NCBI GenBank assembly: GCA_001303125.1
Contig: LJNE01000001.1
Coordinates: forward strand, 17,737-81,736
DNA length: 64,000 bases
Direction of reading: 5' to 3'
From: Parcubacteria bacterium DG_74_1
Lineage (GTDB): Bacteria; Patescibacteriota; Minisyncoccia; Minisyncoccales; DG-74-1
Shown here: positions 1-64,000 of the stretch, one piece after another
How the letters are laid out: each line of letters opens with the position of its first letter
Position numbering within the stretch: the first letter of the stretch is position 1
Program-made: the position numbers and the translations under genes
Notes under the pieces: generated by a model
The model's input: only the letters and a program-made list of their open reading frames with translations
Told to the model about the DNA's origin: nothing
Databases searched by the model: none

Positions 1-1601
1 CCAAAATATTCTGCCAAACCCTGAGCAGTCTCTTCGCCGACATTTCTGATGCCCAAGACATAAATGAACCTTGATAATAAAATTTTCTTTTTCGATTGGA
101 TGGCTTCAATTAAATTTTTAGCAGATTTTTCGGCAAAGCGCTCCAGCGGCAATATATCTCCTTCTTCTAATTTGAAAAGGTCGGCGGGATCGGAAATCAA
201 ACCCTCGTCAATCAGCCTATCAATAATTTTGGGGCCAAGGCCTATAATGTCGAATGACTCAACAAAATAGTAAAAATATTCTTTCCGGCGAGCAAAGCAC
301 TTAAGATTAGGACAACGCCAGACTGCTTCGCCTTCTGACTTAATTAGTTTTGTTTGGCAGGCTGGGCATTTTTTAGGAAAACGAAATTCTTTCTCTCGGC
401 CCGTTCTTAATTCCGGTAAAACCTTGATAATGTCGGGAATGACATCCCCGGCCCGGCCGACAATGACCGTATCGCCAATTTTTACTCCCAATTTTTTGAT
501 TTCATCCTCATTATGCAAAGTGGCTCGGGAAATCTTTACTCCGCCAATATCTACCGGTTTTAAATAGGCTACCGGAGTTACCGCACCCGTCCGGCCAATC
601 TGAACGTGAATCGCTTCAACAATGGTCGTTGCCTGTTTCAAAGGGAATTTGTAAGCAATGGCCCCTCGGGGCGCTTTGCCGACCACTCCTAATCTTTTGA
701 AAATTCCGATATCATTGATCGTTACGGTAATTCCGTCAATTTCGTAAGGGAATTTTTCTCTTAATCCCTGGGTATTCTTATGAAAATCAAAAACTTCATC
801 TAAGTTCTTACAGTATTTTGAGTACTTGTTGTTAGTTTTGAACCCTAAAGCGGCTAAAATTTGATGCTTATCTTCATGGGTTTTTTGGCCTAGCTCAGTG
901 ACTAATTCATAACAGGTTGAATCGAGATGGCGCTGCCTAGTCGCCTTGGGATCCAACTGTCTAATGGAACCAGCTGCCAAATTTCTAGGATTGGCAAATA
1001 GAGGTAAGTCTTTCTTTATTTGCTCCTGATTGATTTTTTCAAATTCCTTTTTGGTAATAATCACCTCTCCCCTAGCTACTATCTGCGGCGGAGATTGGAA
1101 ATTATCAAGATTTAGCTTGAGTGGTATAGCCTCAATAGTTTTTAAGTTCTGGGTAACGTCTTCGCCAATTAAGCCATCACCCCGACTGGAGCCAACTTTT
1201 AAAACTCCGTTTTTATAAACTAATTCTATGGCTAAGCCGTCTAATTTTGGCTCGCAATAAAAATCAACTTTTTTCATTTCTTCGGGTGTTAAAAGTCTAG
1301 AGATTCTTTCCAGCCAGTCTTCCATATCTTTCTGCGAAAAAGCATCATTAAAAGACAACATTGGTTCGGGATGTCTGACTTTTTCAAATTTCTCCAAGGG
1401 CTTTCCGCCAACCCGCTGGGTGGGCGAATCGGGCGTAATAAGTTCCGGGAACTCTTGCTCTAAATCAAAAAGTTCCTTTTTTAGAGAGTCCAAGGCGGCC
1501 TCGGAAATCTCCTGACGGTCTAAAACATGATACAAGTAGCGGTGGTGATTAATCTCTTTCTTTAATTTACCGATGCGTTCTTTGGCTTGCTTTTTGTGCA
1601 T
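1..1601 (-). CDS. ligA: NAD+-dependent DNA ligase LigA, first ~533 codons (3' end of gene lies beyond the left edge)
   Basis: The minus frame is open from ATG 1599-1601 to base 1. It is absent from the ORF track because there is no stop in the window. Hand translation starts MHKKQAKERIGKLKKEINHHRYLYHVLDRQEISE. It has the adenylation motif CEPKLDGLAIELVY, a Zn finger CPACQTKL..WRCPNLKC and an HhH-like GLGPKIIDRL. Confidence 0.9.
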   Translation of the reverse strand, partial: MHKKQAKERIGKLKKEINHHRYLYHVLDRQEISEAALDSLKKELFDLEQEFPELITPDSPTQRVGGKPLEKFEKVRHPEPMLSFNDAFSQKDMEDWLERISRLLTPEEMKKVDFYCEPKLDGLAIELVYKNGVLKVGSSRGDGLIGEDVTQNLKTIEAIPLKLNLDNFQSPPQIVARGEVIITKKEFEKINQEQIKKDLPLFANPRNLAAGSIRQLDPKATRQRHLDSTCYELVTELGQKTHEDKHQILAALGFKTNNKYSKYCKNLDEVFDFHKNTQGLREKFPYEIDGITVTINDIGIFKRLGVVGKAPRGAIAYKFPLKQATTIVEAIHVQIGRTGAVTPVAYLKPVDIGGVKISRATLHNEDEIKKLGVKIGDTVIVGRAGDVIPDIIKVLPELRTGREKEFRFPKKCPACQTKLIKSEGEAVWRCPNLKCFARRKEYFYYFVESFDIIGLGPKIIDRLIDEGLISDPADLFKLEEGDILPLERFAEKSAKNLIEAIQSKKKILLSRFIYVLGIRNVGEETAQGLAEYF

Positions 1602-1654
1602 AGCTTAATATTTTATAATATCCTGAAATCGCTTTTTTTGAAAGCTCTGAAAAT

Positions 1655-1678
1655 AAAAAACCAGAGGAATGCCCTCTG
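1655..1678 (-). terminator. intrinsic terminator after T4P locus 1
   Basis: Read on the minus strand: CAGAGG-gcatt-CCTCTG followed by GTTTTTTA. It lies between the last pilus gene (end 1744) and the ligA start (1601). Confidence 0.55.
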
Positions 1679-1743
1679 AAAATTTTAGCATATTTTTGTC
1701 AGATTCGGTTACTCTCTTGATATTTTACTGAAAATTTAAAAAT

Positions 1744-2769
1744 CTAAGGCTTTATTTCTCCGAATTCATCGCCCGGAGGACAGAAAATATAAATCGCGAA
1801 TACTAAATCAAATACCGCGCTTGGATCGGCGCTATTACCTTTCTCAGCCCAATCAAGGCCAGTCCAGCGCCATCCTTTTCCTGGAAGATAACGGCGCTCA
1901 GTACAGCAACTAGCCCACTCTATATGTTCTCCTGGCGGCGCGTCATAATAAACAACTAAGGCGTAGGCGGTTCCCGAAGCAACCGGAGCAGGCGGATCAA
2001 AATTAAAAGCTATATCATATCTATGAGCTCCTTCATCATTAATAATATCAAAGTCAGTGGTTGAAGCAAGCGGAGGTGGCGCAGGAAAGGCAATAGATTC
2101 TGGCTTAGTGGCGCCTGGGTTATCAGTAGAGCTAGCATAAAAATTATCCGTGTATGATGGATCGATATTTCTGATTTCCGCCCTTAAAGTATTGGTGTAA
2201 ATACTACCTGCATCAAACGCTTCCATATAAATATCTGCTCTATAAAGGTCGCCGTCTCGGCCAGCCACAAAGGTTTGGGCATAAGGCTTGCCGACCTCCA
2301 CCTCTGGGCCAAGCTTCCCTGCCCCGCCGCATCTACAGGGTTCGTGTCCTGGCGGGCCTTCGTGCACAACTGGAAGTGCCATCGCCTGGTCAAGGCCTAT
2401 TGGCGCCGGCGCATACATTGCTCTCCTGACACTTCCGCTCCAACCAATTGAAATCCAGGCTGATTCACTTAGCGAAATCGGAACTTCTTTTAGGCAATAA
2501 AAAGTTTCCTCAGCTGCATCTACTGTCTGCCAGTTACCAAGATCACAACTCGCAGCAGGTGGAACCGATTTATTTTCTAAAATATATTCCATTCCCGCGC
2601 TAGCAGCAGCAATGGCCTGAACTGATTCTTTTACATTCCTGGCCATTTTTATTTCTCTGACATTCAAAACGATTAATCCGATACTAATAAGTAAGATAGC
2701 AGTTAAAATCAAAAGGGTGACTAAGATTGCTATCTGCCCTTTTTTGTTAAAAATAATTTTTAAACTCAT
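1744..2769 (-). CDS. large PilX/GspK-position pilin-like protein, putative pilus tip subunit
   Basis: Start moved to ATG 2769 (MSLKIIFNKKGQIAILVTLLILTAILL), 1 nt after the upstream stop. The N-terminal hydrophobic helix follows KKG but has no Glu5, as in PilX/GspK-type subunits. The remaining ~270 aa match no family I recognise and contain 7 Cys. Confidence 0.55.
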   Translation of the reverse strand: MSLKIIFNKKGQIAILVTLLILTAILLISIGLIVLNVREIKMARNVKESVQAIAAASAGMEYILENKSVPPAASCDLGNWQTVDAAEETFYCLKEVPISLSESAWISIGWSGSVRRAMYAPAPIGLDQAMALPVVHEGPPGHEPCRCGGAGKLGPEVEVGKPYAQTFVAGRDGDLYRADIYMEAFDAGSIYTNTLRAEIRNIDPSYTDNFYASSTDNPGATKPESIAFPAPPPLASTTDFDIINDEGAHRYDIAFNFDPPAPVASGTAYALVVYYDAPPGEHIEWASCCTERRYLPGKGWRWTGLDWAEKGNSADPSAVFDLVFAIYIFCPPGDEFGEIKP

Positions 2770-2770
2770 A

Positions 2771-3286
2771 TTAGTATGACATGATTGAAACCGTGGTCTG
2801 TAAAGATATGCTTGACGAAGGGTCGCTAACCGACTCAATGTTCATGGCAATAGTTACTCTTGGCTGAACGTCTTCCCCAACAAAATCATTAACGCAGAAA
2901 ACAAGCTCGCTAACATTGACTTCTGAGGAAGTGAGTGATCTACTATTTAATCCTATACCCGCCATTAACTTTTGGCTGTCTAAACCGTATCTTTGAGGAA
3001 AACCAGTTGAACTAAAAAAATCCAAGCTATTACTGCATACCCCGGGAGGCGATGTTATTTCTTGAGCCGTCCTTATTTCCCGACTCATTGTTTCCATGGC
3101 ATAACGGGCATTATCTTCCACTGTTTTTATCCGGGTAACTTCTTTTTCTCCGGTAACCGAGGAAACAAAAACTCCAATCGCCACAGTGATTACCAGTATG
3201 ACAATAAAGCTGGTAACAAAAAGTTCAATCAGGGTGAATCCTTGATTGCTAAAACTTAGTTTTATTTTGGCTTTCAAAAAGGACAT
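2771..3286 (-). CDS. prepilin-type N-terminal cleavage/methylation domain protein (minor pilin, PilW/GspJ position)
   Basis: Class III signal SFSNQG|FTLIELFV with Glu5 and a hydrophobic helix. Adjacent to other pilin genes. Confidence 0.7.
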   Translation of the reverse strand: MSFLKAKIKLSFSNQGFTLIELFVTSFIVILVITVAIGVFVSSVTGEKEVTRIKTVEDNARYAMETMSREIRTAQEITSPPGVCSNSLDFFSSTGFPQRYGLDSQKLMAGIGLNSRSLTSSEVNVSELVFCVNDFVGEDVQPRVTIAMNIESVSDPSSSISLQTTVSIMSY

Positions 3287-3287
3287 A

Positions 3288-4250
3288 TTAATATGCTATT
3301 TTCTCAAAAACCCGGCACTTACACGAGCCAGTGTCACAGTCATATATGTCACATACGACGGAAGGGTCGGAATAAAAAGCCGGTACATCCGGAGACTCTT
3401 CCAGGCCAGGGTTAAGTTCGTCACCATTGTGATCCCAGGGTGATATATAAAGAAATTCTCCGTTGAAGGGGTCACCTGCGTCATAATCATTGCAATTCCC
3501 CCCTATACAGCATCTTGCACATTTGCGATTGTGATGATATTCACCGCTGCCGGTAAGAGGGAAACAGTCGGCATTGCCTTCTTCTTGTTTTAAGTCAAGA
3601 CAGTTCACCGCCGCTCCTGTTTCGTCCCATCTATACTTAACTACAGGAGAAGTTATTACTTCATAGTCCCGAAGAATATCTCTCACGCTGATTTGACGCC
3701 AGTCTCCTCCCTGGACTTGCCAGGCGACCCAGGAGGTGACCCGAAGGCGTGTGCCACCAGCCTGTTCTACTATTCTAATTAAACGGTAGAATTTAGTTGG
3801 CTCTCCGCTGCTATCGTGAGAGTAAAGACCATCACTATCAAGAAAAAGCTGACAAGCTGTCCCGAGGTTATTTTTACAAGCTATAGCATTACCAATACCA
3901 GGAAGCAGATAAGTGGGAGCGGTAGTACTGGAACTTAGCGTCACCGAACCTTGGCCTATGTCTTGCTTCCAAGAAACGCTATTATCTCTCATGCCATTGT
4001 CCGCTTTGTCTGCCAGCCAGTTACTATCTCTAATATTCTTTATTACTCCTATGCCTTCTTGAGCCAAATTGGCAGCAATAACTTCATCCGGGCTTACCCG
4101 ACTAATAGAAATAGCATAGCTGATTACTCCTAAAATCGCTATCAGGCCCGTAGTAATAATAGCAACAGCGATTAAGGCCTCAACAAGAGTAAAACCTTGA
4201 AATTGACCAGAGGTCGTTTTCTTAAATTTTTTAAAAAAATTTGCCCTCAT
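3288..4250 (-). CDS. prepilin-type minor pilin with cysteine-rich C-terminal domain (PilV/GspI position)
   Basis: Signal GQFQG|FTLVEALIAVAII. 12 Cys in total, 10 of them in the last ~110 aa (KCARCCIGGNCNDYD, VCDIYDCDTGSCKC). Confidence 0.7.
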   Translation of the reverse strand: MRANFFKKFKKTTSGQFQGFTLVEALIAVAIITTGLIAILGVISYAISISRVSPDEVIAANLAQEGIGVIKNIRDSNWLADKADNGMRDNSVSWKQDIGQGSVTLSSSTTAPTYLLPGIGNAIACKNNLGTACQLFLDSDGLYSHDSSGEPTKFYRLIRIVEQAGGTRLRVTSWVAWQVQGGDWRQISVRDILRDYEVITSPVVKYRWDETGAAVNCLDLKQEEGNADCFPLTGSGEYHHNRKCARCCIGGNCNDYDAGDPFNGEFLYISPWDHNGDELNPGLEESPDVPAFYSDPSVVCDIYDCDTGSCKCRVFEKIAY

Positions 4251-4272
4251 TTAGATTAACCTATTCCAATGC

Positions 4273-4803
4273 TTATTCTATGTCAATGGTGCCCCTTTCG
4301 TTTATTATAATATTTCTAAAATTACTTGGGTTGTCTATCCTTCGAACAGGAATGGTCGTGGTGGCAGCAGGACTCTTTCCGCCATAAGGAGCACTAAAAA
4401 GAATGTCGGTACTGGTTCCTATTTCCATGCCCGCAGGCAGATCAATCACCTCAATCACAAAAGAGCTACCGGGACAAGTTACGTTAGGCGGAACGCCGCC
4501 ATAATTTTCAAGTAGGCTGTAAGAGGAAGAAGCAAGACTGAAACGAATGCCGTAGCTACAAGGAACATATTCTTCAGTACCAGCCGTCCTTGTCTCAGCT
4601 GCCATCGCCATATTCTGAACCAGACGCAAGTCGTTAGCCACTTGCCGAACCGCTATCTCAAGACTTGTTCCCGGCCGAGGATCACCAATCCACAGCGCGC
4701 CAGCCATTATCAAAATAATAGCCGTAACCACCAAAAGCTCTATAAAGGTCATGCCCTTGTCGCCTATCTTTTTAAAATTTTTTAACGTATTCAGGGCAGT
4801 CAT
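4273..4803 (-). CDS. prepilin-type minor pilin (GspH/FimT position)
   Basis: Signal KIGDKG|MTFIELLVVTAII with Glu5. Overlaps the pilD stop by 4 nt. Confidence 0.7.
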   Translation of the reverse strand: MTALNTLKNFKKIGDKGMTFIELLVVTAIILIMAGALWIGDPRPGTSLEIAVRQVANDLRLVQNMAMAAETRTAGTEEYVPCSYGIRFSLASSSYSLLENYGGVPPNVTCPGSSFVIEVIDLPAGMEIGTSTDILFSAPYGGKSPAATTTIPVRRIDNPSNFRNIIINERGTIDIE

Positions 4804-5618
4804 CCTAGATTGATTAGATCTAAATAAAGGTTTATCAGCGGTCCGCCCCAGAACAGAGCAATAAATGTTCCGAAAACCAAGAACGGACCGAGGGGAATTT
4901 CTGATTTTAAGGTTTTTTTACCGAGCAGAATTAGGTCTACTCCTATTATAGCACCGATTAAAAAAGTTAAAAACAGGGCCACAAAGATATTAGGCCAGCC
5001 CAGAACCAAACCCATTAAAAAAACCAACTTAACGTCCCCCCCACCCATCCAGGCACCGCGGGAAATTAAAATGAACAATAAAAAGAAGGCAGCTGCGCCA
5101 AAAGCGGAGAATAAAAACTGAATTAAGAACTTAGAATTATGAACTACAAATAGCGAATAAAAAATATTATACAAAAAAGTAATAACAATTGCCGGAGAAA
5201 CCACTTTATCGGGAATAATATAATGCTTTAAGTCGTAAACGAAAATTATGATCAAAAAACAGGAAATTATCCAGTAGTAAATTAGGTCTAAAAAATTAAA
5301 AATTGTCCCATTAGATAATTTCATATCTAACGGGATAAAAAAATTGAAAATTAGTAGAAACAGCAGCCCCGTTGCCATTTCAACTAGAGGATACTGAAAA
5401 GATATGGATTTCTGGCAGTAGCGACATTTACCTCTTAAAATAAAGAAGCTCAAGAGAGGAATCAAATCTTGCCAAGACAAGATATGACGGCAATACGGAC
5501 AGAGGGAGCGACCTCTAAGAAAACTCTGGTCGGTCTCCAGGCGATAAATAACACAATTCAGAAAGGAACCAACTGCCAATCCGAAAAGAAAAATTGAAAA
5601 ACAAATTAAAGTTGCCAT
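4800..5618 (-). CDS. pilD: prepilin peptidase (A24 family) PilD
   Basis: N-terminal Cys pairs CPYCRH...CRYCQ, a polytopic membrane profile and the GGGDVKL aspartyl-protease motif. Confidence 0.85.
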   Translation of the reverse strand: MATLICFSIFLFGLAVGSFLNCVIYRLETDQSFLRGRSLCPYCRHILSWQDLIPLLSFFILRGKCRYCQKSISFQYPLVEMATGLLFLLIFNFFIPLDMKLSNGTIFNFLDLIYYWIISCFLIIIFVYDLKHYIIPDKVVSPAIVITFLYNIFYSLFVVHNSKFLIQFLFSAFGAAAFFLLFILISRGAWMGGGDVKLVFLMGLVLGWPNIFVALFLTFLIGAIIGVDLILLGKKTLKSEIPLGPFLVFGTFIALFWGGPLINLYLDLINLG

Positions 5619-5713
5619 TTTACTATTTTACCTAGTTAGGAACTTAATAGCAAACCTTTTTATTCTGACCTCTTAAGAATTTCTAACGGGGGTTAACATT
5701 TCTTAAGCCAAAT

Positions 5714-5745
5714 AAAAACCGGCTGCGAGTCCGTTGCCGGTTTTT
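5714..5745 (-). terminator. hairpin terminator directly after pilA (usable in both directions)
   Basis: AAAAACCGGC-tgcgagtccgtt-GCCGGTTTTT, with A-run and T-run flanks. It begins 50 nt downstream of the pilA stop. Confidence 0.6.
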
Positions 5746-5794
5746 AAAAATAATTTGGCAGTTCAACAAAACCAAACAAATCGCCGCCAGTCAA

Positions 5795-6214
5795 TTATGG
5801 ACAGCCGGCAGGCGTTTCTATCCTGGTCTCAGTTACCGTGGCACTGGTACAAGAAGCATTCGGATGACCGGTTAATGTTACCGTATAACCCGGATTAGAT
5901 TCATTGCAGTCACTTGAAGTAGCATAGGTTACACTCGTAACATTTAATTCAGTCGCCGTGGGTAGATTAGACCCACAACCCGGACTACACATGTCTCCCC
6001 CTGCCGAAGTCTGTAAGTCATTAGTGGGAACAGCACAACACAGGGAAATTCCCGGCCTGACACCAGAAAGAGTTGATACTGTTGCCGCGGTCAGAGCCCT
6101 CGTTCTAGCTCCAGACAAAGAAATCAAGACAATGGCAGCTAAAATTCCGATAATGGCAATAACCACCAAAAGCTCAATCAGGGTGAACCCTCTTTTTTCT
6201 CTGAAAAATTGCAT
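5795..6214 (-). CDS. pilA: type IV major pilin (PilA-like), cysteine-rich
   Basis: Signal FREKRG|FTLIELLVVIAIIGILAAIVL. 139 aa, the shortest pilin in the locus, with its own promoter and terminator. The mature part has 7 Cys. Confidence 0.75.
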   Translation of the reverse strand: MQFFREKRGFTLIELLVVIAIIGILAAIVLISLSGARTRALTAATVSTLSGVRPGISLCCAVPTNDLQTSAGGDMCSPGCGSNLPTATELNVTSVTYATSSDCNESNPGYTVTLTGHPNASCTSATVTETRIETPAGCP

Positions 6215-6358
6215 GTTAATTAGTAATTTTATTAGTAATTGTTAAACTTCGACCTTTTAATTTTTATCAGCGTTTACTATGCTATTCTTACGGCCTCTGG
6301 GTCAAGAAAATCTTGGAATTCTTATTGTCTGCATCTCTGGTAAAAATATTCTTATTTC

Positions 6359-6388
6359 ATTATATCCCGCGACATCTAACGGAGTCAA
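6359..6388 (-). promoter_or_regulatory. sigma70-like promoter upstream of pilA
   Basis: Minus-sense TTGACT (6383-6388), 18 nt spacer, TATAAT (6359-6364). It lies just after the pilC stop and about 145 nt upstream of the pilA ATG. Confidence 0.45.
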
Positions 6389-6401
6389 GGTGTGAAGAAC
6401 T

Positions 6402-7610
6402 TTAGGCTATCTCAGATAGCTGGTAGATGGGCAGCAAGAAGGTGGCGATTACTATGCCAACTATCCCTCCCAGAAAAACAATTATTAAAGGCTCTAAAGT
6501 GCCCAGAAGATTCTCAATACCTCTCTCGGTTTCTTTCTGGTAGAAATTGACTAAACTCATCAGGGATTCGTTTAAGGTTCCGGTTCGCTCGCCGACAAGG
6601 GTCATCTGGGTAAAGACCGGCGAGAAAATCCCAGGATAATAAGCCAAAACTTGGGAAATTGACTTTCCTCTTCTAACCTCATCCCTGGTCTTTAAAATAG
6701 CTTTCTGATAAATGGAATTCCCGACAATTCCACTGGTAATTTCTAGACATTCGGCGATGGGCAGACCACCAGAAATCAAAGTGGTGAGATTCTCGGCAAA
6801 TCTCGTAACATAAACCAATTTTAAAAGGGGCCCTACCACGGGAATCTTTAAAATGCTTCTGTCAAAAAAACCTCTTCCGCCTTCGGTCCTATAAAACCAA
6901 AAAAGAGAACCAACCAAGAACAATAAAATAAAAATAAAAATCCAACCCCATTCTCTAAAGAATTCAAAAAGGGCCATGGCTATTTTAGTATGGGCCGGCA
7001 GATCCGTGCCCAGATCTCTCAAAACCGTGGTCAACTGGGGAATAACAAAGAAAACCATTAAAGCCAAAACTATTAAGACGACGACGAGAACTATAGCCGG
7101 GTAAATCATGGCCCCCTTTATCTTGCCACTTAAATGGTATTCTCTCTCCAAATGTTCAGCCAGGTAACTAAGGGCCTCGGAAAGCTTTCCCGAAGCTTCA
7201 CCAGACCTGACCATCGCAACATAAAAAGGGGAGAAAAGCGCCGGATATTTGGCAATAGCCAAAGAAAAGGCGGTGCCTCCTTCAACCTCATTAGAGATTG
7301 CTAGAATTTTTTCCCGAAAATTGAGGTTTTTTGTTTGGCTGGCTAAAGTCTGTAAAGATTCAACCATGGGTACTTTGGCGCTAAACATTATGGAAAGCTG
7401 TCGAGAAAATAAAACACGGTCTTTTAATGAGACCCTTGAGAGAAACTTTATCGACCTGGCATAAAACGGAACCTCTCCCGCCTCTTGTAAAACCGTAACA
7501 TACAACCCGTATCCCTGCAAAATGGAAACAGCCTTTTCTGCGGAAGAAGCTTCAATCACTCCCGCTTGAATTTTTCCGGTCTCAGTGCGGGCTTGGTAGT
7601 TAAAATTCAT
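6402..7610 (-). CDS. pilC: type IV pilus platform protein PilC (GspF family)
   Basis: 402 aa with two GspF-type repeats and three TM segments. Typical PilC length and context. Confidence 0.9.
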   Translation of the reverse strand: MNFNYQARTETGKIQAGVIEASSAEKAVSILQGYGLYVTVLQEAGEVPFYARSIKFLSRVSLKDRVLFSRQLSIMFSAKVPMVESLQTLASQTKNLNFREKILAISNEVEGGTAFSLAIAKYPALFSPFYVAMVRSGEASGKLSEALSYLAEHLEREYHLSGKIKGAMIYPAIVLVVVLIVLALMVFFVIPQLTTVLRDLGTDLPAHTKIAMALFEFFREWGWIFIFILLFLVGSLFWFYRTEGGRGFFDRSILKIPVVGPLLKLVYVTRFAENLTTLISGGLPIAECLEITSGIVGNSIYQKAILKTRDEVRRGKSISQVLAYYPGIFSPVFTQMTLVGERTGTLNESLMSLVNFYQKETERGIENLLGTLEPLIIVFLGGIVGIVIATFLLPIYQLSEIA

Positions 7611-7739
7611 CCAATTTGAGGTCTGCTGTTATATAGTAGACAACTAATTTCCAACAAACTCTTATTGTCAGTTTTAACATATCAGTGCCCCGCAGAAAAA
7701 TTTTCTAAAGAAAATTTCTGCCAAGGTTTCTAACGAGAT

Positions 7740-8810
7740 TTATTTAATCAAAATCTTCAGTTCGGCCGGACTAAGCGAGTAATTCAAGGCCTTTTCTAGG
7801 CTGATTTCTTTCCTCTTAATGAGGTCGGCTAAAGATCTATTTAAAGAAATCATTCCTCTTTCGGCCGAGGTCTCAATAACCAGAGGGATCTCATGGATTT
7901 TATTCTCTCGGATTAAGTTAGCCGTAGCCGGAGTGTTAAATAGAACCTCACAAGCGGGAAGCATGCCCCCCTTTATTCTAGGGATTAACCTCTGAGAAAC
8001 TATGCCTAAAAGAGAGCCTGATAACTGGGCCCTGACTTGATTTTGCTGGGCCGGCGCAAACGAATCAACGATTCGGTGAATTGTCTGGCTAGCAGAGTTA
8101 GTATGTAAAGTAGCAAAAACTAGATGGCCGGTTTCAGCCGCCGTAATGGCAGTGGCTATAGTCTCCGGATCTCTCATCTCGCCAACCATAATGACGTCTG
8201 GGTCTTGGCGAAAAGTAGAACGAAGGGCCCGGTTAAAAGAAAGAGTATCTTGATAAACCTCACGCTGGTCAATAACCGATTTATCATCTTCAAAAATATA
8301 TTCAATAGGGTCCTCAATAGTGATGATGTGATCTGTCCGCATATGGTTTATCTCACCAATCAGGGCGGCTAAAGTGGTCGATTTCCCATGAGAAGAGGGG
8401 CCGGTAATCAAAACAAACCCCTGAGTAGCCTCAGTAAACTGGTGTAAAACGGTAGGAAGATTTAATTCTTCAATTGTGGGAATTTTAGAAGGAATTAACC
8501 TCAGGGCGCAGGATATATTTCCTCGTTGGAAAAAGACATTAACCCTGAACCTGGCCTTTTCTTCAGGAAAACTATAAGAAAAATCGACTTCTTTTTTTTC
8601 AAATAATCTTTGTCTTTGCTCCTCGCTCATCAAGGTTTCAGATAAATTTTTGACATCATCCGAAGAAAGTTCTTTGTGTTTTGTTAGGGGAACGAGTCTA
8701 CCCGCCAGCCTTACAGTCGGCGGATGCTCAGCAGACAGATGCAAGTCGGAAGCCTGTCCCTGAACGGTAATAGATAGTAATTCTTTGAGTTGGGCAGAAT
8801 AATCTAACAT
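7740..8810 (-). CDS. pilT: twitching-motility retraction ATPase PilT
   Basis: 356 aa. Walker A GPSSHGKSTT, PilT-type ANLIRENKIHEI motif, no N-terminal GspE extension. Confidence 0.9.
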   Translation of the reverse strand: MLDYSAQLKELLSITVQGQASDLHLSAEHPPTVRLAGRLVPLTKHKELSSDDVKNLSETLMSEEQRQRLFEKKEVDFSYSFPEEKARFRVNVFFQRGNISCALRLIPSKIPTIEELNLPTVLHQFTEATQGFVLITGPSSHGKSTTLAALIGEINHMRTDHIITIEDPIEYIFEDDKSVIDQREVYQDTLSFNRALRSTFRQDPDVIMVGEMRDPETIATAITAAETGHLVFATLHTNSASQTIHRIVDSFAPAQQNQVRAQLSGSLLGIVSQRLIPRIKGGMLPACEVLFNTPATANLIRENKIHEIPLVIETSAERGMISLNRSLADLIKRKEISLEKALNYSLSPAELKILIK

Positions 8811-8853
8811 ATATTTGTTTATAATATTACTTTAACTTTTTTAAAAATTTTCT

Positions 8854-8872
8854 TAACTACTTCGCTTGGTGT
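8854..8872. repeat. 19-nt direct repeat, copy A (intergenic)
   Basis: TAACTACTTCGCTTGGTGT is identical to 8925-8943, which lies inside the 3' end of the receiver gene. Confidence 0.8.
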
Positions 8873-8898
8873 TCAAAGAAATAAGTTTCTTTTCGTCC

Positions 8899-9276
8899 TC
8901 ACTTCAGTAGTTGTTCTATTTCTGTAACTACTTCGCTTGGTGTATAATGAGCTTTTATCAAATATTTAATTGCTCCCATTTTTATACCTTTTTCCACTTC
9001 TTCCTTCTGGCCAAGATTAGATAAGATAACAATTTGTAAATTCTTTAAATACTCAATATTAGCACTTAGAGCTTTAATCTTTTCCAATATTTCCCAACCG
9101 TCAATCTGAGGTAAGACAATATCTAAAAGCAAAAGGTCAAATTTTTTTTCAGATAATTCTCTTAAGCCCTTCTCTCCATCGGTGGCCACCTCAATACTAA
9201 AACCGGATTCTTTAAGCTTGGTATTATAAATATCAACAAGGAAAGGGTCGTCTTCAATTAATAAAATTTTTTTCAT
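8899..9276 (-). CDS. single-domain response regulator (receiver only, CheY-like)
   Basis: 125 aa with an acidic pocket (IEDD), phospho-acceptor context LLLLDIVLP and conserved YLIKA lysine. No output domain. Confidence 0.85.
   Translation of the reverse strand: MKKILLIEDDPFLVDIYNTKLKESGFSIEVATDGEKGLRELSEKKFDLLLLDIVLPQIDGWEILEKIKALSANIEYLKNLQIVILSNLGQKEEVEKGIKMGAIKYLIKAHYTPSEVVTEIEQLLK
8925..8943. repeat. 19-nt direct repeat, copy B (inside receiver gene 3' end)
   Basis: Identical to 8854-8872. On the minus strand it encodes ..YTPSEVV.. Confidence 0.8.
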
Positions 9277-9334
9277 ATATCGAGCTTTTAAAATTTATTA
9301 GGACGAAGCTGGAAAAGAAGAAGGTCACCTTTGG

Positions 9335-11059
9335 CTATCTTTCTTCGGCTACCCTGAGCACCTCCTCTATGGTAGTAATGCCCTGGAGGGCTTTTATGAT
9401 ACCGTCTTGGAACATGGTAACCATTCCTTGACGTTTGGCTTCTTGTTGAAGATTTTCAACGGTCGGAGCCTTTAAAATTATTTCTGACAGCTGGTTAGTC
9501 ATTTCAAAAACTTCAAAAACGGCTAATCTCCCTGAAAAACCTGCTTTATTACATTTGTTACAGCCACCCGGCTCAAAGACAGTTAAGGGTCTTTTGATTT
9601 TGATTTTTTCTTTAGCCTTCGGGGGCATGTTCTCAATTTCTTTCAAAATTAAATCTTGAATTGCTTTTTTCGCCTTTACTTCTTTCCTACAGTTTTCACA
9701 AAGCTTCCTAACCAATCTTTGGGCAATAATACAGCTTAAAGCCGGTGGAATTAAGTACGGCTTTATGCCCAAGTCAATCATCCTGGGAATTCCGCCCAAA
9801 GAATCGTTGGTATGCAAGGTTGATAAAACTACGTGACCAGTCAAGGCAGCATGACTGACTAAAAAGGCGGTTTCCTCGTCTCTAATTTCTCCCACCATAA
9901 TAACATCCGGGTCTTGCCTTAAAACATGTCTTAAGCCTCGGGCGAAATCGTAATGAATCTCCGGTCTAATTTGGGACTGATTAATTCCTTCAATAAAATA
10001 TTCCACCGGCTCTTCTAAGGTAATAATATTAACCCCTTCTTTATTGAGAACCTGTAAAACGGCATAGAGAGTAGTGCTTTTCCCGCAGCCGGTTGGCCCA
10101 GTAACTAAAATCAAGCCGTAAGGCCTTTGAGCCGCCTTTTTTACCACCTCGAAATTACGCGCTTCCATCCCTAACTCTTCAAATTTCTTTAAACCAACCT
10201 CTGGATCCAAGACCCTGAGAGCCACTTTTTCTCCCATGGTAGTGGGAAAAGTGGAAACTCGAAAATCAATATTTTTACCGTCAATATTAGCTGTAAATCT
10301 CCCGTCCTGAGGAACTCTGGTTTCGTCAATTCTCAGATTGGAGAGAATTTTAACTCTGGCAATAATCGCCGGATGAGCTTTCATGGGTAAAAGAAGGGAA
10401 GCGTGCAATTGGCCTAATAATCGAAAACGCACCCTCAGCCTGTCTTTACCAGGTTCAATATGAATATCTGAAGCCTTCCCCTCAACCGCGTGTCTCAAGA
10501 TCACGGCCACAATCTTGGTAACCGGAGCCTCTTCGGCCAATCTTTCAAATTCTTCTGCCGTCTTGGGGACTTTCTCCTCCTTAAATTCAACTTTCAATTC
10601 TTCTAAGGCTCTACCCACTTCTCCCTTGAGGGTACGATACTGTCTTAAAGCTTTGTTAAAAACATTCGGAGTAATAAGAAAAGTCTGGTAATTGAAATTT
10701 CCCTGGCGGGCTAAAAATTTCAAGGCCTCTTCGGCGTTCAAGTCTTCAGGATAAATCATCCCCACTTCCAAAAGATTATCTTTTTTGGCCAAAGGTATCA
10801 TTCTGTAATGTTTGGCAGCGTCCTCAGGGATTGATTCTAAAACCTCTAAAGGAATTTCCTCGGCAACAATATCGGTTTTCAAGGGAATTTTAAGGCTTTT
10901 TGCTTTTAAGTTAAATAAAAAATCTTCGGAAGTTATTCCTTTTTTCAGTATTATTTCTTCTTCTCTCTTACCCGAAGACTTAATTTCAAACTCTAAAGAA
11001 GCGGCCTTCTCTTTCTCTAATACTCCTTTTCCAACTAGTTGCTGAACTAAGTTAGACAC
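9335..11059 (-). CDS. pilB: type IV pilus assembly ATPase PilB (GspE family)
   Basis: Walker A GPTGCGKSTT and a tetracysteine CENC...CNKC. I prefer the GTG start at 11059 (MSNLVQQLVGKG), 1 nt after the upstream stop. The track ORF runs to 11164 but overlaps the previous gene by 104 nt. Confidence 0.9.
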   Translation of the reverse strand: MSNLVQQLVGKGVLEKEKAASLEFEIKSSGKREEEIILKKGITSEDFLFNLKAKSLKIPLKTDIVAEEIPLEVLESIPEDAAKHYRMIPLAKKDNLLEVGMIYPEDLNAEEALKFLARQGNFNYQTFLITPNVFNKALRQYRTLKGEVGRALEELKVEFKEEKVPKTAEEFERLAEEAPVTKIVAVILRHAVEGKASDIHIEPGKDRLRVRFRLLGQLHASLLLPMKAHPAIIARVKILSNLRIDETRVPQDGRFTANIDGKNIDFRVSTFPTTMGEKVALRVLDPEVGLKKFEELGMEARNFEVVKKAAQRPYGLILVTGPTGCGKSTTLYAVLQVLNKEGVNIITLEEPVEYFIEGINQSQIRPEIHYDFARGLRHVLRQDPDVIMVGEIRDEETAFLVSHAALTGHVVLSTLHTNDSLGGIPRMIDLGIKPYLIPPALSCIIAQRLVRKLCENCRKEVKAKKAIQDLILKEIENMPPKAKEKIKIKRPLTVFEPGGCNKCNKAGFSGRLAVFEVFEMTNQLSEIILKAPTVENLQQEAKRQGMVTMFQDGIIKALQGITTIEEVLRVAEER

Positions 11060-11060
11060 A

Positions 11061-11330
11061 TTAATAAGACAGAAAAGGATTCTCCCGGCCAATTTCTCCT
11101 TCAAAAGGAGGAATTTCTTCAAAAAGCTGAAACTCTTGAAGGAGGGGGCTTTGTAATACCTCAAAATTTATTTTTATTACCGGAAGTCTCTCAATCTCGG
11201 GAGATGGGGGCAACGGCTCCGTCATAAACCTTTGCCAAATAAAAACGAAAAAACCCGCAGTTATTATTACCAAGAAAACGAAAATCAAATTTCTTTGTCT
11301 TTTTCTATATTGAAGAAAAGATTCGTCCAT
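11061..11330 (-). CDS. small single-pass membrane protein of the pilus operon (function unknown)
   Basis: 89 aa with one TM (LIFVFLVIITAGFFVFIW). It ends GRENPFLSY, reminiscent of the R-D/N-P-F motif I recall from PilP-type proteins (weak). It sits between pilO and pilB. Confidence 0.5.
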   Translation of the reverse strand: MDESFLQYRKRQRNLIFVFLVIITAGFFVFIWQRFMTEPLPPSPEIERLPVIKINFEVLQSPLLQEFQLFEEIPPFEGEIGRENPFLSY

Positions 11331-11334
11331 AAAA

Positions 11335-11859
11335 TTAGTAAGAATAGAATTTTATTCCTAACGCAAAAATAAAATAATCTTGTCCTAATTGAGAGGTAGA
11401 GAAATCAATAGATGTTACCTCGATAAGTCTAGATGATTTTTCCAATGTATGGAGCCATTCCTTAAAAGAGGAATATGAGCCAGCCAGCGAAAAACCAAGA
11501 CGATGTTCTTGAATATTCGGCCTTTGATCAAGAGCATAAGTAGTAACTTCTCCTATTGATGCTAAAATGAGGTCGTTTTCGGCGCTAATCTTTTCCAGAT
11601 AATCCAGCAAAGAGGGAAAGGAAAGTTCTGAAGGGAGAGCGGAATCAATTTTAGAAAGAGACTCCTGGTATTCTTTTAATTCTTCCGACATATTATATAG
11701 ATCTGTAAAATAATCTTTCGTTCTCTGAAGCTCGGCCTCTCTTTGATCAACTTCAACCCGAAGGACGTTCAACTCCCGATATTTGGGCAAAATTAAGGTC
11801 ATTATCAAAACCAGGCTGATAACAATAAAAATAATAATGATGATGATGCGGTTTGTCAT
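11335..11859 (-). CDS. pilO: PilO-like pilus alignment protein
   Basis: Start moved to ATG 11859 (MTNRIIIII), 1 nt after the pilN stop. One TM, a coiled coil and a C-terminal ferredoxin-like part (FSLAGSYSSFKEWLHTLE). Confidence 0.65.
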   Translation of the reverse strand: MTNRIIIIIIFIVISLVLIMTLILPKYRELNVLRVEVDQREAELQRTKDYFTDLYNMSEELKEYQESLSKIDSALPSELSFPSLLDYLEKISAENDLILASIGEVTTYALDQRPNIQEHRLGFSLAGSYSSFKEWLHTLEKSSRLIEVTSIDFSTSQLGQDYFIFALGIKFYSY

Positions 11860-11860
11860 A

Positions 11861-12424
11861 TTAGGGCAGAGGGATAAAAATCTCAGGGCTAAGAAGAAGA
11901 GAGAAAGTAAAGCGGATCGGTACCTCTTGGGTTGCAATTTCTTTCCCTCTCACAAACGAAACCCCAGATAGAGTCACATCTCGAATAAGTTTTTCTTCTT
12001 TGAAAATAAGAAGCTGCTGGCCTAAAGACTTAAATGAATCGGTCTGGCCACCGATAACAACAGTGGCCCCTTTTTCGTTAGAGGAGAAACTAAAACCAGA
12101 AAACCAAACTTTCGGATGAGATATACTTTCTAGATAATCAAAAATATTCGAGCCCGCTTCATGGGCATCAAGCAAAAAAGAGAAATCTTCAATTTTTTTC
12201 TGTTGGCCAAGCATTTCCTCTATTAAGGCGAGATTTTGGGGAGTTTTTTCTTTGACCGCATCTTCCTTCAGTCTTTGAATCGTTTGATTAGTTTCTTTTA
12301 CAGAAGTACTTAAAAAAAAGTAGCTCAAGACCGTAGCCAAAAGGAGGACTATTGAAACAAACAATAAGATATTTGCCAAAAAAGGAGTTTTTTCTGCTGG
12401 CTTGGGAATAATTTCTACTGCCAT
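11861..12424 (-). CDS. pilN: PilN-like pilus alignment protein
   Basis: 187 aa with one N-terminal TM. It lies between pilM and pilO. Sequence conservation is weak. Confidence 0.6.
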   Translation of the reverse strand: MAVEIIPKPAEKTPFLANILLFVSIVLLLATVLSYFFLSTSVKETNQTIQRLKEDAVKEKTPQNLALIEEMLGQQKKIEDFSFLLDAHEAGSNIFDYLESISHPKVWFSGFSFSSNEKGATVVIGGQTDSFKSLGQQLLIFKEEKLIRDVTLSGVSFVRGKEIATQEVPIRFTFSLLLSPEIFIPLP

Positions 12425-12461
12425 AAATTTATTCTGTACCGTTATGAATTGAAACGGATTT

Positions 12462-13571
12462 CTATGTTTTCTCTAGGCCCCTCAAGGCGGCTCCTACTGC
12501 TACAGCATAACGCGGACCCATCTCTTTTAATGATTCTTCTAAAATTGATGGGGAAGAAATCTCGGAAAAAGGGTTGGCAATCTCTGTTTCTTTTTTAAAA
12601 TAATTCTCAAAATATTTCTTTAACCCTGGCAAAAGACTGACGCCGCCCGCAATTATAAATTTTTGAATATTTTTACCTGTTGTCTGATTAAAATGAAGGG
12701 TGACCTTTTCTGTTTCTTTTAAAACAACATCAACTAAAGAAGTTAAAATTTTTTTGACACTTTTTACTGACGAAATAGTAGCAATATCAGCGGAAGACAA
12801 GGGAATCTTTTCTAACCCATATCTTTCCTTAAGATTTTCAGCTGTCGGATAATCCACGTATAATTCTTCAGCCACTCTTTTAGTTAAATCGCTTCCAGAA
12901 AAGTCAAAGCTGTAGGACAGTCTAAGAGTTCCTTTGTCTATTATACTACAAGTAGTAGTCTGAGCGCCAATGTCAATAATAGCAACCGTGTCTTTCTCTT
13001 CGGCCGGGATCAAAGAACGAATCAGACTGAAAACCTCAGCTTCCATGGCTCGAGGTTGAAGATTAGCCAATCGAGCAATTTCTCGATATTGATTAACTAT
13101 TTCGTTAGGGACAGCCACCAAAATAATTTCTAATTTTTCTTTTGTTTGCCCAACACCCTTGTTTTCAATCATCCCCCAGTCCAAGGTTACCTCTTCCAAG
13201 GGAAGAGGAACATGTTGCTTGGCTTCAAAAAGCACTGCCTGAGGAATCTCTTCTCTACTCATCGGCGGTAACTCTAAGGTGGTAAAAAAACTGGAAAAAT
13301 CAGGAATCGAAAAGATGCACTCGCGCGTCTTAAATCCTGCCTCCTTCATTGCCGTCTTTATTACTTGGGCGATATCTTGACTTGAAAGTAAAAGGGTATT
13401 TTTTTCAAAAGTCCGGAATTGATTTTTCTGACCAACCTTGGCCTTCATTTCGGCATAATTCTCCAGTTTTTTCTTCTCTCCCTGGCCCGATAATTCTACC
13501 ATCTTGATACCAGAGGTACCGACATCTATTCCCAAGAATCTTTTTGAAGAAAATATCTTCGAGAAAATCAT
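12462..13571 (-). CDS. pilM: PilM (actin-like ATPase fold) pilus assembly protein
   Basis: FLGIDVGTSGIKMVEL phosphate-1 motif, 369 aa, first gene of the locus. Confidence 0.85.
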   Translation of the reverse strand: MIFSKIFSSKRFLGIDVGTSGIKMVELSGQGEKKKLENYAEMKAKVGQKNQFRTFEKNTLLLSSQDIAQVIKTAMKEAGFKTRECIFSIPDFSSFFTTLELPPMSREEIPQAVLFEAKQHVPLPLEEVTLDWGMIENKGVGQTKEKLEIILVAVPNEIVNQYREIARLANLQPRAMEAEVFSLIRSLIPAEEKDTVAIIDIGAQTTTCSIIDKGTLRLSYSFDFSGSDLTKRVAEELYVDYPTAENLKERYGLEKIPLSSADIATISSVKSVKKILTSLVDVVLKETEKVTLHFNQTTGKNIQKFIIAGGVSLLPGLKKYFENYFKKETEIANPFSEISSPSILEESLKEMGPRYAVAVGAALRGLEKT

Positions 13572-13577
13572 AGAGTT

Positions 13578-13586
13578 ATTATATCA
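13578..13586 (-). promoter_or_regulatory. extended -10 element (TGATATAAT) 6 nt upstream of the pilM ATG
   Basis: Minus-sense TGATATAAT-aactct-ATG. No -35 element recognised and the DNA is AT-rich, so support is weak. Confidence 0.3.
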
Positions 13587-13600
13587 TACAAATAAAAACA

Positions 13601-14019
13601 ATGGTATTCAAGAAATTAACAGATCTTATCTTGGAGGTTTTTCGCCAAAGTTCTGTTTCGGCTGTCAAAGAAAGGGAGGTTATCTCCGTGAAGGCTGCCG
13701 GGCTATTTCGGAAATCTCTAAATCCCACAAGCAACATTCTGACCGACGCCTTAAAGATTTGTATTTCGCTCTCCCCTACCAACATCTCCTAATTAAAAAC
13801 TTGATTCAGAAATTTAAATACCAACCCTTTGTCAAAGAACTGACTAAACCTCTCTCTCTGCTAATTATAGGATACTCTCATTTACTAGACAACAAAACAA
13901 ACTTTACAGATTTTACCATTATACCAATCTCCCTTGAAAAAAGAAAGCTCAAATACCGAGGATTTAATCGGGGCAAAGAAATTATTGGTATTTTAATTGC
14001 CAGAGCCCGCCCCGACTAA
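13601..14019 (+). pseudogene. comF: ComF-family (competence protein F-like) remnant, frameshifted and C-terminally truncated
   Basis: The frame from ATG 13601 gives MVFKKLTDLILEVF. After the T5 run at ~13640-13644 the ComF-like sequence continues in another frame (SPKFCFGCQRKGGYL..., KYQPFVKEL, IIPISLEKRKLKYRGFNRG). It stops ~15 aa after RGFN, so the whole phosphoribosyltransferase-type domain is missing. Confidence 0.55.
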
Positions 14020-14043
14020 GACCGCCCTTAGTCAAAAAATCGG

Positions 14044-14068
14044 CCAGGCCGGTTTTTTATTAGCAGAA
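14044..14068. terminator. bidirectional hairpin terminator
   Basis: AAAAAATCGGCC-a-GGCCGGTTTTTT lies between the comF remnant (+) and the 3' end of tRNA-Ser (-). Confidence 0.45.
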
Positions 14069-14078
14069 ACTTTTCTTA

Positions 14079-14165
14079 CGGCGGGAGTAGGATTCGAACC
14101 TACGGTACTCTTTCGAGTACAGCTGTTTTCAAGACAGCCCCGTTCGTCCACTCCGGCATCCCGCC
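14079..14165 (-). tRNA. tRNA-Ser(UGA)
   Basis: Hand-folded class II cloverleaf. Acceptor GGCGGGA/TCCCGCC, anticodon loop CTTGAAA, long variable arm, T-loop TTCGAAT. No encoded CCA. Confidence 0.9.
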
Positions 14166-14324
14166 GATAGGACAGATAGAAGAGGCGAGGTAGGAAAGTA
14201 GTCGCGACGGCTTCGCCACATGCTTTAGCAATTTCAGGTTTTCAGTGAACTTCGCGCGCTTTGGCAGCTTAGGTCTCGCAAGGCGAGGTGCAAGGCAGGT
14301 AAGGCTTCTACAAATTCCAGCTGA

Positions 14325-14413
14325 CGGAGAGGGTGGGATTCGAACCCACGAGGGGATTTTACTCCCCTAACACGTTAGCAGTGTGCCGCTTTCGACCACT
14401 CAGCCACCTCTCC
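14325..14413 (-). tRNA. tRNA-Ser(GCU)
   Basis: Class II cloverleaf. Acceptor GGAGAGG/CCTCTCC, anticodon loop CTGCTAA, long variable arm. A31-C39 mismatch. Confidence 0.9.
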
Positions 14414-14505
14414 GGCTATTTTATATCTTACCCGCTAAAATTCATCAAGTCAATTGAATTAAAATAAATTTTATGATAAATTATAAATTGAAAATAAAAA
14501 TTTAT

Positions 14506-14581
14506 GCGCCCGTAGTTCAATGGATAGAACGTCAGGTTGCGGACCTGAAGGTTAGAGGTTCGACTCCTCTCGGGCGCACCA
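14506..14581 (+). tRNA. tRNA-Arg(GCG), CCA encoded
   Basis: Acceptor GCGCCCG/CGGGCGC, anticodon stem TCAGG/CCTGA, loop TTGCGGA, T-loop TTCGACT, terminal ACCA. Confidence 0.85.
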
Positions 14582-14588
14582 ATAAATT

Positions 14589-16721
14589 ATGGATTTCTTC
14601 ACGCCTCTTGAAAAAATCCCACGGGTTGGTCCTCAATACCAAAAAAGATTAAAGAGATTGGGGATTAAAACCGTTGGGCATCTTCTTTTTCATTTTCCTC
14701 ACCGGTATGAGGATTTTTCGAATGTAATACCGATATCCGAAGTTAAAAGAGGTGAAATGGTTTCAGTCCAAGGAAAGATTTTGGATATCAAAAATATTAG
14801 AACTTTTAGGAAAAGAATGGTTTTAACCCAGGCCTTGGTTGGAGACACTAGCGGAAGCTTACAGGTAATTTGGTTTAACCAGCCTTATTTAATAAATAAT
14901 TTCAAAAAGGGGGATTTTCTTTTCTTGGCAGGAAAAATGAATCAGTCAAAAAGCGGAAGATACCTCTCTTCCCCCGCTTATGAAAAAATTTCGGATGAAC
15001 TCCGATTCAAGAATTCCGACTTGATTCATACGGGGAGATTAGTCCCGGTCTACCCCGAAACCGAAGGGCTTTCTTCGAGATGGCTAAGGTTTATAATAAG
15101 ACCACTCTTGGATCAGTTAAAAGATGAAGTTTCCGATCCTTTACCCGATTACCTGACAAAAAAATATAATTTTCTTGACTTGAAAGAGGCCCTCTGGCAA
15201 ATTCATTTTCCCGACTCTTTGAGATTAGCCCAGGAAAGCAAGAAAAGGTTTATCTTTGAGGAATTGTTTATTCTTTCTCTTTTCGTTTTAAGAGAAAGAA
15301 CGAAATTAGCCAAAGAAAAATCAGTAAGCGTGCCTTTAAATGTAGGGCTTGCCAAACAATTTGTAAAAAGTTTGCCTTTTCAGTTGACAGACGACCAGAA
15401 GAAAGCTTCTTGGCAAATATTAAAGGATTTGGAAAGGCCCTTTCCCATGAACCGACTTTTACAAGGAGATGTCGGTTCGGGGAAAACTGTAGTGGCCGCC
15501 ATGGCTGCTCTAAACACAGTTAAGACAGGTTATCAAATAGCTCTCCTTGCTCCGACCGAAATTCTAACCCAGCAGCACTACCAAACCTTTAATCTGCTTT
15601 TGAAAAAAAATAAAATAAGTATTGGTTTAATTACCGGCAAGGAAAATAAATTTAAAAATAAGAACATAAAAAGAAAAGGGCTGCTGAGGAAGACAAAAAG
15701 TGGAGAGGTTGATATTTTAATAGGAACTCACGCCTTGGTCCAAAAAGAAGTTAAGTTTGGGAAACTAGCTTTAGTTATTGTAGATGAACAACACCGTTTC
15801 GGAGTAGAACAAAGAGCGGGTCTCTGTCAGCAAAAAGACTTAATCCCCCACTTTCTTTCAATGACGGCCACCCCCATTCCCCGGACTCTTTCTCTGACAA
15901 TTTACGGCGACCTTGATCTTTCTCTGATTAAAGAGCTACCCAAAGGGAGAAAAAAAATAATTACGGAAATCATTCCTCCGGAAAAAAGAAACAAGGCCTA
16001 TAATTTTGTTAGAGAACAAATAAAAAAAGGCAGACAGGCTTTCGTTATCTGTCCAAGAATAGAACCCTCTGCCACTTTTCAAGAAAATAATTTTAATCAG
16101 ATTAATTTAGAAAAGCGCGATAGGGGGTGGGCCGAAGTGAAAGCAGCAAAGGAGGAGTATAAAAAACTTGCTGAAAAAATATTTCCCGAATTCAAGGTAG
16201 CCCTTCTTCATGGAAGGATGAAGAACGAAGAAAAGGAAAAAATAATGAAAGGATTTAAAAAAGGTAAAACAGATATTCTGGTCTCAACCTCGGTGATTGA
16301 AGTTGGCATTGATATAGCCAACGCCACGATTATGCTAATTGAAGGCGCTGATAAGTTTGGTTTAGCCCAGCTTCACCAGTTTAGAGGAAGGGTCGGCCGG
16401 GGCAAAGAGCAGTCCTTTTGTTTTCTTATGACCGACTTTCCTTCCCAAAAAACAAGCCAAAGATTGAGGGCTTTGATTAAATGTAACAACGGATTTGAGT
16501 TAGCAGAAAAGGATTTAGAAATCAGAGGACCGGGCGACTTCATTGGTCAACGACAGTGGGGCATACCAAATATTGCCATGGATGCTCTAAAAGACATCTC
16601 TTTGGTGGAAGAAACTCGCAAAGAGGCGAAGGAAATCTTAGAGAAAGACTCCCACCTTAAAAAGTATCCTCTCCTGAGAGAAAAACTTAGAGAGTTTAGG
16701 GAAAAAATACACCTTGAATGA
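14589..16721 (+). CDS. recG: ATP-dependent DNA helicase RecG
   Basis: 710 aa. N-terminal wedge/OB region, helicase motif I GDVGSGKT, DEQH box (VDEQHRFG), TATPIPRT motif. Confidence 0.9.
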   Translation: MDFFTPLEKIPRVGPQYQKRLKRLGIKTVGHLLFHFPHRYEDFSNVIPISEVKRGEMVSVQGKILDIKNIRTFRKRMVLTQALVGDTSGSLQVIWFNQPYLINNFKKGDFLFLAGKMNQSKSGRYLSSPAYEKISDELRFKNSDLIHTGRLVPVYPETEGLSSRWLRFIIRPLLDQLKDEVSDPLPDYLTKKYNFLDLKEALWQIHFPDSLRLAQESKKRFIFEELFILSLFVLRERTKLAKEKSVSVPLNVGLAKQFVKSLPFQLTDDQKKASWQILKDLERPFPMNRLLQGDVGSGKTVVAAMAALNTVKTGYQIALLAPTEILTQQHYQTFNLLLKKNKISIGLITGKENKFKNKNIKRKGLLRKTKSGEVDILIGTHALVQKEVKFGKLALVIVDEQHRFGVEQRAGLCQQKDLIPHFLSMTATPIPRTLSLTIYGDLDLSLIKELPKGRKKIITEIIPPEKRNKAYNFVREQIKKGRQAFVICPRIEPSATFQENNFNQINLEKRDRGWAEVKAAKEEYKKLAEKIFPEFKVALLHGRMKNEEKEKIMKGFKKGKTDILVSTSVIEVGIDIANATIMLIEGADKFGLAQLHQFRGRVGRGKEQSFCFLMTDFPSQKTSQRLRALIKCNNGFELAEKDLEIRGPGDFIGQRQWGIPNIAMDALKDISLVEETRKEAKEILEKDSHLKKYPLLREKLREFREKIHLE

Positions 16722-16733
16722 TTATCCCTTTCC

Positions 16734-18251
16734 TTACCTTGTCTTTTCTGTTACCCAAAAACCTAAGGGTTTTCCCAATATTAATCTGGCCTGAGCTTCT
16801 AAAGCCGGAAGGGCACCAAAAAAAATTAAAGTGACCGGCAGCAAGAGCCACTGGAAGAACATGGAAAGATTTTTCAATTTAGAATAATTTTCGGGCCGCG
16901 GAGGCAGGAGTAAAAAAGAAATCGCCGCAGAAGTCAGCATGCCAACCATAGATAAGGTCATTAAATTGGCGATCAGCTTTGGCAGGTTATAAGCCAAGAG
17001 GGTAACGTTGAAAGTTCCTCCGCCTAAAACTAAGGGTAGCCAACCCAAAAAGAAAATCAAAAGAGCGGCTGCCGCCCAAGACCAGAATCCTTCAAAAAGA
17101 ATAAAGGTCTGACGAAATTTCTCAAAAAGAGGAATTTTTTTGTTTTTTAAAAAACCATAAAGCAAATAAGGAATATTCTCTGCCCCCCACGCCCAACGTC
17201 TTTGTTGCTTGTATTGGTTAACTATTGTTTTAATCAAGCTTTTAGCCATCACAGCATCCATAGAAACCGGATAATATAAAGGAATCACCCGGTAATCGCC
17301 ATCATAAGCCAAATAAGACTTCCAAAAGATTCTAGAGTCATCGGAAACCAGACTGGAGGGATAACCAACTTCTAAAAGAGTTTTAAAAGGAAGGGAGTGA
17401 GAAGAATAAGAGACCAATTGCTCGGGCCTTGCCTGCTGCATCATTTGCCAAAAGGTACCGGAAGTAGCAATGACCCGGGAAAAAGCCGGAGCCTGCCAAA
17501 TATTATTATTATAGATCGGGATGGGTTGATAAGAAGACCTTAAAGGATTTTCAGCGGTTAAGTAATGATAGGTCAAGCAGGCAAAATAGCAAGGATAGGG
17601 TCGAGTGTCAATATCAAAATTAGAAATAATAACTTTTTCCGGCGGTATCCCGAATTTCTCTAAAATTTTCTCTTTAGCTTCTTTTGCCGCCCAGGCAACA
17701 TTAGAACCCTTGCCGGCTATCTCACCCGAGATGTTTTGAGGATGTATTGTAATTAAAAAATGAAAAAAATTTTTAGAAAACTCCTTTTTAGCTTCCCGGG
17801 CTATTTTTTGAGCTTGCTCCCCCGCCCTTTCTTCAACGGCCAAAACGACAATTAATCTTTTCTTTGGGTATTCCGAATCAGCCAAGGCCTTAAAGGTAGT
17901 CCTTATTATTCCAAAATCCTCTTTATATGTTGGCAAGATTATCAGATGATAAATACTTTTCCAGTCGGGTAAATTATTCAATTTTTCTAGCCAGTCTATT
18001 TTTGTAACCTTTCTCATCTGCTGAAAACTGGCTACTTGATGAAAAGATAAATAAGCAACTTTTAATAGCCAATAAAGGGCGAAAATAATAACAAACAAAG
18101 CTACAGCAACAGGCGCCAGCCAGGACAAAATAAAAACTCCGACCAAAGCTCCCCACGAAAAGAGACCGGGAAGAATTTCAAAAAACCGATAGATAACTCT
18201 CTCTTTTTTATCCTTGAGATCTTGGGCCCGAGAAAGGTTAAGATAATCCAT
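16734..18251 (-). CDS. membrane-embedded family-2 glycosyltransferase, processive type (QxxRW)
   Basis: 505 aa. GT2 core (IILPTYKED..., FDID), QQRRWAWG motif and multiple TM segments at both ends. The ATG is 1 nt after the tRNA-Glu 3' end. Confidence 0.7.
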   Translation of the reverse strand: MDYLNLSRAQDLKDKKERVIYRFFEILPGLFSWGALVGVFILSWLAPVAVALFVIIFALYWLLKVAYLSFHQVASFQQMRKVTKIDWLEKLNNLPDWKSIYHLIILPTYKEDFGIIRTTFKALADSEYPKKRLIVVLAVEERAGEQAQKIAREAKKEFSKNFFHFLITIHPQNISGEIAGKGSNVAWAAKEAKEKILEKFGIPPEKVIISNFDIDTRPYPCYFACLTYHYLTAENPLRSSYQPIPIYNNNIWQAPAFSRVIATSGTFWQMMQQARPEQLVSYSSHSLPFKTLLEVGYPSSLVSDDSRIFWKSYLAYDGDYRVIPLYYPVSMDAVMAKSLIKTIVNQYKQQRRWAWGAENIPYLLYGFLKNKKIPLFEKFRQTFILFEGFWSWAAAALLIFFLGWLPLVLGGGTFNVTLLAYNLPKLIANLMTLSMVGMLTSAAISFLLLPPRPENYSKLKNLSMFFQWLLLPVTLIFFGALPALEAQARLILGKPLGFWVTEKTR

Positions 18252-18252
18252 G

Positions 18253-18327
18253 CGGCCCCAACCGGATTTGAACCGGTGTTACCAGGATGAAAACCTGACG
18301 TCCTAAGCCAGACTAGACGATAGGGCC
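18253..18327 (-). tRNA. tRNA-Glu(UUC)
   Basis: Acceptor GGCCCTA/TGGGGCC (one G-U pair), D-arm CGTCTAG typical of Glu, anticodon loop TTTTCAT. Confidence 0.9.
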
Positions 18328-18361
18328 AATAACAATACTATTAAATAGTTTAATTTAATAT

Positions 18362-18390
18362 TTGAAAAAAATCAAGGAAAAGCTTAAAAT
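18362..18390 (+). promoter_or_regulatory. sigma70-like promoter abutting the valS start codon
   Basis: TTGAAA (18362-18367), 17 nt, TAAAAT (18385-18390), 7 nt, then ATG 18398. The TTG start given in the ORF track is the -35 hexamer itself. Confidence 0.5.
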
Positions 18391-18397
18391 AAATTAT

Positions 18398-20518
18398 ATG
18401 CCAGAACTCCCCAAAGTTTACGATCCGAAAAAGGTTGAGGATAAAATTTATCATCTCTGGCAAAAGAGCGGTTTTTTCAATCCGGATAAACTACCGAAAA
18501 CAAAAAATAGAAAACAAAAAATAAAAAATTATTGCATTGTTATCCCGCCGCCAAACATTACCGGTTCCCTTCATATGGGGCATGCTTTAAATGCCACGAT
18601 TCAGGACATTTTGATTCGTTGGCGACGGCTTCAGGGATATAAAACTTTATGGCTGCCGGGCACTGACCACGCTAGTATCGCTACCCAAAATGCAGTGGAA
18701 AAGGAATTAAAAAAAGAAGATAAAACGCGCTTCGATTTAGGGAAAGAAAAATTTCTAGAAAGGGTTTGGCAGTGGAAAATTAAATACGGCAGCCTTATCT
18801 TAGAGCAACTTAAAAAACTGGGCTGTTCTTTGGATTGGTCCCGAACCAGATTCACCCTAGACAACGGTTACGCCAAAGCGGTTGAGACCGCTTTTTTACA
18901 TTATTATAAAAAAGGTTGGGTTTATAAAGGTAAGCGAGTGGTAAATTGGTGCCTGAGATGCCAAACAAGTTTATCTGACTTAGAAATTGAATATAAAGGA
19001 GAGGGAGGAAAACTATGGTATATTCGCTATCCACTTAAAACTAAGAGCTTAAGGCTACAAGCTAAAAGCTATATTGTGGTGGCTACGACCAGGCCGGAAA
19101 CTATGCTCGGCGATACGGCAGTAGCCGTAAACTCCAATGACAAAAGATATAAAAAATTGGTCGGTAAGGAAATTATTTTACCACTAACAAACCGGCAGAT
19201 TCCCATTATCGCCGATAAAGCTGTCGACCTCAAGTTCGGCACGGGAGCAGTTAAAGTAACACCCGCTCACGACAGAGTGGATTATCAAATCGGCCGGCGC
19301 CACAACCTGAAAATTCTCCAAGTAATTGACGAGACGGGAAAGATAATAAATGTTGAAAATTATCAAGGCCTTAAAGCTCTTGAGGCAAGAGAGAGAATCG
19401 TTGAAGACTTGGCTAGCTTAGGCCTGATTGAGAAAATCGAAGATTATGACCATCAGGTGCCTGTATGCTACAGATGCGGAACTGTTATTGAATTAATCCC
19501 TTCAGAACAGTGGTTTCTGAGAATGGATAAATTGGCTAAAATGGCTATTAAGGCTGCCAAATTAGGACAAGTCCGATTTTTTCCAAAGCGCTGGGAAAAA
19601 GTATATTTTGACTGGCTAAAAAACGTGGAAGATTGGTGTATTTCAAGACAATTATGGTGGGGACACAAGATCCCTATCAAAGGAGAAAATGATGTACTTG
19701 ATACTTGGTTCTCTAGCGCCCTGTGGCCTTTTGCCACATTGGGTTGGCCGGAAAAAGCCAAAAGTTTGAAGTTGAAAGCTAAAAATGATTTAAACAGGTT
19801 TTATCCGGCTGATGTTTTGAGCACCGACAGGGGAATTATTAATTTATGGGTAGCCAGAATGATTTTTTCTGGAATGGAGTTTATGAAAAGGCCGCCATTT
19901 AAAGATGTTTATATTCACGCCACGGTTTTAACCAAGGAAGGAAAAAGAATGTCAAAGTCTTTAGGTACTGGTGTCGACCCAATCAATTTAATTAAAAAAT
20001 ATGGCGCCGATGCTACGCGTTTTGGCATCGTCTGGCAGGTCATGGGAGGACAAGATATTAGATTTGTGGAAGATAATATCGTCATGGGGCGAAAATTTTG
20101 TAACAAAATTTGGAATGCTTCGCGGTTTGTCCTAATGAGTAAACCCGCACAGATTCACACTGATTTAGATTTTCTTGGTTCGCAAGGCGGATTTGCGCAG
20201 CTAAGAAAAATAACTGTGGCTGACAGAAGAATTTTGAAGGCGTTAGAAAAAACAATGGAATTGGTTGATAATGACCTCGAGTCTTTCCGATTCGGACCGG
20301 CTTCCCGCAAGCTCTATAATTTCTTCTGGCACGATTTTTGTGATATTTATATAGAGAAAACTAAATCTCAAGAAGACAAAAAAAATACCCAAAGAATATT
20401 ATTATATGTGTTATTAACCTCGTTAAAGATTTTACACCCTTTTGTTCCGTTTATTACCGAAGAGATCTATCAAAAATTACCGATTAAAGATAAAAAGAAG
20501 TGTCTGATGGTCGGGTAA
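18398..20518 (+). CDS. valS: valyl-tRNA synthetase (short form, no C-terminal coiled coil)
   Basis: Starts MPELPKVYDPKKVE. HIGH-type signature PPPNITGSLHMGHA, KMSKS as RMSKS, anticodon-binding helix HPFVPFITEEIYQ. It ends 15 aa later. Confidence 0.9.
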   Translation: MPELPKVYDPKKVEDKIYHLWQKSGFFNPDKLPKTKNRKQKIKNYCIVIPPPNITGSLHMGHALNATIQDILIRWRRLQGYKTLWLPGTDHASIATQNAVEKELKKEDKTRFDLGKEKFLERVWQWKIKYGSLILEQLKKLGCSLDWSRTRFTLDNGYAKAVETAFLHYYKKGWVYKGKRVVNWCLRCQTSLSDLEIEYKGEGGKLWYIRYPLKTKSLRLQAKSYIVVATTRPETMLGDTAVAVNSNDKRYKKLVGKEIILPLTNRQIPIIADKAVDLKFGTGAVKVTPAHDRVDYQIGRRHNLKILQVIDETGKIINVENYQGLKALEARERIVEDLASLGLIEKIEDYDHQVPVCYRCGTVIELIPSEQWFLRMDKLAKMAIKAAKLGQVRFFPKRWEKVYFDWLKNVEDWCISRQLWWGHKIPIKGENDVLDTWFSSALWPFATLGWPEKAKSLKLKAKNDLNRFYPADVLSTDRGIINLWVARMIFSGMEFMKRPPFKDVYIHATVLTKEGKRMSKSLGTGVDPINLIKKYGADATRFGIVWQVMGGQDIRFVEDNIVMGRKFCNKIWNASRFVLMSKPAQIHTDLDFLGSQGGFAQLRKITVADRRILKALEKTMELVDNDLESFRFGPASRKLYNFFWHDFCDIYIEKTKSQEDKKNTQRILLYVLLTSLKILHPFVPFITEEIYQKLPIKDKKKCLMVG

Positions 20519-20579
20519 TTTAAATTTCTCCCTCAGCGAAACCTTAGCTGGGTTGAGAGAAAGTTGGCTTAGGTAATCT

Positions 20580-21383
20580 ATGTATTATTTTCTTTTAATT
20601 ATCTTTGCTCTATTGCCCAGTGTTATCTGGCTTTTGTTTTTCTTAAGAAAAGATGCTCATCCTGAATCTAACAAAATGATCTTGCGGGTTTTTTTGTATG
20701 GAATGCTGGTAACTATTCCGGCTGCTATTATCCAGTTGGGATTTCTTGAGATCACTGAAAAATTAACTTACTGGCCTTTTCTAATTTTAACTTTGAATAT
20801 ATTTTTTGGAGTAGCACTGGTAGAAGAATTCTCGAAATATTTAGTTGTCAAAATCAAAGTTTTGCGAAGCTCCGAACTTGATGAGCCTCTAGATGTAATG
20901 CTCTATATGATTATTGCTGCTTTGGGATTTGCCGCGCTAGAAAATGTCTTATATCTGTCACGCATATATATGTTTCCGCCGCTAGATATTGTTTGTCCTG
21001 ATTTTTTAACTAATATCATTCAGTTTCTCAGCGTAGTGTTTGGACATACTTTTTCGGAAGATGTTTTCTATGCTGTTTTTCTGACCAATATTTTTCGTTT
21101 TCTCGGGGCGGTATTTGGGCATGCTCTTTGGTCGGGAACCTTGGGATATTTCTTGGCTCTGTCGTTTTACGAACCCAAACAGAGGCTAAAACTTTTAATC
21201 CTAGGGTTCGTCTTAGCTGTTTCTTTGCATGCAGCTTTTAATTATGCTATTATGCAGATAGCAAAAACTGGAAACCCAGTATGGTTTCTATTAATAATAA
21301 TTATGTTGATAGGCCTGGCTATTTTCGTTACGCTTGGCTTTAAAAGGTTGCAGAAAATAAAAAGTATTTGTAAAATAAAATAA
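20580..21383 (+). CDS. PrsW-family intramembrane metalloprotease
   Basis: Polytopic protein with an EEFSKY motif and FGHALWSG His motif. Contains an internal 25-codon duplication. Confidence 0.75.
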   Translation: MYYFLLIIFALLPSVIWLLFFLRKDAHPESNKMILRVFLYGMLVTIPAAIIQLGFLEITEKLTYWPFLILTLNIFFGVALVEEFSKYLVVKIKVLRSSELDEPLDVMLYMIIAALGFAALENVLYLSRIYMFPPLDIVCPDFLTNIIQFLSVVFGHTFSEDVFYAVFLTNIFRFLGAVFGHALWSGTLGYFLALSFYEPKQRLKLLILGFVLAVSLHAAFNYAIMQIAKTGNPVWFLLIIIMLIGLAIFVTLGFKRLQKIKSICKIK

Positions 21384-21384
21384 C

Positions 21385-22089
21385 ATGGCCTCTTTCTTTG
21401 AAAAACTTAAAAAGGGAATGGGAATTGAAGAAGCCGGAGAAATAGAAGAAACTTCTTTTGCTGAGGGGTCAGAAAACGAAAGGGGAGAGATTGAAGGAAG
21501 GACAGTTTCTTCACGTGCCTCTCTACAGGATCGATCGGCAAGCGAGGAGAAACTAGCAAGAAAAAAAAGAACCCGAAAGCCTAAAAAAATAGGGGTCGGA
21601 GAAGCGGCGACTGTTTCTCCTGTCTCTTCGCGAAGCAGGTCGGCAGTGGAAGAACAGCTTATAGAAGCAAAGAGAGAACAAAAAGAATCATCTTCTGTTC
21701 CTCCTGCCACTGAACCCTTAACCGACAAAAAACCTATAGAAGTTGAGGAGAAATGGCTTGAGGCTGAAGGGGAGCTAGCAATTGATGTTTATCAAACCGA
21801 GAACGAAGTAGTAATTCAAGCAGCCATTGCTGGGGTAAGGCCGGAGAATTTAGATATTGCAATAGAAAGAGACATCCTTACTATCAGGGGAAATCGGGAA
21901 AAGCCATTTGAGGAAAGTGGAGATTATTTTACCCAAGAATGCTATTGGGGTCCCTTTTCCCGAGAGGTGGTCATGCCAGTTGAGGTTGACCCCGAGCGAG
22001 TTGAGGCAGCAATGAAAGATGGCATTCTAACCATCAGAATTCCCAAAATGCTAAGAGAAAAATTACGCAAAATCAAAGTAAGAATTTAA
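21385..22089 (+). CDS. Hsp20/alpha-crystallin small heat-shock protein with a long charged N-terminal extension
   Basis: The C-terminal ~105 aa form an alpha-crystallin domain (LAIDVYQTENEVVIQAAIAGV..., DGILTIRIPK). The first ~125 aa are Ser/Glu/Arg/Lys-rich and low in complexity. Confidence 0.8.
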   Translation: MASFFEKLKKGMGIEEAGEIEETSFAEGSENERGEIEGRTVSSRASLQDRSASEEKLARKKRTRKPKKIGVGEAATVSPVSSRSRSAVEEQLIEAKREQKESSSVPPATEPLTDKKPIEVEEKWLEAEGELAIDVYQTENEVVIQAAIAGVRPENLDIAIERDILTIRGNREKPFEESGDYFTQECYWGPFSREVVMPVEVDPERVEAAMKDGILTIRIPKMLREKLRKIKVRI

Positions 22090-22117
22090 AAAGAGATTTT
22101 TCGACTCTTAAACAAAA

Positions 22118-22140
22118 ACCGTCATGAGAGACGGTTTTTG
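22118..22140 (+). terminator. intrinsic terminator after hsp20
   Basis: ACCGTC-atgaga-GACGGT followed by TTTTTG. Confidence 0.65.
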
Positions 22141-22232
22141 TGTCGTATTTTCGGCACTCAATCGATTTTTTATTATGTTCCTGTACAATTCGAACCCGCA
22201 ACCTTTTTGGGTCCCCGCCCATTTCTAGCTTG

Positions 22233-22314
22233 TGAGCAGGGAGGGATTCGAACCCACACGCCTTTCGGCAATAGGTCCTAAACCTATCGCGTCTACCAAT
22301 TTCGCCACCTGCTC
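22233..22314 (-). tRNA. tRNA-Leu(UAG)
   Basis: Class II. Acceptor GAGCAGG/CCTGCTC, anticodon loop TTTAGGA, variable arm TGCCGAAAGGCG. One U-U mismatch in the T stem. Confidence 0.85.
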
Positions 22315-22510
22315 ATCGAGAAGGGGTGGAGCGTGTTTTCCGCTTCCATCACAAAGACAAAATCATATGATTTATTTTCTAACTCCACCGCCACTGGTTT
22401 TTAAATTTTATCTCTTTAAACATAAAAAATCAATTCTTTCGATATTCTTTTCGACGACTCTCAAATCAAAAATTTAATTGATTTCCCTTCAGCAACAAAG
22501 GTTATTGCTG

Positions 22511-23419
22511 TTAAAGCTGCTTTAGATCTCTGGTTAGTGATGCCTCTCTAAAAAAACTTTTCCCGATGAAAAAAGCAAAAAAGGCGTAGAAAATGCCGAC
22601 TATTAAATCAATAACATAATGCTCAGCGAAATAGACCAAACTAAATCCTAAACCAAGCGGAATAATAAAAATCGGCAATAACCTTTTCCCAAAGATATGT
22701 ATTAAAAACAACGAAGCAAACCAGCTCCAAGCCATATGCAAAGAGGGCATTGCCGCTACTTCATTAGGGCCAATCCATGCATAAAAAACAGTAAGGAAAG
22801 CACCTAAATTTAAACCTTTCCCTACTTCCAATAATAATCTTTTTACCTCTTCGATATAGCCGTAGGAACTTGCCATCCATGGAGGCATGGCCGGAAATAA
22901 TAAATAAGTAATAAACCCAAAGCCACACAGGATAAGAAAGCTCCAGGAAAAAGCCTTAAAATACCCTCTTTTTTCGAGCCAAATAATAAAACCTACTAAA
23001 AATACAAACCAAAAGTGGGAAAGATAAAAAAAGAAGCTGGTAATGTCATACCAGAAGAGAGAGCCCTCTTCCCAAAGATTGGTTTGTAAGAAAGCGGTGG
23101 GCAACTGGCCAAATAAAAAATGGTCTACCCTTATCATCTCCCAAATATGGACCGATTTTGCAAGATTATCAGCAATCCCCCTCATTGCCTCATAAGCAAA
23201 AAACATTAACAAGAAAGGGAACCAGTCTTTTAAAAAGATGGTCCATCTTCCAATAAATAAAGCGGCGAAAAAAAATAAAATAAAAATTACATCTAACCCG
23301 AGAACAATCCCTGATTTAAAAATAAGTCCAGTAATTATCAGAAAATATATTCCTAAGATTAAATAAGTAAAATTCTGAGGATTACTTAGAAATTTACTAA
23401 TTTTTTGAGAAATAGCCAT
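22511..23419 (-). CDS. PAP2-superfamily membrane phosphatase/phosphotransferase-like protein
   Basis: 302 aa, polytopic. PSLHMAW and AEHYVIDLIVG resemble PAP2 C2/C3 motifs. Confidence 0.6.
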   Translation of the reverse strand: MAISQKISKFLSNPQNFTYLILGIYFLIITGLIFKSGIVLGLDVIFILFFFAALFIGRWTIFLKDWFPFLLMFFAYEAMRGIADNLAKSVHIWEMIRVDHFLFGQLPTAFLQTNLWEEGSLFWYDITSFFFYLSHFWFVFLVGFIIWLEKRGYFKAFSWSFLILCGFGFITYLLFPAMPPWMASSYGYIEEVKRLLLEVGKGLNLGAFLTVFYAWIGPNEVAAMPSLHMAWSWFASLFLIHIFGKRLLPIFIIPLGLGFSLVYFAEHYVIDLIVGIFYAFFAFFIGKSFFREASLTRDLKQL

Positions 23420-23431
23420 AAAAATTCATTA

Positions 23432-24871
23432 TTAAAAACTCCAGCTAGGAAGCCACATTCTGAGCTGGAAGCTTTCCTCGCTTATAGGAAAACCATAGGT
23501 CAAAGGAGAAAAAAACAGAAAACTAATAAAGATTATAAGCAAAAGCATAAAAAAGATAAAATTAGCTTTCCCCTTTGAAAGAAAATTTTCTAAGACACTA
23601 TTGAAAAAAAAGGAAAATATAATTATTGAGAAAATCAGGGCCGGCAAATAATGATAAATTATCATATATCGTTTAATCGCGAGGAAGGGAATTAAATAGA
23701 CAAAGTAGCCAAAAAATAGAATTATTAAATTCTCAGAGTAAAAAAGCGCAGGTATTTTAAGCTTAAAAGAATAAAAATAATTTTTTATCAATAAATACGG
23801 AACTCCAATAAGTCCGACAATTCCCAACCACCAAACAATCGGATTTCCTAAAAGAAAAATATAAGAGGTTCTATTGTTTTGATTTTCTACAAAATAATGA
23901 GCTGGCCTAATCATAAAGGGCCAACTGTACCAATCAGACTGATAATTAAAAAGCATCGTTGAAGCTAGATTGCCATAAAGCATTAATTTATTGGTTTCAA
24001 TAAATTTTTTGAATAAATTTCCTTCTGGTGGATTATTAAAGCTTAAAGAAAAAGAGCTCGAGGTGTTTTCTAAACGATGGTTAAGGACGGCTCCGCAGTT
24101 TGAAGTGCAAGCTAAGGGTAAAAGAGAAAAATGAATGAAAAAAATCAAAAAATAGATAGCTAGGGGCAAAACAAGGAGAGAAAAAATTTTTATCAAATTT
24201 ACTTTCTTGAAGCTTTCCTTTAAAATAATTTCGCTGAAGGCCAAAAACCAGATAAGCGCTAAGACACCAATTCCTGTCCACTTTATGGAAATTGCCGTTC
24301 CTAAACTCAAACCAGTTAGAAGATTGAAAAGACACCACTTGGCAGAAAAAATTGGAAATTTTTTACATAAAAGGAAAAGGTAAAGACTCAAAAAAATAAA
24401 AAAAACCAAAACAATATCAAGTAAAATGAATCTTGATTGGACTATTAGAGCATTGTCAAATAGAACTAAAAAACTTGACAGAAAAGCAATCCTTTTGGAA
24501 AAACCCATTTCTTTGACTAAAAAATAAATGAGTAGCACTAAAAAGGAGCCCAAAAGAGCGGGTAAAAAGCGGAGGGCTAAAAAATTAAAATCGCCGTAAT
24601 CACTATTGACGGCAAAATCAAACCCAGCTTGAATTTTCCCCAAGAAACCAGAAAGGGCCAGCAACATTTTTCCTAGAGGGGGGTGAATATCAAAATAGTA
24701 TTGCTGAGAAAGATACTTGCTGGCATAGAGCCCAAAATGGGCTTCGTCAAAAACAACTTTTGGAGGAAAAGTAAGGTTAAAAAACCTGGTTAAAAAACCG
24801 AAAATTCCCAGGAGAAATATCTCCCAGGAATTTAACAGTTTAAGCAAAAAACCTGCTTCTCTTAACTTCAT
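23432..24871 (-). CDS. PMT-family (GT39-like) polyprenol-phosphate-mannose-dependent protein mannosyltransferase
   Basis: 479 aa, polytopic. The N-terminal loop VVFDEAHFGLYASKYL...YFDIHPPLGKML carries the DE motif typical of the PMT family. Confidence 0.75.
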   Translation of the reverse strand: MKLREAGFLLKLLNSWEIFLLGIFGFLTRFFNLTFPPKVVFDEAHFGLYASKYLSQQYYFDIHPPLGKMLLALSGFLGKIQAGFDFAVNSDYGDFNFLALRFLPALLGSFLVLLIYFLVKEMGFSKRIAFLSSFLVLFDNALIVQSRFILLDIVLVFFIFLSLYLFLLCKKFPIFSAKWCLFNLLTGLSLGTAISIKWTGIGVLALIWFLAFSEIILKESFKKVNLIKIFSLLVLPLAIYFLIFFIHFSLLPLACTSNCGAVLNHRLENTSSSFSLSFNNPPEGNLFKKFIETNKLMLYGNLASTMLFNYQSDWYSWPFMIRPAHYFVENQNNRTSYIFLLGNPIVWWLGIVGLIGVPYLLIKNYFYSFKLKIPALFYSENLIILFFGYFVYLIPFLAIKRYMIIYHYLPALIFSIIIFSFFFNSVLENFLSKGKANFIFFMLLLIIFISFLFFSPLTYGFPISEESFQLRMWLPSWSF

Positions 24872-24914
24872 TAGGGAAAATTTATTTCTATATTTTTAAG
24901 ACTGGGCTCTATCC

Positions 24915-25235
24915 TTATGGTGTTCCTGCTTGAAGCAGAAATGTGCGAATCCCGTAAGCCAGCATGGCAACAATAATCCCAATTACGGCATAAAGAATTA
25001 TATGTCTGGCTCTTTCCACTTGTTCTGTATTGCCAGCTGCCGTAACAAACAGAATACCGGCATAAACTATAAAAACTATCGAAATGGCTAACAAAATCCA
25101 AAAAAGGTAGTCAGCTATTCTAGCAATCATCACGAGTAACTCAATGTTTGTTGGCAACGGTGACGTATATACCGCCGATGCCGCTATCGGGAGCATCAAA
25201 ACCATTAAAAGAAAGCCAAGAAAAAATTTTTTCAT
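24915..25235 (-). CDS. small two-TM secreted/membrane protein, TrbC/VirB2-pilin-like topology (paralog 1)
   Basis: 106 aa with a signal-like N-terminus and then two TM helices. Shared motif FVTAAGNTEQVERARHIILYAVIGIIV. Confidence 0.45.
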   Translation of the reverse strand: MKKFFLGFLLMVLMLPIAASAVYTSPLPTNIELLVMIARIADYLFWILLAISIVFIVYAGILFVTAAGNTEQVERARHIILYAVIGIIVAMLAYGIRTFLLQAGTP

Positions 25236-25289
25236 TCTTAAAAAATTTTTAAATTTTATCTTATAACTCTACTCGACCTTTTACTTAAT

Positions 25290-25652
25290 TTACAGAATTC
25301 TTTGCAAAAGTTCAATAAGGCCCCGAGCCAAAAGAACGATAAAAAAACCGATGACAGTATAAAGAATTATGCCTTTGGCTTTCTCAGTTTTAACTGGATC
25401 TCCGGCCGCCGTGATAAAATAAAATCCTGCGATAACTATCATCAAGGGAACCAAAGCTACAGTAATCCACCAAAGGAAATTTAAAAGACCTCCAACCAAC
25501 TCCCCGAAACTGGTTGCTTTTATTGGATTTGTAATAACCAATAGTGGTAAAAATAAACCAGGGGGAATTAAGGCTGGTGGAGTTCGCCCCCTTAGACTTA
25601 ACCTAATCTCTCCGTATCGCTTTATCCAGTTTATCGGCGATCTTTTTTCCAT
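25290..25652 (-). CDS. small two-TM membrane protein, paralog 2 of the preceding gene
   Basis: 120 aa. FITAAGDPVKTEKAKGIILYTVIGFFIV aligns with the neighbouring gene. Confidence 0.45.
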   Translation of the reverse strand: MEKRSPINWIKRYGEIRLSLRGRTPPALIPPGLFLPLLVITNPIKATSFGELVGGLLNFLWWITVALVPLMIVIAGFYFITAAGDPVKTEKAKGIILYTVIGFFIVLLARGLIELLQRIL

Positions 25653-25669
25653 TAAATTATTTTATACTA

Positions 25670-26188
25670 TTATTTAGCAAGTATCAAGCCTTGGTGGTAA
25701 AGACCAGCTCCAAACTCCTTTTCCAGTTCCAAACCAAGGCCTTTGGCTATTTCTTTTATTTCGTCAAAATCAAGCCATTCTATTTCCGGAGTTAAAGGAT
25801 TATCTTTTATCCAATCAGCTACTAAAATTTTACCGCCTTTTTTCAAAATTCTTTTGCCTTCTTCCAGAGCCTGTTTTTTATTTTCGCATTCAAACAATAA
25901 ATTGGTCATTAAAACCACGTCACAAGAATTAGACAGCAAGGTGGTTCCTTTTTCCACGTCAGCTTTTCTCAATTCAACGTTAAAAAGCTTTTCCATTTTT
26001 AACCTGGCCCTCAGGGCAGATAGGGGCTCTTCTAAGATATCTATAGCATAAACCTTGCCTTCTTCTAAGATTTTTGCCAGTGGTATTGTCCAGCCGCCCG
26101 AGCCTGAACCAAAGTCAGCCGCTGTCATGCTTTTGCGCAACTTCAAGCGCTTTAATATTTCTGGTGGATTTAAAAAATCTTGCATCAT
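25670..26188 (-). CDS. class I SAM-dependent methyltransferase
   Basis: Motif I DFGSGSGGWTIPLA and a Rossmann-type acidic loop YAIDI. Substrate not inferable. Confidence 0.75.
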   Translation of the reverse strand: MMQDFLNPPEILKRLKLRKSMTAADFGSGSGGWTIPLAKILEEGKVYAIDILEEPLSALRARLKMEKLFNVELRKADVEKGTTLLSNSCDVVLMTNLLFECENKKQALEEGKRILKKGGKILVADWIKDNPLTPEIEWLDFDEIKEIAKGLGLELEKEFGAGLYHQGLILAK

Positions 26189-26208
26189 TCTGTTTATTAT
26201 ATAACTGG

Positions 26209-28689
26209 CTATAGACAGGTTGCTGAGGCGACGTTGTCTCCCGTTTCCAATTTCATTATCCTTACTCCCTGAGTGGCCCGGTTCAACGTGGGGATTGATT
26301 TAATCTCAGTTCTGATAACCTGGCCTTTCTGGGAAATAACAATTAAATCTTCTTCTTCGCCAGTTAAAATTTTTGCTGCCGCTAAATTTCCGGTTTTAGG
26401 AGTGACATTAGCGGCTTTAATCCCAGACCCACCCCTCCCTTGGGTCTTGTATTCTTTAATATCCGTCCTTTTCCCGTAACCGTTTTCCGTGACTACCAAG
26501 AGATAGTTTTTATTTTCTAGTTTTTCTTTTCCGGTCCCTAGAATATCAACTGCCACTACTTCGTCTCCTTTTTTCAGTCTGATTCCCTTGATACCCGAAG
26601 CGGTTCTGCCCATTTCCCTGACTTCTTTTTCTTTAAACCTGATAGCTTGACCTCTTTTGGTTATGAGAACTATATCGTCCCGGCCACTAGTTTTCTGCAC
26701 GTTCTCAAGCGCATCTCCTTTTTTCAGCGTAATGGCAATCAATCCTGACCTCCTAATGCTTTCAAAATCTTTCAAGGGAGTTTTTTTAATTATACCATTT
26801 TTTGTTGCCATGACTAGATATTTCACTCCGTCCTCTTCGTCTCTCTTACTCAAGGTCCGCAAGCATAAAATTTTATCCTCGGAAGAAATTTCTAAAAAAT
26901 TCAAGAGTCCCCGACCCCTCGTTACTCTTTGACCTTCGGGAATTTCATAAACAGGCGTTCTGAAAACCTTTCCTGAGTCAGTAAAGAAAAGAAGGGAATC
27001 ATGAGTTTGAGCTAAAAGGAAATGCTCAACCACATCGTCTTGTAAAGTTTTCATTCCTAAAATTCCTCTACCTCCCCTCTTTTGGATTTTATAAGTTCTC
27101 GGATTAATCCTTTTAATATACCCGCCTTGAGTCAGCGTAATGATTGTCTCCTCTTGAGGAATTAAGTCCTCTTCGGCAATCTCACCAACTTTTTGGTAGT
27201 AAACCTTTGTTCTTCTGACATCGCCAAAATTTTCTTTTAAGGAAGAGAGCTCCTTTTTAATCACTTCTTTGATTTTTTGCGGACTTTTTAAAATGGCTGC
27301 CAATATTTTAATTCTGTCTCGCATTTGCTTCAATTCGTCTTCAATCTTTTTTCTTTCTAACCTAGCTAAAGCTGATAATTTCGTTTCCAAAATGGCATTA
27401 GCCTGAATTTCTGTCAACTTAAATCTTTTAATTAAATTGGTCTTAGCGTCTTCCCGGCTCTCTGATTTTTTTATAGTTTGAATAACTTCGTCAATTCTGG
27501 CAAGGCATTTATGAAGCCCTTCTAAAATATGAGTTCTTTCCTTAGCTTTTTCTAAATCAAATTTAGTTCTTCTGAAAACGATTTCTTTCCGATGGGAGAT
27601 AAAATAATTTAATAAATCAGGGAGATTTAATACCCGAGGCTGAATACCATCCACCAGGGCCAGAAGATTCAAATGAAAAGTTTTTTGCAAGTCGGAAAAC
27701 TTATAAAGCCTGTTTAAAATCTTTTGGGGATAGGCCTCTCTCTGCAAATCAATTACAATCCTCATCCCTTCTTTGTCTGATTCATCCCTAATGTCTTTAA
27801 TTCCCTCTACCCGTTTCTCTGAAACCAAATTAGCCAACTGCCCAATCAGAACTGATTTTTGGACCTGAAAAGGGATTTCAGAAATGATAATTTGTTGCCG
27901 GCCGCTTTTCTTCTGCACTATTGCTTCTGCTGTCCCACGGGTTAAAATTGGGCCCTTCCCTTGAGAATAGGCCTCGATAATCGCCTTTTGGTCAAAGATC
28001 TGGCCGGCCGTGGGAAAATCGGGACCCTTGATAAACTTAAATAAATCCTCGGTTTCGGCCTTGGGGTGATCAATTAAATAAATTAAGGCATCCGTTACTT
28101 CGGAAAGATTATGAGAAGGAATATTGGTAGCCATACCAACGGCAATCCCCAGAGAGCCGTTTAATAAAAGCTGGGGCAGCGGCGAGGGTAAAATAACAGG
28201 CTCTTTTCTTGTTCCGTCATAGTTATCGGTAAAATCAACCGTATTTTTTTCGATATCTCTAAGCATCTCCTCGCCAATTTTGGAAAGCCGCATCTCTGTA
28301 TAACGCATGGCAGCAAATTCTGAGGGATCATCAATCGAACCCATATTACCCTGGCCTTGGATCAAGGGGTATCTCAAAGAAAAATCCTGAGCCATTCTTA
28401 TTGCTGCATCATAAACCGCCTGGTCGCCATGGGGATGATAACGACCAAGACAGCTTCCTACTACGGTAGCCGATTTTCTAAACTTAGCATCATGTCTTAA
28501 CCCTTCTTCTAGCATTGTATATAAGATCCGACGGTGAACCGGCTTCAAACCGTCTCTTACATCAGGGAGGGCCCGGGAGATAATCACCGACATAGCATAA
28601 TCAATATAGCTCTCTCTCATTTCTTCAGTAATTTCCCGTGGTTTGACATGGCCAATAGAGCTATTAATTTTTTGTAGATTTTTTGGCAC
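26209..28689 (-). CDS. gyrA: DNA gyrase subunit A
   Basis: 826 aa, GTG start. The AAMRYTE active-site Tyr motif and C-terminal beta-pinwheel repeats are present. Confidence 0.95.
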
Positions 28690-28696
28690 TTTAAAA

Positions 28697-29350
28697 TCAG
28701 GGTTTAAGAACTACTATTTTTGCTTCTTCGGCTGAAAGATCTTTCTGTTTTATGGTTAATTTTGGCTCAGGTGTAACCGATTTTATTCCCAGTGGTTTCA
28801 AAAACTTATCTAATCCATCGAGCTTGACCTTTAGTTTAGGTAAGGCATAATACATTGGAATGGTGATCTTTGGCTCTATTTGAGCCATTATTCTCAGGGC
28901 TTCTTTGGCCGAAACGGTATCAGCGCCGCCGATAGGGACCATTAAAATATCAATATCGCCGATTTCTTCCAACTGCTCTTCGTTCAACTCTTTCTGGTTT
29001 AAATCACCCATATGGCAAAGTTTTAAATCTTCGGTTTCAATAGTGTAAATAGTGTTTTCGCTCCTCTCTTTTTCTTTTTTACTGCCAGCAAAAGAAGGGG
29101 TACCCTGTATAAAAACATTTTTCACTTCATACTCGCCTGGACCAGAAATTAAAAAAGGGCTGCCCGAAAGCGTCTTGCCCCTGTTAGGACCGTAATTACT
29201 ATGGCTTAATAGCACAATATCACCTTCTAATTTTGGAACTTTCAATCCAAGCTCTTCAGAAAAAGGATCGATGATAATTTTTATCTGACTATTTTTGGCC
29301 GGCGTGGCAATTATCTCAAAACAAGATTGCCCATGCCAAATAATGTTCAT
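28697..29350 (-). CDS. metallo-beta-lactamase-fold hydrolase (UPF0173-like)
   Basis: Start preferred at [13 protein letters not shown] (ATG 29350). HSNYGP / MGD metal-ligand context. The track ORF begins at an upstream TTG. Confidence 0.7.
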
Positions 29351-29466
29351 ATATTTAAATTTTATCATGGCTATTGCCAAAAAACAAGAACTATTATAAA
29401 TTATAGATTAGGAAGAAGTTTCACTTTCTTTCTAGTCTTTACTTCCGTGAAGGGAGGCCCAATATT

Positions 29467-30522
29467 ATGAAAGAATTAATTGAAAGAGAAAATTTATCAA
29501 GGCCACCAAAAGTCGGGGAGATTATTGAGGGTAAAGTAGTCGCTAAAGAGTCAGGAAAATTGTTTTTAGATTTGGGACCGATTGGAACCGGAATAATTTA
29601 TGGAAAAGAATTTTACGAAGCGAGAGCCAAAATTAAAGATTTAAAAATTGGCGAGAGCCTCTTTGCTAAAGTAATCGGCTTGGAGAATGAAGAAGGCTAC
29701 ATCGAATTATCAATCAGTCAAGCAGGAATAGAGCTATCTTTTGAAGCTTTGAGACGAAAAAAAGAAGAAGGAGAAAAAATTTTAGTTAAAATCCTGGGAG
29801 CAAATAAGGGTGGCTTAATAAGCGAGGTAATGGGAATTCCGGCTTTTTTACCGGTTTCTCAACTGACACCCGAACATTATCCCCGAGTGGAAAAAGGAGA
29901 TACAGTAAAAATTCTAAGAGAGCTTCAGAAGTTTGTCGGCAAAGAGCTAGAGGCAAAAATTATAGATTTGTCTCAAAAAGGCGAGCAAATTATTTTATCG
30001 GAAAAAGCCAAAGAATCAGACAAGGTAAAAGAGATGCTAGCTAATTACAAAGTAGGTGATGTAGTTGAGGGCGAAATTACCGGTATCACCAACTTTGGCG
30101 CTTTTATGAAATTTGGCAAAGAAGAACTGGAAGGACTTATCCATATTTCAGAGCTAGACTGGAAAATCGTTGAAGACCCGACGGAAATTGTCAAAATTAG
30201 CGACAAGCTCCAAGCGAAAATCATTGATATCTCCGGAGACAAAGTTTCCCTTTCTCTAAAAGCGCTGAAAAAAGACCCCTGGTTAGACAGTGAAAAACAA
30301 TATAAAAAGGACGGAATTGTTTCGGGAAAAGTCACCAAGTTCAACCCCTTTGGTGCTTTCGTCCAAGTAAGCCCGGAAATCCAGGGGCTTTGCCATATCT
30401 CCGAATTCGGCTTAGAGAGAAGGATGAAAGAAAGATTAAAAATCGGCGAGGAATACGACTTCCAAATTTTAGAAATTAGACCCGAAGAACATCGAATGAG
30501 CTTAAAATTAGTGGAAAAATAA
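29467..30522 (+). CDS. rpsA: 30S ribosomal protein S1 (four S1 domains)
   Basis: Repeated S1 motifs (GEIIEGKV, GDVVEGEITGITNFGAF, GIVSGKVTKFNPFGAFV). SD GGGAGG lies 10 nt upstream. Confidence 0.85.
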   Translation: MKELIERENLSRPPKVGEIIEGKVVAKESGKLFLDLGPIGTGIIYGKEFYEARAKIKDLKIGESLFAKVIGLENEEGYIELSISQAGIELSFEALRRKKEEGEKILVKILGANKGGLISEVMGIPAFLPVSQLTPEHYPRVEKGDTVKILRELQKFVGKELEAKIIDLSQKGEQIILSEKAKESDKVKEMLANYKVGDVVEGEITGITNFGAFMKFGKEELEGLIHISELDWKIVEDPTEIVKISDKLQAKIIDISGDKVSLSLKALKKDPWLDSEKQYKKDGIVSGKVTKFNPFGAFVQVSPEIQGLCHISEFGLERRMKERLKIGEEYDFQILEIRPEEHRMSLKLVEK

Positions 30523-30587
30523 GAAAAGACTATCCAGACTGTTTCTCATAGAGCAATCCTGTGGTGAAAAAAATAAATTGAAGCTAA

Positions 30588-30618
30588 CGGCCCCGCAAAG
30601 GTTTTTCTTGCGGGGCCG
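30588..30618 (+). terminator. GC-rich hairpin after rpsA
   Basis: CGGCCCCGCAA-aggtttttc-TTGCGGGGCCG, an 11-bp stem. The downstream T tract is weak (TTCTAATT). Confidence 0.5.
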
Positions 30619-30627
30619 TTCTAATTC

Positions 30628-30656
30628 TTGACCCTGAAAAATTTTTCTGTTAAATT
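30628..30656 (+). promoter_or_regulatory. sigma70-like promoter abutting the ftsH start codon
   Basis: TTGACC (30628-30633), 17 nt, TAAATT (30651-30656), 6 nt, then ATG 30663. Confidence 0.5.
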
Positions 30657-30662
30657 AAATAT

Positions 30663-32567
30663 ATGAAAAGTTTGCTCAAGAATTTTATTTATATTCTGCT
30701 GATTTTTTTAGCAATTGGGTGGCTTTTTACCGTATTTGTTCAACCGGAAAAAATAGAGCAAATACCTCTTAGTCAACTGGCTCAGGAAATTAACCAAGAG
30801 AAGGTTAAAAAAATTATTGTTGAAGGAAATGAAATTTCAATTTTTTATCATGGTGACGAAGAGGCTGGGGCTAAATCAAGAAAAGAGGAAATAACAGATC
30901 TCTCCCAGTCCTTGCCCGGTTTAGGAGTCGATCCTGAAAAATTGGCTAAAGTCAGTATTGAAATAAAAGAAAAAAAAGATATTTGGGGCTGGTTGTTACC
31001 GTTGTCCTTTTTATTGCCCCTATTGCTTTTCGGCCTTTTCTTTTTTATAATTTTCCGGCAAGCCCGAGGAGGGGCTATGCAGGCCTTTGATTTTACCAAG
31101 GCCCGAGCCAGATTGTTCGGACCCGGCGGCCAATTGAAAGAGAAGGTGACTTTTGACGAAGTAGGCGGACTGAAAGAAGCCAAAGAAGAGCTAAGAGAAG
31201 TTGTTGATTTTTTAAAAAATCCCAAGAAATATTTACAAATGGGAGCTAAAATTCCCCGAGGAGTACTTTTAATGGGGCAGCCGGGAACAGGCAAAACTTT
31301 GCTGGCCAAAGCAATCGCCTCGACAGCCAACGTCCCTTTCTTCTCTATCTCAGCCTCTGAAGTGATCGAGCTATTCGTAGGAGTCGGTGCTAGTCGAATT
31401 CGAAGCTTATTTGATCAAGCAAGAAAGGCCCAAAAAGCGATCATTTTTATTGATGAAATCGACAGTATCGGAAAAGTAAGAGGAGTTGGAGTAACCGGCG
31501 GCCACGAAGAAAGAGAGCAAACCCTGAATCAGCTTCTGGCGGAAATGGATGGCATTGGTAGAGAAGAAGGAATTTTGGTTGCTGCAGCCACCAACAGACC
31601 CGAACATTTAGACCCGGCTCTTTTGCGACCGGGAAGATTTGACCGAAGAATTGTTTTGGAGTTGCCGGATATCAATGATCGGGAAGAAATTTTAAAGATT
31701 CACGCACGGGGAAAACCATTAGCTCTGAATATTAATTTAAGAGAGGTGGCTGAAAGGACGCCAGGGTTCTCCGGAGCAGACCTAGCTAATGTAGCAAACG
31801 AAGCAGCCATTTTAGCGGCCAAAAGAAACAGGCACCAGATTTTTCAGGAAGAGTTTCTAGAGTCAATTGAAAAAGTCTTGTTGGGACCGGAAAGAAAGTC
31901 GCATATCTTGTCAAAAAAAGAAAAAGAGATTGCTGCCTTTCATGAAGCAGGCCACGCTTTAGTTTCTGCTTCTTTGCCAGAAACCGAACCGATAAGAAAA
32001 ATTTCTATTGTAGCCAGAGGGCTAGCGGCTGGCTATACCTTAAAATCTCCTAAAGAAGAAAGGAAAATTAAAACCAAATCAGAGTTTTTGGCTGAAATGG
32101 CCACTTTACTTGCTGGTTTCTGTGCCGAAAGATTAAAGTTTGGAGAAATGACCACCGGGGCAGCTAATGATTTAGAAAAAGCCTCTCGATTAGCCAGAAA
32201 ATTGGTAAAAGAATACGGTATGTCACCTCTGGGACCGGTGGCTTTTGGTGAAAAAGAAGAGCTGGCTTTTCTAGGAAGAGAGCTTGGGGAATATAAGAAT
32301 TATTCTGAAAAGGTTGCGGCCTTAATTGATAAAGAAGTGGAGAAATTTATTAAAAATGCTGAAGAGACAGCGCGGAGAATTTTGATTAAAAAACGGCCCA
32401 TACTAGAGGAAATCGCCAGAAGATTAATCGAAAAAGAAACAATCGAGAGAGGGGAGTTCGAAAGTTTAATGAGAGGCAAAAAATCCCCTGCCAAAAAAAT
32501 TGAGACAAAGGGAAAGGTCTTGCCAAAAAAGCGAGAATTGCTAAAAGTAAAAATCCGGCACTTATAA
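30663..32567 (+). CDS. ftsH: ATP-dependent zinc metalloprotease FtsH
   Basis: Two N-terminal TM segments, AAA+ Walker [12 protein letters not shown] region, HEAGHAL zinc site. Confidence 0.95.
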
Positions 32568-32571
32568 TCTA

Positions 32572-32643
32572 GGGCATGTAGTTCAGTGGTAGAACGCTAC
32601 TCTTATAAAGTAGAAGTCCCAGGTTCAATCCCTGGCATGCCCA
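32572..32643 (+). tRNA. tRNA-Ile(UAU)
   Basis: Acceptor GGGCATG/CATGCCC, anticodon stem CTACT/AGTAG, loop CTTATAA (anticodon TAT), T-loop TTCAATC. Starts 4 nt after the ftsH stop. Confidence 0.8.
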
Positions 32644-32650
32644 TTAGAAG

Positions 32651-32723
32651 GGGCGGTTGGCGCAATGGTTAGCGCGTTCGCTTGACGTGCGAAAGGTTAT
32701 AGGTTCGAATCCTATACCGCCCA
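32651..32723 (+). tRNA. tRNA-Val(GAC)
   Basis: Acceptor GGGCGGT/ACCGCCC, anticodon stem TTCGC/GCGAA, loop TTGACGT. Confidence 0.85.
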
Positions 32724-32806
32724 CTGTACCCAGCGGCAACCCCGCTCTTTCTAATTGGGGACCACTAGGCATTTTATAAAAATCTTTTTAAAAATTATTT
32801 AACCGC

Positions 32807-32836
32807 CCACCTTAAACTCAATGAAAAGAAAGGTGG
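32807..32836 (+). promoter_or_regulatory. possible anti-SD:SD hairpin in the rplS leader
   Basis: CCACCTT (32807-32813) can pair with AAGGTGG (32830-32836), the only SD-like sequence upstream of ATG 32851. Confidence 0.35.
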
Positions 32837-32850
32837 AGCTACTACCGAGT

Positions 32851-33228
32851 ATGACAACTAAGATAGGAACGTTTTTAAAGCCCTTTTTAAAAGAGGCCCT
32901 GCCCAATATCAGGCCAGGTGATACGGTTTGTGTTTATCAAAAAATCAAAGAAGGAGACAAAGAAAAAATCCAAGCCTTTGAAGGCCAGGTTTTAGCCAGA
33001 AAGCATGGTAAGGAAATTGGAGCGACCATTACGGTTAGAAAGGAAATTTCTGGGATCGGAACGGAAAAAATTTTCCCTCTTCATTCCCCTATTATTGAAA
33101 AAATAGAAATTTTAAAAAGAGGGAAAGTAAGAAGGGCGAAACTTTATTACCTAAGAGGGGCTAAGGGAAAAGGGGCAAAGTTAAAATCGTCGGAAAAAGA
33201 AATTGGCTTGGAAGATAAAGGAAAATAA
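32851..33228 (+). CDS. rplS: 50S ribosomal protein L19
   Basis: Start preferred at [11 protein letters not shown] (ATG 32851). This places [11 protein letters not shown] at the spacing seen in known L19 proteins. Lys/Gly-rich C-terminal tail. Confidence 0.9.
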
Positions 33229-33235
33229 GTTTTTC

Positions 33236-33318
33236 GCCCAGGTGGTGGAATTGGTATACACACACGTTTGAGGGGCGTGGCTCGCAAGAGCGTGCGGGTT
33301 CAAGTCCCGCCCTGGGCA
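33236..33318 (+). tRNA. tRNA-Leu(GAG)
   Basis: Class II. Acceptor GCCCAGG/CCTGGGC, anticodon loop TTGAGGG, variable arm GCTCGCAAGAGCG. Starts 7 nt after the rplS stop. Confidence 0.85.
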
Positions 33319-33532
33319 CAATCGCTTCTGCTCGGTAGAGACTCAGTATCTGTCGAAGATTCGGAGATCCAATCTTTCTGATTTAGAAAAGGTAACGGAA
33401 ACAGAAAAACCCTTTTTCCTAACAAAAGACTAGAGGGAAATACTGCCCCACCGGCGACGACGCTCTTTTAATGAAATAAGGCTGTATGGGTACCTGGCAC
33501 AGGTGTCTAGCGTAATTCTTAACCTTTTTCAA

Positions 33533-33605
33533 GGACGATTAGCTCAATGGTTAGAGCGCCTGCTCTACACGCAGGAGGTTGGGAGTTCAAGTCTTCCATC
33601 GTCCA
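33533..33605 (+). tRNA. tRNA-Val(UAC) with C at position 33
   Basis: Acceptor GGACGAT/ATCGTCC, anticodon stem CCTGC/GCAGG, loop TCTACAC. Confidence 0.8.
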
Positions 33606-33656
33606 CAAAATAAAAAAAGGGGCAATCGTAGGCTCAAATCCTACACTACTTATATA

Positions 33657-33685
33657 TTGATTAATGACGAGTAATCAGTTAAAAT
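33657..33685 (+). promoter_or_regulatory. sigma70-like promoter for the tRNA-Phe/tRNA-Gly pair
   Basis: TTGATT, 17 nt, TAAAAT. The -10 element ends 8 nt before the mature tRNA-Phe 5' end. Confidence 0.4.
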
Positions 33686-33693
33686 TTTGATAG

Positions 33694-33765
33694 GCCGCGG
33701 TAGCTCATTGGTAGAGCATTTCTCTGAAAAAGAAAGGGTAGGTGGTTCGATCCCACTCCGCGGCA
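33694..33765 (+). tRNA. tRNA-Phe(GAA)
   Basis: Acceptor GCCGCGG/CCGCGGC, anticodon loop CTGAAAA, T-loop TTCGATC. Confidence 0.9.
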
Positions 33766-33767
33766 CT

Positions 33768-33838
33768 GCGGGATTAGTATAGTGGTAGTACGTTACCTTG
33801 CCAAGGTAAAAGCGCCAGTTCAATCCTGGTATCCCGCT
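33768..33838 (+). tRNA. tRNA-Gly(GCC)
   Basis: Acceptor GCGGGAT/ATCCCGC, anticodon loop TTGCCAA. Starts 2 nt after tRNA-Phe. Confidence 0.9.
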
Positions 33839-33849
33839 TAGACAAACGC

Positions 33850-33878
33850 TTGACAACCTCTCTTGGTTGAGATATTAT
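33850..33878 (+). promoter_or_regulatory. consensus-like promoter TTGACA-N17-TATTAT
   Basis: TTGACA (33850-33855), 17 nt, TATTAT (33873-33878). The predicted start falls at the foot of the hairpin at 33884-33903. Confidence 0.4.
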
Positions 33879-33883
33879 AGTAC

Positions 33884-33903
33884 AACCCCCTGATGGGGGT
33901 TTT
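33884..33903 (+). terminator. hairpin AACCCCC-tgat-GGGGGTT plus T-run
   Basis: Could terminate the tRNA-Phe/Gly transcript or form a 5'-terminal stem-loop of the downstream mRNA. Confidence 0.4.
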
Positions 33904-33947
33904 AAGATGCCATCAAGCAAATTGGGAGCATACCGAATCCACTAAAT

Positions 33948-34442
33948 ATGACTACAAACCTAAAATATATCTCCATTTTCCTGGCAATATTCAGCTTGCT
34001 CGGCGTTCTTAAAATCGGCTCTCCTGAGGTCGAAATTAATTCTGAGGCTATTTTTAGTCAAAACTTAGAATTTTCCCAGCTTGCTACTATCCAAGACAAC
34101 AGCCTTTTGGCAGTTTCCAACCCTTCTAATCCTGATCCAGAAGTGTCTCAGAAAATAAACGTAGTAGTTACTGCCTACTCTTCCAGTCCATGGGAAACAT
34201 GGGGGGACCCTCTTATTACAGCGGCCGGCACCGGAGTGAGAGAAGGAGTTATTGCCAATAATCTTTTACCTTTCGGGACAAAAGTGCGTCTCCCAGAAAT
34301 TTACGGAGATAAGATCTTTGTGGTCGAAGACCGAATGAACAGCCGAGTTGGTTATTATCATGTTGATATCTGGCTTCCTTCTTATCGGGACGCTCTCAAT
34401 TTCGGCTCCAAAAGAACCTATATTGAAGTATTAGAAAACTAA
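33948..34442 (+). CDS. 3D-domain (RlpA/MltA-like double-psi beta-barrel) cell-wall protein
   Basis: N-terminal signal/TM. The C-terminal VVVTAYSSSPWETWGDP...GVIANNLLPFGTKVRL...VEDRMNS...HVDIW matches the 3D-domain pattern. Confidence 0.75.
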   Translation: MTTNLKYISIFLAIFSLLGVLKIGSPEVEINSEAIFSQNLEFSQLATIQDNSLLAVSNPSNPDPEVSQKINVVVTAYSSSPWETWGDPLITAAGTGVREGVIANNLLPFGTKVRLPEIYGDKIFVVEDRMNSRVGYYHVDIWLPSYRDALNFGSKRTYIEVLEN

Positions 34443-34462
34443 ACAGTAAAATTTTCTTTTTT

Positions 34463-34500
34463 GCACCAAAAAACCACCTTTCGAGGTGGTTTTTTGGTGC
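34463..34500. terminator. perfect 16-bp bidirectional terminator hairpin
   Basis: GCACCAAAAAACCACC-tttcga-GGTGGTTTTTTGGTGC. Its right arm overlaps the encoded CCA end of tRNA-Leu(UAA). Confidence 0.75.
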
Positions 34501-34580
34501 CCGGGGAGGGAGTCGAACCCTCAAGAGCTTGCGCTCACAAGATTTTAAGTCTTGCGTGTATACCATTCCACCACCCGGGC
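34495..34580 (-). tRNA. tRNA-Leu(UAA), CCA encoded
   Basis: Class II. Acceptor GCCCGGG/CCCGGGC, anticodon loop CTTAAAA, terminal ACCA (34495-34498). Confidence 0.9.
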
Positions 34581-34586
34581 AAATTG

Positions 34587-34658
34587 AGGCCAGGGCGGGA
34601 ATTGCACCCACGTATAACTCTTTTGCAGAGAGTCGCCTTGCTACTTGGCTACCTGGCC
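34587..34658 (-). tRNA. tRNA-Cys(GCA) with atypical T-loop
   Basis: Acceptor GGCCAGG/CCTGGCC, anticodon loop CTGCAAA. The T-loop reads TGCAATT, with G where the near-universal U55 is expected. Confidence 0.8.
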
Positions 34659-34757
34659 AATTCGGCGATGTTATTCTATATTATTTTTAGCTCTTTTTCA
34701 ATTACCAAGCTCGCTAAAGGCAGTTAAAGTTAGGGAAGAATTTTTTTTATTTTCTTT

Positions 34758-34782
34758 CAATTGTTCTAAAATTTCTTCAACC
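34758..34782. repeat. degenerate echo of the rbfA 3' end (downstream copy)
   Basis: CAATTGTTCTAAAATTTCTTCAACC versus CAATCTCTCTAAAATCTCTTCAACC at 34838-34862, 21 of 25 identical. Confidence 0.6.
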
Positions 34783-34822
34783 ACTTAGTCCGGCAGTAGC
34801 GGGACGAAGAAGGAAAAGAGGC

Positions 34823-35164
34823 TCATTCATCCGACTTCAATCTCTCTAAAATCTCTTCAACCTTACCCGCTTCTCTGGTTTTTTTCTCTTCTAAAAACTT
34901 TATTCTGGGAATCGGTCTCATTTTTAGCCTTCGGTTTAATTTTTGCTGTAAAATATATATATTTCTATTTAAAATATCTAAAAATGTTTTCAATTTTTCT
35001 TCAGGCAAGGCTGAAACCCAAACATTAGTCTCCATTAAATTAGGCGAGGTCTCAACTCTGGTCACGGTCACTAAAACATTCGGGGGAAATTCAATTTCCC
35101 TTAGAAGAATCTGGCTTAATTCCCGTTTTATTAAAGCGTTGACTTGTTGAATACGTTTAGACAC
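34823..35164 (-). CDS. rbfA: ribosome-binding factor A
   Basis: 113 aa, GTG start. RIQQVNALIKRELSQIL and VTVTRVETSPNL are typical RbfA sequences. Confidence 0.9.
   Translation of the reverse strand: MSKRIQQVNALIKRELSQILLREIEFPPNVLVTVTRVETSPNLMETNVWVSALPEEKLKTFLDILNRNIYILQQKLNRRLKMRPIPRIKFLEEKKTREAGKVEEILERLKSDE
34838..34862. repeat. rbfA 3'-end segment duplicated downstream
   Basis: Encodes VEEILERLK on the minus strand. The partner copy at 34758-34782 would encode VEEILEQLK. Confidence 0.6.
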
Positions 35165-35234
35165 AACGGGGATTCAAAATGCAAAATGTAAATTTAAAAG
35201 TAACGGCGTGAAATCTAAAATTTTTAATTTTGAA

Positions 35235-36830
35235 TTAAGGCTCTCCCCTTCTTCGACCTTCCGTATAGGCTACTAATATGTCCCCCTCCTCAATCCTCAC
35301 ATCCCCCTCATATAATATGCCGCACTCTTCTCCTTTCCCTATTTGCTCAATGTCTTTTTTATTTCTCTGAAGATTGATTAATTTCCCTTGACCGAGAAGC
35401 ATTTCTCCCCGAAAAACTTCAGCTTGCGCCCCCTTTCTTACCTCTCCTTCAATTACTTTTCCCCCGACAATCTGGCGACTTTTTTCAGTCAAGAAAACAA
35501 CTAAGGCCTTCAGTTTTCCCAATTCTTCCCTGACCACTTCCGTTTCCGTAATTCTTTCCATAAATTTTCTAATCTCCTCAACCAAATCATAAATTATTTC
35601 AAAACTCATTATTCTGATTTTTTCTCTTTCGGCTAATTGTCTTGCCACCGGGCTAATTTTTACCCGAAAACCTAAGATCACAGCCTGTCCCCTACGGCTC
35701 TGGATGATTCCCCTTAAATCTTGGGCACTCTTTGCCAGCTTGACATCTGATTCGGTTATTTCGCCTGCTTCCGACTTCAAAATTCTTAAAATTAATTTTT
35801 CTTGAGGGAGACCTTTCAAAATCTCTTCAATAGCCTCGATGGAGCCTAAAACATCTGCTTTTAAAATCAGATTTAAAATTCGTCGACCAGAAGAAACCTC
35901 TGCCTCTCTAGTAAGATTTAGTACGGGTGCCTTTTTTTCAATACGAAGCTGCTCTTTAGCGCTTTCAATATCAGAGAATACTCTAAAATTTTCTCCAATT
36001 TTGGGAATCATCTCAAGGCCAACAACAATTGCCGGTTCTGCTGGCAGAATTTTCTCAACGTTTTTCCCCTGAAAATTCTCCAAAATTTTAATTTTTCCTA
36101 CAGCCGTCGGCGTTCCAACAATGTCGCCCACCTTAAGAATCCCTTGGTTTAAGATTAAAGTGACGGTCGGCCCCCTTTGAACATCTAGATAAGATTCAAT
36201 GATTACCCCCTCACCAGGTTTTTGAATATCGGCTCGCAGGTTTTCCATTTCCGCTACTAAGGTAACTAATTCTAAAAGCTCATTAATCCCCTGGCCGGTT
36301 TTAGCTGAAGTTAGAACTTGGGGGATTTTCCCTCCCAAATCCTCAACTAAAATTCCCTCTTTTTGAAGCTCTCTCTTTACTTTCTCCGGCTCAGCATCTG
36401 GTTTGTCAATCTTATTCAAGGCGACAATAAAAGGAACTTGAGCTTCTTTGATATGAGAGATTGCCTCTTTAGTTTGAGGCCTGATCCCTTCGGTGGCATC
36501 AATCACTAAGACGGCAATATCAGCCACCCTCGCTCCTCGTGATCTCATGGCCGAGAACGCCTCGTGCCCAGGGGTATCAATGAAAGTAATTTTTTTACCA
36601 TCCTTTTCAGCCTGATAAGCACCAATATGCTGAGTGATTCCACCGGCTTCTTTTTCGGTAATACTGACTCCCAATTCTTTAATGCTTTGAAGTAGACTTG
36701 ACTTACCATGGTCAATGTGCCCCAGGACTACTACTACCGGCGGCTTCGGCGCCAAGGGTCGCTGAAACTTCGTCTCATTTCCCACCTTGCTTGTCTTTGC
36801 CTTGCTCGATTTTTGAGTTATTTTTTCCAT
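35235..36830 (-). CDS. infB: translation initiation factor IF-2 (short form)
   Basis: G domain [27 protein letters not shown], then domains II-IV. Only ~30 aa precede the G domain. Confidence 0.9.
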
Positions 36831-37191
36831 ATTGCTTTTGGGCTATTTCTATGGCCTTTTTTTCTTCTTCTGATAATAAATACTCTGAACGACCATCTTT
36901 TATTGGCTTTCCATAAACCCTATTTTCCTCTCTGTTATATAAGCTGGTAATTACTATTCCAGAGTTGTTGCCATCTAAAATGGCGACTGAAAAGCTCTGG
37001 TCGCCGCCAATCCCTCCAAAGGGGTTAAACCTAACCATGCCGATTTTCTGCATATTGAAATTATTTTTCTTTCTTAAACTTTCTAATTCAGCGGAGATCC
37101 TTTCAAAATTTTCTTTTAAATCATTTAATTGACTTAAAGCCTCTTTTAGGTTTTCTGGTTCCTTTTTTTGTTTTTTGAAAAAGTTAATCAT
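36775..37191 (-). CDS. DUF4446-like protein
   Basis: Start at MINFFKK (ATG 37191), 2 nt after the tRNA-Ser 3' end. A coiled coil is followed by VRFNPFGGIGGDQSFSVAILD...VITSLYNREENRVYGKP. The family name is recalled from memory. Confidence 0.65.
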   Translation of the reverse strand: MINFFKKQKKEPENLKEALSQLNDLKENFERISAELESLRKKNNFNMQKIGMVRFNPFGGIGGDQSFSVAILDGNNSGIVITSLYNREENRVYGKPIKDGRSEYLLSEEEKKAIEIAQKQYGKNNSKIEQGKDKQGGK

Positions 37192-37193
37192 AG

Positions 37194-37276
37194 CGGAGGA
37201 GGTGGGACTCGAACCCACAAGTCCTTGTGGACACCGCGTTTCGAGTGCGGCGGAATACCGATTATCCGACTCCTCC
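37194..37276 (-). tRNA. tRNA-Ser(CGA)
   Basis: Class II. Acceptor GGAGGAG/CTCCTCC, anticodon loop CTCGAAA (A31-C39 mismatch), variable arm GTCCACAAGGAC. Confidence 0.85.
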
Positions 37277-37282
37277 TTCTAT

Positions 37283-38266
37283 TTAAGCTGTCGTTATTTT
37301 AATTAAATTTTTAACTGTTTTCGTAGGCGGAACCTTTTTGTAAATTACTTTATAAATCTCATTAATCATTGGTAGGTCCACTTTATATTTTCTGCCTAAC
37401 TTATATAAGGCCCAGGTATTATTGAAGCCCTCGACCGTAATTTTTCCTTCTCGGATGTCTTGTCTCATCTTATCAGCATCTAGATAAATACTTTTGCCAA
37501 ACTGGAAATTTCGGGATAAGGGGTCACTCGAGGTCAAAACTAAATCACCAAAACCTGCTGGCCCTAAAAATGTTTTCTCTTTTGCCCCTATTGCTTTCCC
37601 AAGCTCTATCATTTCTTTTAAGCCGGACTTAATTAATTCTGGTCGATTTTGTTTATTGTCCAGGCCCAGGTTTGCTACTTCAGTTAGACTAATGCCAATA
37701 GCCAAAGAATTTTTTACAGCACCGGCTAACTGAACTCCGATTAAATCAGTAGTAGTTAAAATCTGGAAAGCTTTAATTCGAAAAAGTTCTTTTATTTTCT
37801 TTAATAATAATCTATTCTCTGAGGCAATTACTTCTTCTGCCGGCTTCCCCCTGATGATTTGTCTAGCGAATCCCGGACCGGACAAGTGGGCGTAAGGAAT
37901 CTTCCCTAAAATTTCTTCGATAACTTGAGAGGGCAGCTTCAGTGTTTCTTTCTCTATCCCTTTGGCAATTCCCAAGAGAGGCGGCAAGTTTTTGAATTCT
38001 TTCAGTTTCAGCAAAGTTCTTCGTAAATTAAAAGAGGGAGAGGCAATAATAATTAATTCAGCAGCTTGAATTGTCTTTACTAGATCAGGGGAAATAAGAA
38101 TTTTTTGAGGAATTTTAATTTCTGGTAATTTTTCATTGTTTCGGGATCTATTGATTTTCAAAGCCAGTTTTCTATTTTCATACCAAAACTTAACCTTATT
38201 TCTTCTGCTTAAAATAATCCCCAAAGCAGTTCCCCAGGCTCCCGGCTCTAAAATTGCAACTCTCAT
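37283..38266 (-). CDS. gpsA: NAD(P)H-dependent glycerol-3-phosphate dehydrogenase
   Basis: Start at MRVAILEPGAWGTALG (ATG 38266), 8 nt after tRNA-Ala. GVQLAGAVKN and GDLVLT motifs are present. The first Gly of the usual GxGxxG is Glu here. Confidence 0.85.
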   Translation of the reverse strand: MRVAILEPGAWGTALGIILSRRNKVKFWYENRKLALKINRSRNNEKLPEIKIPQKILISPDLVKTIQAAELIIIASPSFNLRRTLLKLKEFKNLPPLLGIAKGIEKETLKLPSQVIEEILGKIPYAHLSGPGFARQIIRGKPAEEVIASENRLLLKKIKELFRIKAFQILTTTDLIGVQLAGAVKNSLAIGISLTEVANLGLDNKQNRPELIKSGLKEMIELGKAIGAKEKTFLGPAGFGDLVLTSSDPLSRNFQFGKSIYLDADKMRQDIREGKITVEGFNNTWALYKLGRKYKVDLPMINEIYKVIYKKVPPTKTVKNLIKITTA

Positions 38267-38274
38267 ATATCTTG

Positions 38275-38348
38275 TGGACCCGATGGGGCTTGAACCCACA
38301 ACCTCCTCAATGCCATTGAGGCGCGCTAGCCAATTGCGCCACGGGCCC
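38275..38348 (-). tRNA. tRNA-Ala(GGC)
   Basis: Acceptor GGGCCCG/CGGGTCC with the G3-U70 identity pair. Anticodon loop ATGGCAT. Confidence 0.9.
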
Positions 38349-38547
38349 AGTGGTAATAAAAAATTTCTCGCTCGTCTCTCCTAGCACTTCGTGCCAATGC
38401 TCGGCTTCACCTCGCTTCAGCTCGCTCTTTAGAAGACCTCGGTTCTAACGCCCCTTGGGCTGTTTTCTTAGACAGAGAAACCGTAGGGTTTCCCCGGCCC
38501 CCTTCCGATTTGGGGTCTCTGTAAAAATAATTTCGCTTACAAGTTTG

Positions 38548-38619
38548 TGCCCCTGATAGGAATTGAACCTATATCCAGAGCTTAGGAGTCTCTTGTTCTA
38601 TCCATTGAACTACAGGGGC
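38548..38619 (-). tRNA. tRNA-Arg(CCU)
   Basis: Acceptor GCCCCTG/CAGGGGC, anticodon loop CTCCTAA. Its backbone is close to that of tRNA-Arg(UCU) at 41798-41872. Confidence 0.85.
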
Positions 38620-38676
38620 AATATAAAAAATTTCTAATTTTCAATTTCAATGTTGTTAATATAGCAAAAATATTGC

Positions 38677-38705
38677 TTGCTGGCAACAATCTCTAATGGT
38701 AGAAT
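38677..38705 (+). promoter_or_regulatory. promoter with extended -10 abutting the HtrA-family protease start codon
   Basis: TTGCTG (38677-38682), 17 nt, TGG-TAGAAT (38697-38705), 6 nt, then ATG 38712. An in-frame TAG at 38700 excludes an upstream start. Confidence 0.5.
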
Positions 38706-38711
38706 ATACTA

Positions 38712-39755
38712 ATGCTGGAGAAATCACCCATTATCGAAGTGGCAAAAAAAGCTTGCCCAGCTGTCATTACCATTGTCATCTCAAAAGATCTGCCAAAAGT
38801 TGAGGGCTTTTATTTTTTTCCTTACGGCCCAGGTCAAAAATTTATTTTCCCCAAATTAAAAAAGGGCAGAGAAAAAACTAAGATTGGCGGTGGTTCAGGT
38901 TTTATTGTTTCAAGCGAGGGCTATGTCGTTACTTGCAGCCATGTGGTTGGCGACCCAGAAGCAGAATATGCTGTTATTCTAGACCCCAAGCGCAAATATC
39001 CAGCCAAGATCTTGGCTAAAGATCCTCTAGTTGATTTAGCTGTTTTAAAAATCAACGATAAAAGTTTGCCTTCTCTGGAATTGGCAGATTCTGACAGGAT
39101 TGAGCTCGGAGAAACAGTGGTCGCTATCGGCAATCCTTTAGGAGAATTTGATGACACCTTATCATCAGGAATCGTTTCTGGTTTATCAAGAAAAATTACT
39201 GCCTATAGCGGCTTACCCTTAAAGGCAACCAGCTTAAGAGGACTAATCCAGACAGATGCCGCTATTAATCCGGGTAATTCCGGGGGTCCCCTAGTTAATA
39301 TGGATGGAATGGTAATCGGGGTCAATACGGCCCAGGTCTTAGGGGCTCAAAATATTGGCTTTGCTATACCGATAAATTATGCCAGAAATATTTTGGAAGA
39401 AGTAAGGAAATATGGAAAAATCAAGAGACCATTCTTAGGGGTAAGATATGTGATTTTGAATCCAGAAATTGCCAAAGCCAACAAGCTTCCAGTAGATTAT
39501 GGAGCTTTAATTGTCAGAGAAAGTCTAGGAGAAAGCGCCATAGTAAAAGGGTCAGCGGCCGCCAAGGGCGGGTTGAAAGAATACGATATCATTCTGGAAA
39601 GTAATGGAGAAAAGATTACTGAAGAAAGCCCCTTGGCTGATTTTTTAGCTAAACAGAGAATCGGCGGCGAAATCAATTTCAAGGTTCTACGAGAAGGAAA
39701 AGAAATAAATCTAAAAGTAAAACTAGAAGAGAAAAAATCAAAGACAACCTTCTAA
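38712..39755 (+). CDS. HtrA/DegP-family serine protease with one PDZ domain, no N-terminal signal or anchor
   Basis: Trypsin-like core (TCSHVV, DLAVLK, GNSGGPL) plus a C-terminal PDZ domain. The protein starts directly at the conserved region. Confidence 0.85.
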   Translation: MLEKSPIIEVAKKACPAVITIVISKDLPKVEGFYFFPYGPGQKFIFPKLKKGREKTKIGGGSGFIVSSEGYVVTCSHVVGDPEAEYAVILDPKRKYPAKILAKDPLVDLAVLKINDKSLPSLELADSDRIELGETVVAIGNPLGEFDDTLSSGIVSGLSRKITAYSGLPLKATSLRGLIQTDAAINPGNSGGPLVNMDGMVIGVNTAQVLGAQNIGFAIPINYARNILEEVRKYGKIKRPFLGVRYVILNPEIAKANKLPVDYGALIVRESLGESAIVKGSAAAKGGLKEYDIILESNGEKITEESPLADFLAKQRIGGEINFKVLREGKEINLKVKLEEKKSKTTF

Positions 39756-39819
39756 GCTGTTTTTTACTTAAATCAAGCCGTCTGGTGAACGATAGAATCT
39801 ATTTGGCTTCAATTATAAA

Positions 39820-41079
39820 CTACTCAGAATAAGAGAAATTTAAAGCATCCCTGGTATAAAAATTAGTAGGACTCCACAAAATATAACCTTTGAAGTTATC
39901 TCCGGCTGCATCTTGGACTGCCCGGATCTCAGCCTTTACCATGTCAGCATCGTAATCAGCGCCCAAATCAAAATCTTGAAGCCAAGGACGCAACCGAGGA
40001 TCAAGCCCTTCCTCCTTTTTTTTAAACTCTTCCAATCTTAATAAAGCTTGCTCAGTAGAATATTTCACTACTTCATAAGGATGCTCCGCAGGATTTTCAT
40101 AACCTTCAAAACCGTCGGCATAATGAGAAGGATAAAGCATAGGACAAATATAGTTAAAATATTGAAAGGCATCTTCAATTATCTGCCCCACGCCGAAGTC
40201 TTCTTTCTTTACCGTTGCCAAACCAAAAAGATCAACTGACAAATTTGCTTCGGGAAGTTCTTCTCGAATATATTTCCAAAATTCTTTAATAACTAAAGGT
40301 CTAGCGACTTCTTCATCCCAAATTGGGTAAACTATGCTTCTTAGGTCACCATCGGTGGGAAAACGAATGTAGTCAAAGTTTACCTCGTTAAAGCCGAGCT
40401 CAAGAGCTTCTTTGGCAACAGAGATATTGTAATCCCACGCTTCTCTTGCCGAAGGGTCAATCCAGGCTAAGCCCGATTTATCCAACCACAATGTTTGAGC
40501 AGTGAAATTTTTTAAAGCGCTGGAGGCCAATTTAGTCCCACTATGGATCGCTAAGTCAGGTCTTGCTCTGGCTAAAATTGGGTCCTGAAAAACTACAATC
40601 CTGGCAATAGTATAGATGTTCTCTTTTCGCAGTCTCTTAATTAAGGCCTTGATATCTCTGATCCTTATTTGTTCAGATTTGTACTCTTTAGCTTTATCTA
40701 GGGACGAATCGTACCCCAAATAACCTGAAAAATCCTTAATGTCAATGACTACTGAATTGATTTCTGTTGTACTAGCAATATCAATCAAATAATTTATAAA
40801 ACTTTCTTGGCTAGCCGACCAGCTGGTTAAATAAATGGCTTTTACTATTTCTGGGGGAACGAAAAGATTTCCCTTTTCAAATTCTTCAGCCGCTTCGAAT
40901 TCTTCAACCGTGGTTGTGGAATAACTAATATCAGTATTGCTTAAATCATCCTTAATAATTGTTTCGTTATAAACAACGATTTCATTTGAAGAATTGAGTA
41001 AATTAAAAAATATAATGGTTAAAGTAGAAGGAATCAAAACTAAGAGAATTGCAATGTAGATCTTTAAAAAACTTCTCAT
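39820..41079 (-). CDS. putative glycoside-hydrolase-like TIM-barrel protein (DUF4015-type), membrane anchored
   Basis: N-terminal TM. VKAIYLTSWSA, NSVVIDIKDFSGYL, IARIVVFQD, FNEVNFDYIRFP are present. The family name is recalled from memory. Confidence 0.6.
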   Translation of the reverse strand: MRSFLKIYIAILLVLIPSTLTIIFFNLLNSSNEIVVYNETIIKDDLSNTDISYSTTTVEEFEAAEEFEKGNLFVPPEIVKAIYLTSWSASQESFINYLIDIASTTEINSVVIDIKDFSGYLGYDSSLDKAKEYKSEQIRIRDIKALIKRLRKENIYTIARIVVFQDPILARARPDLAIHSGTKLASSALKNFTAQTLWLDKSGLAWIDPSAREAWDYNISVAKEALELGFNEVNFDYIRFPTDGDLRSIVYPIWDEEVARPLVIKEFWKYIREELPEANLSVDLFGLATVKKEDFGVGQIIEDAFQYFNYICPMLYPSHYADGFEGYENPAEHPYEVVKYSTEQALLRLEEFKKKEEGLDPRLRPWLQDFDLGADYDADMVKAEIRAVQDAAGDNFKGYILWSPTNFYTRDALNFSYSE

Positions 41080-41169
41080 GACTTTATTTTTAGTTGAGTA
41101 AAAAACTTCTAATCTTATTTACAGTTAGCGTATTTTTTACTAAGCTTAGCTTCGTTTCCCTATTCTACC

Positions 41170-41198
41170 AAAAAACCGCCTTCCTGCGAAAGCGGCGG
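41170..41198 (-). terminator. intrinsic terminator after the Nudix gene
   Basis: Minus-sense CCGCC-GCtttcGC-aggaa-GGCGG followed by TTTTTT. Confidence 0.55.
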
Positions 41199-41227
41199 GT
41201 CCCCTCATGGATGATATTAGAAGCTGT

Positions 41228-41632
41228 CTACGTTAAAAATGGCTTTAAATTAGGCAATGCTTCACGCATATTCGGAACCAAATGACTAGATTTCTTCAAT
41301 TTCTCTAATTCATCAAAGGAATACCATTTAAATTCGTTAATCTTGTCGGGCTCAACAACCCTTGGCTCGCCCTTTATTGTTTTACAAAAATACATATGAA
41401 CAGAAAAGTCACCCTCTGGAGAAAGAGTGTCGTATATACCAAAAAAATCTGTTGGCTCAACCACTATATCAAGCTCTTCTTTTATCTCTCTAGCAACAGA
41501 TTCCTCCCAATTTTCATTTTCTTTCTTTTTACCACCAGGGGGTTCAATTCTTAAAGTATTATGTTTTATGTTGTGAACTAAAAGTAATTTTTTGTCCTTA
41601 ATAATTAAACCAGCTACCATATCTTTTTTCAT
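41228..41632 (-). CDS. Nudix hydrolase
   Basis: Start preferred at MKKDMVAGLII (ATG 41632). Nudix box GGKKKENENWEESVAREIKEELDI. Confidence 0.8.
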   Translation of the reverse strand: MKKDMVAGLIIKDKKLLLVHNIKHNTLRIEPPGGKKKENENWEESVAREIKEELDIVVEPTDFFGIYDTLSPEGDFSVHMYFCKTIKGEPRVVEPDKINEFKWYSFDELEKLKKSSHLVPNMREALPNLKPFLT

Positions 41633-41724
41633 ATATTTTATGGTACCAAAAAACCGCCCATAAGGCGACAATCGGTTCTAACTGCCTAAGAGGGGCAGCG
41701 AAATTTGGATTCAATTTTAGTCAG

Positions 41725-41796
41725 GGTGGCTAAGCAGATTCGAACTGCCACTGAGAGTTCCACAAACTCTAGTGCTACCATTACACCATAGCCACC
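41725..41796 (-). tRNA. tRNA-His(GUG)
   Basis: Encoded G-1 opposite C73, acceptor GTGGCTA/TAGCCAC, anticodon loop TTGTGGA. Confidence 0.85.
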
Positions 41797-41797
41797 A

Positions 41798-41872
41798 TGG
41801 TGCCCCTGCGAGGAATCGAACCTCGATCTAGAACTTAGAAGGTTCCTATTCTATCCGTTGAACTACAGGGGC
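41798..41872 (-). tRNA. tRNA-Arg(UCU), CCA encoded
   Basis: Acceptor GCCCCTG/CAGGGGC, anticodon loop CTTCTAA, terminal ACCA. It lies 1 nt from the tRNA-His 5' end. Confidence 0.85.
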
Positions 41873-41950
41873 ATAAAAATCTGCGAGAACATTAAGTAAG
41901 CTATTCTAGCTAAAATTATCTTATTGGTCAACGCCAAGAGGAATAGAAGG

Positions 41951-42376
41951 TCACTCTAAATCAATTCCTTCCTGCCCAACCTCAGAAGAATTAGAAGATC
42001 CTTCTAAAGCATTTTCTTCAGATTCGTTAATCTCGGTAGAGTCGGACTGTTCTCCTGGAATAACTTCTTCGAATTGGTTGACCCTGAAAAGGTTGGAATA
42101 TTCTTTTGAGTCAGCTTCTTCAAATTTTTTCTCTCTTTCTTGCCAGGTTCTAGAGATGTTTTGGTAGGTTTTTTCCTGAAAATGAAATGGCTCTTTAATA
42201 GCTTGCGTCTCCTCTCTTTTGGCCAAGATATTATATTGGTAATAAATAATTGCACCAAAAATCAGGGCTATAACTAATAATCCCAAAAAAATTAAAAAAG
42301 CCCTTTCTCCCAAATTTAAAAGTAATCTCTTCAGAAATCCTTCGGTTTTTCTTATTTTAATCCTTGGAAGATTCAT
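41951..42376 (-). CDS. small single-pass membrane protein ending T4P-like locus 2 (function unknown)
   Basis: 141 aa with one TM (FLIFLGLLVIALIFGAIIY) and an acidic C-terminus. It holds the same position after pilO as the 89-aa protein of locus 1. Confidence 0.45.
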   Translation of the reverse strand: MNLPRIKIRKTEGFLKRLLLNLGERAFLIFLGLLVIALIFGAIIYYQYNILAKREETQAIKEPFHFQEKTYQNISRTWQEREKKFEEADSKEYSNLFRVNQFEEVIPGEQSDSTEINESEENALEGSSNSSEVGQEGIDLE

Positions 42377-42951
42377 TATTTACTATAGACTTTTATTGAA
42401 ATGACGGCCTTGGTGTCATCCAGAGAAAATTGCTTAAATTCCGAAGTTCTTAGGTTGACGTCAGTTAATCTCGTAATGCTCAAGTTTTGAATTTCAATTA
42501 AATAAGGCCCCGATTCCAATTTTTCTAAAAAATTAGAAACGCTGGAGAAGGAACCAATCAAACTAAGATTAAACGGGACACAGGGCCAGGGATCTCCTTC
42601 GTTTTTAACGGGATCGCTAAATGATTTTTCGAATGATTTGTCACGATAAAACCCAGCGTCTTCAGCGGTCTCTTCTAGAAAACTGATAAAATCAATCGGC
42701 ATTCGTGGATCATCAATAAAAAGACGGTTTATTTTCTCCAAGTTGGGTGAAATTTCCGGCCAGGTTTTTTTAAATTCTTGCAAATTCTCAAGTTCTTTTT
42801 CTAAAACTGCTAGGTTTTGTTTTTTAAGGGGGAAATTATAAGAATTTCTCTTAATTTCCAAAAAAAAGGGAGAAATAATAAAAACAGTTAATAAGATGAT
42901 CAGTGCTAGCAATACTGTCGCAGCAATATAAATTTTTCTCTTAAGTAACAT
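42376..42951 (-). CDS. PilO-like protein (locus 2)
   Basis: One TM, a coiled coil and C-terminal FNLSLIGSFSSVSNFLEKLESGPYLIEIQNLSI, comparable to PilO of locus 1. Confidence 0.6.
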   Translation of the reverse strand: MLLKRKIYIAATVLLALIILLTVFIISPFFLEIKRNSYNFPLKKQNLAVLEKELENLQEFKKTWPEISPNLEKINRLFIDDPRMPIDFISFLEETAEDAGFYRDKSFEKSFSDPVKNEGDPWPCVPFNLSLIGSFSSVSNFLEKLESGPYLIEIQNLSITRLTDVNLRTSEFKQFSLDDTKAVISIKVYSK

Positions 42952-43011
42952 ATTGAATATAATTCATAATTGTGACTATTACTTGTAGGGGTAATAAATA
43001 CTGAGATATAG

Positions 43012-43554
43012 TCATCGCTGTGGTTGCTCTATTTTGAAATTAACCGAAAATTTGATATCAGTGAGGTAAACCCAGCTAGCAGGTGGGAATTTAATTTCTT
43101 TAAAACCCTCGGTTCTTTCCAAATTTTCCTTAAATTGAACTAAGGTTTCTCGGGTAGGGGAAAAACCGTCTAAGGAAACTTGAGAAACTTGTGGATTAAA
43201 ATTAAGGTTTGTTAAATAAATTTCTTCAGGCAGGGTCCAGTAAATTTTCTCTAAAGTCAAAGTTAAATCGGGCTGACCCTGATAAAAAACTTCTAATTTA
43301 GAAAGGATTGAATTATTTTCTTTAATTTTTGCCTCCAGCTCCTGCATCTCCGGATTCTCTAGTTCCTTTTGTTTTTGCTTAATATAAATTTCTTGAGCGT
43401 CTAAATCGACCAGAAGAGAGGTTTTTATTGAAAATAAAATCAAGATTAAAGAAACTAAGAAAGCTAAAATAACTATTCCTAGGGCCAAGACTAGCTTAAA
43501 ATTCTTTTCTTGCTCCAATTCTTCTTTTTGCTCAGATGGTAATAAATTAATCAT
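43012..43554 (-). CDS. PilN-like protein (locus 2)
   Basis: Starts MINLLPSEQKEE (the INLLP motif typical of PilN), followed by one TM. Confidence 0.7.
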   Translation of the reverse strand: MINLLPSEQKEELEQEKNFKLVLALGIVILAFLVSLILILFSIKTSLLVDLDAQEIYIKQKQKELENPEMQELEAKIKENNSILSKLEVFYQGQPDLTLTLEKIYWTLPEEIYLTNLNFNPQVSQVSLDGFSPTRETLVQFKENLERTEGFKEIKFPPASWVYLTDIKFSVNFKIEQPQR

Positions 43555-44743
43555 CTTTTTTAAAAACGGATTTTGGTTGACTTCCCCATATTTTTCTATG
43601 CAGCTGTTCGCGTTGTTCAGACTTTATCCCTCGTAACGCTAGGCCCAACGCCGTGGTATAGCCTAATGACTTCTTGGCTGATAATTCGGGGGTCTCTTTT
43701 TGCCCCCCAGGTAAAATGTTGACCCAGGGATTCGCAATTTCCACCGGAATTTTCAATTCTAACGCAAGGAGCTCACTTAACCCTTTTAAATTAGCCCCTC
43801 CTCCGCAAAGCAAAATCTTTGTTATTCCTTTATTGTTAAGCGATAACTGCTTATAGTCAGCGTGGGTTTGATAATACTCTAAATGTCTTTTAATCTGTTG
43901 AATTAAGTCAACTAGGGCTGGAATTAAAGTCTCGAAAATTTTTCCTTGCCCTTTTCTTATTTCCGTTTCTTTCTCTTTAATTTTAAATTCAAGTCTTTCT
44001 TCTAGGCCGTATTTTATTTTTAACCTTTCGGCTTCTGTTAGGCTTACTCCTAAATTTTTAGAAATAATTTCATCAAAACTTCCGGAAGAAACAGGGATAG
44101 AGGAAGTAAATCTTACAGCATGCCCAGCAAAAACAATAAAAGTAGTTCGGGTTTCTCCTAAATCGATCACAAGAACAGGAGAAGCGATAACTTCACTTCT
44201 TATTAAGGCGCGGACAATAGACAAAGATTCAATTTCTAAAGCCTTAGGCTGTAGCCTAGCTCTTTTAAAAGAAGATATATAGGAATCAACTATTTTCTTA
44301 GGCATTGCAGCCAAAAGAATACTAAAGTTACTCGAATCATCCTGGATAGATGGAATGATTTCGAAATCTAAATAAACTTGGTCTATCGGCAATGGGATGT
44401 AGTTTTCTGCCTCATAAATAACGGCTGATTTTAAATCCTCTTCTGGCATTCTTGGCATCTGGATTATTTGCAAAAAAGACTTTTCCTCGGGCAAAGAGGC
44501 AATGATATATTTCGTATCTAATTTCTCGCCTTTTACTTTTTTTATAGCTACTTTAATAATCTCCGCTAATTTCTCTTCATCCCTTATTTCTCCTCTTTTG
44601 ATTATTCCTGGTTTTATTCTTTCCTCACCAAAAGAAGCCAGGCCATAAAATTTCCCTCTTTTTTTGAGGTTAATAATCTTTAAAGATAGGTCGGAAATAT
44701 CTAATCCAATTGCTTCTGGTTCTAGAGTAAGAAATCTTAACAT
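43547..44743 (-). CDS. PilM-like actin-fold protein (locus 2)
   Basis: 398 aa. IGLDISDLSLKII and CGGGANLKGL motifs. Paralog of the locus 1 PilM. Confidence 0.8.
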   Translation of the reverse strand: MLRFLTLEPEAIGLDISDLSLKIINLKKRGKFYGLASFGEERIKPGIIKRGEIRDEEKLAEIIKVAIKKVKGEKLDTKYIIASLPEEKSFLQIIQMPRMPEEDLKSAVIYEAENYIPLPIDQVYLDFEIIPSIQDDSSNFSILLAAMPKKIVDSYISSFKRARLQPKALEIESLSIVRALIRSEVIASPVLVIDLGETRTTFIVFAGHAVRFTSSIPVSSGSFDEIISKNLGVSLTEAERLKIKYGLEERLEFKIKEKETEIRKGQGKIFETLIPALVDLIQQIKRHLEYYQTHADYKQLSLNNKGITKILLCGGGANLKGLSELLALELKIPVEIANPWVNILPGGQKETPELSAKKSLGYTTALGLALRGIKSEQREQLHRKIWGSQPKSVFKKDD

Positions 44744-44762
44744 TATTTTCTATTTTATCTTC

Positions 44763-46022
44763 TTATTCAATTTCTCGCCAGCTTGTTACCATCCAGCCTC
44801 CGGCCGGCCCTGAGGTAAAGAATGCACTTTCGATTCCGATCTCATAGATAAGTGCGCTATTGTTAGCTACATTAATACCGTAAGCGTTTACCGACCGCAT
44901 ATTACCGGTTTGTGATATACTAATCCATCCGGTATTCGAGTATAAAATGTCCGCTACCGTAGCGTTTTCTATGGTAATCGCAGGATTTGCAGCAGAAGTG
45001 GAGATGTACATAAGATAACTTCCGGGCTCACCCGAGCCAGAAGAAACCGAACCTTCCTGCAAATTAATAAGATTATCCCCTATTATTACTCCGCTTGCTG
45101 ACTCATACGAAGGAGCAAGATGTACTAACGTTGAAGGGTTTCTTATTGTAATATCTCCTGTTACCCAAATGGTTCCTGTAATTATTAACTCGGCGCCATC
45201 AACTTCAAGATCTCCATCAATCTTGATCGGTCCAAGAGAGTCGCTACCGCTAGTTATACTATAAGTCCCCGTTGCTCCCCCATCTGCTGCCTCATTTTCC
45301 CAATCTTCAATCTGTGAGGTGGCAATGGGAAGAGGTACAGCATCTATAAGAGGATCGAGGTTGCTAAGAATGGTAGAAGTGCAATTAGTAACATCATTGG
45401 CGTAGAGCTCCCCGGCAACAGTGATCTTTTGGCCCGAAGACTCACCCTCGCAAATATCCGCATAGGCATTACCCCAGACAGTCCCCTTGCCGTAAATTTT
45501 GTTATCGTCGCCGGCAACAACAACAGTCTCGAGAATTTCTGATTCTGGCTGCTTAAGATTTACGCTTCCGTTGGAGAAGACATTGCCGACCACTTCAGAA
45601 TTACCATCCATAATTAAGCCTCCGTCTCCAACTTGCGCTCCGTAATGCAGTCCCGGCGCCAAACCAGATAACTCATAGGCTACTTGAACCTTACGAAAAC
45701 GACCGGCCGCATTGCCTGTTGCCGTAACTGTTCTCGTCCAGGCAATAATATCGGAAATGATAATTTCAACCGTCGCATTCCCCACTGAAAACGAGTAAGG
45801 ACTACTCCGCTGCATAGTCTCTTTCAGACGCAAAAGCGCATCCTCTATGCCAGCCTCGGCGGCAAAATAAGCCTGGTTTGACTGGGTAAGATTACTGGCA
45901 ATTCTTTGTTGGCCCAGAATTAAAACAATCAAAGGCATGGCAATCAAAAACATTATCGCTAAGACTAGGAGGGTGACAGCGAGCGCAACGAATCCTTTTT
46001 GATTTAAAGACAGATAAAGCAT
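44763..46022 (-). CDS. large PilX/GspK-position pilin-like protein (locus 2), putative tip subunit
   Basis: NQKG|FVALAVTLLVLAIMFL has no Glu5. QAYFAAEAGIEDAL is PilX-N-like. The C-terminal ~330 aa are Gly/Asn/Ser/Thr/Val/Ile-rich, possibly a beta-helix. Confidence 0.55.
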   Translation of the reverse strand: MLYLSLNQKGFVALAVTLLVLAIMFLIAMPLIVLILGQQRIASNLTQSNQAYFAAEAGIEDALLRLKETMQRSSPYSFSVGNATVEIIISDIIAWTRTVTATGNAAGRFRKVQVAYELSGLAPGLHYGAQVGDGGLIMDGNSEVVGNVFSNGSVNLKQPESEILETVVVAGDDNKIYGKGTVWGNAYADICEGESSGQKITVAGELYANDVTNCTSTILSNLDPLIDAVPLPIATSQIEDWENEAADGGATGTYSITSGSDSLGPIKIDGDLEVDGAELIITGTIWVTGDITIRNPSTLVHLAPSYESASGVIIGDNLINLQEGSVSSGSGEPGSYLMYISTSAANPAITIENATVADILYSNTGWISISQTGNMRSVNAYGINVANNSALIYEIGIESAFFTSGPAGGWMVTSWREIE

Positions 46023-46023
46023 T

Positions 46024-46536
46024 TTAATAATTTCTTAGAGAGATGGTAGACTTTAAATTAGCCGAGGCTTGGTATTCCGGTCGATTACTCGGATTTTTGT
46101 AATCAATTTTTAATTCAATTTGCACTGAAGGAACTTCTTCGACAATAATCTGGCTAAAAACTAAATTATTCACCTCGACCTTCTCCGAGGTCAGGGCAAT
46201 AGGATTTTGAGATTCTTTTTTTAGACAAAGCTGGGTTCCGCAGATATAAAAATCAATATAGGTAGTATCTTCTCCTCCCGGTAAATAATGAAGGGTCTGC
46301 AAGGAAAGCTGGGTAGAAGTGCTTGTTGGGGTATAAATAGCCATAGCTCCCCTTATTTCATAAAACATAATCTCCATTGCCCGCCTGGCATTATCTGATG
46401 TTTCTCTCATAACATTGATTTTGGTGCTGGAATGAACAGACCAAATAAGAAACGAGAAAACAATCCCTACTACAACACTCAAAACTCCAACATAAACTAA
46501 AGTCTCTATTAAGGTAAACCCTTTTTTCATCTCCAA
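46024..46536 (-). CDS. prepilin-type minor pilin (PilW/GspJ position, locus 2)
   Basis: MEMKKG|FTLIETLVYVGVL with Glu5. Confidence 0.7.
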   Translation of the reverse strand: MEMKKGFTLIETLVYVGVLSVVVGIVFSFLIWSVHSSTKINVMRETSDNARRAMEIMFYEIRGAMAIYTPTSTSTQLSLQTLHYLPGGEDTTYIDFYICGTQLCLKKESQNPIALTSEKVEVNNLVFSQIIVEEVPSVQIELKIDYKNPSNRPEYQASANLKSTISLRNY

Positions 46537-47012
46537 TTGGTTAAATAAGTAACTACTTTAACCTCTTCATCTTTCCATGAAATGGTAGTGATAATTTTCC
46601 TGGTGTTAGGGTCGACTTCACCGCCCGTTTCAACAATATTATCGTCGCCATCTCTACAAACCTCATCAAAGACAACCTTTCTGGTAAAGCCACCCTCTAT
46701 TTCTTCCCCTAAAATCAATTGCCATTTTGGTGGAACGTCTCCGGACTTTTCTGGATGATAAGCGGTGCTGGTAGCTAGGGTTCCTAAGCCGTTTATATCC
46801 CAGCTTGTCCCGTCGCGAAAATTTCTGACAGCCTCAATTGTCTCTTGAGCTAAATTGTTAGCCTGGGCGGTTTCTTTTGTTAAAGTAGAAATCCTTAAAG
46901 AAAGGGCGACTAAACCAAAAAGGCCTATTAAAGCAACGATAATAATAGCAGTGACTATCAAAATCTCTATTATTGAAATTCCCTTTTTATTGTTTTGCCA
47001 TTTCATCAACAT
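46527..47012 (-). CDS. prepilin-type minor pilin (PilV/GspI position, locus 2)
   Basis: NNKKG|ISIIEILIVTAIII with Glu5. Confidence 0.65.
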   Translation of the reverse strand: MLMKWQNNKKGISIIEILIVTAIIIVALIGLFGLVALSLRISTLTKETAQANNLAQETIEAVRNFRDGTSWDINGLGTLATSTAYHPEKSGDVPPKWQLILGEEIEGGFTRKVVFDEVCRDGDDNIVETGGEVDPNTRKIITTISWKDEEVKVVTYLTNWR

Positions 47013-47895
47013 AAAAACCTTTTGTTACTGTATCGTTTGTGTCAGCCAAATAATGGGCGATGTCTTTATCTATGCCGCCATCTACAATATAAATTACTAC
47101 TTCTTGATCATTTTTCTCTTCATTCCGATCACGATGAATACAAAGGAGAGTATTAAGGGCGTCAAGAGAATGAGTGTGGACACGAAAGGTCTGATCAACG
47201 CCGTCAACAGCAAATGTGCCCTCCCAGTCAAATGCTGTCTTATCAATATTAAAATAATCGGCCATACTAACCTCTTCTGTCTGAGGAATGTCTGGAAAAT
47301 AAAATTTCACGGTAGTGGCATTCTGAATACTCCAACCCAAGTTAAAATGAACGTGCCGGGAATCTTTTATACGCTCTGTATCCGAAGGAACAGAAGGAAT
47401 GGCTAATCCAACTTGGCCAGAGTTCTCAATATATACAGTTTGATTTTTTGTAGGATCAGTTTTTAATCTTAGGGAAACATTACCAGACTGGCTAGTTGAA
47501 CCAATTAGCCGATCAAAAACTATCTCCGGTTCTCCCACTAAATTAATATCATAAACCTCAACTGAATCGGGCAAGGCATAGACCTCATCAGACGAAGTAA
47601 CCCGAGAAGCATAACTTGTTCCCCGAAATAAAGTATACTGATGAGGGTCAGTGGAAGTGGAGAAATAAACCCCCCATTGACTGGCTTCCTCTGACGCTAG
47701 GGTTTTACTCTGGGCAAGCCTCAAAGCATTGATAATCTTCTCGACTGAATTATTTAAGTCCGACTCTACCCGAAAAGAACGGAAGACCGGAAAAGTCATA
47801 GCAATCAAAATAGCCAAGACTGCGATAACGATTAGGATTTCTACTAGAGTGAAACTTTCCACTCTGTGAGAAATTTGTCTATTCTTATACGCCAT
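46987..47895 (-). CDS. pilin-like protein (GspH/FimT position, locus 2) with Ser instead of Gly at -1
   Basis: HRVES|FTLVEILIVIAVLAIL has Glu5. At 302 aa it is unusually long for this position. Confidence 0.6.
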   Translation of the reverse strand: MAYKNRQISHRVESFTLVEILIVIAVLAILIAMTFPVFRSFRVESDLNNSVEKIINALRLAQSKTLASEEASQWGVYFSTSTDPHQYTLFRGTSYASRVTSSDEVYALPDSVEVYDINLVGEPEIVFDRLIGSTSQSGNVSLRLKTDPTKNQTVYIENSGQVGLAIPSVPSDTERIKDSRHVHFNLGWSIQNATTVKFYFPDIPQTEEVSMADYFNIDKTAFDWEGTFAVDGVDQTFRVHTHSLDALNTLLCIHRDRNEEKNDQEVVIYIVDGGIDKDIAHYLADTNDTVTKGFYVDEMAKQ

Positions 47896-47953
47896 AGTGG
47901 TTCTTTTTCTCGACTCAGTTTAATTTAGTAATTTCCAACGGCGTTCATATTGT

Positions 47954-49168
47954 CTATAGTGCGCTGAGCATAGAGTACATCGGTTGAATCATAGAGATAG
48001 CAAAAAAACCAATCGCCACACCAATGATAAGCATAATCACCGGCTCAATGACTGTGGCTAAGTTTTTAGTAGCATTAGAAACTTCTTCTTCAAAAAACTC
48101 AGCTAATTGAGCCAGAATATCCGAGGTTTCGCCAGTCTCTTCGCCAACAGCCACCATTTGAATAACAATTGAAGGATAAATATTTTCATATGGCTCCAAG
48201 GCCTGTGCTATTTTTTCTCCTTTTCTCACTCTCTCGGCCACCGTGGTAATAGCTGATTTATAGTAAATATTCCCCAAGGTTCCTGAGGTAATTTGTAGGG
48301 ACCTGATAACTGGCACGCCCGCCGCCAACAAAGAACTTAAGGTTCTAGTCGTATAGGCGGTATTAATTTTTCGAATAATCAGAGAGATAATCGGAATCCT
48401 CAAGGTTAGTTTATCAATTATTTTCTTCCCGGTTTCGGTCTTGGTTGCGCGCCAAAAAGCAGCAGCTAAGACAAAAATGATAAGGAATACCAAGTACCAC
48501 TGCTGGGTTAAGAAATCAGCTATACCAATAACGATTTGGGTTGTCAGCGGTAGCTCAATCTCCAATTCCTCAAAGGTTTTAGCCAGTTGGGGAACAACCA
48601 TCACTAGCATTAAAATACCAATTCCGATCATGGCACAAATAATTACTGCTGGGTAAATCATCGCACCCTTAATTCTTGATCTTAGATCGTATTCTCTTTC
48701 TATTTGCTGGCTTAAAGTTCGCAAAACATCCTGTAATGTTCCTGATTCCTCACCTACTCTAATCATGTTTTGAAACAATTCGGGAAAAATATTCGGATAT
48801 CCAGTCAAAGAATCAGAAAAACTTTTCCCTTTAACGATCTCTTCCCTGATATTTAATATTGCGTCTTTAAATTTCTTATTTTTGGCTTGCCTAGCTAAAG
48901 TTGCCAAGGCTCTAGGTAAAGGAAGGCCGGCAGAAACCATAACCCGGAGGTTTCTTGTGAAAAAGAGTTTTTCAGTAAGGGGAACACCGAGAGAAGGCAA
49001 TGAGATTTTGAGGCCTTTCTTGGTTAACTTTTTTTCTGGTTCAGCTCGAATCAAAATCAAGCCATCCTGCCGGAGAGCTCTAGCTAATTCATATTCATCT
49101 TTAGCTTCCAAGATGCCGGACTTGCTTTCTCCTTTTAATGATTGAGCGGTGTAAGAATACTTTGGCAT
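47954..49168 (-). CDS. pilC: PilC/GspF-family platform protein (locus 2)
   Basis: 404 aa with two GspF repeats. Paralog of 6402-7610. Confidence 0.9.
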   Translation of the reverse strand: MPKYSYTAQSLKGESKSGILEAKDEYELARALRQDGLILIRAEPEKKLTKKGLKISLPSLGVPLTEKLFFTRNLRVMVSAGLPLPRALATLARQAKNKKFKDAILNIREEIVKGKSFSDSLTGYPNIFPELFQNMIRVGEESGTLQDVLRTLSQQIEREYDLRSRIKGAMIYPAVIICAMIGIGILMLVMVVPQLAKTFEELEIELPLTTQIVIGIADFLTQQWYLVFLIIFVLAAAFWRATKTETGKKIIDKLTLRIPIISLIIRKINTAYTTRTLSSLLAAGVPVIRSLQITSGTLGNIYYKSAITTVAERVRKGEKIAQALEPYENIYPSIVIQMVAVGEETGETSDILAQLAEFFEEEVSNATKNLATVIEPVIMLIIGVAIGFFAISMIQPMYSMLSAL

Positions 49169-50916
49169 TATTCAACAATAACTCGGAGCACCTCCTCGAT
49201 GCTTGTTACCCCTTGGGCCGCCTTAATGAAACCGTCTTCTATCATTGTCCTCATCCCCTCTTTCTGGGCTTGAGCTTGAACCTGGTCAGAGGTGGCTTGC
49301 TTGACTATTAGGTCTTTTATGGTTTCGGTGACTAGTAAAACTTCGAAAATACCAATCCTGCCTTTATAACCTCCAGGGGACTCCTTGGCTGATTTTGCCC
49401 TATAAAAAGTAATTTTATTGAAGGGCTGTTTTGGTTTAGCCAAGCCCTCTTCTCTTAAAATTTCTAAAATTCTATTAAGGTCGCAGTATTGGGCTAAATT
49501 TTTTATTTCCGAATCTTTCAAATAGTATTTTTCTTTATCTTCACACAGCTTTCTAACTAATCTCTGCGCTAAAATACAATTTAAGGTAGAAGAAATTAAA
49601 AACGGTTCAGCTTTCATGTCAATTAAACGAGGTAGGGCGCCGGCCGACGTATTAGTATGAAGGGTTGATAAAACTAGATGACCCGTTAAAGCGGCATTGA
49701 TAGCTAATCCTGCGGTTTCATTATCTCTGATTTCACCGACCATTAAGATGTCGGGGTCCTGCCTAACTAGGGCCCTGAGTCCAGAGGCAAAAGTTAGCCC
49801 AATTTTGGAGTTAACCTGGGTCTGATTGATTCTGGGCATCCGGTACTCAACCGGATCTTCAACGGTGGAAATATTAACTCCAGGAACATTCAAAATTTCC
49901 ATCATGGCATATAAGGTAGTGGTCTTCCCGCAGCCGGTGGGCCCGGTCACTAAAATCATTCCCACTGGTTTTCTCAAATTGTCCTGGACCTTTTCTAAGG
50001 CCTCGCCCCTCAGCCCAATCGCTTCTAAGGTATAAGCCTTGGAAGTTTCTGATAAAAGCCGCATAACAATTTTTTCGCCATCAAAGACAGGTAATACTGA
50101 AACACGAATTGAATATTTATAATCTTCGGTTTCTATTTTAAAGCGGCCATCTTGGGGAAGTCGGTGTTCATCTAATTTCAAACTGGACAGAACCTTTACT
50201 CTAGCCACAATTCCTGGCGCGGAAATCTTGGGCAGGGTCATAGCATCCCTCAGAATGCCGTCAATCCGATACCTTACCACTACCTCTTTTTCTGTTGGTT
50301 CAATATGAATATCTGAGGCCCTTTGCAGAATAGCGTGTTTAATTAAAGTCTCAACAATTCTAATAATCGGGAGTTCTTCGGCCATCTTCTGCAACTCAGC
50401 TTTTTCTTCTACCGCCTCCTCTTCCTTAACCGGTGCTATCACTCCGCTTTCTTTTTTAATTATTTCCCCAAATTCAGCTTCCAGGGTTTGTTGGTATTGA
50501 TGAAGAACGTTTTTGATGCTTTCTTGGGTAGTCAGCCGAGGTAAAATTTTCAGAGGAGTTGTCTTTTTGATAAATTCAATTGTCCGTAAATCTTCCGGGT
50601 CTAACATGGCAACTTCCAATTGCTGCCCTTTTTTCCTGAAAGCGACGATATTATTGCTCCTAGCAATTGGTTCGGGGATTATTTTCAAAACTTTAGGGTC
50701 AATTTTTTCTTTTTCTAAATCGACAAAAGGAATCCCTAAAATATAGGCTTCCAATTTAATCAGCTCGCCTTGGCTGATTAATCCTTTGGAAATTAAAACA
50801 TCGCCAATCTTCTGATGACTAGCTTCAGCCTGCTTCAGTGCTAAATCAAATTCTCCTCTATTGATTAAGCCGGCGTCCAATAAAAAGGCTTTTAGTTGTT
50901 GCGGATCAACTCTCAT
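49168..50916 (-). CDS. pilB: PilB/GspE-family assembly ATPase (locus 2)
   Basis: 582 aa. Walker A GPTGCGKTTT and an N-terminal GspE-N domain. Only one Cys (LCEDKE) remains of the tetracysteine site present in the locus 1 PilB. Confidence 0.9.
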   Translation of the reverse strand: MRVDPQQLKAFLLDAGLINRGEFDLALKQAEASHQKIGDVLISKGLISQGELIKLEAYILGIPFVDLEKEKIDPKVLKIIPEPIARSNNIVAFRKKGQQLEVAMLDPEDLRTIEFIKKTTPLKILPRLTTQESIKNVLHQYQQTLEAEFGEIIKKESGVIAPVKEEEAVEEKAELQKMAEELPIIRIVETLIKHAILQRASDIHIEPTEKEVVVRYRIDGILRDAMTLPKISAPGIVARVKVLSSLKLDEHRLPQDGRFKIETEDYKYSIRVSVLPVFDGEKIVMRLLSETSKAYTLEAIGLRGEALEKVQDNLRKPVGMILVTGPTGCGKTTTLYAMMEILNVPGVNISTVEDPVEYRMPRINQTQVNSKIGLTFASGLRALVRQDPDILMVGEIRDNETAGLAINAALTGHLVLSTLHTNTSAGALPRLIDMKAEPFLISSTLNCILAQRLVRKLCEDKEKYYLKDSEIKNLAQYCDLNRILEILREEGLAKPKQPFNKITFYRAKSAKESPGGYKGRIGIFEVLLVTETIKDLIVKQATSDQVQAQAQKEGMRTMIEDGFIKAAQGVTSIEEVLRVIVE

Positions 50917-50941
50917 AGTAGTGATAATAAATTATAAGGCC

Positions 50942-51310
50942 CTATTCACCCAAGGCTTTTTTAATCTTTCCTACTACTTCTTCTAGGGTATACTGTGCCT
51001 TTACTAAATAAGTTGTTGCCCCTAATTCAACGGCTCTGTTAATGTCTTCTATCTCTCCCAGATTAGTCAAGACAATAACTGGTATTTCCTTCGTTTCCTC
51101 ATCTTCTTTCAATTTTCTTAAGACCTCGATACCGTGAACCCTTGGCAAAACCAGATCAAGCAAAATCAAATCGGGTTTTTTGTCCTTAGCTAACCTCAAA
51201 CCAACTTCGCCGTCTAAAGCTGGGATAACTTCGTATTTTTCCTGTTTTAAAATCTCGCCAAGAGTTTTTTGGAGAGCTGCTTCGTCTTCAACAAATAAAA
51301 TTTTTTTCAT
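50942..51310 (-). CDS. single-domain response regulator (receiver only), locus 2
   Basis: 122 aa. VEDE, LILLDLVLP, YLVKA. Paralog of 8899-9276. Confidence 0.85.
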   Translation of the reverse strand: MKKILFVEDEAALQKTLGEILKQEKYEVIPALDGEVGLRLAKDKKPDLILLDLVLPRVHGIEVLRKLKEDEETKEIPVIVLTNLGEIEDINRAVELGATTYLVKAQYTLEEVVGKIKKALGE

Positions 51311-51365
51311 ATTACTATAGAGACGAGGATATCCACGTCTAAGCTAATAATTTATCGACTTTTTA

Positions 51366-52310
51366 TTATATTGGCAAGGTAAAGTAGAAAGTAGTTCCTT
51401 CTTTTTCTCTTGATTTAAATCCAATTTTACCTCCCAATTTTCCAATAATAGACTTGGAGATATAAAGACCGAGGCCAGAGCCCTGGGTCTGATATCTTAG
51501 GATATTTTCTGAACGAAAGAATTTTTGAAAAATGTATTTTTGATCCTCTTTAGGGATGCCAACTCCATTATCTTCGATTTCGAAATATAAATTTCTGGCC
51601 CTCTTCTCTAGCCCAACCTTAACCCTTCCATTCTCTTTAATGTATCTGATGGCATTGTCTAAAAGATTCTCGATCACCAGGCTAACCTGAGAAGGGTCGG
51701 TTAATACTCTCGGCAAGTCTTTTTGACTTTTGAATTCTATCTCCACATTGGACGCCTTAGCAAAAGGTTGAAATTCCGAAATCAACTTATTAATTAGATC
51801 CTCAAGGAAAACTTCCTCCTTTTTTAAGGGTAAGGTAGCGGTCTCAAGTCGAGAAACGGTTAGTAAATCGAAAACTAATTCTCCCATTCTCCCCAAATTT
51901 TCTTTCAAAATTCTAAAATATTCGATTTGGCCTTTTTCAATCTTACCCAGCCTTCCCGACATCAATAGCTCAATCGTCCATCCTAAATTAGAAAGAGGGG
52001 AACGGAGTTGATGAGAAACGATATTGATGAACTCTGACTTCATTCGGTTAGCTTCAGCTAGATTCTCAACAGAATGAGTAATAATTACGGAGATGATAAA
52101 CAAAATAAGAGCAACCAGAAGGGAAATTAAGGCTATTAATTCTGGCTCTTCAACATAATCGGCACCAATGAGGTAGACAAGTAGGGTTGAGCCAATAATG
52201 ATTATCCCCATAATAAGAAAGAGGAACTGAGGGCACTGCCAAAGAGAAAGCCGATATTTTCTGCATTGGCTGATGATGTTGAGCTGATTAAAAACATTTT
52301 TAAGATTCAT
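51366..52310 (-). CDS. sensor histidine kinase, intramembrane-sensing type
   Basis: Start preferred at MNLKNVFNQ (ATG 52310). Two TM segments with a ~10-aa loop, HisKA box FINIVSHQLRSPL and an HATPase (DNAIRY, DNGVGI, GSGLGLYI). Confidence 0.85.
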   Translation of the reverse strand: MNLKNVFNQLNIISQCRKYRLSLWQCPQFLFLIMGIIIIGSTLLVYLIGADYVEEPELIALISLLVALILFIISVIITHSVENLAEANRMKSEFINIVSHQLRSPLSNLGWTIELLMSGRLGKIEKGQIEYFRILKENLGRMGELVFDLLTVSRLETATLPLKKEEVFLEDLINKLISEFQPFAKASNVEIEFKSQKDLPRVLTDPSQVSLVIENLLDNAIRYIKENGRVKVGLEKRARNLYFEIEDNGVGIPKEDQKYIFQKFFRSENILRYQTQGSGLGLYISKSIIGKLGGKIGFKSREKEGTTFYFTLPI

Positions 52311-52317
52311 TATAATA

Positions 52318-52326
52318 ATTATACCA
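52318..52326 (-). promoter_or_regulatory. extended -10 element (TGGTATAAT) 7 nt upstream of the kinase ATG
   Basis: Minus-sense TGGTATAAT-tattata-ATG. No -35 element recognised. Confidence 0.3.
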
Positions 52327-52415
52327 TTGACGAAAAGAAAATAAAATGATAGCAAACAATTACGGGCATGGTGCAATGGTTAATATATACGTTTCTTGCT
52401 CGCCAAAATTTTAAA

Positions 52416-52486
52416 CGGGGTGTCGTATAATGGTAGTATGTATGCTTTGGGAGCATGCGGCCTGGGTTCAATTCCCAGCACCCCGA
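52416..52486 (+). tRNA. tRNA-Pro(UGG)
   Basis: C1-G72 acceptor CGGGGTG/CACCCCG typical of Pro. Anticodon loop TTTGGGA, T-loop TTCAATT. Confidence 0.85.
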
Positions 52487-52553
52487 AATTAGAAAATTTA
52501 GAGGAGTGAAGGAGCGTAGAATTCCAAGTTCGAGTCTCGGTGCCCCGGCTAAT

Positions 52554-52625
52554 GCGGGTGTCGTATAGCGGTTATTATTTCTTCCTTCCAAGAAGAAGAC
52601 GGCGGTTCGACTCCGCTCACCCGCT
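52554..52625 (+). tRNA. tRNA-Gly(UCC)
   Basis: Acceptor GCGGGTG/CACCCGC, anticodon stem TCTTC/GAAGA, loop CTTCCAA. Confidence 0.85.
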
Positions 52626-52679
52626 CAAACAGAGTGAAGAGCTGAAGAAGGCATTTATTTCTTCGCCCGCTCAAGCAAT

Positions 52680-52704
52680 AAAAAGCGCCTCCGTGGGCGC
52701 TTTT
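52680..52704. terminator. bidirectional terminator between the tRNA pair (+) and rny (-)
   Basis: AAAAGCGCC-tccgtg-GGCGCTTTT. Confidence 0.65.
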
Positions 52705-52726
52705 AAGTTTATTTACAGCAGAAGCC

Positions 52727-54256
52727 CTATTTAGCGTACTCTATTACTCTCGTTTCTCGAATAACATTAACTTTGATTTCGCCGGGATATTTTAATTCTT
52801 CCTGAATTCTTTTAGCTATTTCTCTGGCTAGTTTTTTAGCCGCCAAATCATCAATTTCCTCTGGTTTAACAAAAACTCTAATTTCCCTGCCTGCCTGTAA
52901 GGCCCAGACCTTTTCCACTCCTGGGAAAGCAGCGGCAATGTCTTCTAAGTCTGATAATCTTTTTAAATAATTTTCTAGAGTGTCCTTTCTGGCTCCTGGC
53001 CTCGCTCCGGAAATTTGGTCAGCCACCTGAACGATAATCGATTCTAGGGTCTCATAGGGATATTCCTCGTGATGCGATTTCATTGCCTGAATAACTTCTG
53101 GAGCTTCTCCAAACTTGTCCAAAATTTTAATTCCAATATCAGTATGAGAACCCTCTACCTGCTGATCAACTGCCTTGCCAATGTCATGGAATAAGCCAGC
53201 TTTCTTGCAAACTAAAGCGTTAGCGCCGATTTCCTCAGCCAAAGCTTCGGCCAAATAAGCCACCTCAATTGAATGAAGTAAGACGTTCTGGCCATAACTG
53301 GTCCTGAACCTTAATCTGCCTAATAATTGAATCAGTTTTGGGTCTACTCCGACCAAGCCCATTTCATAAACAGCTGCTTCGCCAGCCTCCCGGATTTGAT
53401 TTGAAATCTCTCTTTTCGCCTCTTCCACTTTTTCTTCAATCCGCGCTGGCTGAATGCGGCCATTATGGACTAACTTTTCTAAGGTTAATTTAGCAATCTG
53501 TCTTCTTGTTGGGTCAAAACCGGAAATAACCACGGTCTCCGGCGTCTCATCGACCACGATTTCTACTCCGGTTAATTTCTCAAGAGTCCGGATATTCCTA
53601 CCCTCCTTACCGATTATTCTTCCTTTAATTTCTTCTGAAGGTAGGGCGAAAGTAGTAGTAGTAATTTCCTGGGCCTGGGAAATAGCGCATTTTTGGATAA
53701 CAGTGGCCAAAATCTCTTTGGCTCTTTTTTCGAATTTTTCTCTACCTTCCTCCTCTAAACTCCTTATTTTCCCCAAAATTTCTTTCCGGTACTCTTTCTC
53801 TGTGTTTAACAGTAATTCTTTTTTTGCCTCTTCTTTCTTTAGTCCGGAAATTTTTTCTAATTTTTCCGAGGCCCGGTTTTGTAAATCCTCCAGGCTTTCT
53901 TTAATTTGTTTTAATTTCTCTACTTTTTCCTGAAAGTCTTTTTGTTTCAGTTCAAAATCAGAGATTCTCTGATCCAAAATGTGCTCCCTTTTCAGCAACA
54001 GCCTTTCGGTCTTCAAAAGCTCAGAATGCCTTTGGCTGGTTTCTTCTTTGGCTGTCTCTAAAATTTTTTGAGATTTTTCTTTTGCTTCAGAAAGAATTGA
54101 GTCAGCAGTTTCTTTGGCTTTCTGAAAGCGTTTTTGGAGAATTTGCTCTATTGTCCCAGCTCTCTTTTTGGCAATTGATTGCCGGGCATAGTAACCTAAA
54201 ATTGACCCAAGAAATAGGCCAAAAAACCCTACAATTAGTAGAACAATTTGATCCAT
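52727..54256 (-). CDS. rny: ribonuclease Y
   Basis: Start preferred at MDQIVLLIVGFFGLFLG (ATG 54256; the track uses an upstream GTG). N-terminal TM, coiled coil, KH (GRIIGKEGRNIR) and HD domain (LFHDIGKA). Confidence 0.9.
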   Translation of the reverse strand: MDQIVLLIVGFFGLFLGSILGYYARQSIAKKRAGTIEQILQKRFQKAKETADSILSEAKEKSQKILETAKEETSQRHSELLKTERLLLKREHILDQRISDFELKQKDFQEKVEKLKQIKESLEDLQNRASEKLEKISGLKKEEAKKELLLNTEKEYRKEILGKIRSLEEEGREKFEKRAKEILATVIQKCAISQAQEITTTTFALPSEEIKGRIIGKEGRNIRTLEKLTGVEIVVDETPETVVISGFDPTRRQIAKLTLEKLVHNGRIQPARIEEKVEEAKREISNQIREAGEAAVYEMGLVGVDPKLIQLLGRLRFRTSYGQNVLLHSIEVAYLAEALAEEIGANALVCKKAGLFHDIGKAVDQQVEGSHTDIGIKILDKFGEAPEVIQAMKSHHEEYPYETLESIIVQVADQISGARPGARKDTLENYLKRLSDLEDIAAAFPGVEKVWALQAGREIRVFVKPEEIDDLAAKKLAREIAKRIQEELKYPGEIKVNVIRETRVIEYAK

Positions 54257-54739
54257 ATTTTTGAAAACCACGAATATTTATCACAAATTTTTCCATGAAT
54301 CATCACTCAAATACTTACTGAAGTCTTGTTTAGTCTTATGCTCTATATACTGTCGGTAAGTGAAAATCCATGTTCAGATTAGTATTTTATTTATCGATGG
54401 TTTAAATTAATGATTTCTATTTGTGGATCCATTGTAGCAAGTTTTTAAAAAGATGTCAAAAACCGAACGCTGCAAAGCAGGGTTCGGTGCGAGACGAGGC
54501 AAAGCCTCAGCGAAAGCCGAGCCTCACAAAGCGAAGCCCGGCTTTAAAAACCCTCCTATTGAATCTTTTCCTTTTTTAAAAAAAGGGGGTCTACTAATCC
54601 CACAAAATACTATTTTGAAAACGGTTTTAACAACCACGCCCCCATGGCTAAATAATAAAATTCTTTCTCTCGGCCTCGCTATCTTTATAGCGAATATCAT
54701 TCCTAAAAGAAACAAAAAAAGCCGGCAGGTTACGAAACA

Positions 54740-55324
54740 TCATTCTTTCGTCTTTATCACCTCATCAATAATACCGTATTCTTTGGCTTCCGTAGCTGAT
54801 AAATAGAAATCACGATCAGTATCTTTTTCAATTCTCTCTAAGGGCTGACCGGTATGCTTGGCTAAGATTTTATTTAATTTGTCTTTGATTTTGACAATCT
54901 GTTTAGCTGTAATTTCTACTTCCACCGCTTCGCCGGTAATTCCGCCCATAACCTGATGAAGTAACACCTCGGCGTTGGGAAGAGCAAATCTCTTACCTTT
55001 GGTACCGGAAGCTAAAAGAGTGGCGGCCATAGAACCAGCCAAACCGACGCAGACCGTAGAAACCGGACATTTAATATATTGCATCGTATCGTAAATAGCT
55101 AAACCTGCGGTAACTACTCCTCCCGGAGAGTTGATGTAAAACTGGATATCTTTTTCCGGCTCTCGGGATGCCAAAAACAAAAGCTGGGCAATAATTGAAT
55201 TGGCCGCGGCATCAGTAACCGGCCCCCCCAGTAAAATTATCCTATCTTTCAATAAACGGGAATAAATATCGTAAGCGCGCTCTCCGTATTGGGTCTTTTC
55301 GATGACAGTGGGAATTAAGTTCAT
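54740..55324 (-). CDS. clpP: ATP-dependent Clp protease proteolytic subunit
   Basis: 194 aa. YINSPGG, active-site [14 protein letters not shown]. Confidence 0.95.
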
Positions 55325-55330
55325 ATATTA

Positions 55331-57319
55331 TTATACTAAAAAGCTAATAATTAGCAAGGCAACTATATTCAGCACCTTAATCATCGGATTTATTGCCGGG
55401 CCAGCAGTATCCTTGTAAGGATCTCCGACGGTGTCTCCGGTAACAGCTGCCTTATGGGCAAAAGAGCCCTTGCCCCCCAAATTTCCTTCTTCAATATATT
55501 TTTTGGCATTATCCCAAGCCGCTCCGCCAGAGGTCATCTTGATAGCTAAAAAAATACCAACAATGATTGAACCAATTAAAAGACCTCCCAGAGCTTCCGG
55601 GCCTAAAATCAAATAAATTAAAACTGGAAAAATTAAAGGCAGGGAAGCTGGCAGAATCATTTCTTTCAAAGCGGCTTTGGTAACAATATCAACGCATTTT
55701 GAATATTCCGGCCTAGCCTGCCCTTCTATTAAACCTGGAATCTCTCTAAACTGCCTCCTAACTTCTTCAACTACCTTACCAGCTGTCTTGCCTACTGCGG
55801 TAAGGGCTAGGGCGGCAAAATAATAGGTGATTATTCCGCCAAAAAATAAACCAATCAAAACCCTGGGGTCATCTAAGAGAAACTGAATTTCTTTTCCAGT
55901 CTTCAATAATTCCTGGGTATAAGCCGAAAATAAAACCAGAGCAGCCAAACCGGCAGAGGTTATAGCGTACCCCTTAGTAGTAGCCTTGGTGGTGTTGCCG
56001 ACTGCGTCTAGGGTATCGGTATTCCCCTTTACCTCCCCTGAAAGCCCAGCCATTTCGGCAATCCCCGACGCATTGTCAGCAATTGGACCGTAGGAATCTA
56101 TGGTAATAATTAAACCACTTAGGGAAAGCATAGCCACTACGGCAATGGCCAGCCCATACATACCAGATAAATTAAAACTGATTAAAATACCGAGAGAAAT
56201 TAAAACCACCGGCCAGATAGTCGATCTCATTCCAACGGCTAGGCCGTTAATAATATTCGGGCCGTGGCCCGACTGGGAAGCCTCGGCAATTGATCTGACC
56301 GGCCAATGTTTTTTTGAAGTAAAAAAATCAGTAATCAAAAATATTCCACCGGCAATTAAAAGACCGATAATAGCCGGCAAACAGAGATCAACCAGGGCCA
56401 TTTCTAAACTTTGAGCAGTTTTATAGATTATTGGACAAAAACCAACAGCTGATAAAATTCCAGCAATAATAAGGCCGCGGAAAAGAGCCCGGGCTGGACT
56501 TCCATCTTTTTTAAGTTTAACAAAATAAGTCGAGATAATTGAAGCTAAAATGGCCATAGCCGCCAAATGAAGAGGCAAAATAATTGCCATAAACTGATTG
56601 GAGAGGGGAAATATTAAAGCAGCTAAAACCATAGCCGCCACTATCGTTACCACATAAGTCTCGAATAAATCAGCTGCCATGCCGGCACAATCGCCGACAT
56701 TATCACCTACCTGATCAGCGACAACTGCCGGGTTTCTGGGATCGTCCTCAGGAATTCCTTTTTCAATTTTTCCCACCAAATCAGCCCCAACATCAGCTGC
56801 CTTGGTGTAAATGCCGCCAGCTAATCTGGCGAAAACCGAAATTAAAGAAGCGCCAAAACCTAGAGCGATTAGAGCCTCTAAATCATTAAAGAGGGAGTAA
56901 AGGCCAGAAACAACCAAAAGCCCTAAACCAACAACCAAAAATCCGGTGGCTGAACCGCCTCTGAAAGATAAATCAAAAGCTGGCTTCAATCCGGATTTGG
57001 CAGCCTCAGTCACTTTGAGATTGGCGCTGGTAGATACCATCATACCAATTAAACCAGCCAAGCCGGAGGCGAAGGCGCCAATCAAAAAGCCAAAAGCCAT
57101 CTTCAAATCTAAAGCAAGCCAGAGAAGAAAAAATAAAAAAATCCCGACAACACCACATGTCTTATATTGTCTTTTCAGGAAAGCGGTTGCCCCCTCCCTT
57201 ATTGCTTGAGCGATTTCAATTTGCTTTCCCGAACCAGAAGAGGCCTTTTTGACTTCTTTAATCAAAAAATAAGCGAAAACTAAACTAAAAACTGAAACAA
57301 TGACTGGAAAAAACAACAT
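55331..57319 (-). CDS. hppA: membrane-bound H+-translocating pyrophosphatase, K+-independent type
   Basis: 662 aa, polytopic. [31 protein letters not shown] (Lys and Thr at the K+-dependence determinants), [12 protein letters not shown]. Confidence 0.9.
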
Positions 57320-57336
57320 AATAATTTATGAGTTTA

Positions 57337-58560
57337 CTAGTCTTTATTTTTCGGCTTTTTATTTTTGGTTTTTTTCTTTTCTTTCTTTTCGGTTTCTGCT
57401 TTGCGCTCTTTTTCTTCTACCCCTTCCGGACTCCTGACGTCTATTTTCCAGCCGGTAAGCTTTGCAGCCAATCTGACATTCTGGCCGTCCTTACCAATAG
57501 CTAAAGACAGTTGGTCTTCCGGAACAACGGCTAAGGCTTTATTTTTGGGTTCAATTTTGATTTCCACAACCTTGGCTGGACTTAAAGAATTGGCAATATA
57601 AGTCTCTGGTTCTTCGGAATACTCAATAATATCAATCTTTTCTCCGCCTAACTCATTAATCACTGCCTGGACCCTGGTCCCTCTCTGACCGACCGCGCTA
57701 CCGATAGGATCAATCCCTTCAGCCTTTGAGGCAACGGCGATTTTTGTTCTGGAACCTGGTTCCCGAGCAATTGATTTAATTTCTACCTGGCCAGCTGAAA
57801 TCTCTGGAACTTCTAATTCGAAAAGCTTAGAAACTAATCGAGGATAAGCTCGTGAAAGAAAAATAACCGGGCCCTTAGGCCCTTCTTCAACTTTCAGAAG
57901 GAAGAGTCTTAATCTCTGGCCCGGCCGATAAAATTCGCCCGGCACCTGCTCTTCTCTAGTTAATATTCCCAAGGTCTTGCCAATATCAAGAAAAACGTTT
58001 CTTCCCTCTATTCTTTGAACAATCCCCGAAATAATCTCGCCCTCTTTTGTTTTATATTCCGTCAAAATACTCTCCCTTTCCGCTTCTCTAATTTTTTGTA
58101 AGATAACTTGTTTGGCCGTCTGGGCGGCAATACGGCCATAGTCACCCCTTGACTCTAAAAGAATTTCCAACTCTTCTCCGGCTTTTATTTTCGGCTTTAT
58201 TTTCTTTGCTTCTTCTAACATAATATGCTTCTCTGGATTAAATCGGACCTTTCCCTTGTCTTCTCCGCTCTTAACCAGGGAGAGCTCTTCTTCAATATTC
58301 TTTTCTTTCTTTTCCTTCAGTTTCTCTAATTCTTCTTCGGTATAAATCATTGATTTCGTAACTACTGATTTTATCTGCCAAAATTGAACTTCCCCCGATT
58401 GACGGTCCAGCTTGCATTTAGTTACCTGGCCCTTTTTGCCATATTCTTTTTTATAGGCTGCAGCAATGGCTGATTCAATAGTTTCCCAAATCTTTTCCGG
58501 AGAGATTCCTTTTTCTTCAGCAATTTGAGTAATCGCCGAGGCGAATGATTTTACATCCAT
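57337..58560 (-). CDS. nusA: transcription termination/antitermination factor NusA
   Basis: N-terminal domain, S1 (GEIISGIVQRIEGRNVFLDIG), two KH domains and a Lys-rich tail. Confidence 0.9.
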   Translation of the reverse strand: MDVKSFASAITQIAEEKGISPEKIWETIESAIAAAYKKEYGKKGQVTKCKLDRQSGEVQFWQIKSVVTKSMIYTEEELEKLKEKKEKNIEEELSLVKSGEDKGKVRFNPEKHIMLEEAKKIKPKIKAGEELEILLESRGDYGRIAAQTAKQVILQKIREAERESILTEYKTKEGEIISGIVQRIEGRNVFLDIGKTLGILTREEQVPGEFYRPGQRLRLFLLKVEEGPKGPVIFLSRAYPRLVSKLFELEVPEISAGQVEIKSIAREPGSRTKIAVASKAEGIDPIGSAVGQRGTRVQAVINELGGEKIDIIEYSEEPETYIANSLSPAKVVEIKIEPKNKALAVVPEDQLSLAIGKDGQNVRLAAKLTGWKIDVRSPEGVEEKERKAETEKKEKKKTKNKKPKNKD

Positions 58561-58615
58561 AGTGGTAATAAATTAGCCCGTACTTTCGACGGACTATCTT
58601 TAGCTTATCAAATTT

Positions 58616-59278
58616 TCACCACCAAGTCAATTTGTTTATTATTCTTATTATTCTAAAACCAGAGCAAGGTCTATCATCGTCAAAAATTAATCGGTTGCCA
58701 ATAAGAGTTAATTTCTCTTTCACGGGAAAAATTTCTTTAATCGGGCTTAATCTTTTAACAAAAATTGGCGCCAAAGATACCAGGGTTAAAACGCCAATAG
58801 TTTGAAACTGGCTAAAATAAATCGAAAGAAAAAGAGAAACAGCTAAGAAAAAAATTGTCCCGATGGAGGAATTCCAGGCTAAAGATATTAACAAGAAAGG
58901 AATAACTGAAAAAACAAGTAGTTTTGGACTGAGAGCTAGAAAGGCACCTAAAAAGGCGCCGATTCCCCGGCCGCCGGCAAATTTCACAAAACAAGACCAA
59001 TTATTGCCCACAACCACGGCCGCTCCACAAAGAACCTGGGAGAAAAGAGACAAGTCACAATGCTGGGCTAAGAAAACTGCGAAAAAACCTTTACCAATAT
59101 CACAAAGACCAGTGGCTATTCCCTGCCAGGCGCCGACATGTCTAAAAACATTAGAGCCTGAGCTTTTCCGCCAGCCAATTTTAAAAATTTCCTTTCCTGA
59201 AATCTTGGAGAAAATAAAGCCAGAGGGGATTGAACCTAAAAGATAACTGATAATAACAATAACAATTGACAACGGCAT
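58616..59278 (-). CDS. PlsY-like acyltransferase paralog with degenerate signature motifs
   Basis: PlsY fold (LGSIPSGFIF, CDIGKG, FVKFAGGRGIGA). GSGNxGAxN is replaced by SSGSNVFRH, and the His before F-x-GG-(K/R)-G is Asn (GNNWSCF). Confidence 0.6.
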   Translation of the reverse strand: MPLSIVIVIISYLLGSIPSGFIFSKISGKEIFKIGWRKSSGSNVFRHVGAWQGIATGLCDIGKGFFAVFLAQHCDLSLFSQVLCGAAVVVGNNWSCFVKFAGGRGIGAFLGAFLALSPKLLVFSVIPFLLISLAWNSSIGTIFFLAVSLFLSIYFSQFQTIGVLTLVSLAPIFVKRLSPIKEIFPVKEKLTLIGNRLIFDDDRPCSGFRIIRIINKLTWW

Positions 59279-59282
59279 CTAA

Positions 59283-60191
59283 TTAAATAGGTAGGCAGCC
59301 GGCAATGATAGTACCAGGGCCGGAATTGGCACCGACAATCGGCGGAACCAAAGAAATAAAAGCTACTTCTGCAGCTAGCTCTTTTTCCACTTTCTCTTTT
59401 AATTGATAGGCTAACTCAATGTTGTCACTATAATTTATTCCCATTCTTAATTTTCCAGATTTTCTACCTTGGCGCTTTAGCTGGTAAAAAAGTGCTTTGA
59501 AAGTATCTTTGGTCCAAAAATTAAAGCCAGTCAGGGCAACCTTTCCTTCTTTAAAACCAAGCATAGGCTGGACCCCTAGGATCTTTAATACTTTAAAGGC
59601 GGCTGCCTGCCCGGAAGAAATTCGGCCAATTTTTTCTACCCAATAAGTTGTTTTCAAGAAGGCAAAAAGCTTGATTCTTTCTCGAAGACTTTCTAAGGTT
59701 TTCAAAATTTCCTCTAGGGTTTTCCCTTCTTGAATAAGCTCGCTTGCTCTAAGAGCTAGAAGTCCTTCGGGGCTAGCCGCGGCAAGAGAGTCAAAAATCT
59801 CAATTTTCGAAGGATCAGGCATAAATTCTTTTGCCTGTCTAGCCGAACTATAAGTAGCTGATAATTTAGAAGATAAAGTAATCACTAGTGCCTTTTCAAA
59901 TTTCTCTAATATTTTTTTGTAAGCTTTCAAATAATCTCCCGGCGGGGGCGCGGAAGTTTTTGGCCCGGCTTTGGTTTCTTTCATTACCTGATATAAGTTT
60001 TTCTCAGGGAATTTATCCCATTCGGGAAAATATAATTTTATTTTTACAACCTCGATTTGAAAATCGTTAATTATTTTTTCTGGCAGACTGCAGGTATCAT
60101 CAACAAGAAGGCCGATCTTTCGGCTCTGTCCGAAATCAGGCTTAAGTTTTTGAGATATAATTTTGTTTTCAGCCACCATCAATTTTTTCAC
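59283..60191 (-). CDS. DegV-family fatty-acid-binding protein (FakB-like)
   Basis: KIGLLVDDTCSLPE N-terminus after a ~25-aa extension. Length and pattern are DegV-like. Overlaps the upstream plsY end. Confidence 0.75.
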   Translation of the reverse strand: MKKLMVAENKIISQKLKPDFGQSRKIGLLVDDTCSLPEKIINDFQIEVVKIKLYFPEWDKFPEKNLYQVMKETKAGPKTSAPPPGDYLKAYKKILEKFEKALVITLSSKLSATYSSARQAKEFMPDPSKIEIFDSLAAASPEGLLALRASELIQEGKTLEEILKTLESLRERIKLFAFLKTTYWVEKIGRISSGQAAAFKVLKILGVQPMLGFKEGKVALTGFNFWTKDTFKALFYQLKRQGRKSGKLRMGINYSDNIELAYQLKEKVEKELAAEVAFISLVPPIVGANSGPGTIIAGCLPI

Positions 60192-60846
60192 CTAAAAAAT
60201 AGCTCTTAAATCTGGGGATATTTTTTATTAATAATAAAATTGTTCCAGCAGCTATTGGCAGAAAGATTTGAGGGTTATAAAAATACAGGGCCACGGGGCC
60301 GAAGAATAATCCGGCAAACCTGCCAGCCATTTGCTTGCCGAAAATTGAAACAATGGGTAATATTTTTTTCCAGTCTATCTTTGTCTCAAAGCCGACTTTC
60401 TCTAAAATGATTTGAAACAAAATCGTACAAAAAAACATCGGTAAACCCCAGACCATAAAGGAAAAAGGATCCAAATAAAGCAAAATGCCAATTAGGCAGG
60501 CCGCGCCCCGGCCGCCGGCAAATTTTAGAAAAATGGAGTAATTATGGCCTAAAACAACAAAAAAGCCAGCAATTATTAAAGCTAAGGAATTGAAAGGTAA
60601 AAAAAAATGAGCAAGAAAAATAGAAAAAGCGCCCTTGGCCATATCAATTATCAAAACAACTAAAAATCCGACGATGGCGAGTTTTTTTGATTTCTCTCTC
60701 AAGGCTCGGATAGTATTCATTGCGCCAACATTTCCCGACCCAATCTTTTTAATATCTCGACCGGTAAACTTTTTAACAAAAAGGTAAGCCGTTGGAAAGG
60801 AACCAACGAGGTAAGCAACGAGAGAAATTGAAAAGAAATTAACCAT
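60169..60846 (-). CDS. plsY: glycerol-3-phosphate acyltransferase PlsY (canonical motifs)
   Basis: VGSFPTAYLF, GSGNVGAMNTIR, IDMAKG, GHNYSIFLKFAGGRGAA. Confidence 0.8.
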   Translation of the reverse strand: MVNFFSISLVAYLVGSFPTAYLFVKKFTGRDIKKIGSGNVGAMNTIRALREKSKKLAIVGFLVVLIIDMAKGAFSIFLAHFFLPFNSLALIIAGFFVVLGHNYSIFLKFAGGRGAACLIGILLYLDPFSFMVWGLPMFFCTILFQIILEKVGFETKIDWKKILPIVSIFGKQMAGRFAGLFFGPVALYFYNPQIFLPIAAGTILLLIKNIPRFKSYFLGEKIDGG

Positions 60847-60862
60847 TGAAAATTAGAGATCT

Positions 60863-62419
60863 TTACAGGGGTATATTACCGTGCTTCCTGGCTATTTTAC
60901 TCTCTCTCTTATTTAGTAAAGACTCGAGGCATTTAATTAAAGTGTTTCTAGTGTCTTTGGGATGGATTATCAAGTCAACCTGACCTAATCGGGCAGCCTG
61001 ATAAGGGCTTAAGAAAGCACTCTTCAGTTCTTCAATTTTTTCTTTTTCCATTTCTTTCGGTTCTCGGCTTTCGGCAATTTCTTTTTTATAAATAATTTTT
61101 ACTGCCTGCTCGGGCCCCATCACGGCAATTTGAGTAGACGGCCAAGCAATAACCTTATCAAGGCCTAACTGCCGGGAACATAAGGCAATATAAGCTCCAC
61201 CGAAAGCCTTTCTCAAAATTAAGCTGATTTTCGGGACAGTTGCTTCGCTGTAAGCATATAAGACTTTGGCTCCGTGCCTGATTATCCCCCGATGCTCCTG
61301 GTCTTTACCGGGAAGGTAGCCAGAAGTGTCGACTAAATTAATCAAGGGGATATTAAAACAATCGCAAAACCTGACAAACCTGGCCACTTTGTCTGAAGAA
61401 TCAATATCTAAAGTACCGGCCATAAATCTAGTCTGATTAGCTACTAGGCCAACTGAATAGCCAGATAATCTGGCCAAGCCTATCAAGCAATTAGCAGCAA
61501 AGCCTGATTGGATTTCAAAAAAAGAATTTTTATCAAAGATTTCTTCGATCACTTCCTTCATATCGTAGCCCTTTTTCTCGTCTTCGGGCACTATTTCCAA
61601 AAGCCGCATAGTCTCTCCTTCAAAAAATTCAGCCAAGAGCCCTTTTTGCCTCGGTAAATCTGCCAAATTGTTTTGCGGCAAATAAGAGAGGAGTTTTTTT
61701 ACCCCTAGAAAGCAGTCTTTTTCTGACTTAAAAATGAAATGGCTGCAACCGGATTTTTGGCTATGAACCGCAGCTCCTCCTAAGTCTTCAAAGGAAACTT
61801 TTTCTCCGGAAACAGCTCGAATCACTTCCGGCCCGGTAATATACATTTGCGAAATGCCCTCTACCATAAAAACAAAATCAGAAAGCCCGGGAGCATAAGA
61901 GGCCCCCCCGGCTGAGGGACCAACAATAACAGAAATTTGTGGAATAACTCCTGAAGCCCGAATCATCGCCCTAAAAATGGAAGCGTAACCATCTAAGCTG
62001 GATATCCCCTCTTGGATTCTGGCTCCACCCGAATCAATAATACCAATACAAGGACAGCCGGTTTTGGTGGCTAGCTCAATCATTTTGGTAATTTTTTGAC
62101 CGTGCATCTCCCCCAAAGAGCCGCCCATTTTAGAAAAATCTTGACTAAAGAGATAAACCTGGCGGCCGGAAATTTTACCAAAGCCGGAGATTACTGCATC
62201 TCCGGGAATTCTCTTCTCTGCCATGCCCAATTGTTGAAAACGGCTCTCAATAAAAGGATCTAACTCAACAAAAGTTTCCGGATCCAAAAGCAGGTTAATT
62301 CTCTCACGGGCAGTCAGTTTCCCTTTTTGATGCTGCTTTTCAATCAATTCCGAGCTCTCTAGTTCCTCTCGTTTTTTGTTTAATTTTTCAATCTCTTTTT
62401 CAAAAGCCATATTATTCAC
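60863..62419 (-). CDS. acyl-CoA carboxylase carboxyltransferase subunit (propionyl-CoA carboxylase beta / methylmalonyl-CoA carboxyltransferase 12S type)
   Basis: 518 aa with two crotonase-like halves. GKLTARERINLLLDP, DSGGARIQEG, GPSAGGASYAPG, AFGGAYIA. Confidence 0.85.
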   Translation of the reverse strand: MNNMAFEKEIEKLNKKREELESSELIEKQHQKGKLTARERINLLLDPETFVELDPFIESRFQQLGMAEKRIPGDAVISGFGKISGRQVYLFSQDFSKMGGSLGEMHGQKITKMIELATKTGCPCIGIIDSGGARIQEGISSLDGYASIFRAMIRASGVIPQISVIVGPSAGGASYAPGLSDFVFMVEGISQMYITGPEVIRAVSGEKVSFEDLGGAAVHSQKSGCSHFIFKSEKDCFLGVKKLLSYLPQNNLADLPRQKGLLAEFFEGETMRLLEIVPEDEKKGYDMKEVIEEIFDKNSFFEIQSGFAANCLIGLARLSGYSVGLVANQTRFMAGTLDIDSSDKVARFVRFCDCFNIPLINLVDTSGYLPGKDQEHRGIIRHGAKVLYAYSEATVPKISLILRKAFGGAYIALCSRQLGLDKVIAWPSTQIAVMGPEQAVKIIYKKEIAESREPKEMEKEKIEELKSAFLSPYQAARLGQVDLIIHPKDTRNTLIKCLESLLNKRESKIARKHGNIPL

Positions 62420-62939
62420 TAATAGTTCGCAATTGTTCTTCTAATCCTTTAATAATTTGTCCCAAAATCTTTTGGTTGTCAACTTCTCTGCCTAATTCTA
62501 TTTTAAGAGAAGTGGCGATATTTTCCAAGTCTTTAGGAAATTTCTTAATATTAGTATTCAGACCAATCCCGATTACTGACGTCTTAACGTCCCTACCGAT
62601 AATATTTTCAGTCAAAATCCCAGCTAGTTTTTTCCCATTTACCCAAACATCATTTGGCAATTTAATAAATGGCTCCAGGTTAGAATTTTCTTTTATCGTT
62701 TTCGCGCAGATAAAGGCAGCTAAGATAGTCAAGGTCTGCAGGTCATCAATGTTACTTTTAGGAAGAATAATAGAAAAATAAAGCCCTCCTTTAGGAGAAG
62801 ACCAGACTGATTTCTTTCGGCCGTAACCGCCGGTCTGCTCTTTGGCTACAACTATTGTCCAGGGATCCGCCCCTTTTTGAGCCAGCTCTTTGGCCTCTAA
62901 ATTAGTAGATTCAAGAGTTTTGTAATTTTTTATAATCAT
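62412..62939 (-). CDS. birA: biotin-protein ligase, catalytic domain only
   Basis: QTGGYGRKKSVWSSPKGGLYFSIIL and KLPNDVWVNGKKLAGILTE. At 175 aa it has no HTH domain and no C-terminal beta-domain. Confidence 0.8.
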   Translation of the reverse strand: MIIKNYKTLESTNLEAKELAQKGADPWTIVVAKEQTGGYGRKKSVWSSPKGGLYFSIILPKSNIDDLQTLTILAAFICAKTIKENSNLEPFIKLPNDVWVNGKKLAGILTENIIGRDVKTSVIGIGLNTNIKKFPKDLENIATSLKIELGREVDNQKILGQIIKGLEEQLRTISE

Positions 62940-62952
62940 AGTAAAGTTTGGG

Positions 62953-63381
62953 TTATTCTAATACTATTAAAGTGTCTCCACTGTTCACGGATTGATTTGC
63001 TTTAACTTTAACCTCTTTAATTTTGCCGTATCCTTCGGAAACAATTTCATTTTCCATTTTCATCGCAATCAAGGTGGCGACTTTTTTACCAGGTCTTAGC
63101 GTTTCGCCGACTTTAACCCCAATACTGGAAATTGTTCCGGCCAAGGGACTTTTGATTTCTTTTTCAACTCTTTCCCTGAAAATAATTCCATCTTCTTTTG
63201 TCTCCCTATTTAAATCTTTAGCGTAAAAATCAGTAAAACTTGGTTCACTCAATTCTTTCTTAGCAAAGAAGTGTTCTTTATCGTTCACTTTTACTTTCAA
63301 TAAATCGCCTTCTGTTTCCGATATTTCAATCCGATAGACTTTGTTATCAATTTTAATCGTTGTTTGCATGTTACTACTCAT
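62953..63381 (-). CDS. biotin carboxyl carrier protein
   Basis: C-terminal biotinyl domain with AMKMENEI. The N-terminal ~70 aa (KIDNKVYRIEISE..LKVKVNDKEH) resemble decarboxylase/transcarboxylase-type carriers. Confidence 0.85.
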   Translation of the reverse strand: MSSNMQTTIKIDNKVYRIEISETEGDLLKVKVNDKEHFFAKKELSEPSFTDFYAKDLNRETKEDGIIFRERVEKEIKSPLAGTISSIGVKVGETLRPGKKVATLIAMKMENEIVSEGYGKIKEVKVKANQSVNSGDTLIVLE

Positions 63382-63418
63382 TTATACTGATTACTACGCG
63401 GGTTTAATCTGATATTTC

Positions 63419-64000
63419 TTATTCATCAAGAATGCTCATCCGCTCGGCTAATTTCCATTTATTAATCATAGACAATTCTGATTCTGTCTCTACCTCCTTA
63501 AGACTTTGATAAAACTTGGCGGCCAGCCAGGCTACTTCTTCATCATTCATGATTTTCCCTTTTTTAGCCTTTTGTCTTTCTGGAGAAACAGAAATTTTTT
63601 CAGGAGCAACAATTTTTTGTGGAATGTTTTTCTCTTTTAACGTTTCAAGAATTTTTTCTCTTTCGATGAAATTGGTTGATAGTCTTCCTTCTAAAAAACT
63701 TTGGTTTTCCAGTAGCGTTTTATAGAAAGGAATCAGGGTTGGCACTCCCTCAATAACATATTCCTGGAAGGCTCTTTTTGCTCTCTTGATAACTGATTTT
63801 CTGTCTTTAGCGAAAATAACCAGTTTTGCCAAGAGGGGGTCAAAATAGGGCAAGACTTTTTGGCCTACCCGGCAAAAACTATGGATTTCGACCCCCTTGC
63901 CTCCAGGCGGCAAATATTTGTTAATTTGGCCAGCTAGGGGACGGAAATCAGCCAAGGCGTCTTCGGCATAAATTCTAAACTCCATTGCCCAGCCAAAAAT
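63419..64000 (-). CDS. biotin carboxylase, C-terminal part (gene continues beyond the right edge) with a ~70-aa tail extension
   Basis: The frame stays open upstream of the track Met (..IFGWAMEFRIYAEDA..), so the Met at 63985 is internal. The BC C-domain (FDPLLAKLVIFAKDR, EGVPTLIPFY) is followed by an extra tail, MNDEEVAWLAAKFYQ...NKWKLAERMSILDE. Confidence 0.8.
   Translation of the reverse strand: MFGWAMEFRIYAEDALADFRPLAGQINKYLPPGGKGVEIHSFCRVGQKVLPYFDPLLAKLVIFAKDRKSVIKRAKRAFQEYVIEGVPTLIPFYKTLLENQSFLEGRLSTNFIEREKILETLKEKNIPQKIVAPEKISVSPERQKAKKGKIMNDEEVAWLAAKFYQSLKEVETESELSMINKWKLAERMSILDE

Follow-up and report, generated by a model that had tools for sequence, protein, structure and literature searches.

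Start codons flush with tRNA ends in a mixed tRNA and protein-coding array of a Parcubacteria genome

In animal mtDNA, the tRNA punctuation model of Ojala, Montoya and Attardi describes tRNA genes lying 0 to a few nucleotides from coding sequences on one strand, a polycistronic precursor whose mRNA ends are set when RNase P and RNase Z excise the tRNAs, and messages that begin 0 to a few nucleotides before the start codon and are translated without a Shine-Dalgarno (SD) sequence. In plant mitochondria, mRNA ends are defined by tRNA-like structures, the t-elements. E. coli has mixed tRNA-mRNA operons, metY(tRNA-fMet)-rimP-nusA-infB-rbfA-truB and thrU-tyrU-glyT-thrT-tufB, in which co-transcription is followed by endonucleolytic separation, and the spacers behind the tRNAs measure tens to more than 100 nt and carry canonical SD sequences. 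Leaderless mRNAs, with the AUG at or next to the 5′ end and no SD, are translated in Deinococcus and from lambda cI; classically they are primary transcripts with a 5′-triphosphate. They are also translated in Actinobacteria such as Mycobacterium (PMC4633059), and Tsurumaki et al. (2022, RNA 28:1041, PMC9297842) detected the CCTCCT anti-SD motif in no more than 48% of the 16S genes of Parcubacteria.

Here we describe a unit within a 64-kb window, the whole stretch of DNA analysed, from the tiny-genome bacterium Parcubacteria bacterium DG_74_1. As in animal mtDNA, tRNA genes lie a few nucleotides from coding sequences on one strand, and the sequence points to a similar precursor, to mRNA ends set by tRNA excision and to leaders of a few nucleotides translated without SD. 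Unlike mtDNA, this DNA belongs to a free bacterial genome, in which promoters are of the ordinary sigma70-like kind and termination is intrinsic; punctuation is limited to part of the junctions, the rest joining CDS to CDS; stop codons are complete and need no polyadenylation; and several tRNAs form clusters instead of standing singly between genes. Among bacteria, the E. coli metY operon is a better precedent than the tufB operon cited in a preliminary description of this DNA, since there too tRNA genes head an operon with infB and rbfA; the metY-nusA-infB operon is a subject of PMC6511841. It differs in that the gaps behind tRNAs here are 1-8 nt without SD, the DUF4446 gene precedes infB, and nusA (57337-58560) lies about 20 kb from the unit. 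The messages proposed here would resemble leaderless mRNAs, for which the window also holds promoters with the -10 box 5-8 nt before an ATG, but would be processed species with a 5′-monophosphate and 1-8 extra nucleotides. With no SD upstream of its genes, the window is the gene-side counterpart of the anti-SD-less 16S genes of the same lineage (PMC9297842), a study in which tRNA-to-start-codon abutment, leaderless promoters and the structured element reported below do not appear.

Layout of the unit

The minus-strand order is a promoter-like site, tRNA-Arg(CCU), 198 nt, tRNA-Ala, 8 nt, gpsA, 6 nt, tRNA-Ser(CGA), 2 nt, the DUF4446 gene, infB, rbfA, tRNA-Cys, tRNA-Leu(UAA) and a terminator (Table 1). 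ARAGORN and Rfam agree on 20 tRNAs in the 64 kb window, five of them in this region, and Pfam upheld the identities of gpsA, DUF4446, IF-2, RbfA, RecG, FtsH and L19. A promoter scan found good minus-strand promoter-like sites only in front of tRNA-Arg(CCU) and tRNA-Cys. The former, a candidate start of the transcription unit, stands back-to-back with the leaderless-type promoter of a divergent htrA-like gene (TGgTAGAAT, 6 nt, ATG 38712); the latter may be a secondary promoter from which tRNA-Cys and tRNA-Leu are transcribed on their own as well.

As first described, no convincing minus-strand terminator occurs within the unit ahead of the hairpin at 34463-34500. The stem of this hairpin, counted at 16 bp before, has 17 bp and takes in GCACCA, the 3′ end of tRNA-Leu(UAA); 0 of 200 shuffles folded equally well, and the terminator is common to the unit and the convergent plus-strand gene at 33948-34442. 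In the unit only the terminal tRNA-Leu has an encoded CCA; the four tRNAs with a further feature of the unit behind them lack it.

Table 1. Features of the unit and of two further tRNA-to-gene junctions in the window
Feature	Position	Strand	Remarks
Promoter-like site TTGCCA-17 nt-(TG)cTATATT	38658..38686	-	Upstream of tRNA-Arg(CCU); consensus match only, 10/12, extended TG
tRNA-Arg(CCU)	38547..38619	-	No encoded CCA; ARAGORN, Rfam
Structured RNA element, ~170 nt	38349..38522	-	Sole copy in window; covariance model R1
tRNA-Ala(GGC)	38275..38348	-	G3:U70 pair, no encoded CCA; ARAGORN, Rfam
gpsA (NAD-dependent glycerol-3-phosphate dehydrogenase), 327 aa	37283..38266	-	Pfam PF01210 + PF07479
tRNA-Ser(CGA)	37194..37276	-	No encoded CCA; ARAGORN, Rfam
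DUF4446-family gene, 138 aa	36775..37191	-	PF14584, E = 1.8e-35
infB (short IF2), 531 aa if ATG 36830	35235..36830	-	Pfam GTP_EFTU + IF-2
rbfA, 113 aa, GTG start	34823..35164	-	PF02033, residues 4-106 = profile 1-105
Promoter-like site TTGAAA-17-TAGAAT	34673..34701	-	rbfA to tRNA-Cys spacer; 10/12 match
tRNA-Cys(GCA)	34587..34658	-	No encoded CCA; ARAGORN, Rfam
tRNA-Leu(UAA)	34495..34580	-	Encoded CCA; ARAGORN, Rfam
Intrinsic terminator hairpin, bidirectional	34463..34500	-	17-bp stem, -29.3 kcal/mol, z = -5.08
Second example: tRNA-Glu(UUC) 18253-18327, one C, ATG 18251-18249	18249..18327	-	505-aa GT2-like membrane protein
Third example: tRNA-Arg(GCG), encoded CCA ending 14581, ATAAATT (7 nt), recG ATG 14589	14506..14591	+	

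Start codons and tRNA ends

The gene order and distances of the tRNA-punctuated array drawn in the preliminary description were verified in the sequence. Between the discriminator A of tRNA-Ala (38275) and the gpsA ATG (38266) lie 8 nt, CAAGATAT (38267-38274), and between the discriminator G of tRNA-Ser(CGA) (37194) and the DUF4446 ATG (37191) only CT (37192-37193); at GT2 and recG the distances are 1 and 7 nt, all four being those first given. Stop codons come as close to tRNA 5′ ends, within the 4-7 nt claimed earlier: the gpsA stop ends at 37283, 6 nt from the tRNA-Ser(CGA) start (37276), the ftsH stop (32567) is 4 nt from tRNA-Ile (32572), and the rplS stop (33228) is 7 nt from tRNA-Leu(GAG) (33236).

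Homologue alignments, which might have moved the start codons downstream, support the abutting ones. Residue 3 of GpsA aligns with position 2 of the Pfam profile and the GxGxxG motif begins at residue 7, and residue 11 of RecG aligns with position 6 of the wedge-domain profile. DUF4446 homologues (120-147 aa) all start with the conserved M[FI]NFFKK, Pfam homology spans residues 8-117, and in three database homologues the N-terminus is lengthened by what is translated tRNA sequence, so that in these three, too, the tRNA adjoins the gene. The 'GT2' protein of the window has no Pfam match of its own, and PF13632 is present in some homologues. The homologues have M(xx)DYLNLSRAQDLK in common, with N-termini conserved from residue 1, and seven are extended by ..HGFDSRQGRM, the translated tRNA-Glu 3′ end, so the 1-nt junction is present in those seven as well. 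Independent gene callers picked the same starts, that of gpsA included, on 13 contigs from at least four samples. The infB start is ambiguous: either ATG 36830, which gives the 56-nt overlap with DUF4446 noted before, or GTG 36785. The overlap is preserved in L001 and L002, the closest relatives, and most others align only from residue 18-29. The 3′-terminal 40 nt of the upstream tRNAs contain neither a -10 nor a -35 box (no TANNNT at a usable distance), and a strict scan detected no promoter upstream of tRNA-Glu and tRNA-Arg(GCG).

The juxtapositions are not lost in relatives but recur across the whole class. The block tRNA-Ser(CGA)-DUF4446-infB-rbfA-tRNA-Cys-tRNA-Leu(UAA) was found in most of 80 species-level Paceibacteria genomes used for comparison (related loci), mostly with tRNA-Arg(CCU) and tRNA-Ala ahead of it and with gpsA between Ala and Ser in about nine loci. 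tRNA-Ser(CGA) is upstream of DUF4446 in 63/80 related loci, the gap to the ATG being 0-9 nt in 21/64, and gpsA adjoins tRNA-Ala (0-10 nt) in L004, L005, L007, L008, L027, L038 and L079. Besides Ser(CGA)/DUF4446 and Ala/gpsA, the pairs Glu/GT2 and Val(GAC)/next ORF are recurrent. In the window and the 80 related loci taken together, same-strand tRNA-to-ORF junctions number 168, of which 44 (26%) are 10 nt or shorter; only 1 of 53 divergent junctions, which need a promoter, is 40 nt or shorter. Close same-strand spacing is more than chance.

An SD-like motif precedes 1 of the 58 window genes, against 9.8% at random positions, and such motifs are at background level in the related loci. The lack of room for an SD in gaps of 1-8 nt, stressed in the preliminary description, is real but not special to these junctions. 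This scarcity matches the literature, where about half of the Parcubacteria are reported to have lost the anti-SD (PMC9297842), and on the related contig L127 the 16S 3′ end reads ..GGATCACTACATTTT, with no CCTCC. Among the 58 genes, TANNNT is most frequent 6-7 nt ahead of the start, and 17 genes have a TATAAT match of at least 5/6 that ends 3-12 nt before it. A -10 box stands 5-8 nt before the ATG of leuS, the htrA-like gene, clpP and pilM (for leuS, TTGAAA-17-TAAAAT with the ATG 7 nt further on). The promoter positions of leuS, the htrA-like gene and clpP suggest leaderless mRNAs, so the ribosome plausibly handles 5′-terminal AUGs. Coding 5′ ends are A-rich and unstructured-looking, for example AUGAUUAACUUUUUCAAAAAACAAAAAAAGG for DUF4446.

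The element between tRNA-Arg(CCU) and tRNA-Ala

The spacer between tRNA-Arg(CCU) and tRNA-Ala, first described as 199 nt and GC-rich, is 198 nt long with 48% GC. Beyond an AT-rich linker of 24 nt next to tRNA-Arg (38523-38546), it consists of a conserved structured RNA that ends exactly at +1 of tRNA-Ala and is recognized over its full length by covariance model R1 (152.3 bits, E = 3e-48). The element has the core AUCGGAAGGGGGYCGGGGAAACC and the 3′ tail ..UAUUACCACU, 94% of its structure is paired, 9 of the pairs being compensatory, and a 22-mer from it has at least 120 exact matches in metagenomes. It matched nothing in Rfam, and neither ARAGORN nor the Rfam tRNA model detected a tRNA-like fold; the 5′ and 3′ ends do not pair.

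In related metagenomes the element is multi-copy, and its end usually adjoins the ATG of a highly expressed gene directly. The distance from its 3′ end to the ATG is 0 nt in 37/63 cases and at most 3 nt in 47/63, copies show a strong bias towards the sense orientation, and the genes behind it are enriched for those of ribosomal proteins, chaperones and RNA polymerase. Plant mitochondrial t-elements are a possible analogy, being structured RNAs at cistron boundaries that are not functional tRNAs; unlike them, the ~170-nt element, flush with start codons, has no detected tRNA-like fold.

The tRNA-Arg(CCU)/tRNA-Ala junction measures 0-15 nt in 27/37 relatives and is filled only in the window, so the window copy is an insertion. 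A small selfish mobile element, inserting between the genes of transcribed operons without any role in expressing its neighbours, would fit this, as it would the copy number, from ~1 per 64 kb (window) up to 5 per 8 kb (L186), a degenerate copy inverted relative to the operon, and the variety of sites (ahead of ORFs, ahead of a tRNA, downstream of a 16S gene). We nevertheless hold this explanation to be doubtful, given the sense bias and the flush 3′ ends, the conservation of both sequence and structure with compensatory changes, and the enrichment before genes where selfish insertions are usually purged; moreover, no transposase or target-site duplication was seen.

Expression of the unit

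Gaps of 1-8 nt leave no room for a gene's own promoter or SD and the tRNA 3′ parts contain no -10 box, so co-transcription is the only plausible route of expression, and we strongly infer that tRNAs and genes are transcribed together. The reading we prefer, and consider fairly probable, is that the region is a co-transcribed tRNA-mRNA operon in which tRNA excision leaves leaders of 1-8 nt that are translated without SD. The co-transcription and the abutting start codons of the earlier interpretation are kept in it; the special absence of SD, the mere spacer and the tufB precedent are not.

Transcription would probably run for ~4.2 kb, from the promoter-like site ahead of tRNA-Arg(CCU) to the terminator after tRNA-Leu(UAA), and the tRNAs have to be cut out to function. 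From the junctions we infer where cleavage would occur, which enzymes would act and that the processed species would be the one translated. RNase P, cutting at tRNA 5′ ends, would yield a gpsA message ending 6 nt past its stop codon. CCA-less tRNAs are the RNase Z substrate type, as established in B. subtilis, and 3′ processing of this kind directly after the discriminator would leave no more than 8 nt of leader on the gpsA mRNA and, after tRNA-Ser, no more than 2 nt on a DUF4446-infB-rbfA mRNA; identical logic would apply to tRNA-Glu/GT2 and tRNA-Arg(GCG)/recG. These near-leaderless 5′-monophosphate mRNAs would be translated by SD-independent initiation, which is seemingly used for all genes of the lineage and would also serve the genuinely leaderless mRNAs made from -10 boxes 5-8 nt before the ATG. 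Ribosome handover from an untranslated tRNA is impossible, so translational coupling cannot serve these cistrons. As in mitochondria, tRNA excision probably creates translatable messages. In support of this reading, the 64 kb window also carries a gene for RNase Y.

Several points count against the processing model. The recG gene follows a tRNA with encoded CCA, a substrate on which classical RNase Z is inhibited; the strict scan found no promoters upstream of tRNA-Glu and tRNA-Arg(GCG); and the 64 kb window yielded no RNase P, RNase Z or CCA-adding enzyme. The 5′-monophosphate mRNAs would also be substrates of RNase J, which CPR bacteria retain (PMC12641178). Furthermore, the tRNA-Ser to DUF4446 spacer varies continuously among relatives, from 0 to >100 nt, without SD, and its long versions are not enriched in canonical promoters (4/38 vs 3.0 in shuffles), so an AUG close to a tRNA end is tolerated and not clearly selected. 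A 5′-terminal AUG would likewise appear tolerated, not demonstrably required. CDS-to-CDS junctions are tighter still than tRNA-to-CDS junctions (~51% at 10 nt or less, against 26%), as simple compaction would predict.

The spacer continuum and the tighter CDS-to-CDS junctions speak for a compaction by-product, in which genes and tRNAs share a transcript only as a result of deletion bias against intergenic DNA, without functional punctuation. Ribosomes would then start at any unstructured A/U-rich AUG region, tRNA cut off or not, and a transcript would meet with tRNA processing or with translation independently, the two even competing; SD being missing throughout the genes, not at these junctions alone, and the A-rich 5′ ends agree with this. 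Such a by-product seems to us rather unlikely, however. Judging from ribosome structure, an AUG in the P site needs ~12 nt of upstream RNA threaded through the mRNA exit channel, and where only 1-2 nt separate the AUG from a stable acceptor stem of 7 bp, the tRNA must first unfold or be removed. Its excision is required anyway, so the short-leader product necessarily exists, and the 1-nt Glu/GT2 and 0-2-nt Ser/DUF4446 junctions persist across proteins only 55-75% identical. That the true starts lie further downstream, or that promoters are embedded in the upstream tRNA genes, is very improbable: DUF4446 has in-frame ATGs at 37053 and 37038 with an AT-rich stretch before them, but the N-terminal homology of DUF4446, GpsA (Pfam match from residue 3) and 'GT2' described above, and tRNA ends that contain no usable TANNNT, stand against it.

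Tight tRNA-gene junctions in the window

The window contains 20 tRNA genes, on which ARAGORN and Rfam agree. Re-reading the sequence with these tools and Pfam confirmed every tRNA/ORF junction of the preliminary description exactly, both in the minus-strand unit from tRNA-Arg(CCU) to tRNA-Leu(UAA) and elsewhere, with tRNA and coding sequence on the same strand and a few nucleotides apart at each of them (see table). The stop codons concerned are complete, gpsA ending in TAA 6 nt before tRNA-Ser and ftsH and rplS having full stops as well. An assembly artefact is excluded, as the locus recurs with identical gene calls on 13 contigs drawn from four or more samples; JGI samples 3300001751, 3300027901 and 3300001854 have it in identical form. 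A protein with 100% identity assigns the window to Parcubacteria bacterium DG_74_1.

Coordinates of the tRNA-mRNA unit, other junctions, promoter-like sites, spacers and element copies
Feature	Position	Strand	Remarks
Promoter-like site TTGCCA-17-(TG)cTATATT	38686-38658	minus	consensus match
tRNA-Arg(CCU)	38619-38547	minus	then 198 nt
Structured element, window copy	38349-38522	minus	152 bits
tRNA-Ala(GGC)	38348-38275	minus	then 8 nt
gpsA	38266-37283	minus	Pfam; then 6 nt
tRNA-Ser(CGA)	37276-37194	minus	then 2 nt (CT)
DUF4446 gene	37191-36775	minus	Pfam
infB	36830 or 36785 down to 35235	minus	Pfam
rbfA	35164-34823	minus	Pfam; then 164 nt
rbfA 3'-end repeat	34759-34784 versus 34839-34864	minus	spacer 34659-34822
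tRNA-Cys	34658-34587	minus
tRNA-Leu(UAA)	34580-34495	minus	CCA encoded
Terminator hairpin	34500-34463	minus	17 bp; -29.3 kcal/mol, z = -5.1
tRNA-Glu / GT2-like gene	ATG 18251		1 nt between
tRNA-Arg(GCG)-CCA / recG	ATG 14589		7 nt between
ftsH stop / tRNA-Ile			4 nt between
tRNA-Ile, anticodon UAU (gene TAT)	32572-32643	plus
rplS stop / tRNA-Leu(GAG)			7 nt between
nusA	57337-58560
S1 (rpsA-like) GGGAGG	29440-29467	plus	SD-like motif
-10 boxes ending 5-8 nt before ATG	18362-18398, 38690-38712	plus
-10 boxes ending 5-8 nt before ATG	55324-55350, 13571-13600, 26188-26210, 52310-52335	minus
Promoter and leader after tRNA-Gly(GCC)	33850-33948	plus	TTGACA-17-TATTAT
T-arm/acceptor-like fragments	33607-33693, 22100-22231, 52487-52553
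Inter-tRNA spacer	33320-33532		213 nt
Inter-tRNA spacer	14167-14322		156 nt
Element copy, L032	836-1001
Element copy, L178	1676-1860
Element copy, L127	~264-451
Element copies, L186	1391-1607, 2047-2209, 4385-4542, 7700-8019

Homologue alignments upheld the starts of gpsA, recG, the DUF4446 gene and the gene of the 505-aa GT2-like membrane protein. The Pfam match of gpsA begins at residue 3 and the wedge-domain match of recG at residue 11; almost all of the 850 DUF4446 homologue hits are 120-147 aa long with the common N-terminus M[FI]NFFKK, and homologues of the GT2-like protein share M(xx)DYLNLSRAQDLK. Three database proteins carry ahead of DUF4446 the N-terminal extension MPEWLNG..GVQIPLPPP, which is translated tRNA, as is the extension ..HGFDSRQGRM ahead of the GT2-like protein in seven database homologues; in those genomes, therefore, the tRNA abuts the ATG likewise and the gene callers overran it. 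Such N-termini are artefacts of ORFs called into adjoining tRNAs, and start prediction based on the Shine-Dalgarno (SD) sequence is useless in this lineage. As far as homology goes, the abutting start codons thus appear to be correct.

Promoter-like sites on the unit were found only upstream of tRNA-Arg(CCU) and of tRNA-Cys, and its one strong terminator stands at the end. The tRNAs preceding gpsA, the DUF4446 gene, the GT2-like gene and recG contain no -10 box and leave no space for a promoter, from which we infer that these genes (the DUF4446 gene together with infB and rbfA) are very probably transcribed with the upstream tRNAs. A strict promoter scan returned nothing above threshold upstream of tRNA-Glu or tRNA-Arg(GCG). 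For the unit, the lack of promoter room, the few promoter-like sites and the single end terminator point to one polycistronic precursor over tRNAs and mRNAs.

The 3' end of rbfA (GTTGAAGARATTTTAGA..) is repeated just after its stop codon, and this post-stop sequence matches true rbfA 3' ends in many relatives; the ancestral RbfA C-terminus seems to have been replaced, either by duplication of 80 nt or by a small GC-rich insert. nusA lies ~20 kb from infB in the window, so that the widely conserved nusA-infB linkage is broken; in its place, a DUF4446 gene always stands before infB in this lineage.

Conservation of the junctions and signals for initiation

Scanning a DUF4446 alignment against one genome per species (GTDB) yielded 80 loci, all from Patescibacteria of the Paceibacteria/Nealsonbacteria type, which were then annotated by ARAGORN and tblastn. 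The block tRNA-Ser(CGA)-DUF4446-infB-rbfA-tRNA-Cys-tRNA-Leu(UAA) was found in most of them, usually with tRNA-Arg(CCU) and tRNA-Ala(GGC) upstream, and about nine have gpsA between tRNA-Ala and tRNA-Ser as in the window. The distance from the tRNA-Ser end to the DUF4446 ATG, tabulated over 64 loci, is 0-9 nt in 21, 12-16 nt in 4, 21-47 nt in 14, 53-98 nt in 12 and longer than 98 nt in 13; the gap from tRNA-Ala to gpsA is 0-10 nt in seven relatives. When all tRNAs of the window and the 80 loci were counted, 44 of 168 same-strand tRNA-to-ORF junctions measured 10 nt or less, whereas only 1 of 53 divergent junctions, which need a promoter, measured 40 nt or less. The next gene always keeps at least 33 nt from tRNA-Gly(GCC), where the window has a strong promoter. 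These figures argue that abutment of tRNA and start codon is a recurrent feature of the class, seen at no fewer than seven different junction types, and that the juxtapositions are kept in relatives (e.g. 21/64 for tRNA-Ser and DUF4446 at ≤9 nt).

An SD-like motif (GGAG, GAGG or AGGA at -18 to -4) precedes 1 of 58 window genes as against 9.8% of random positions, the sole case being S1 (rpsA-like, 351 aa); in the related loci its frequency of 9-11% equals background. The 16S 3' end on the related contig L127 (..GGATCACTACATTTT / ..GGATCACTACATTTTAAATT, L127 1-100) contains no CCTCC, and Tsurumaki et al. 2022 (PMC9297842) detected an anti-SD motif in no more than 48% of the 16S genes of Parcubacteria. 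On the gene side, the motif counts and this reported anti-SD loss are consistent with translation without SD interaction.

leuS is preceded by TTGAAA-17-TAAAAT and 7 nt, then ATG, and TATAAT-like boxes stand 5-8 nt before the ATG of the htrA-like gene, clpP, pilM and others. TANNNT hexamers reach their maximum 6-7 nt upstream of window starts, the signal being weaker in the pooled relatives. Together this suggests a substantial set of truly leaderless primary transcripts in the genome. Promoters thus abut the ATG of leuS, the htrA-like gene, clpP and pilM, whereas at gpsA, DUF4446, GT2 and recG the position is taken by tRNA sequence. Leaderless promoters of their own were rejected as a general rule for relatives with long tRNA-Ser/DUF4446 spacers, in which a strict -35/-10 scan gave 4 sites in 38 spacers versus 3.0 in shuffles; among these 38, a -10 box at 7-8 nt upstream of the DUF4446 ATG was seen in L076 only (in L051 and L077 by eye). 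The promoter directly after tRNA-Gly(GCC) leads into a ~60-nt leader with a CCCCCTGATGGGG hairpin and then a 164-aa ORF without Pfam match; such a leader would be unusually long for this genome.

Proposed tRNA excision, the compaction alternative and known systems

We consider co-transcription, tRNA excision and SD-free translation from short leaders to be the best model for these genes; the whole chain is fairly probable, and our confidence in co-transcription alone is higher. The tRNAs would have to be excised from the precursor, on the 3' side by an RNase Z-type cut after the discriminator. CCA is not encoded by any of the four tRNAs after which the unit continues, and CCA-less tRNAs of B. 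subtilis are cut by RNase Z directly after the discriminator. After such a cut, leaders would measure no more than 8 nt on gpsA, 2 nt on DUF4446 and 1 nt on GT2. No ribosome would arrive from an untranslated tRNA, so translational coupling could not serve these cistrons, and a folded acceptor stem only 1-2 nt away would keep an AUG from being threaded into the 30S subunit; for both reasons the processed RNA would be the likely template. Genes for RNase P and RNase Z are absent from the 64 kb window, and one for RNase Y is present. The preliminary description had proposed much the same, with RNase P and RNase Z cuts and junctions that leave no room for an SD sequence, and is partly supported: the junctions do lack such room, but the absence of SD sequences is window-wide and so does not mark these junctions out.

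The main rival reading takes abutment as a side effect of genome compaction, with the ribosomes of this lineage initiating at any AUG that is open; we think it possible though rather unlikely. Spacers vary continuously in length among species, and CDS-to-CDS junctions are tighter still than tRNA-to-CDS ones; both fit compaction and count against functional punctuation. The recG junction, which lies behind a CCA-encoding tRNA, and the absence of RNase P and RNase Z genes from the window weigh against punctuation too. The long spacers show no promoter enrichment, which also fits compaction, and a 5'-proximal AUG is therefore not demonstrably required.

Set beside known systems, the window shares with mitochondrial punctuation the flush same-strand tRNA/CDS junctions and probably SD-free translation, but its stops are complete and need no completion by polyadenylation, and only some of its junctions are punctuated; it would resemble that system in its working and is not filed as a member. 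To the bacterial mixed tRNA-mRNA operons the unit belongs in a loose sense, with no promoter or terminator between same-strand tRNAs and ORFs. The closest is E. coli metY-rimP-nusA-infB-rbfA, where a tRNA also comes first and infB and rbfA are also present, but the unit lacks its leaders and SD sites: where a classical mixed operon has a normal SD leader, the ORFs after tRNAs have leaders of 1-8 nt and no SD. In literature of incomplete coverage, we found no report of bacterial tRNA punctuation or tRNA-abutting start codons, and no description of leaderless initiation in Patescibacteria. The arrangement would be a form of tRNA-punctuated expression that is bacterial, SD-free and spread over the whole class.

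The locus bears on how bacteria that have lost SD/anti-SD pairing recognize start codons; Patescibacteria, hardly any of which are in culture, account for a very large share of bacterial diversity. The locus and its 80 relatives provide a concrete, testable model in which 5' ends from tRNA excision occur beside primary leaderless transcripts. If it is true, tRNA processing enzymes would directly control the synthesis of essential proteins, IF2, RbfA and GpsA among them, and 'mitochondrial' punctuation would prove able to evolve in bacterial genomes that are free and undergoing reduction.

A structured RNA element and other spacer sequences

What had been described as a 199-nt GC-rich spacer does separate tRNA-Arg(CCU) from tRNA-Ala, but it is 198 nt long and proved to be a conserved structured element. 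BLAST with the spacer gave a 38-nt match in the related locus L032 directly before the DUF4446 ATG, where other species have tRNA-Ser, and exact copies of the 22-mer TCGGAAGGGGGYCGGGGAAACC number at least 120 in metagenome contigs. In the alignment of copies the element measures ~150-210 nt (~170) and reads ..CAUCCCAnAUCGGAAGGGGGUCGGGGAAACCCUUCGGUUUCCCCGUnUAGGAAAA..UUAGAAACCGAGGGUUUCUAAAGAGCGAGCCC..(variable hairpins)..GGGCGAGCGACUAACUUnGUAUUACCACU, with the core AUCGGAAGGGGGYCGGGGAAACC and the 3' tail UAUUACCACU. In a MAFFT alignment unfitted to structure, a five-helix model has 94% of cells paired and nine compensatory pairs; no shuffle attains this pairing, and slid controls are 32-55% paired. 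The single-sequence fold of the spacer gave z = 0.17, the structure emerging only from the comparative alignment. The element is a conserved, covarying RNA family without an Rfam entry: at gathering thresholds, no Rfam 15 family covered it, whether in the window or in 6 related loci, and permissive scans of three copies gave chance-level matches only (E >0.3, ≤21 bits).

Known structured RNAs were rejected as identities for the spacer, with no Rfam support, no counterpart in a by-eye motif comparison and no tmRNA or tRNA call by ARAGORN, and so was a 16S rRNA fragment, with no rRNA match around six copies. Pairing of the tail with the 5' flank or internal loops was also discarded, no covariation being seen by eye. 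Both E. coli h44 and the 16S tail ..AUCACUA in L127 look similar to the motif ..UUACCACU.., and that tail is loosely like the element's own ACCACUA; we leave the resemblance unexplained, as coincidence. No published description of the element was found in the same incomplete literature coverage.

The covariance model R1 of the element detects one copy in the window, ending exactly at +1 of tRNA-Ala. Since 27 of 37 relatives have just 0-15 nt between tRNA-Arg(CCU) and tRNA-Ala, this copy is an insertion. The element is not single-copy per genome, as metagenome contigs hold several (L186 has five within 8 kb, L113 has four); one degenerate L186 copy is inverted. Among 63 copies with a downstream ORF, the ATG follows ..CCACU directly in 37 and within 3 nt in 47, and where a full-length copy has a long enough stretch behind it (48 copies), a sense ORF begins at the model end in 39. 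The genes behind it are typically highly expressed and include those for S12, S7, S3, S8, S11, S13, S14, S19, S20, L10, L14, L15, L16 and L32, and further SecY, RpoA, NusG, GroEL, ClpB, GlyRS, Hsp20 and DUF4446. That the element always has its own promoter was ruled out: about one third of the copies start within 0-10 nt of where a same-strand ORF stops upstream, and no -10 peak occurs at a fixed distance. Other copies do come after a promoter, e.g. the L127 copy after TTGACA-17-TGaTAAAAT.

These copies do show that bacteria of this kind repeatedly place a folded RNA directly 5' of AUG, in keeping with the idea behind the preliminary description. As candidate roles we see a processing signal exposing the AUG, a leader that stabilises the message or lets ribosomes enter where SD is lacking, and a selfish insertion tolerated only at such a position. 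A purely translational role is disfavoured because one copy lies before a tRNA (window) and another behind a 16S gene (L127), and pure selfishness because of the sense bias and flush junctions. The element could be a new processing signal, ribozyme or ribosome-entry element, and is possibly the larger lead. Tentatively, and with considerable doubt, one might extend punctuation to structured RNA in general in anti-SD-less Parcubacteria: the starts of many cistrons would lie flush to a folded RNA, either a tRNA or the ~170-nt element (..UACCACU/AUG), and cleavage or recognition of its boundary would give a real or virtual 5'-terminal AUG at which initiation of the leaderless type could take place. 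If true, mitochondrial punctuation would have its counterpart in bacteria, and a new class of RNA for processing or ribosome entry would come with it.

The tRNA-Ser(CGA)/DUF4446 spacers of L003, L004, L008, L015, L021, L034, L039 and L040 (~3900-4000 in the 8-kb loci) hold 1-4 tandem AT-rich hairpins of ~24 nt that read TCAATGAATTTTCAATTCATTTCA or AATAAATTTTTAATTTATTTCA, and only 3 nt (TCA) separate the final one from the DUF4446 ATG; they would be a further case of folded RNA directly 5' of a start codon. The tRNA-Ile with anticodon UAU directly after the ftsH stop is conserved in L019, L029, L058, L060 and L061, which suggests AUA decoding without the usual lysidine-modified tRNA-Ile(CAU)/TilS route. 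Fragments resembling a T-arm and acceptor near window tRNAs (e.g. ..GTAGGCTCAAATCCTAC.., ..GCGGGTTCGAATTGTAC.., ..CCAAGTTCGAGTCTCGGTGCCCC..), not called as tRNAs by ARAGORN or Rfam, are possibly decayed tRNA genes. Two more long inter-tRNA spacers (43-51% GC) match neither Rfam nor R1; in relatives the gap between the two flanking tRNAs is frequently just 4-10 nt, and the 213-nt spacer is partly conserved in the related locus L001 (80% over 77 nt).
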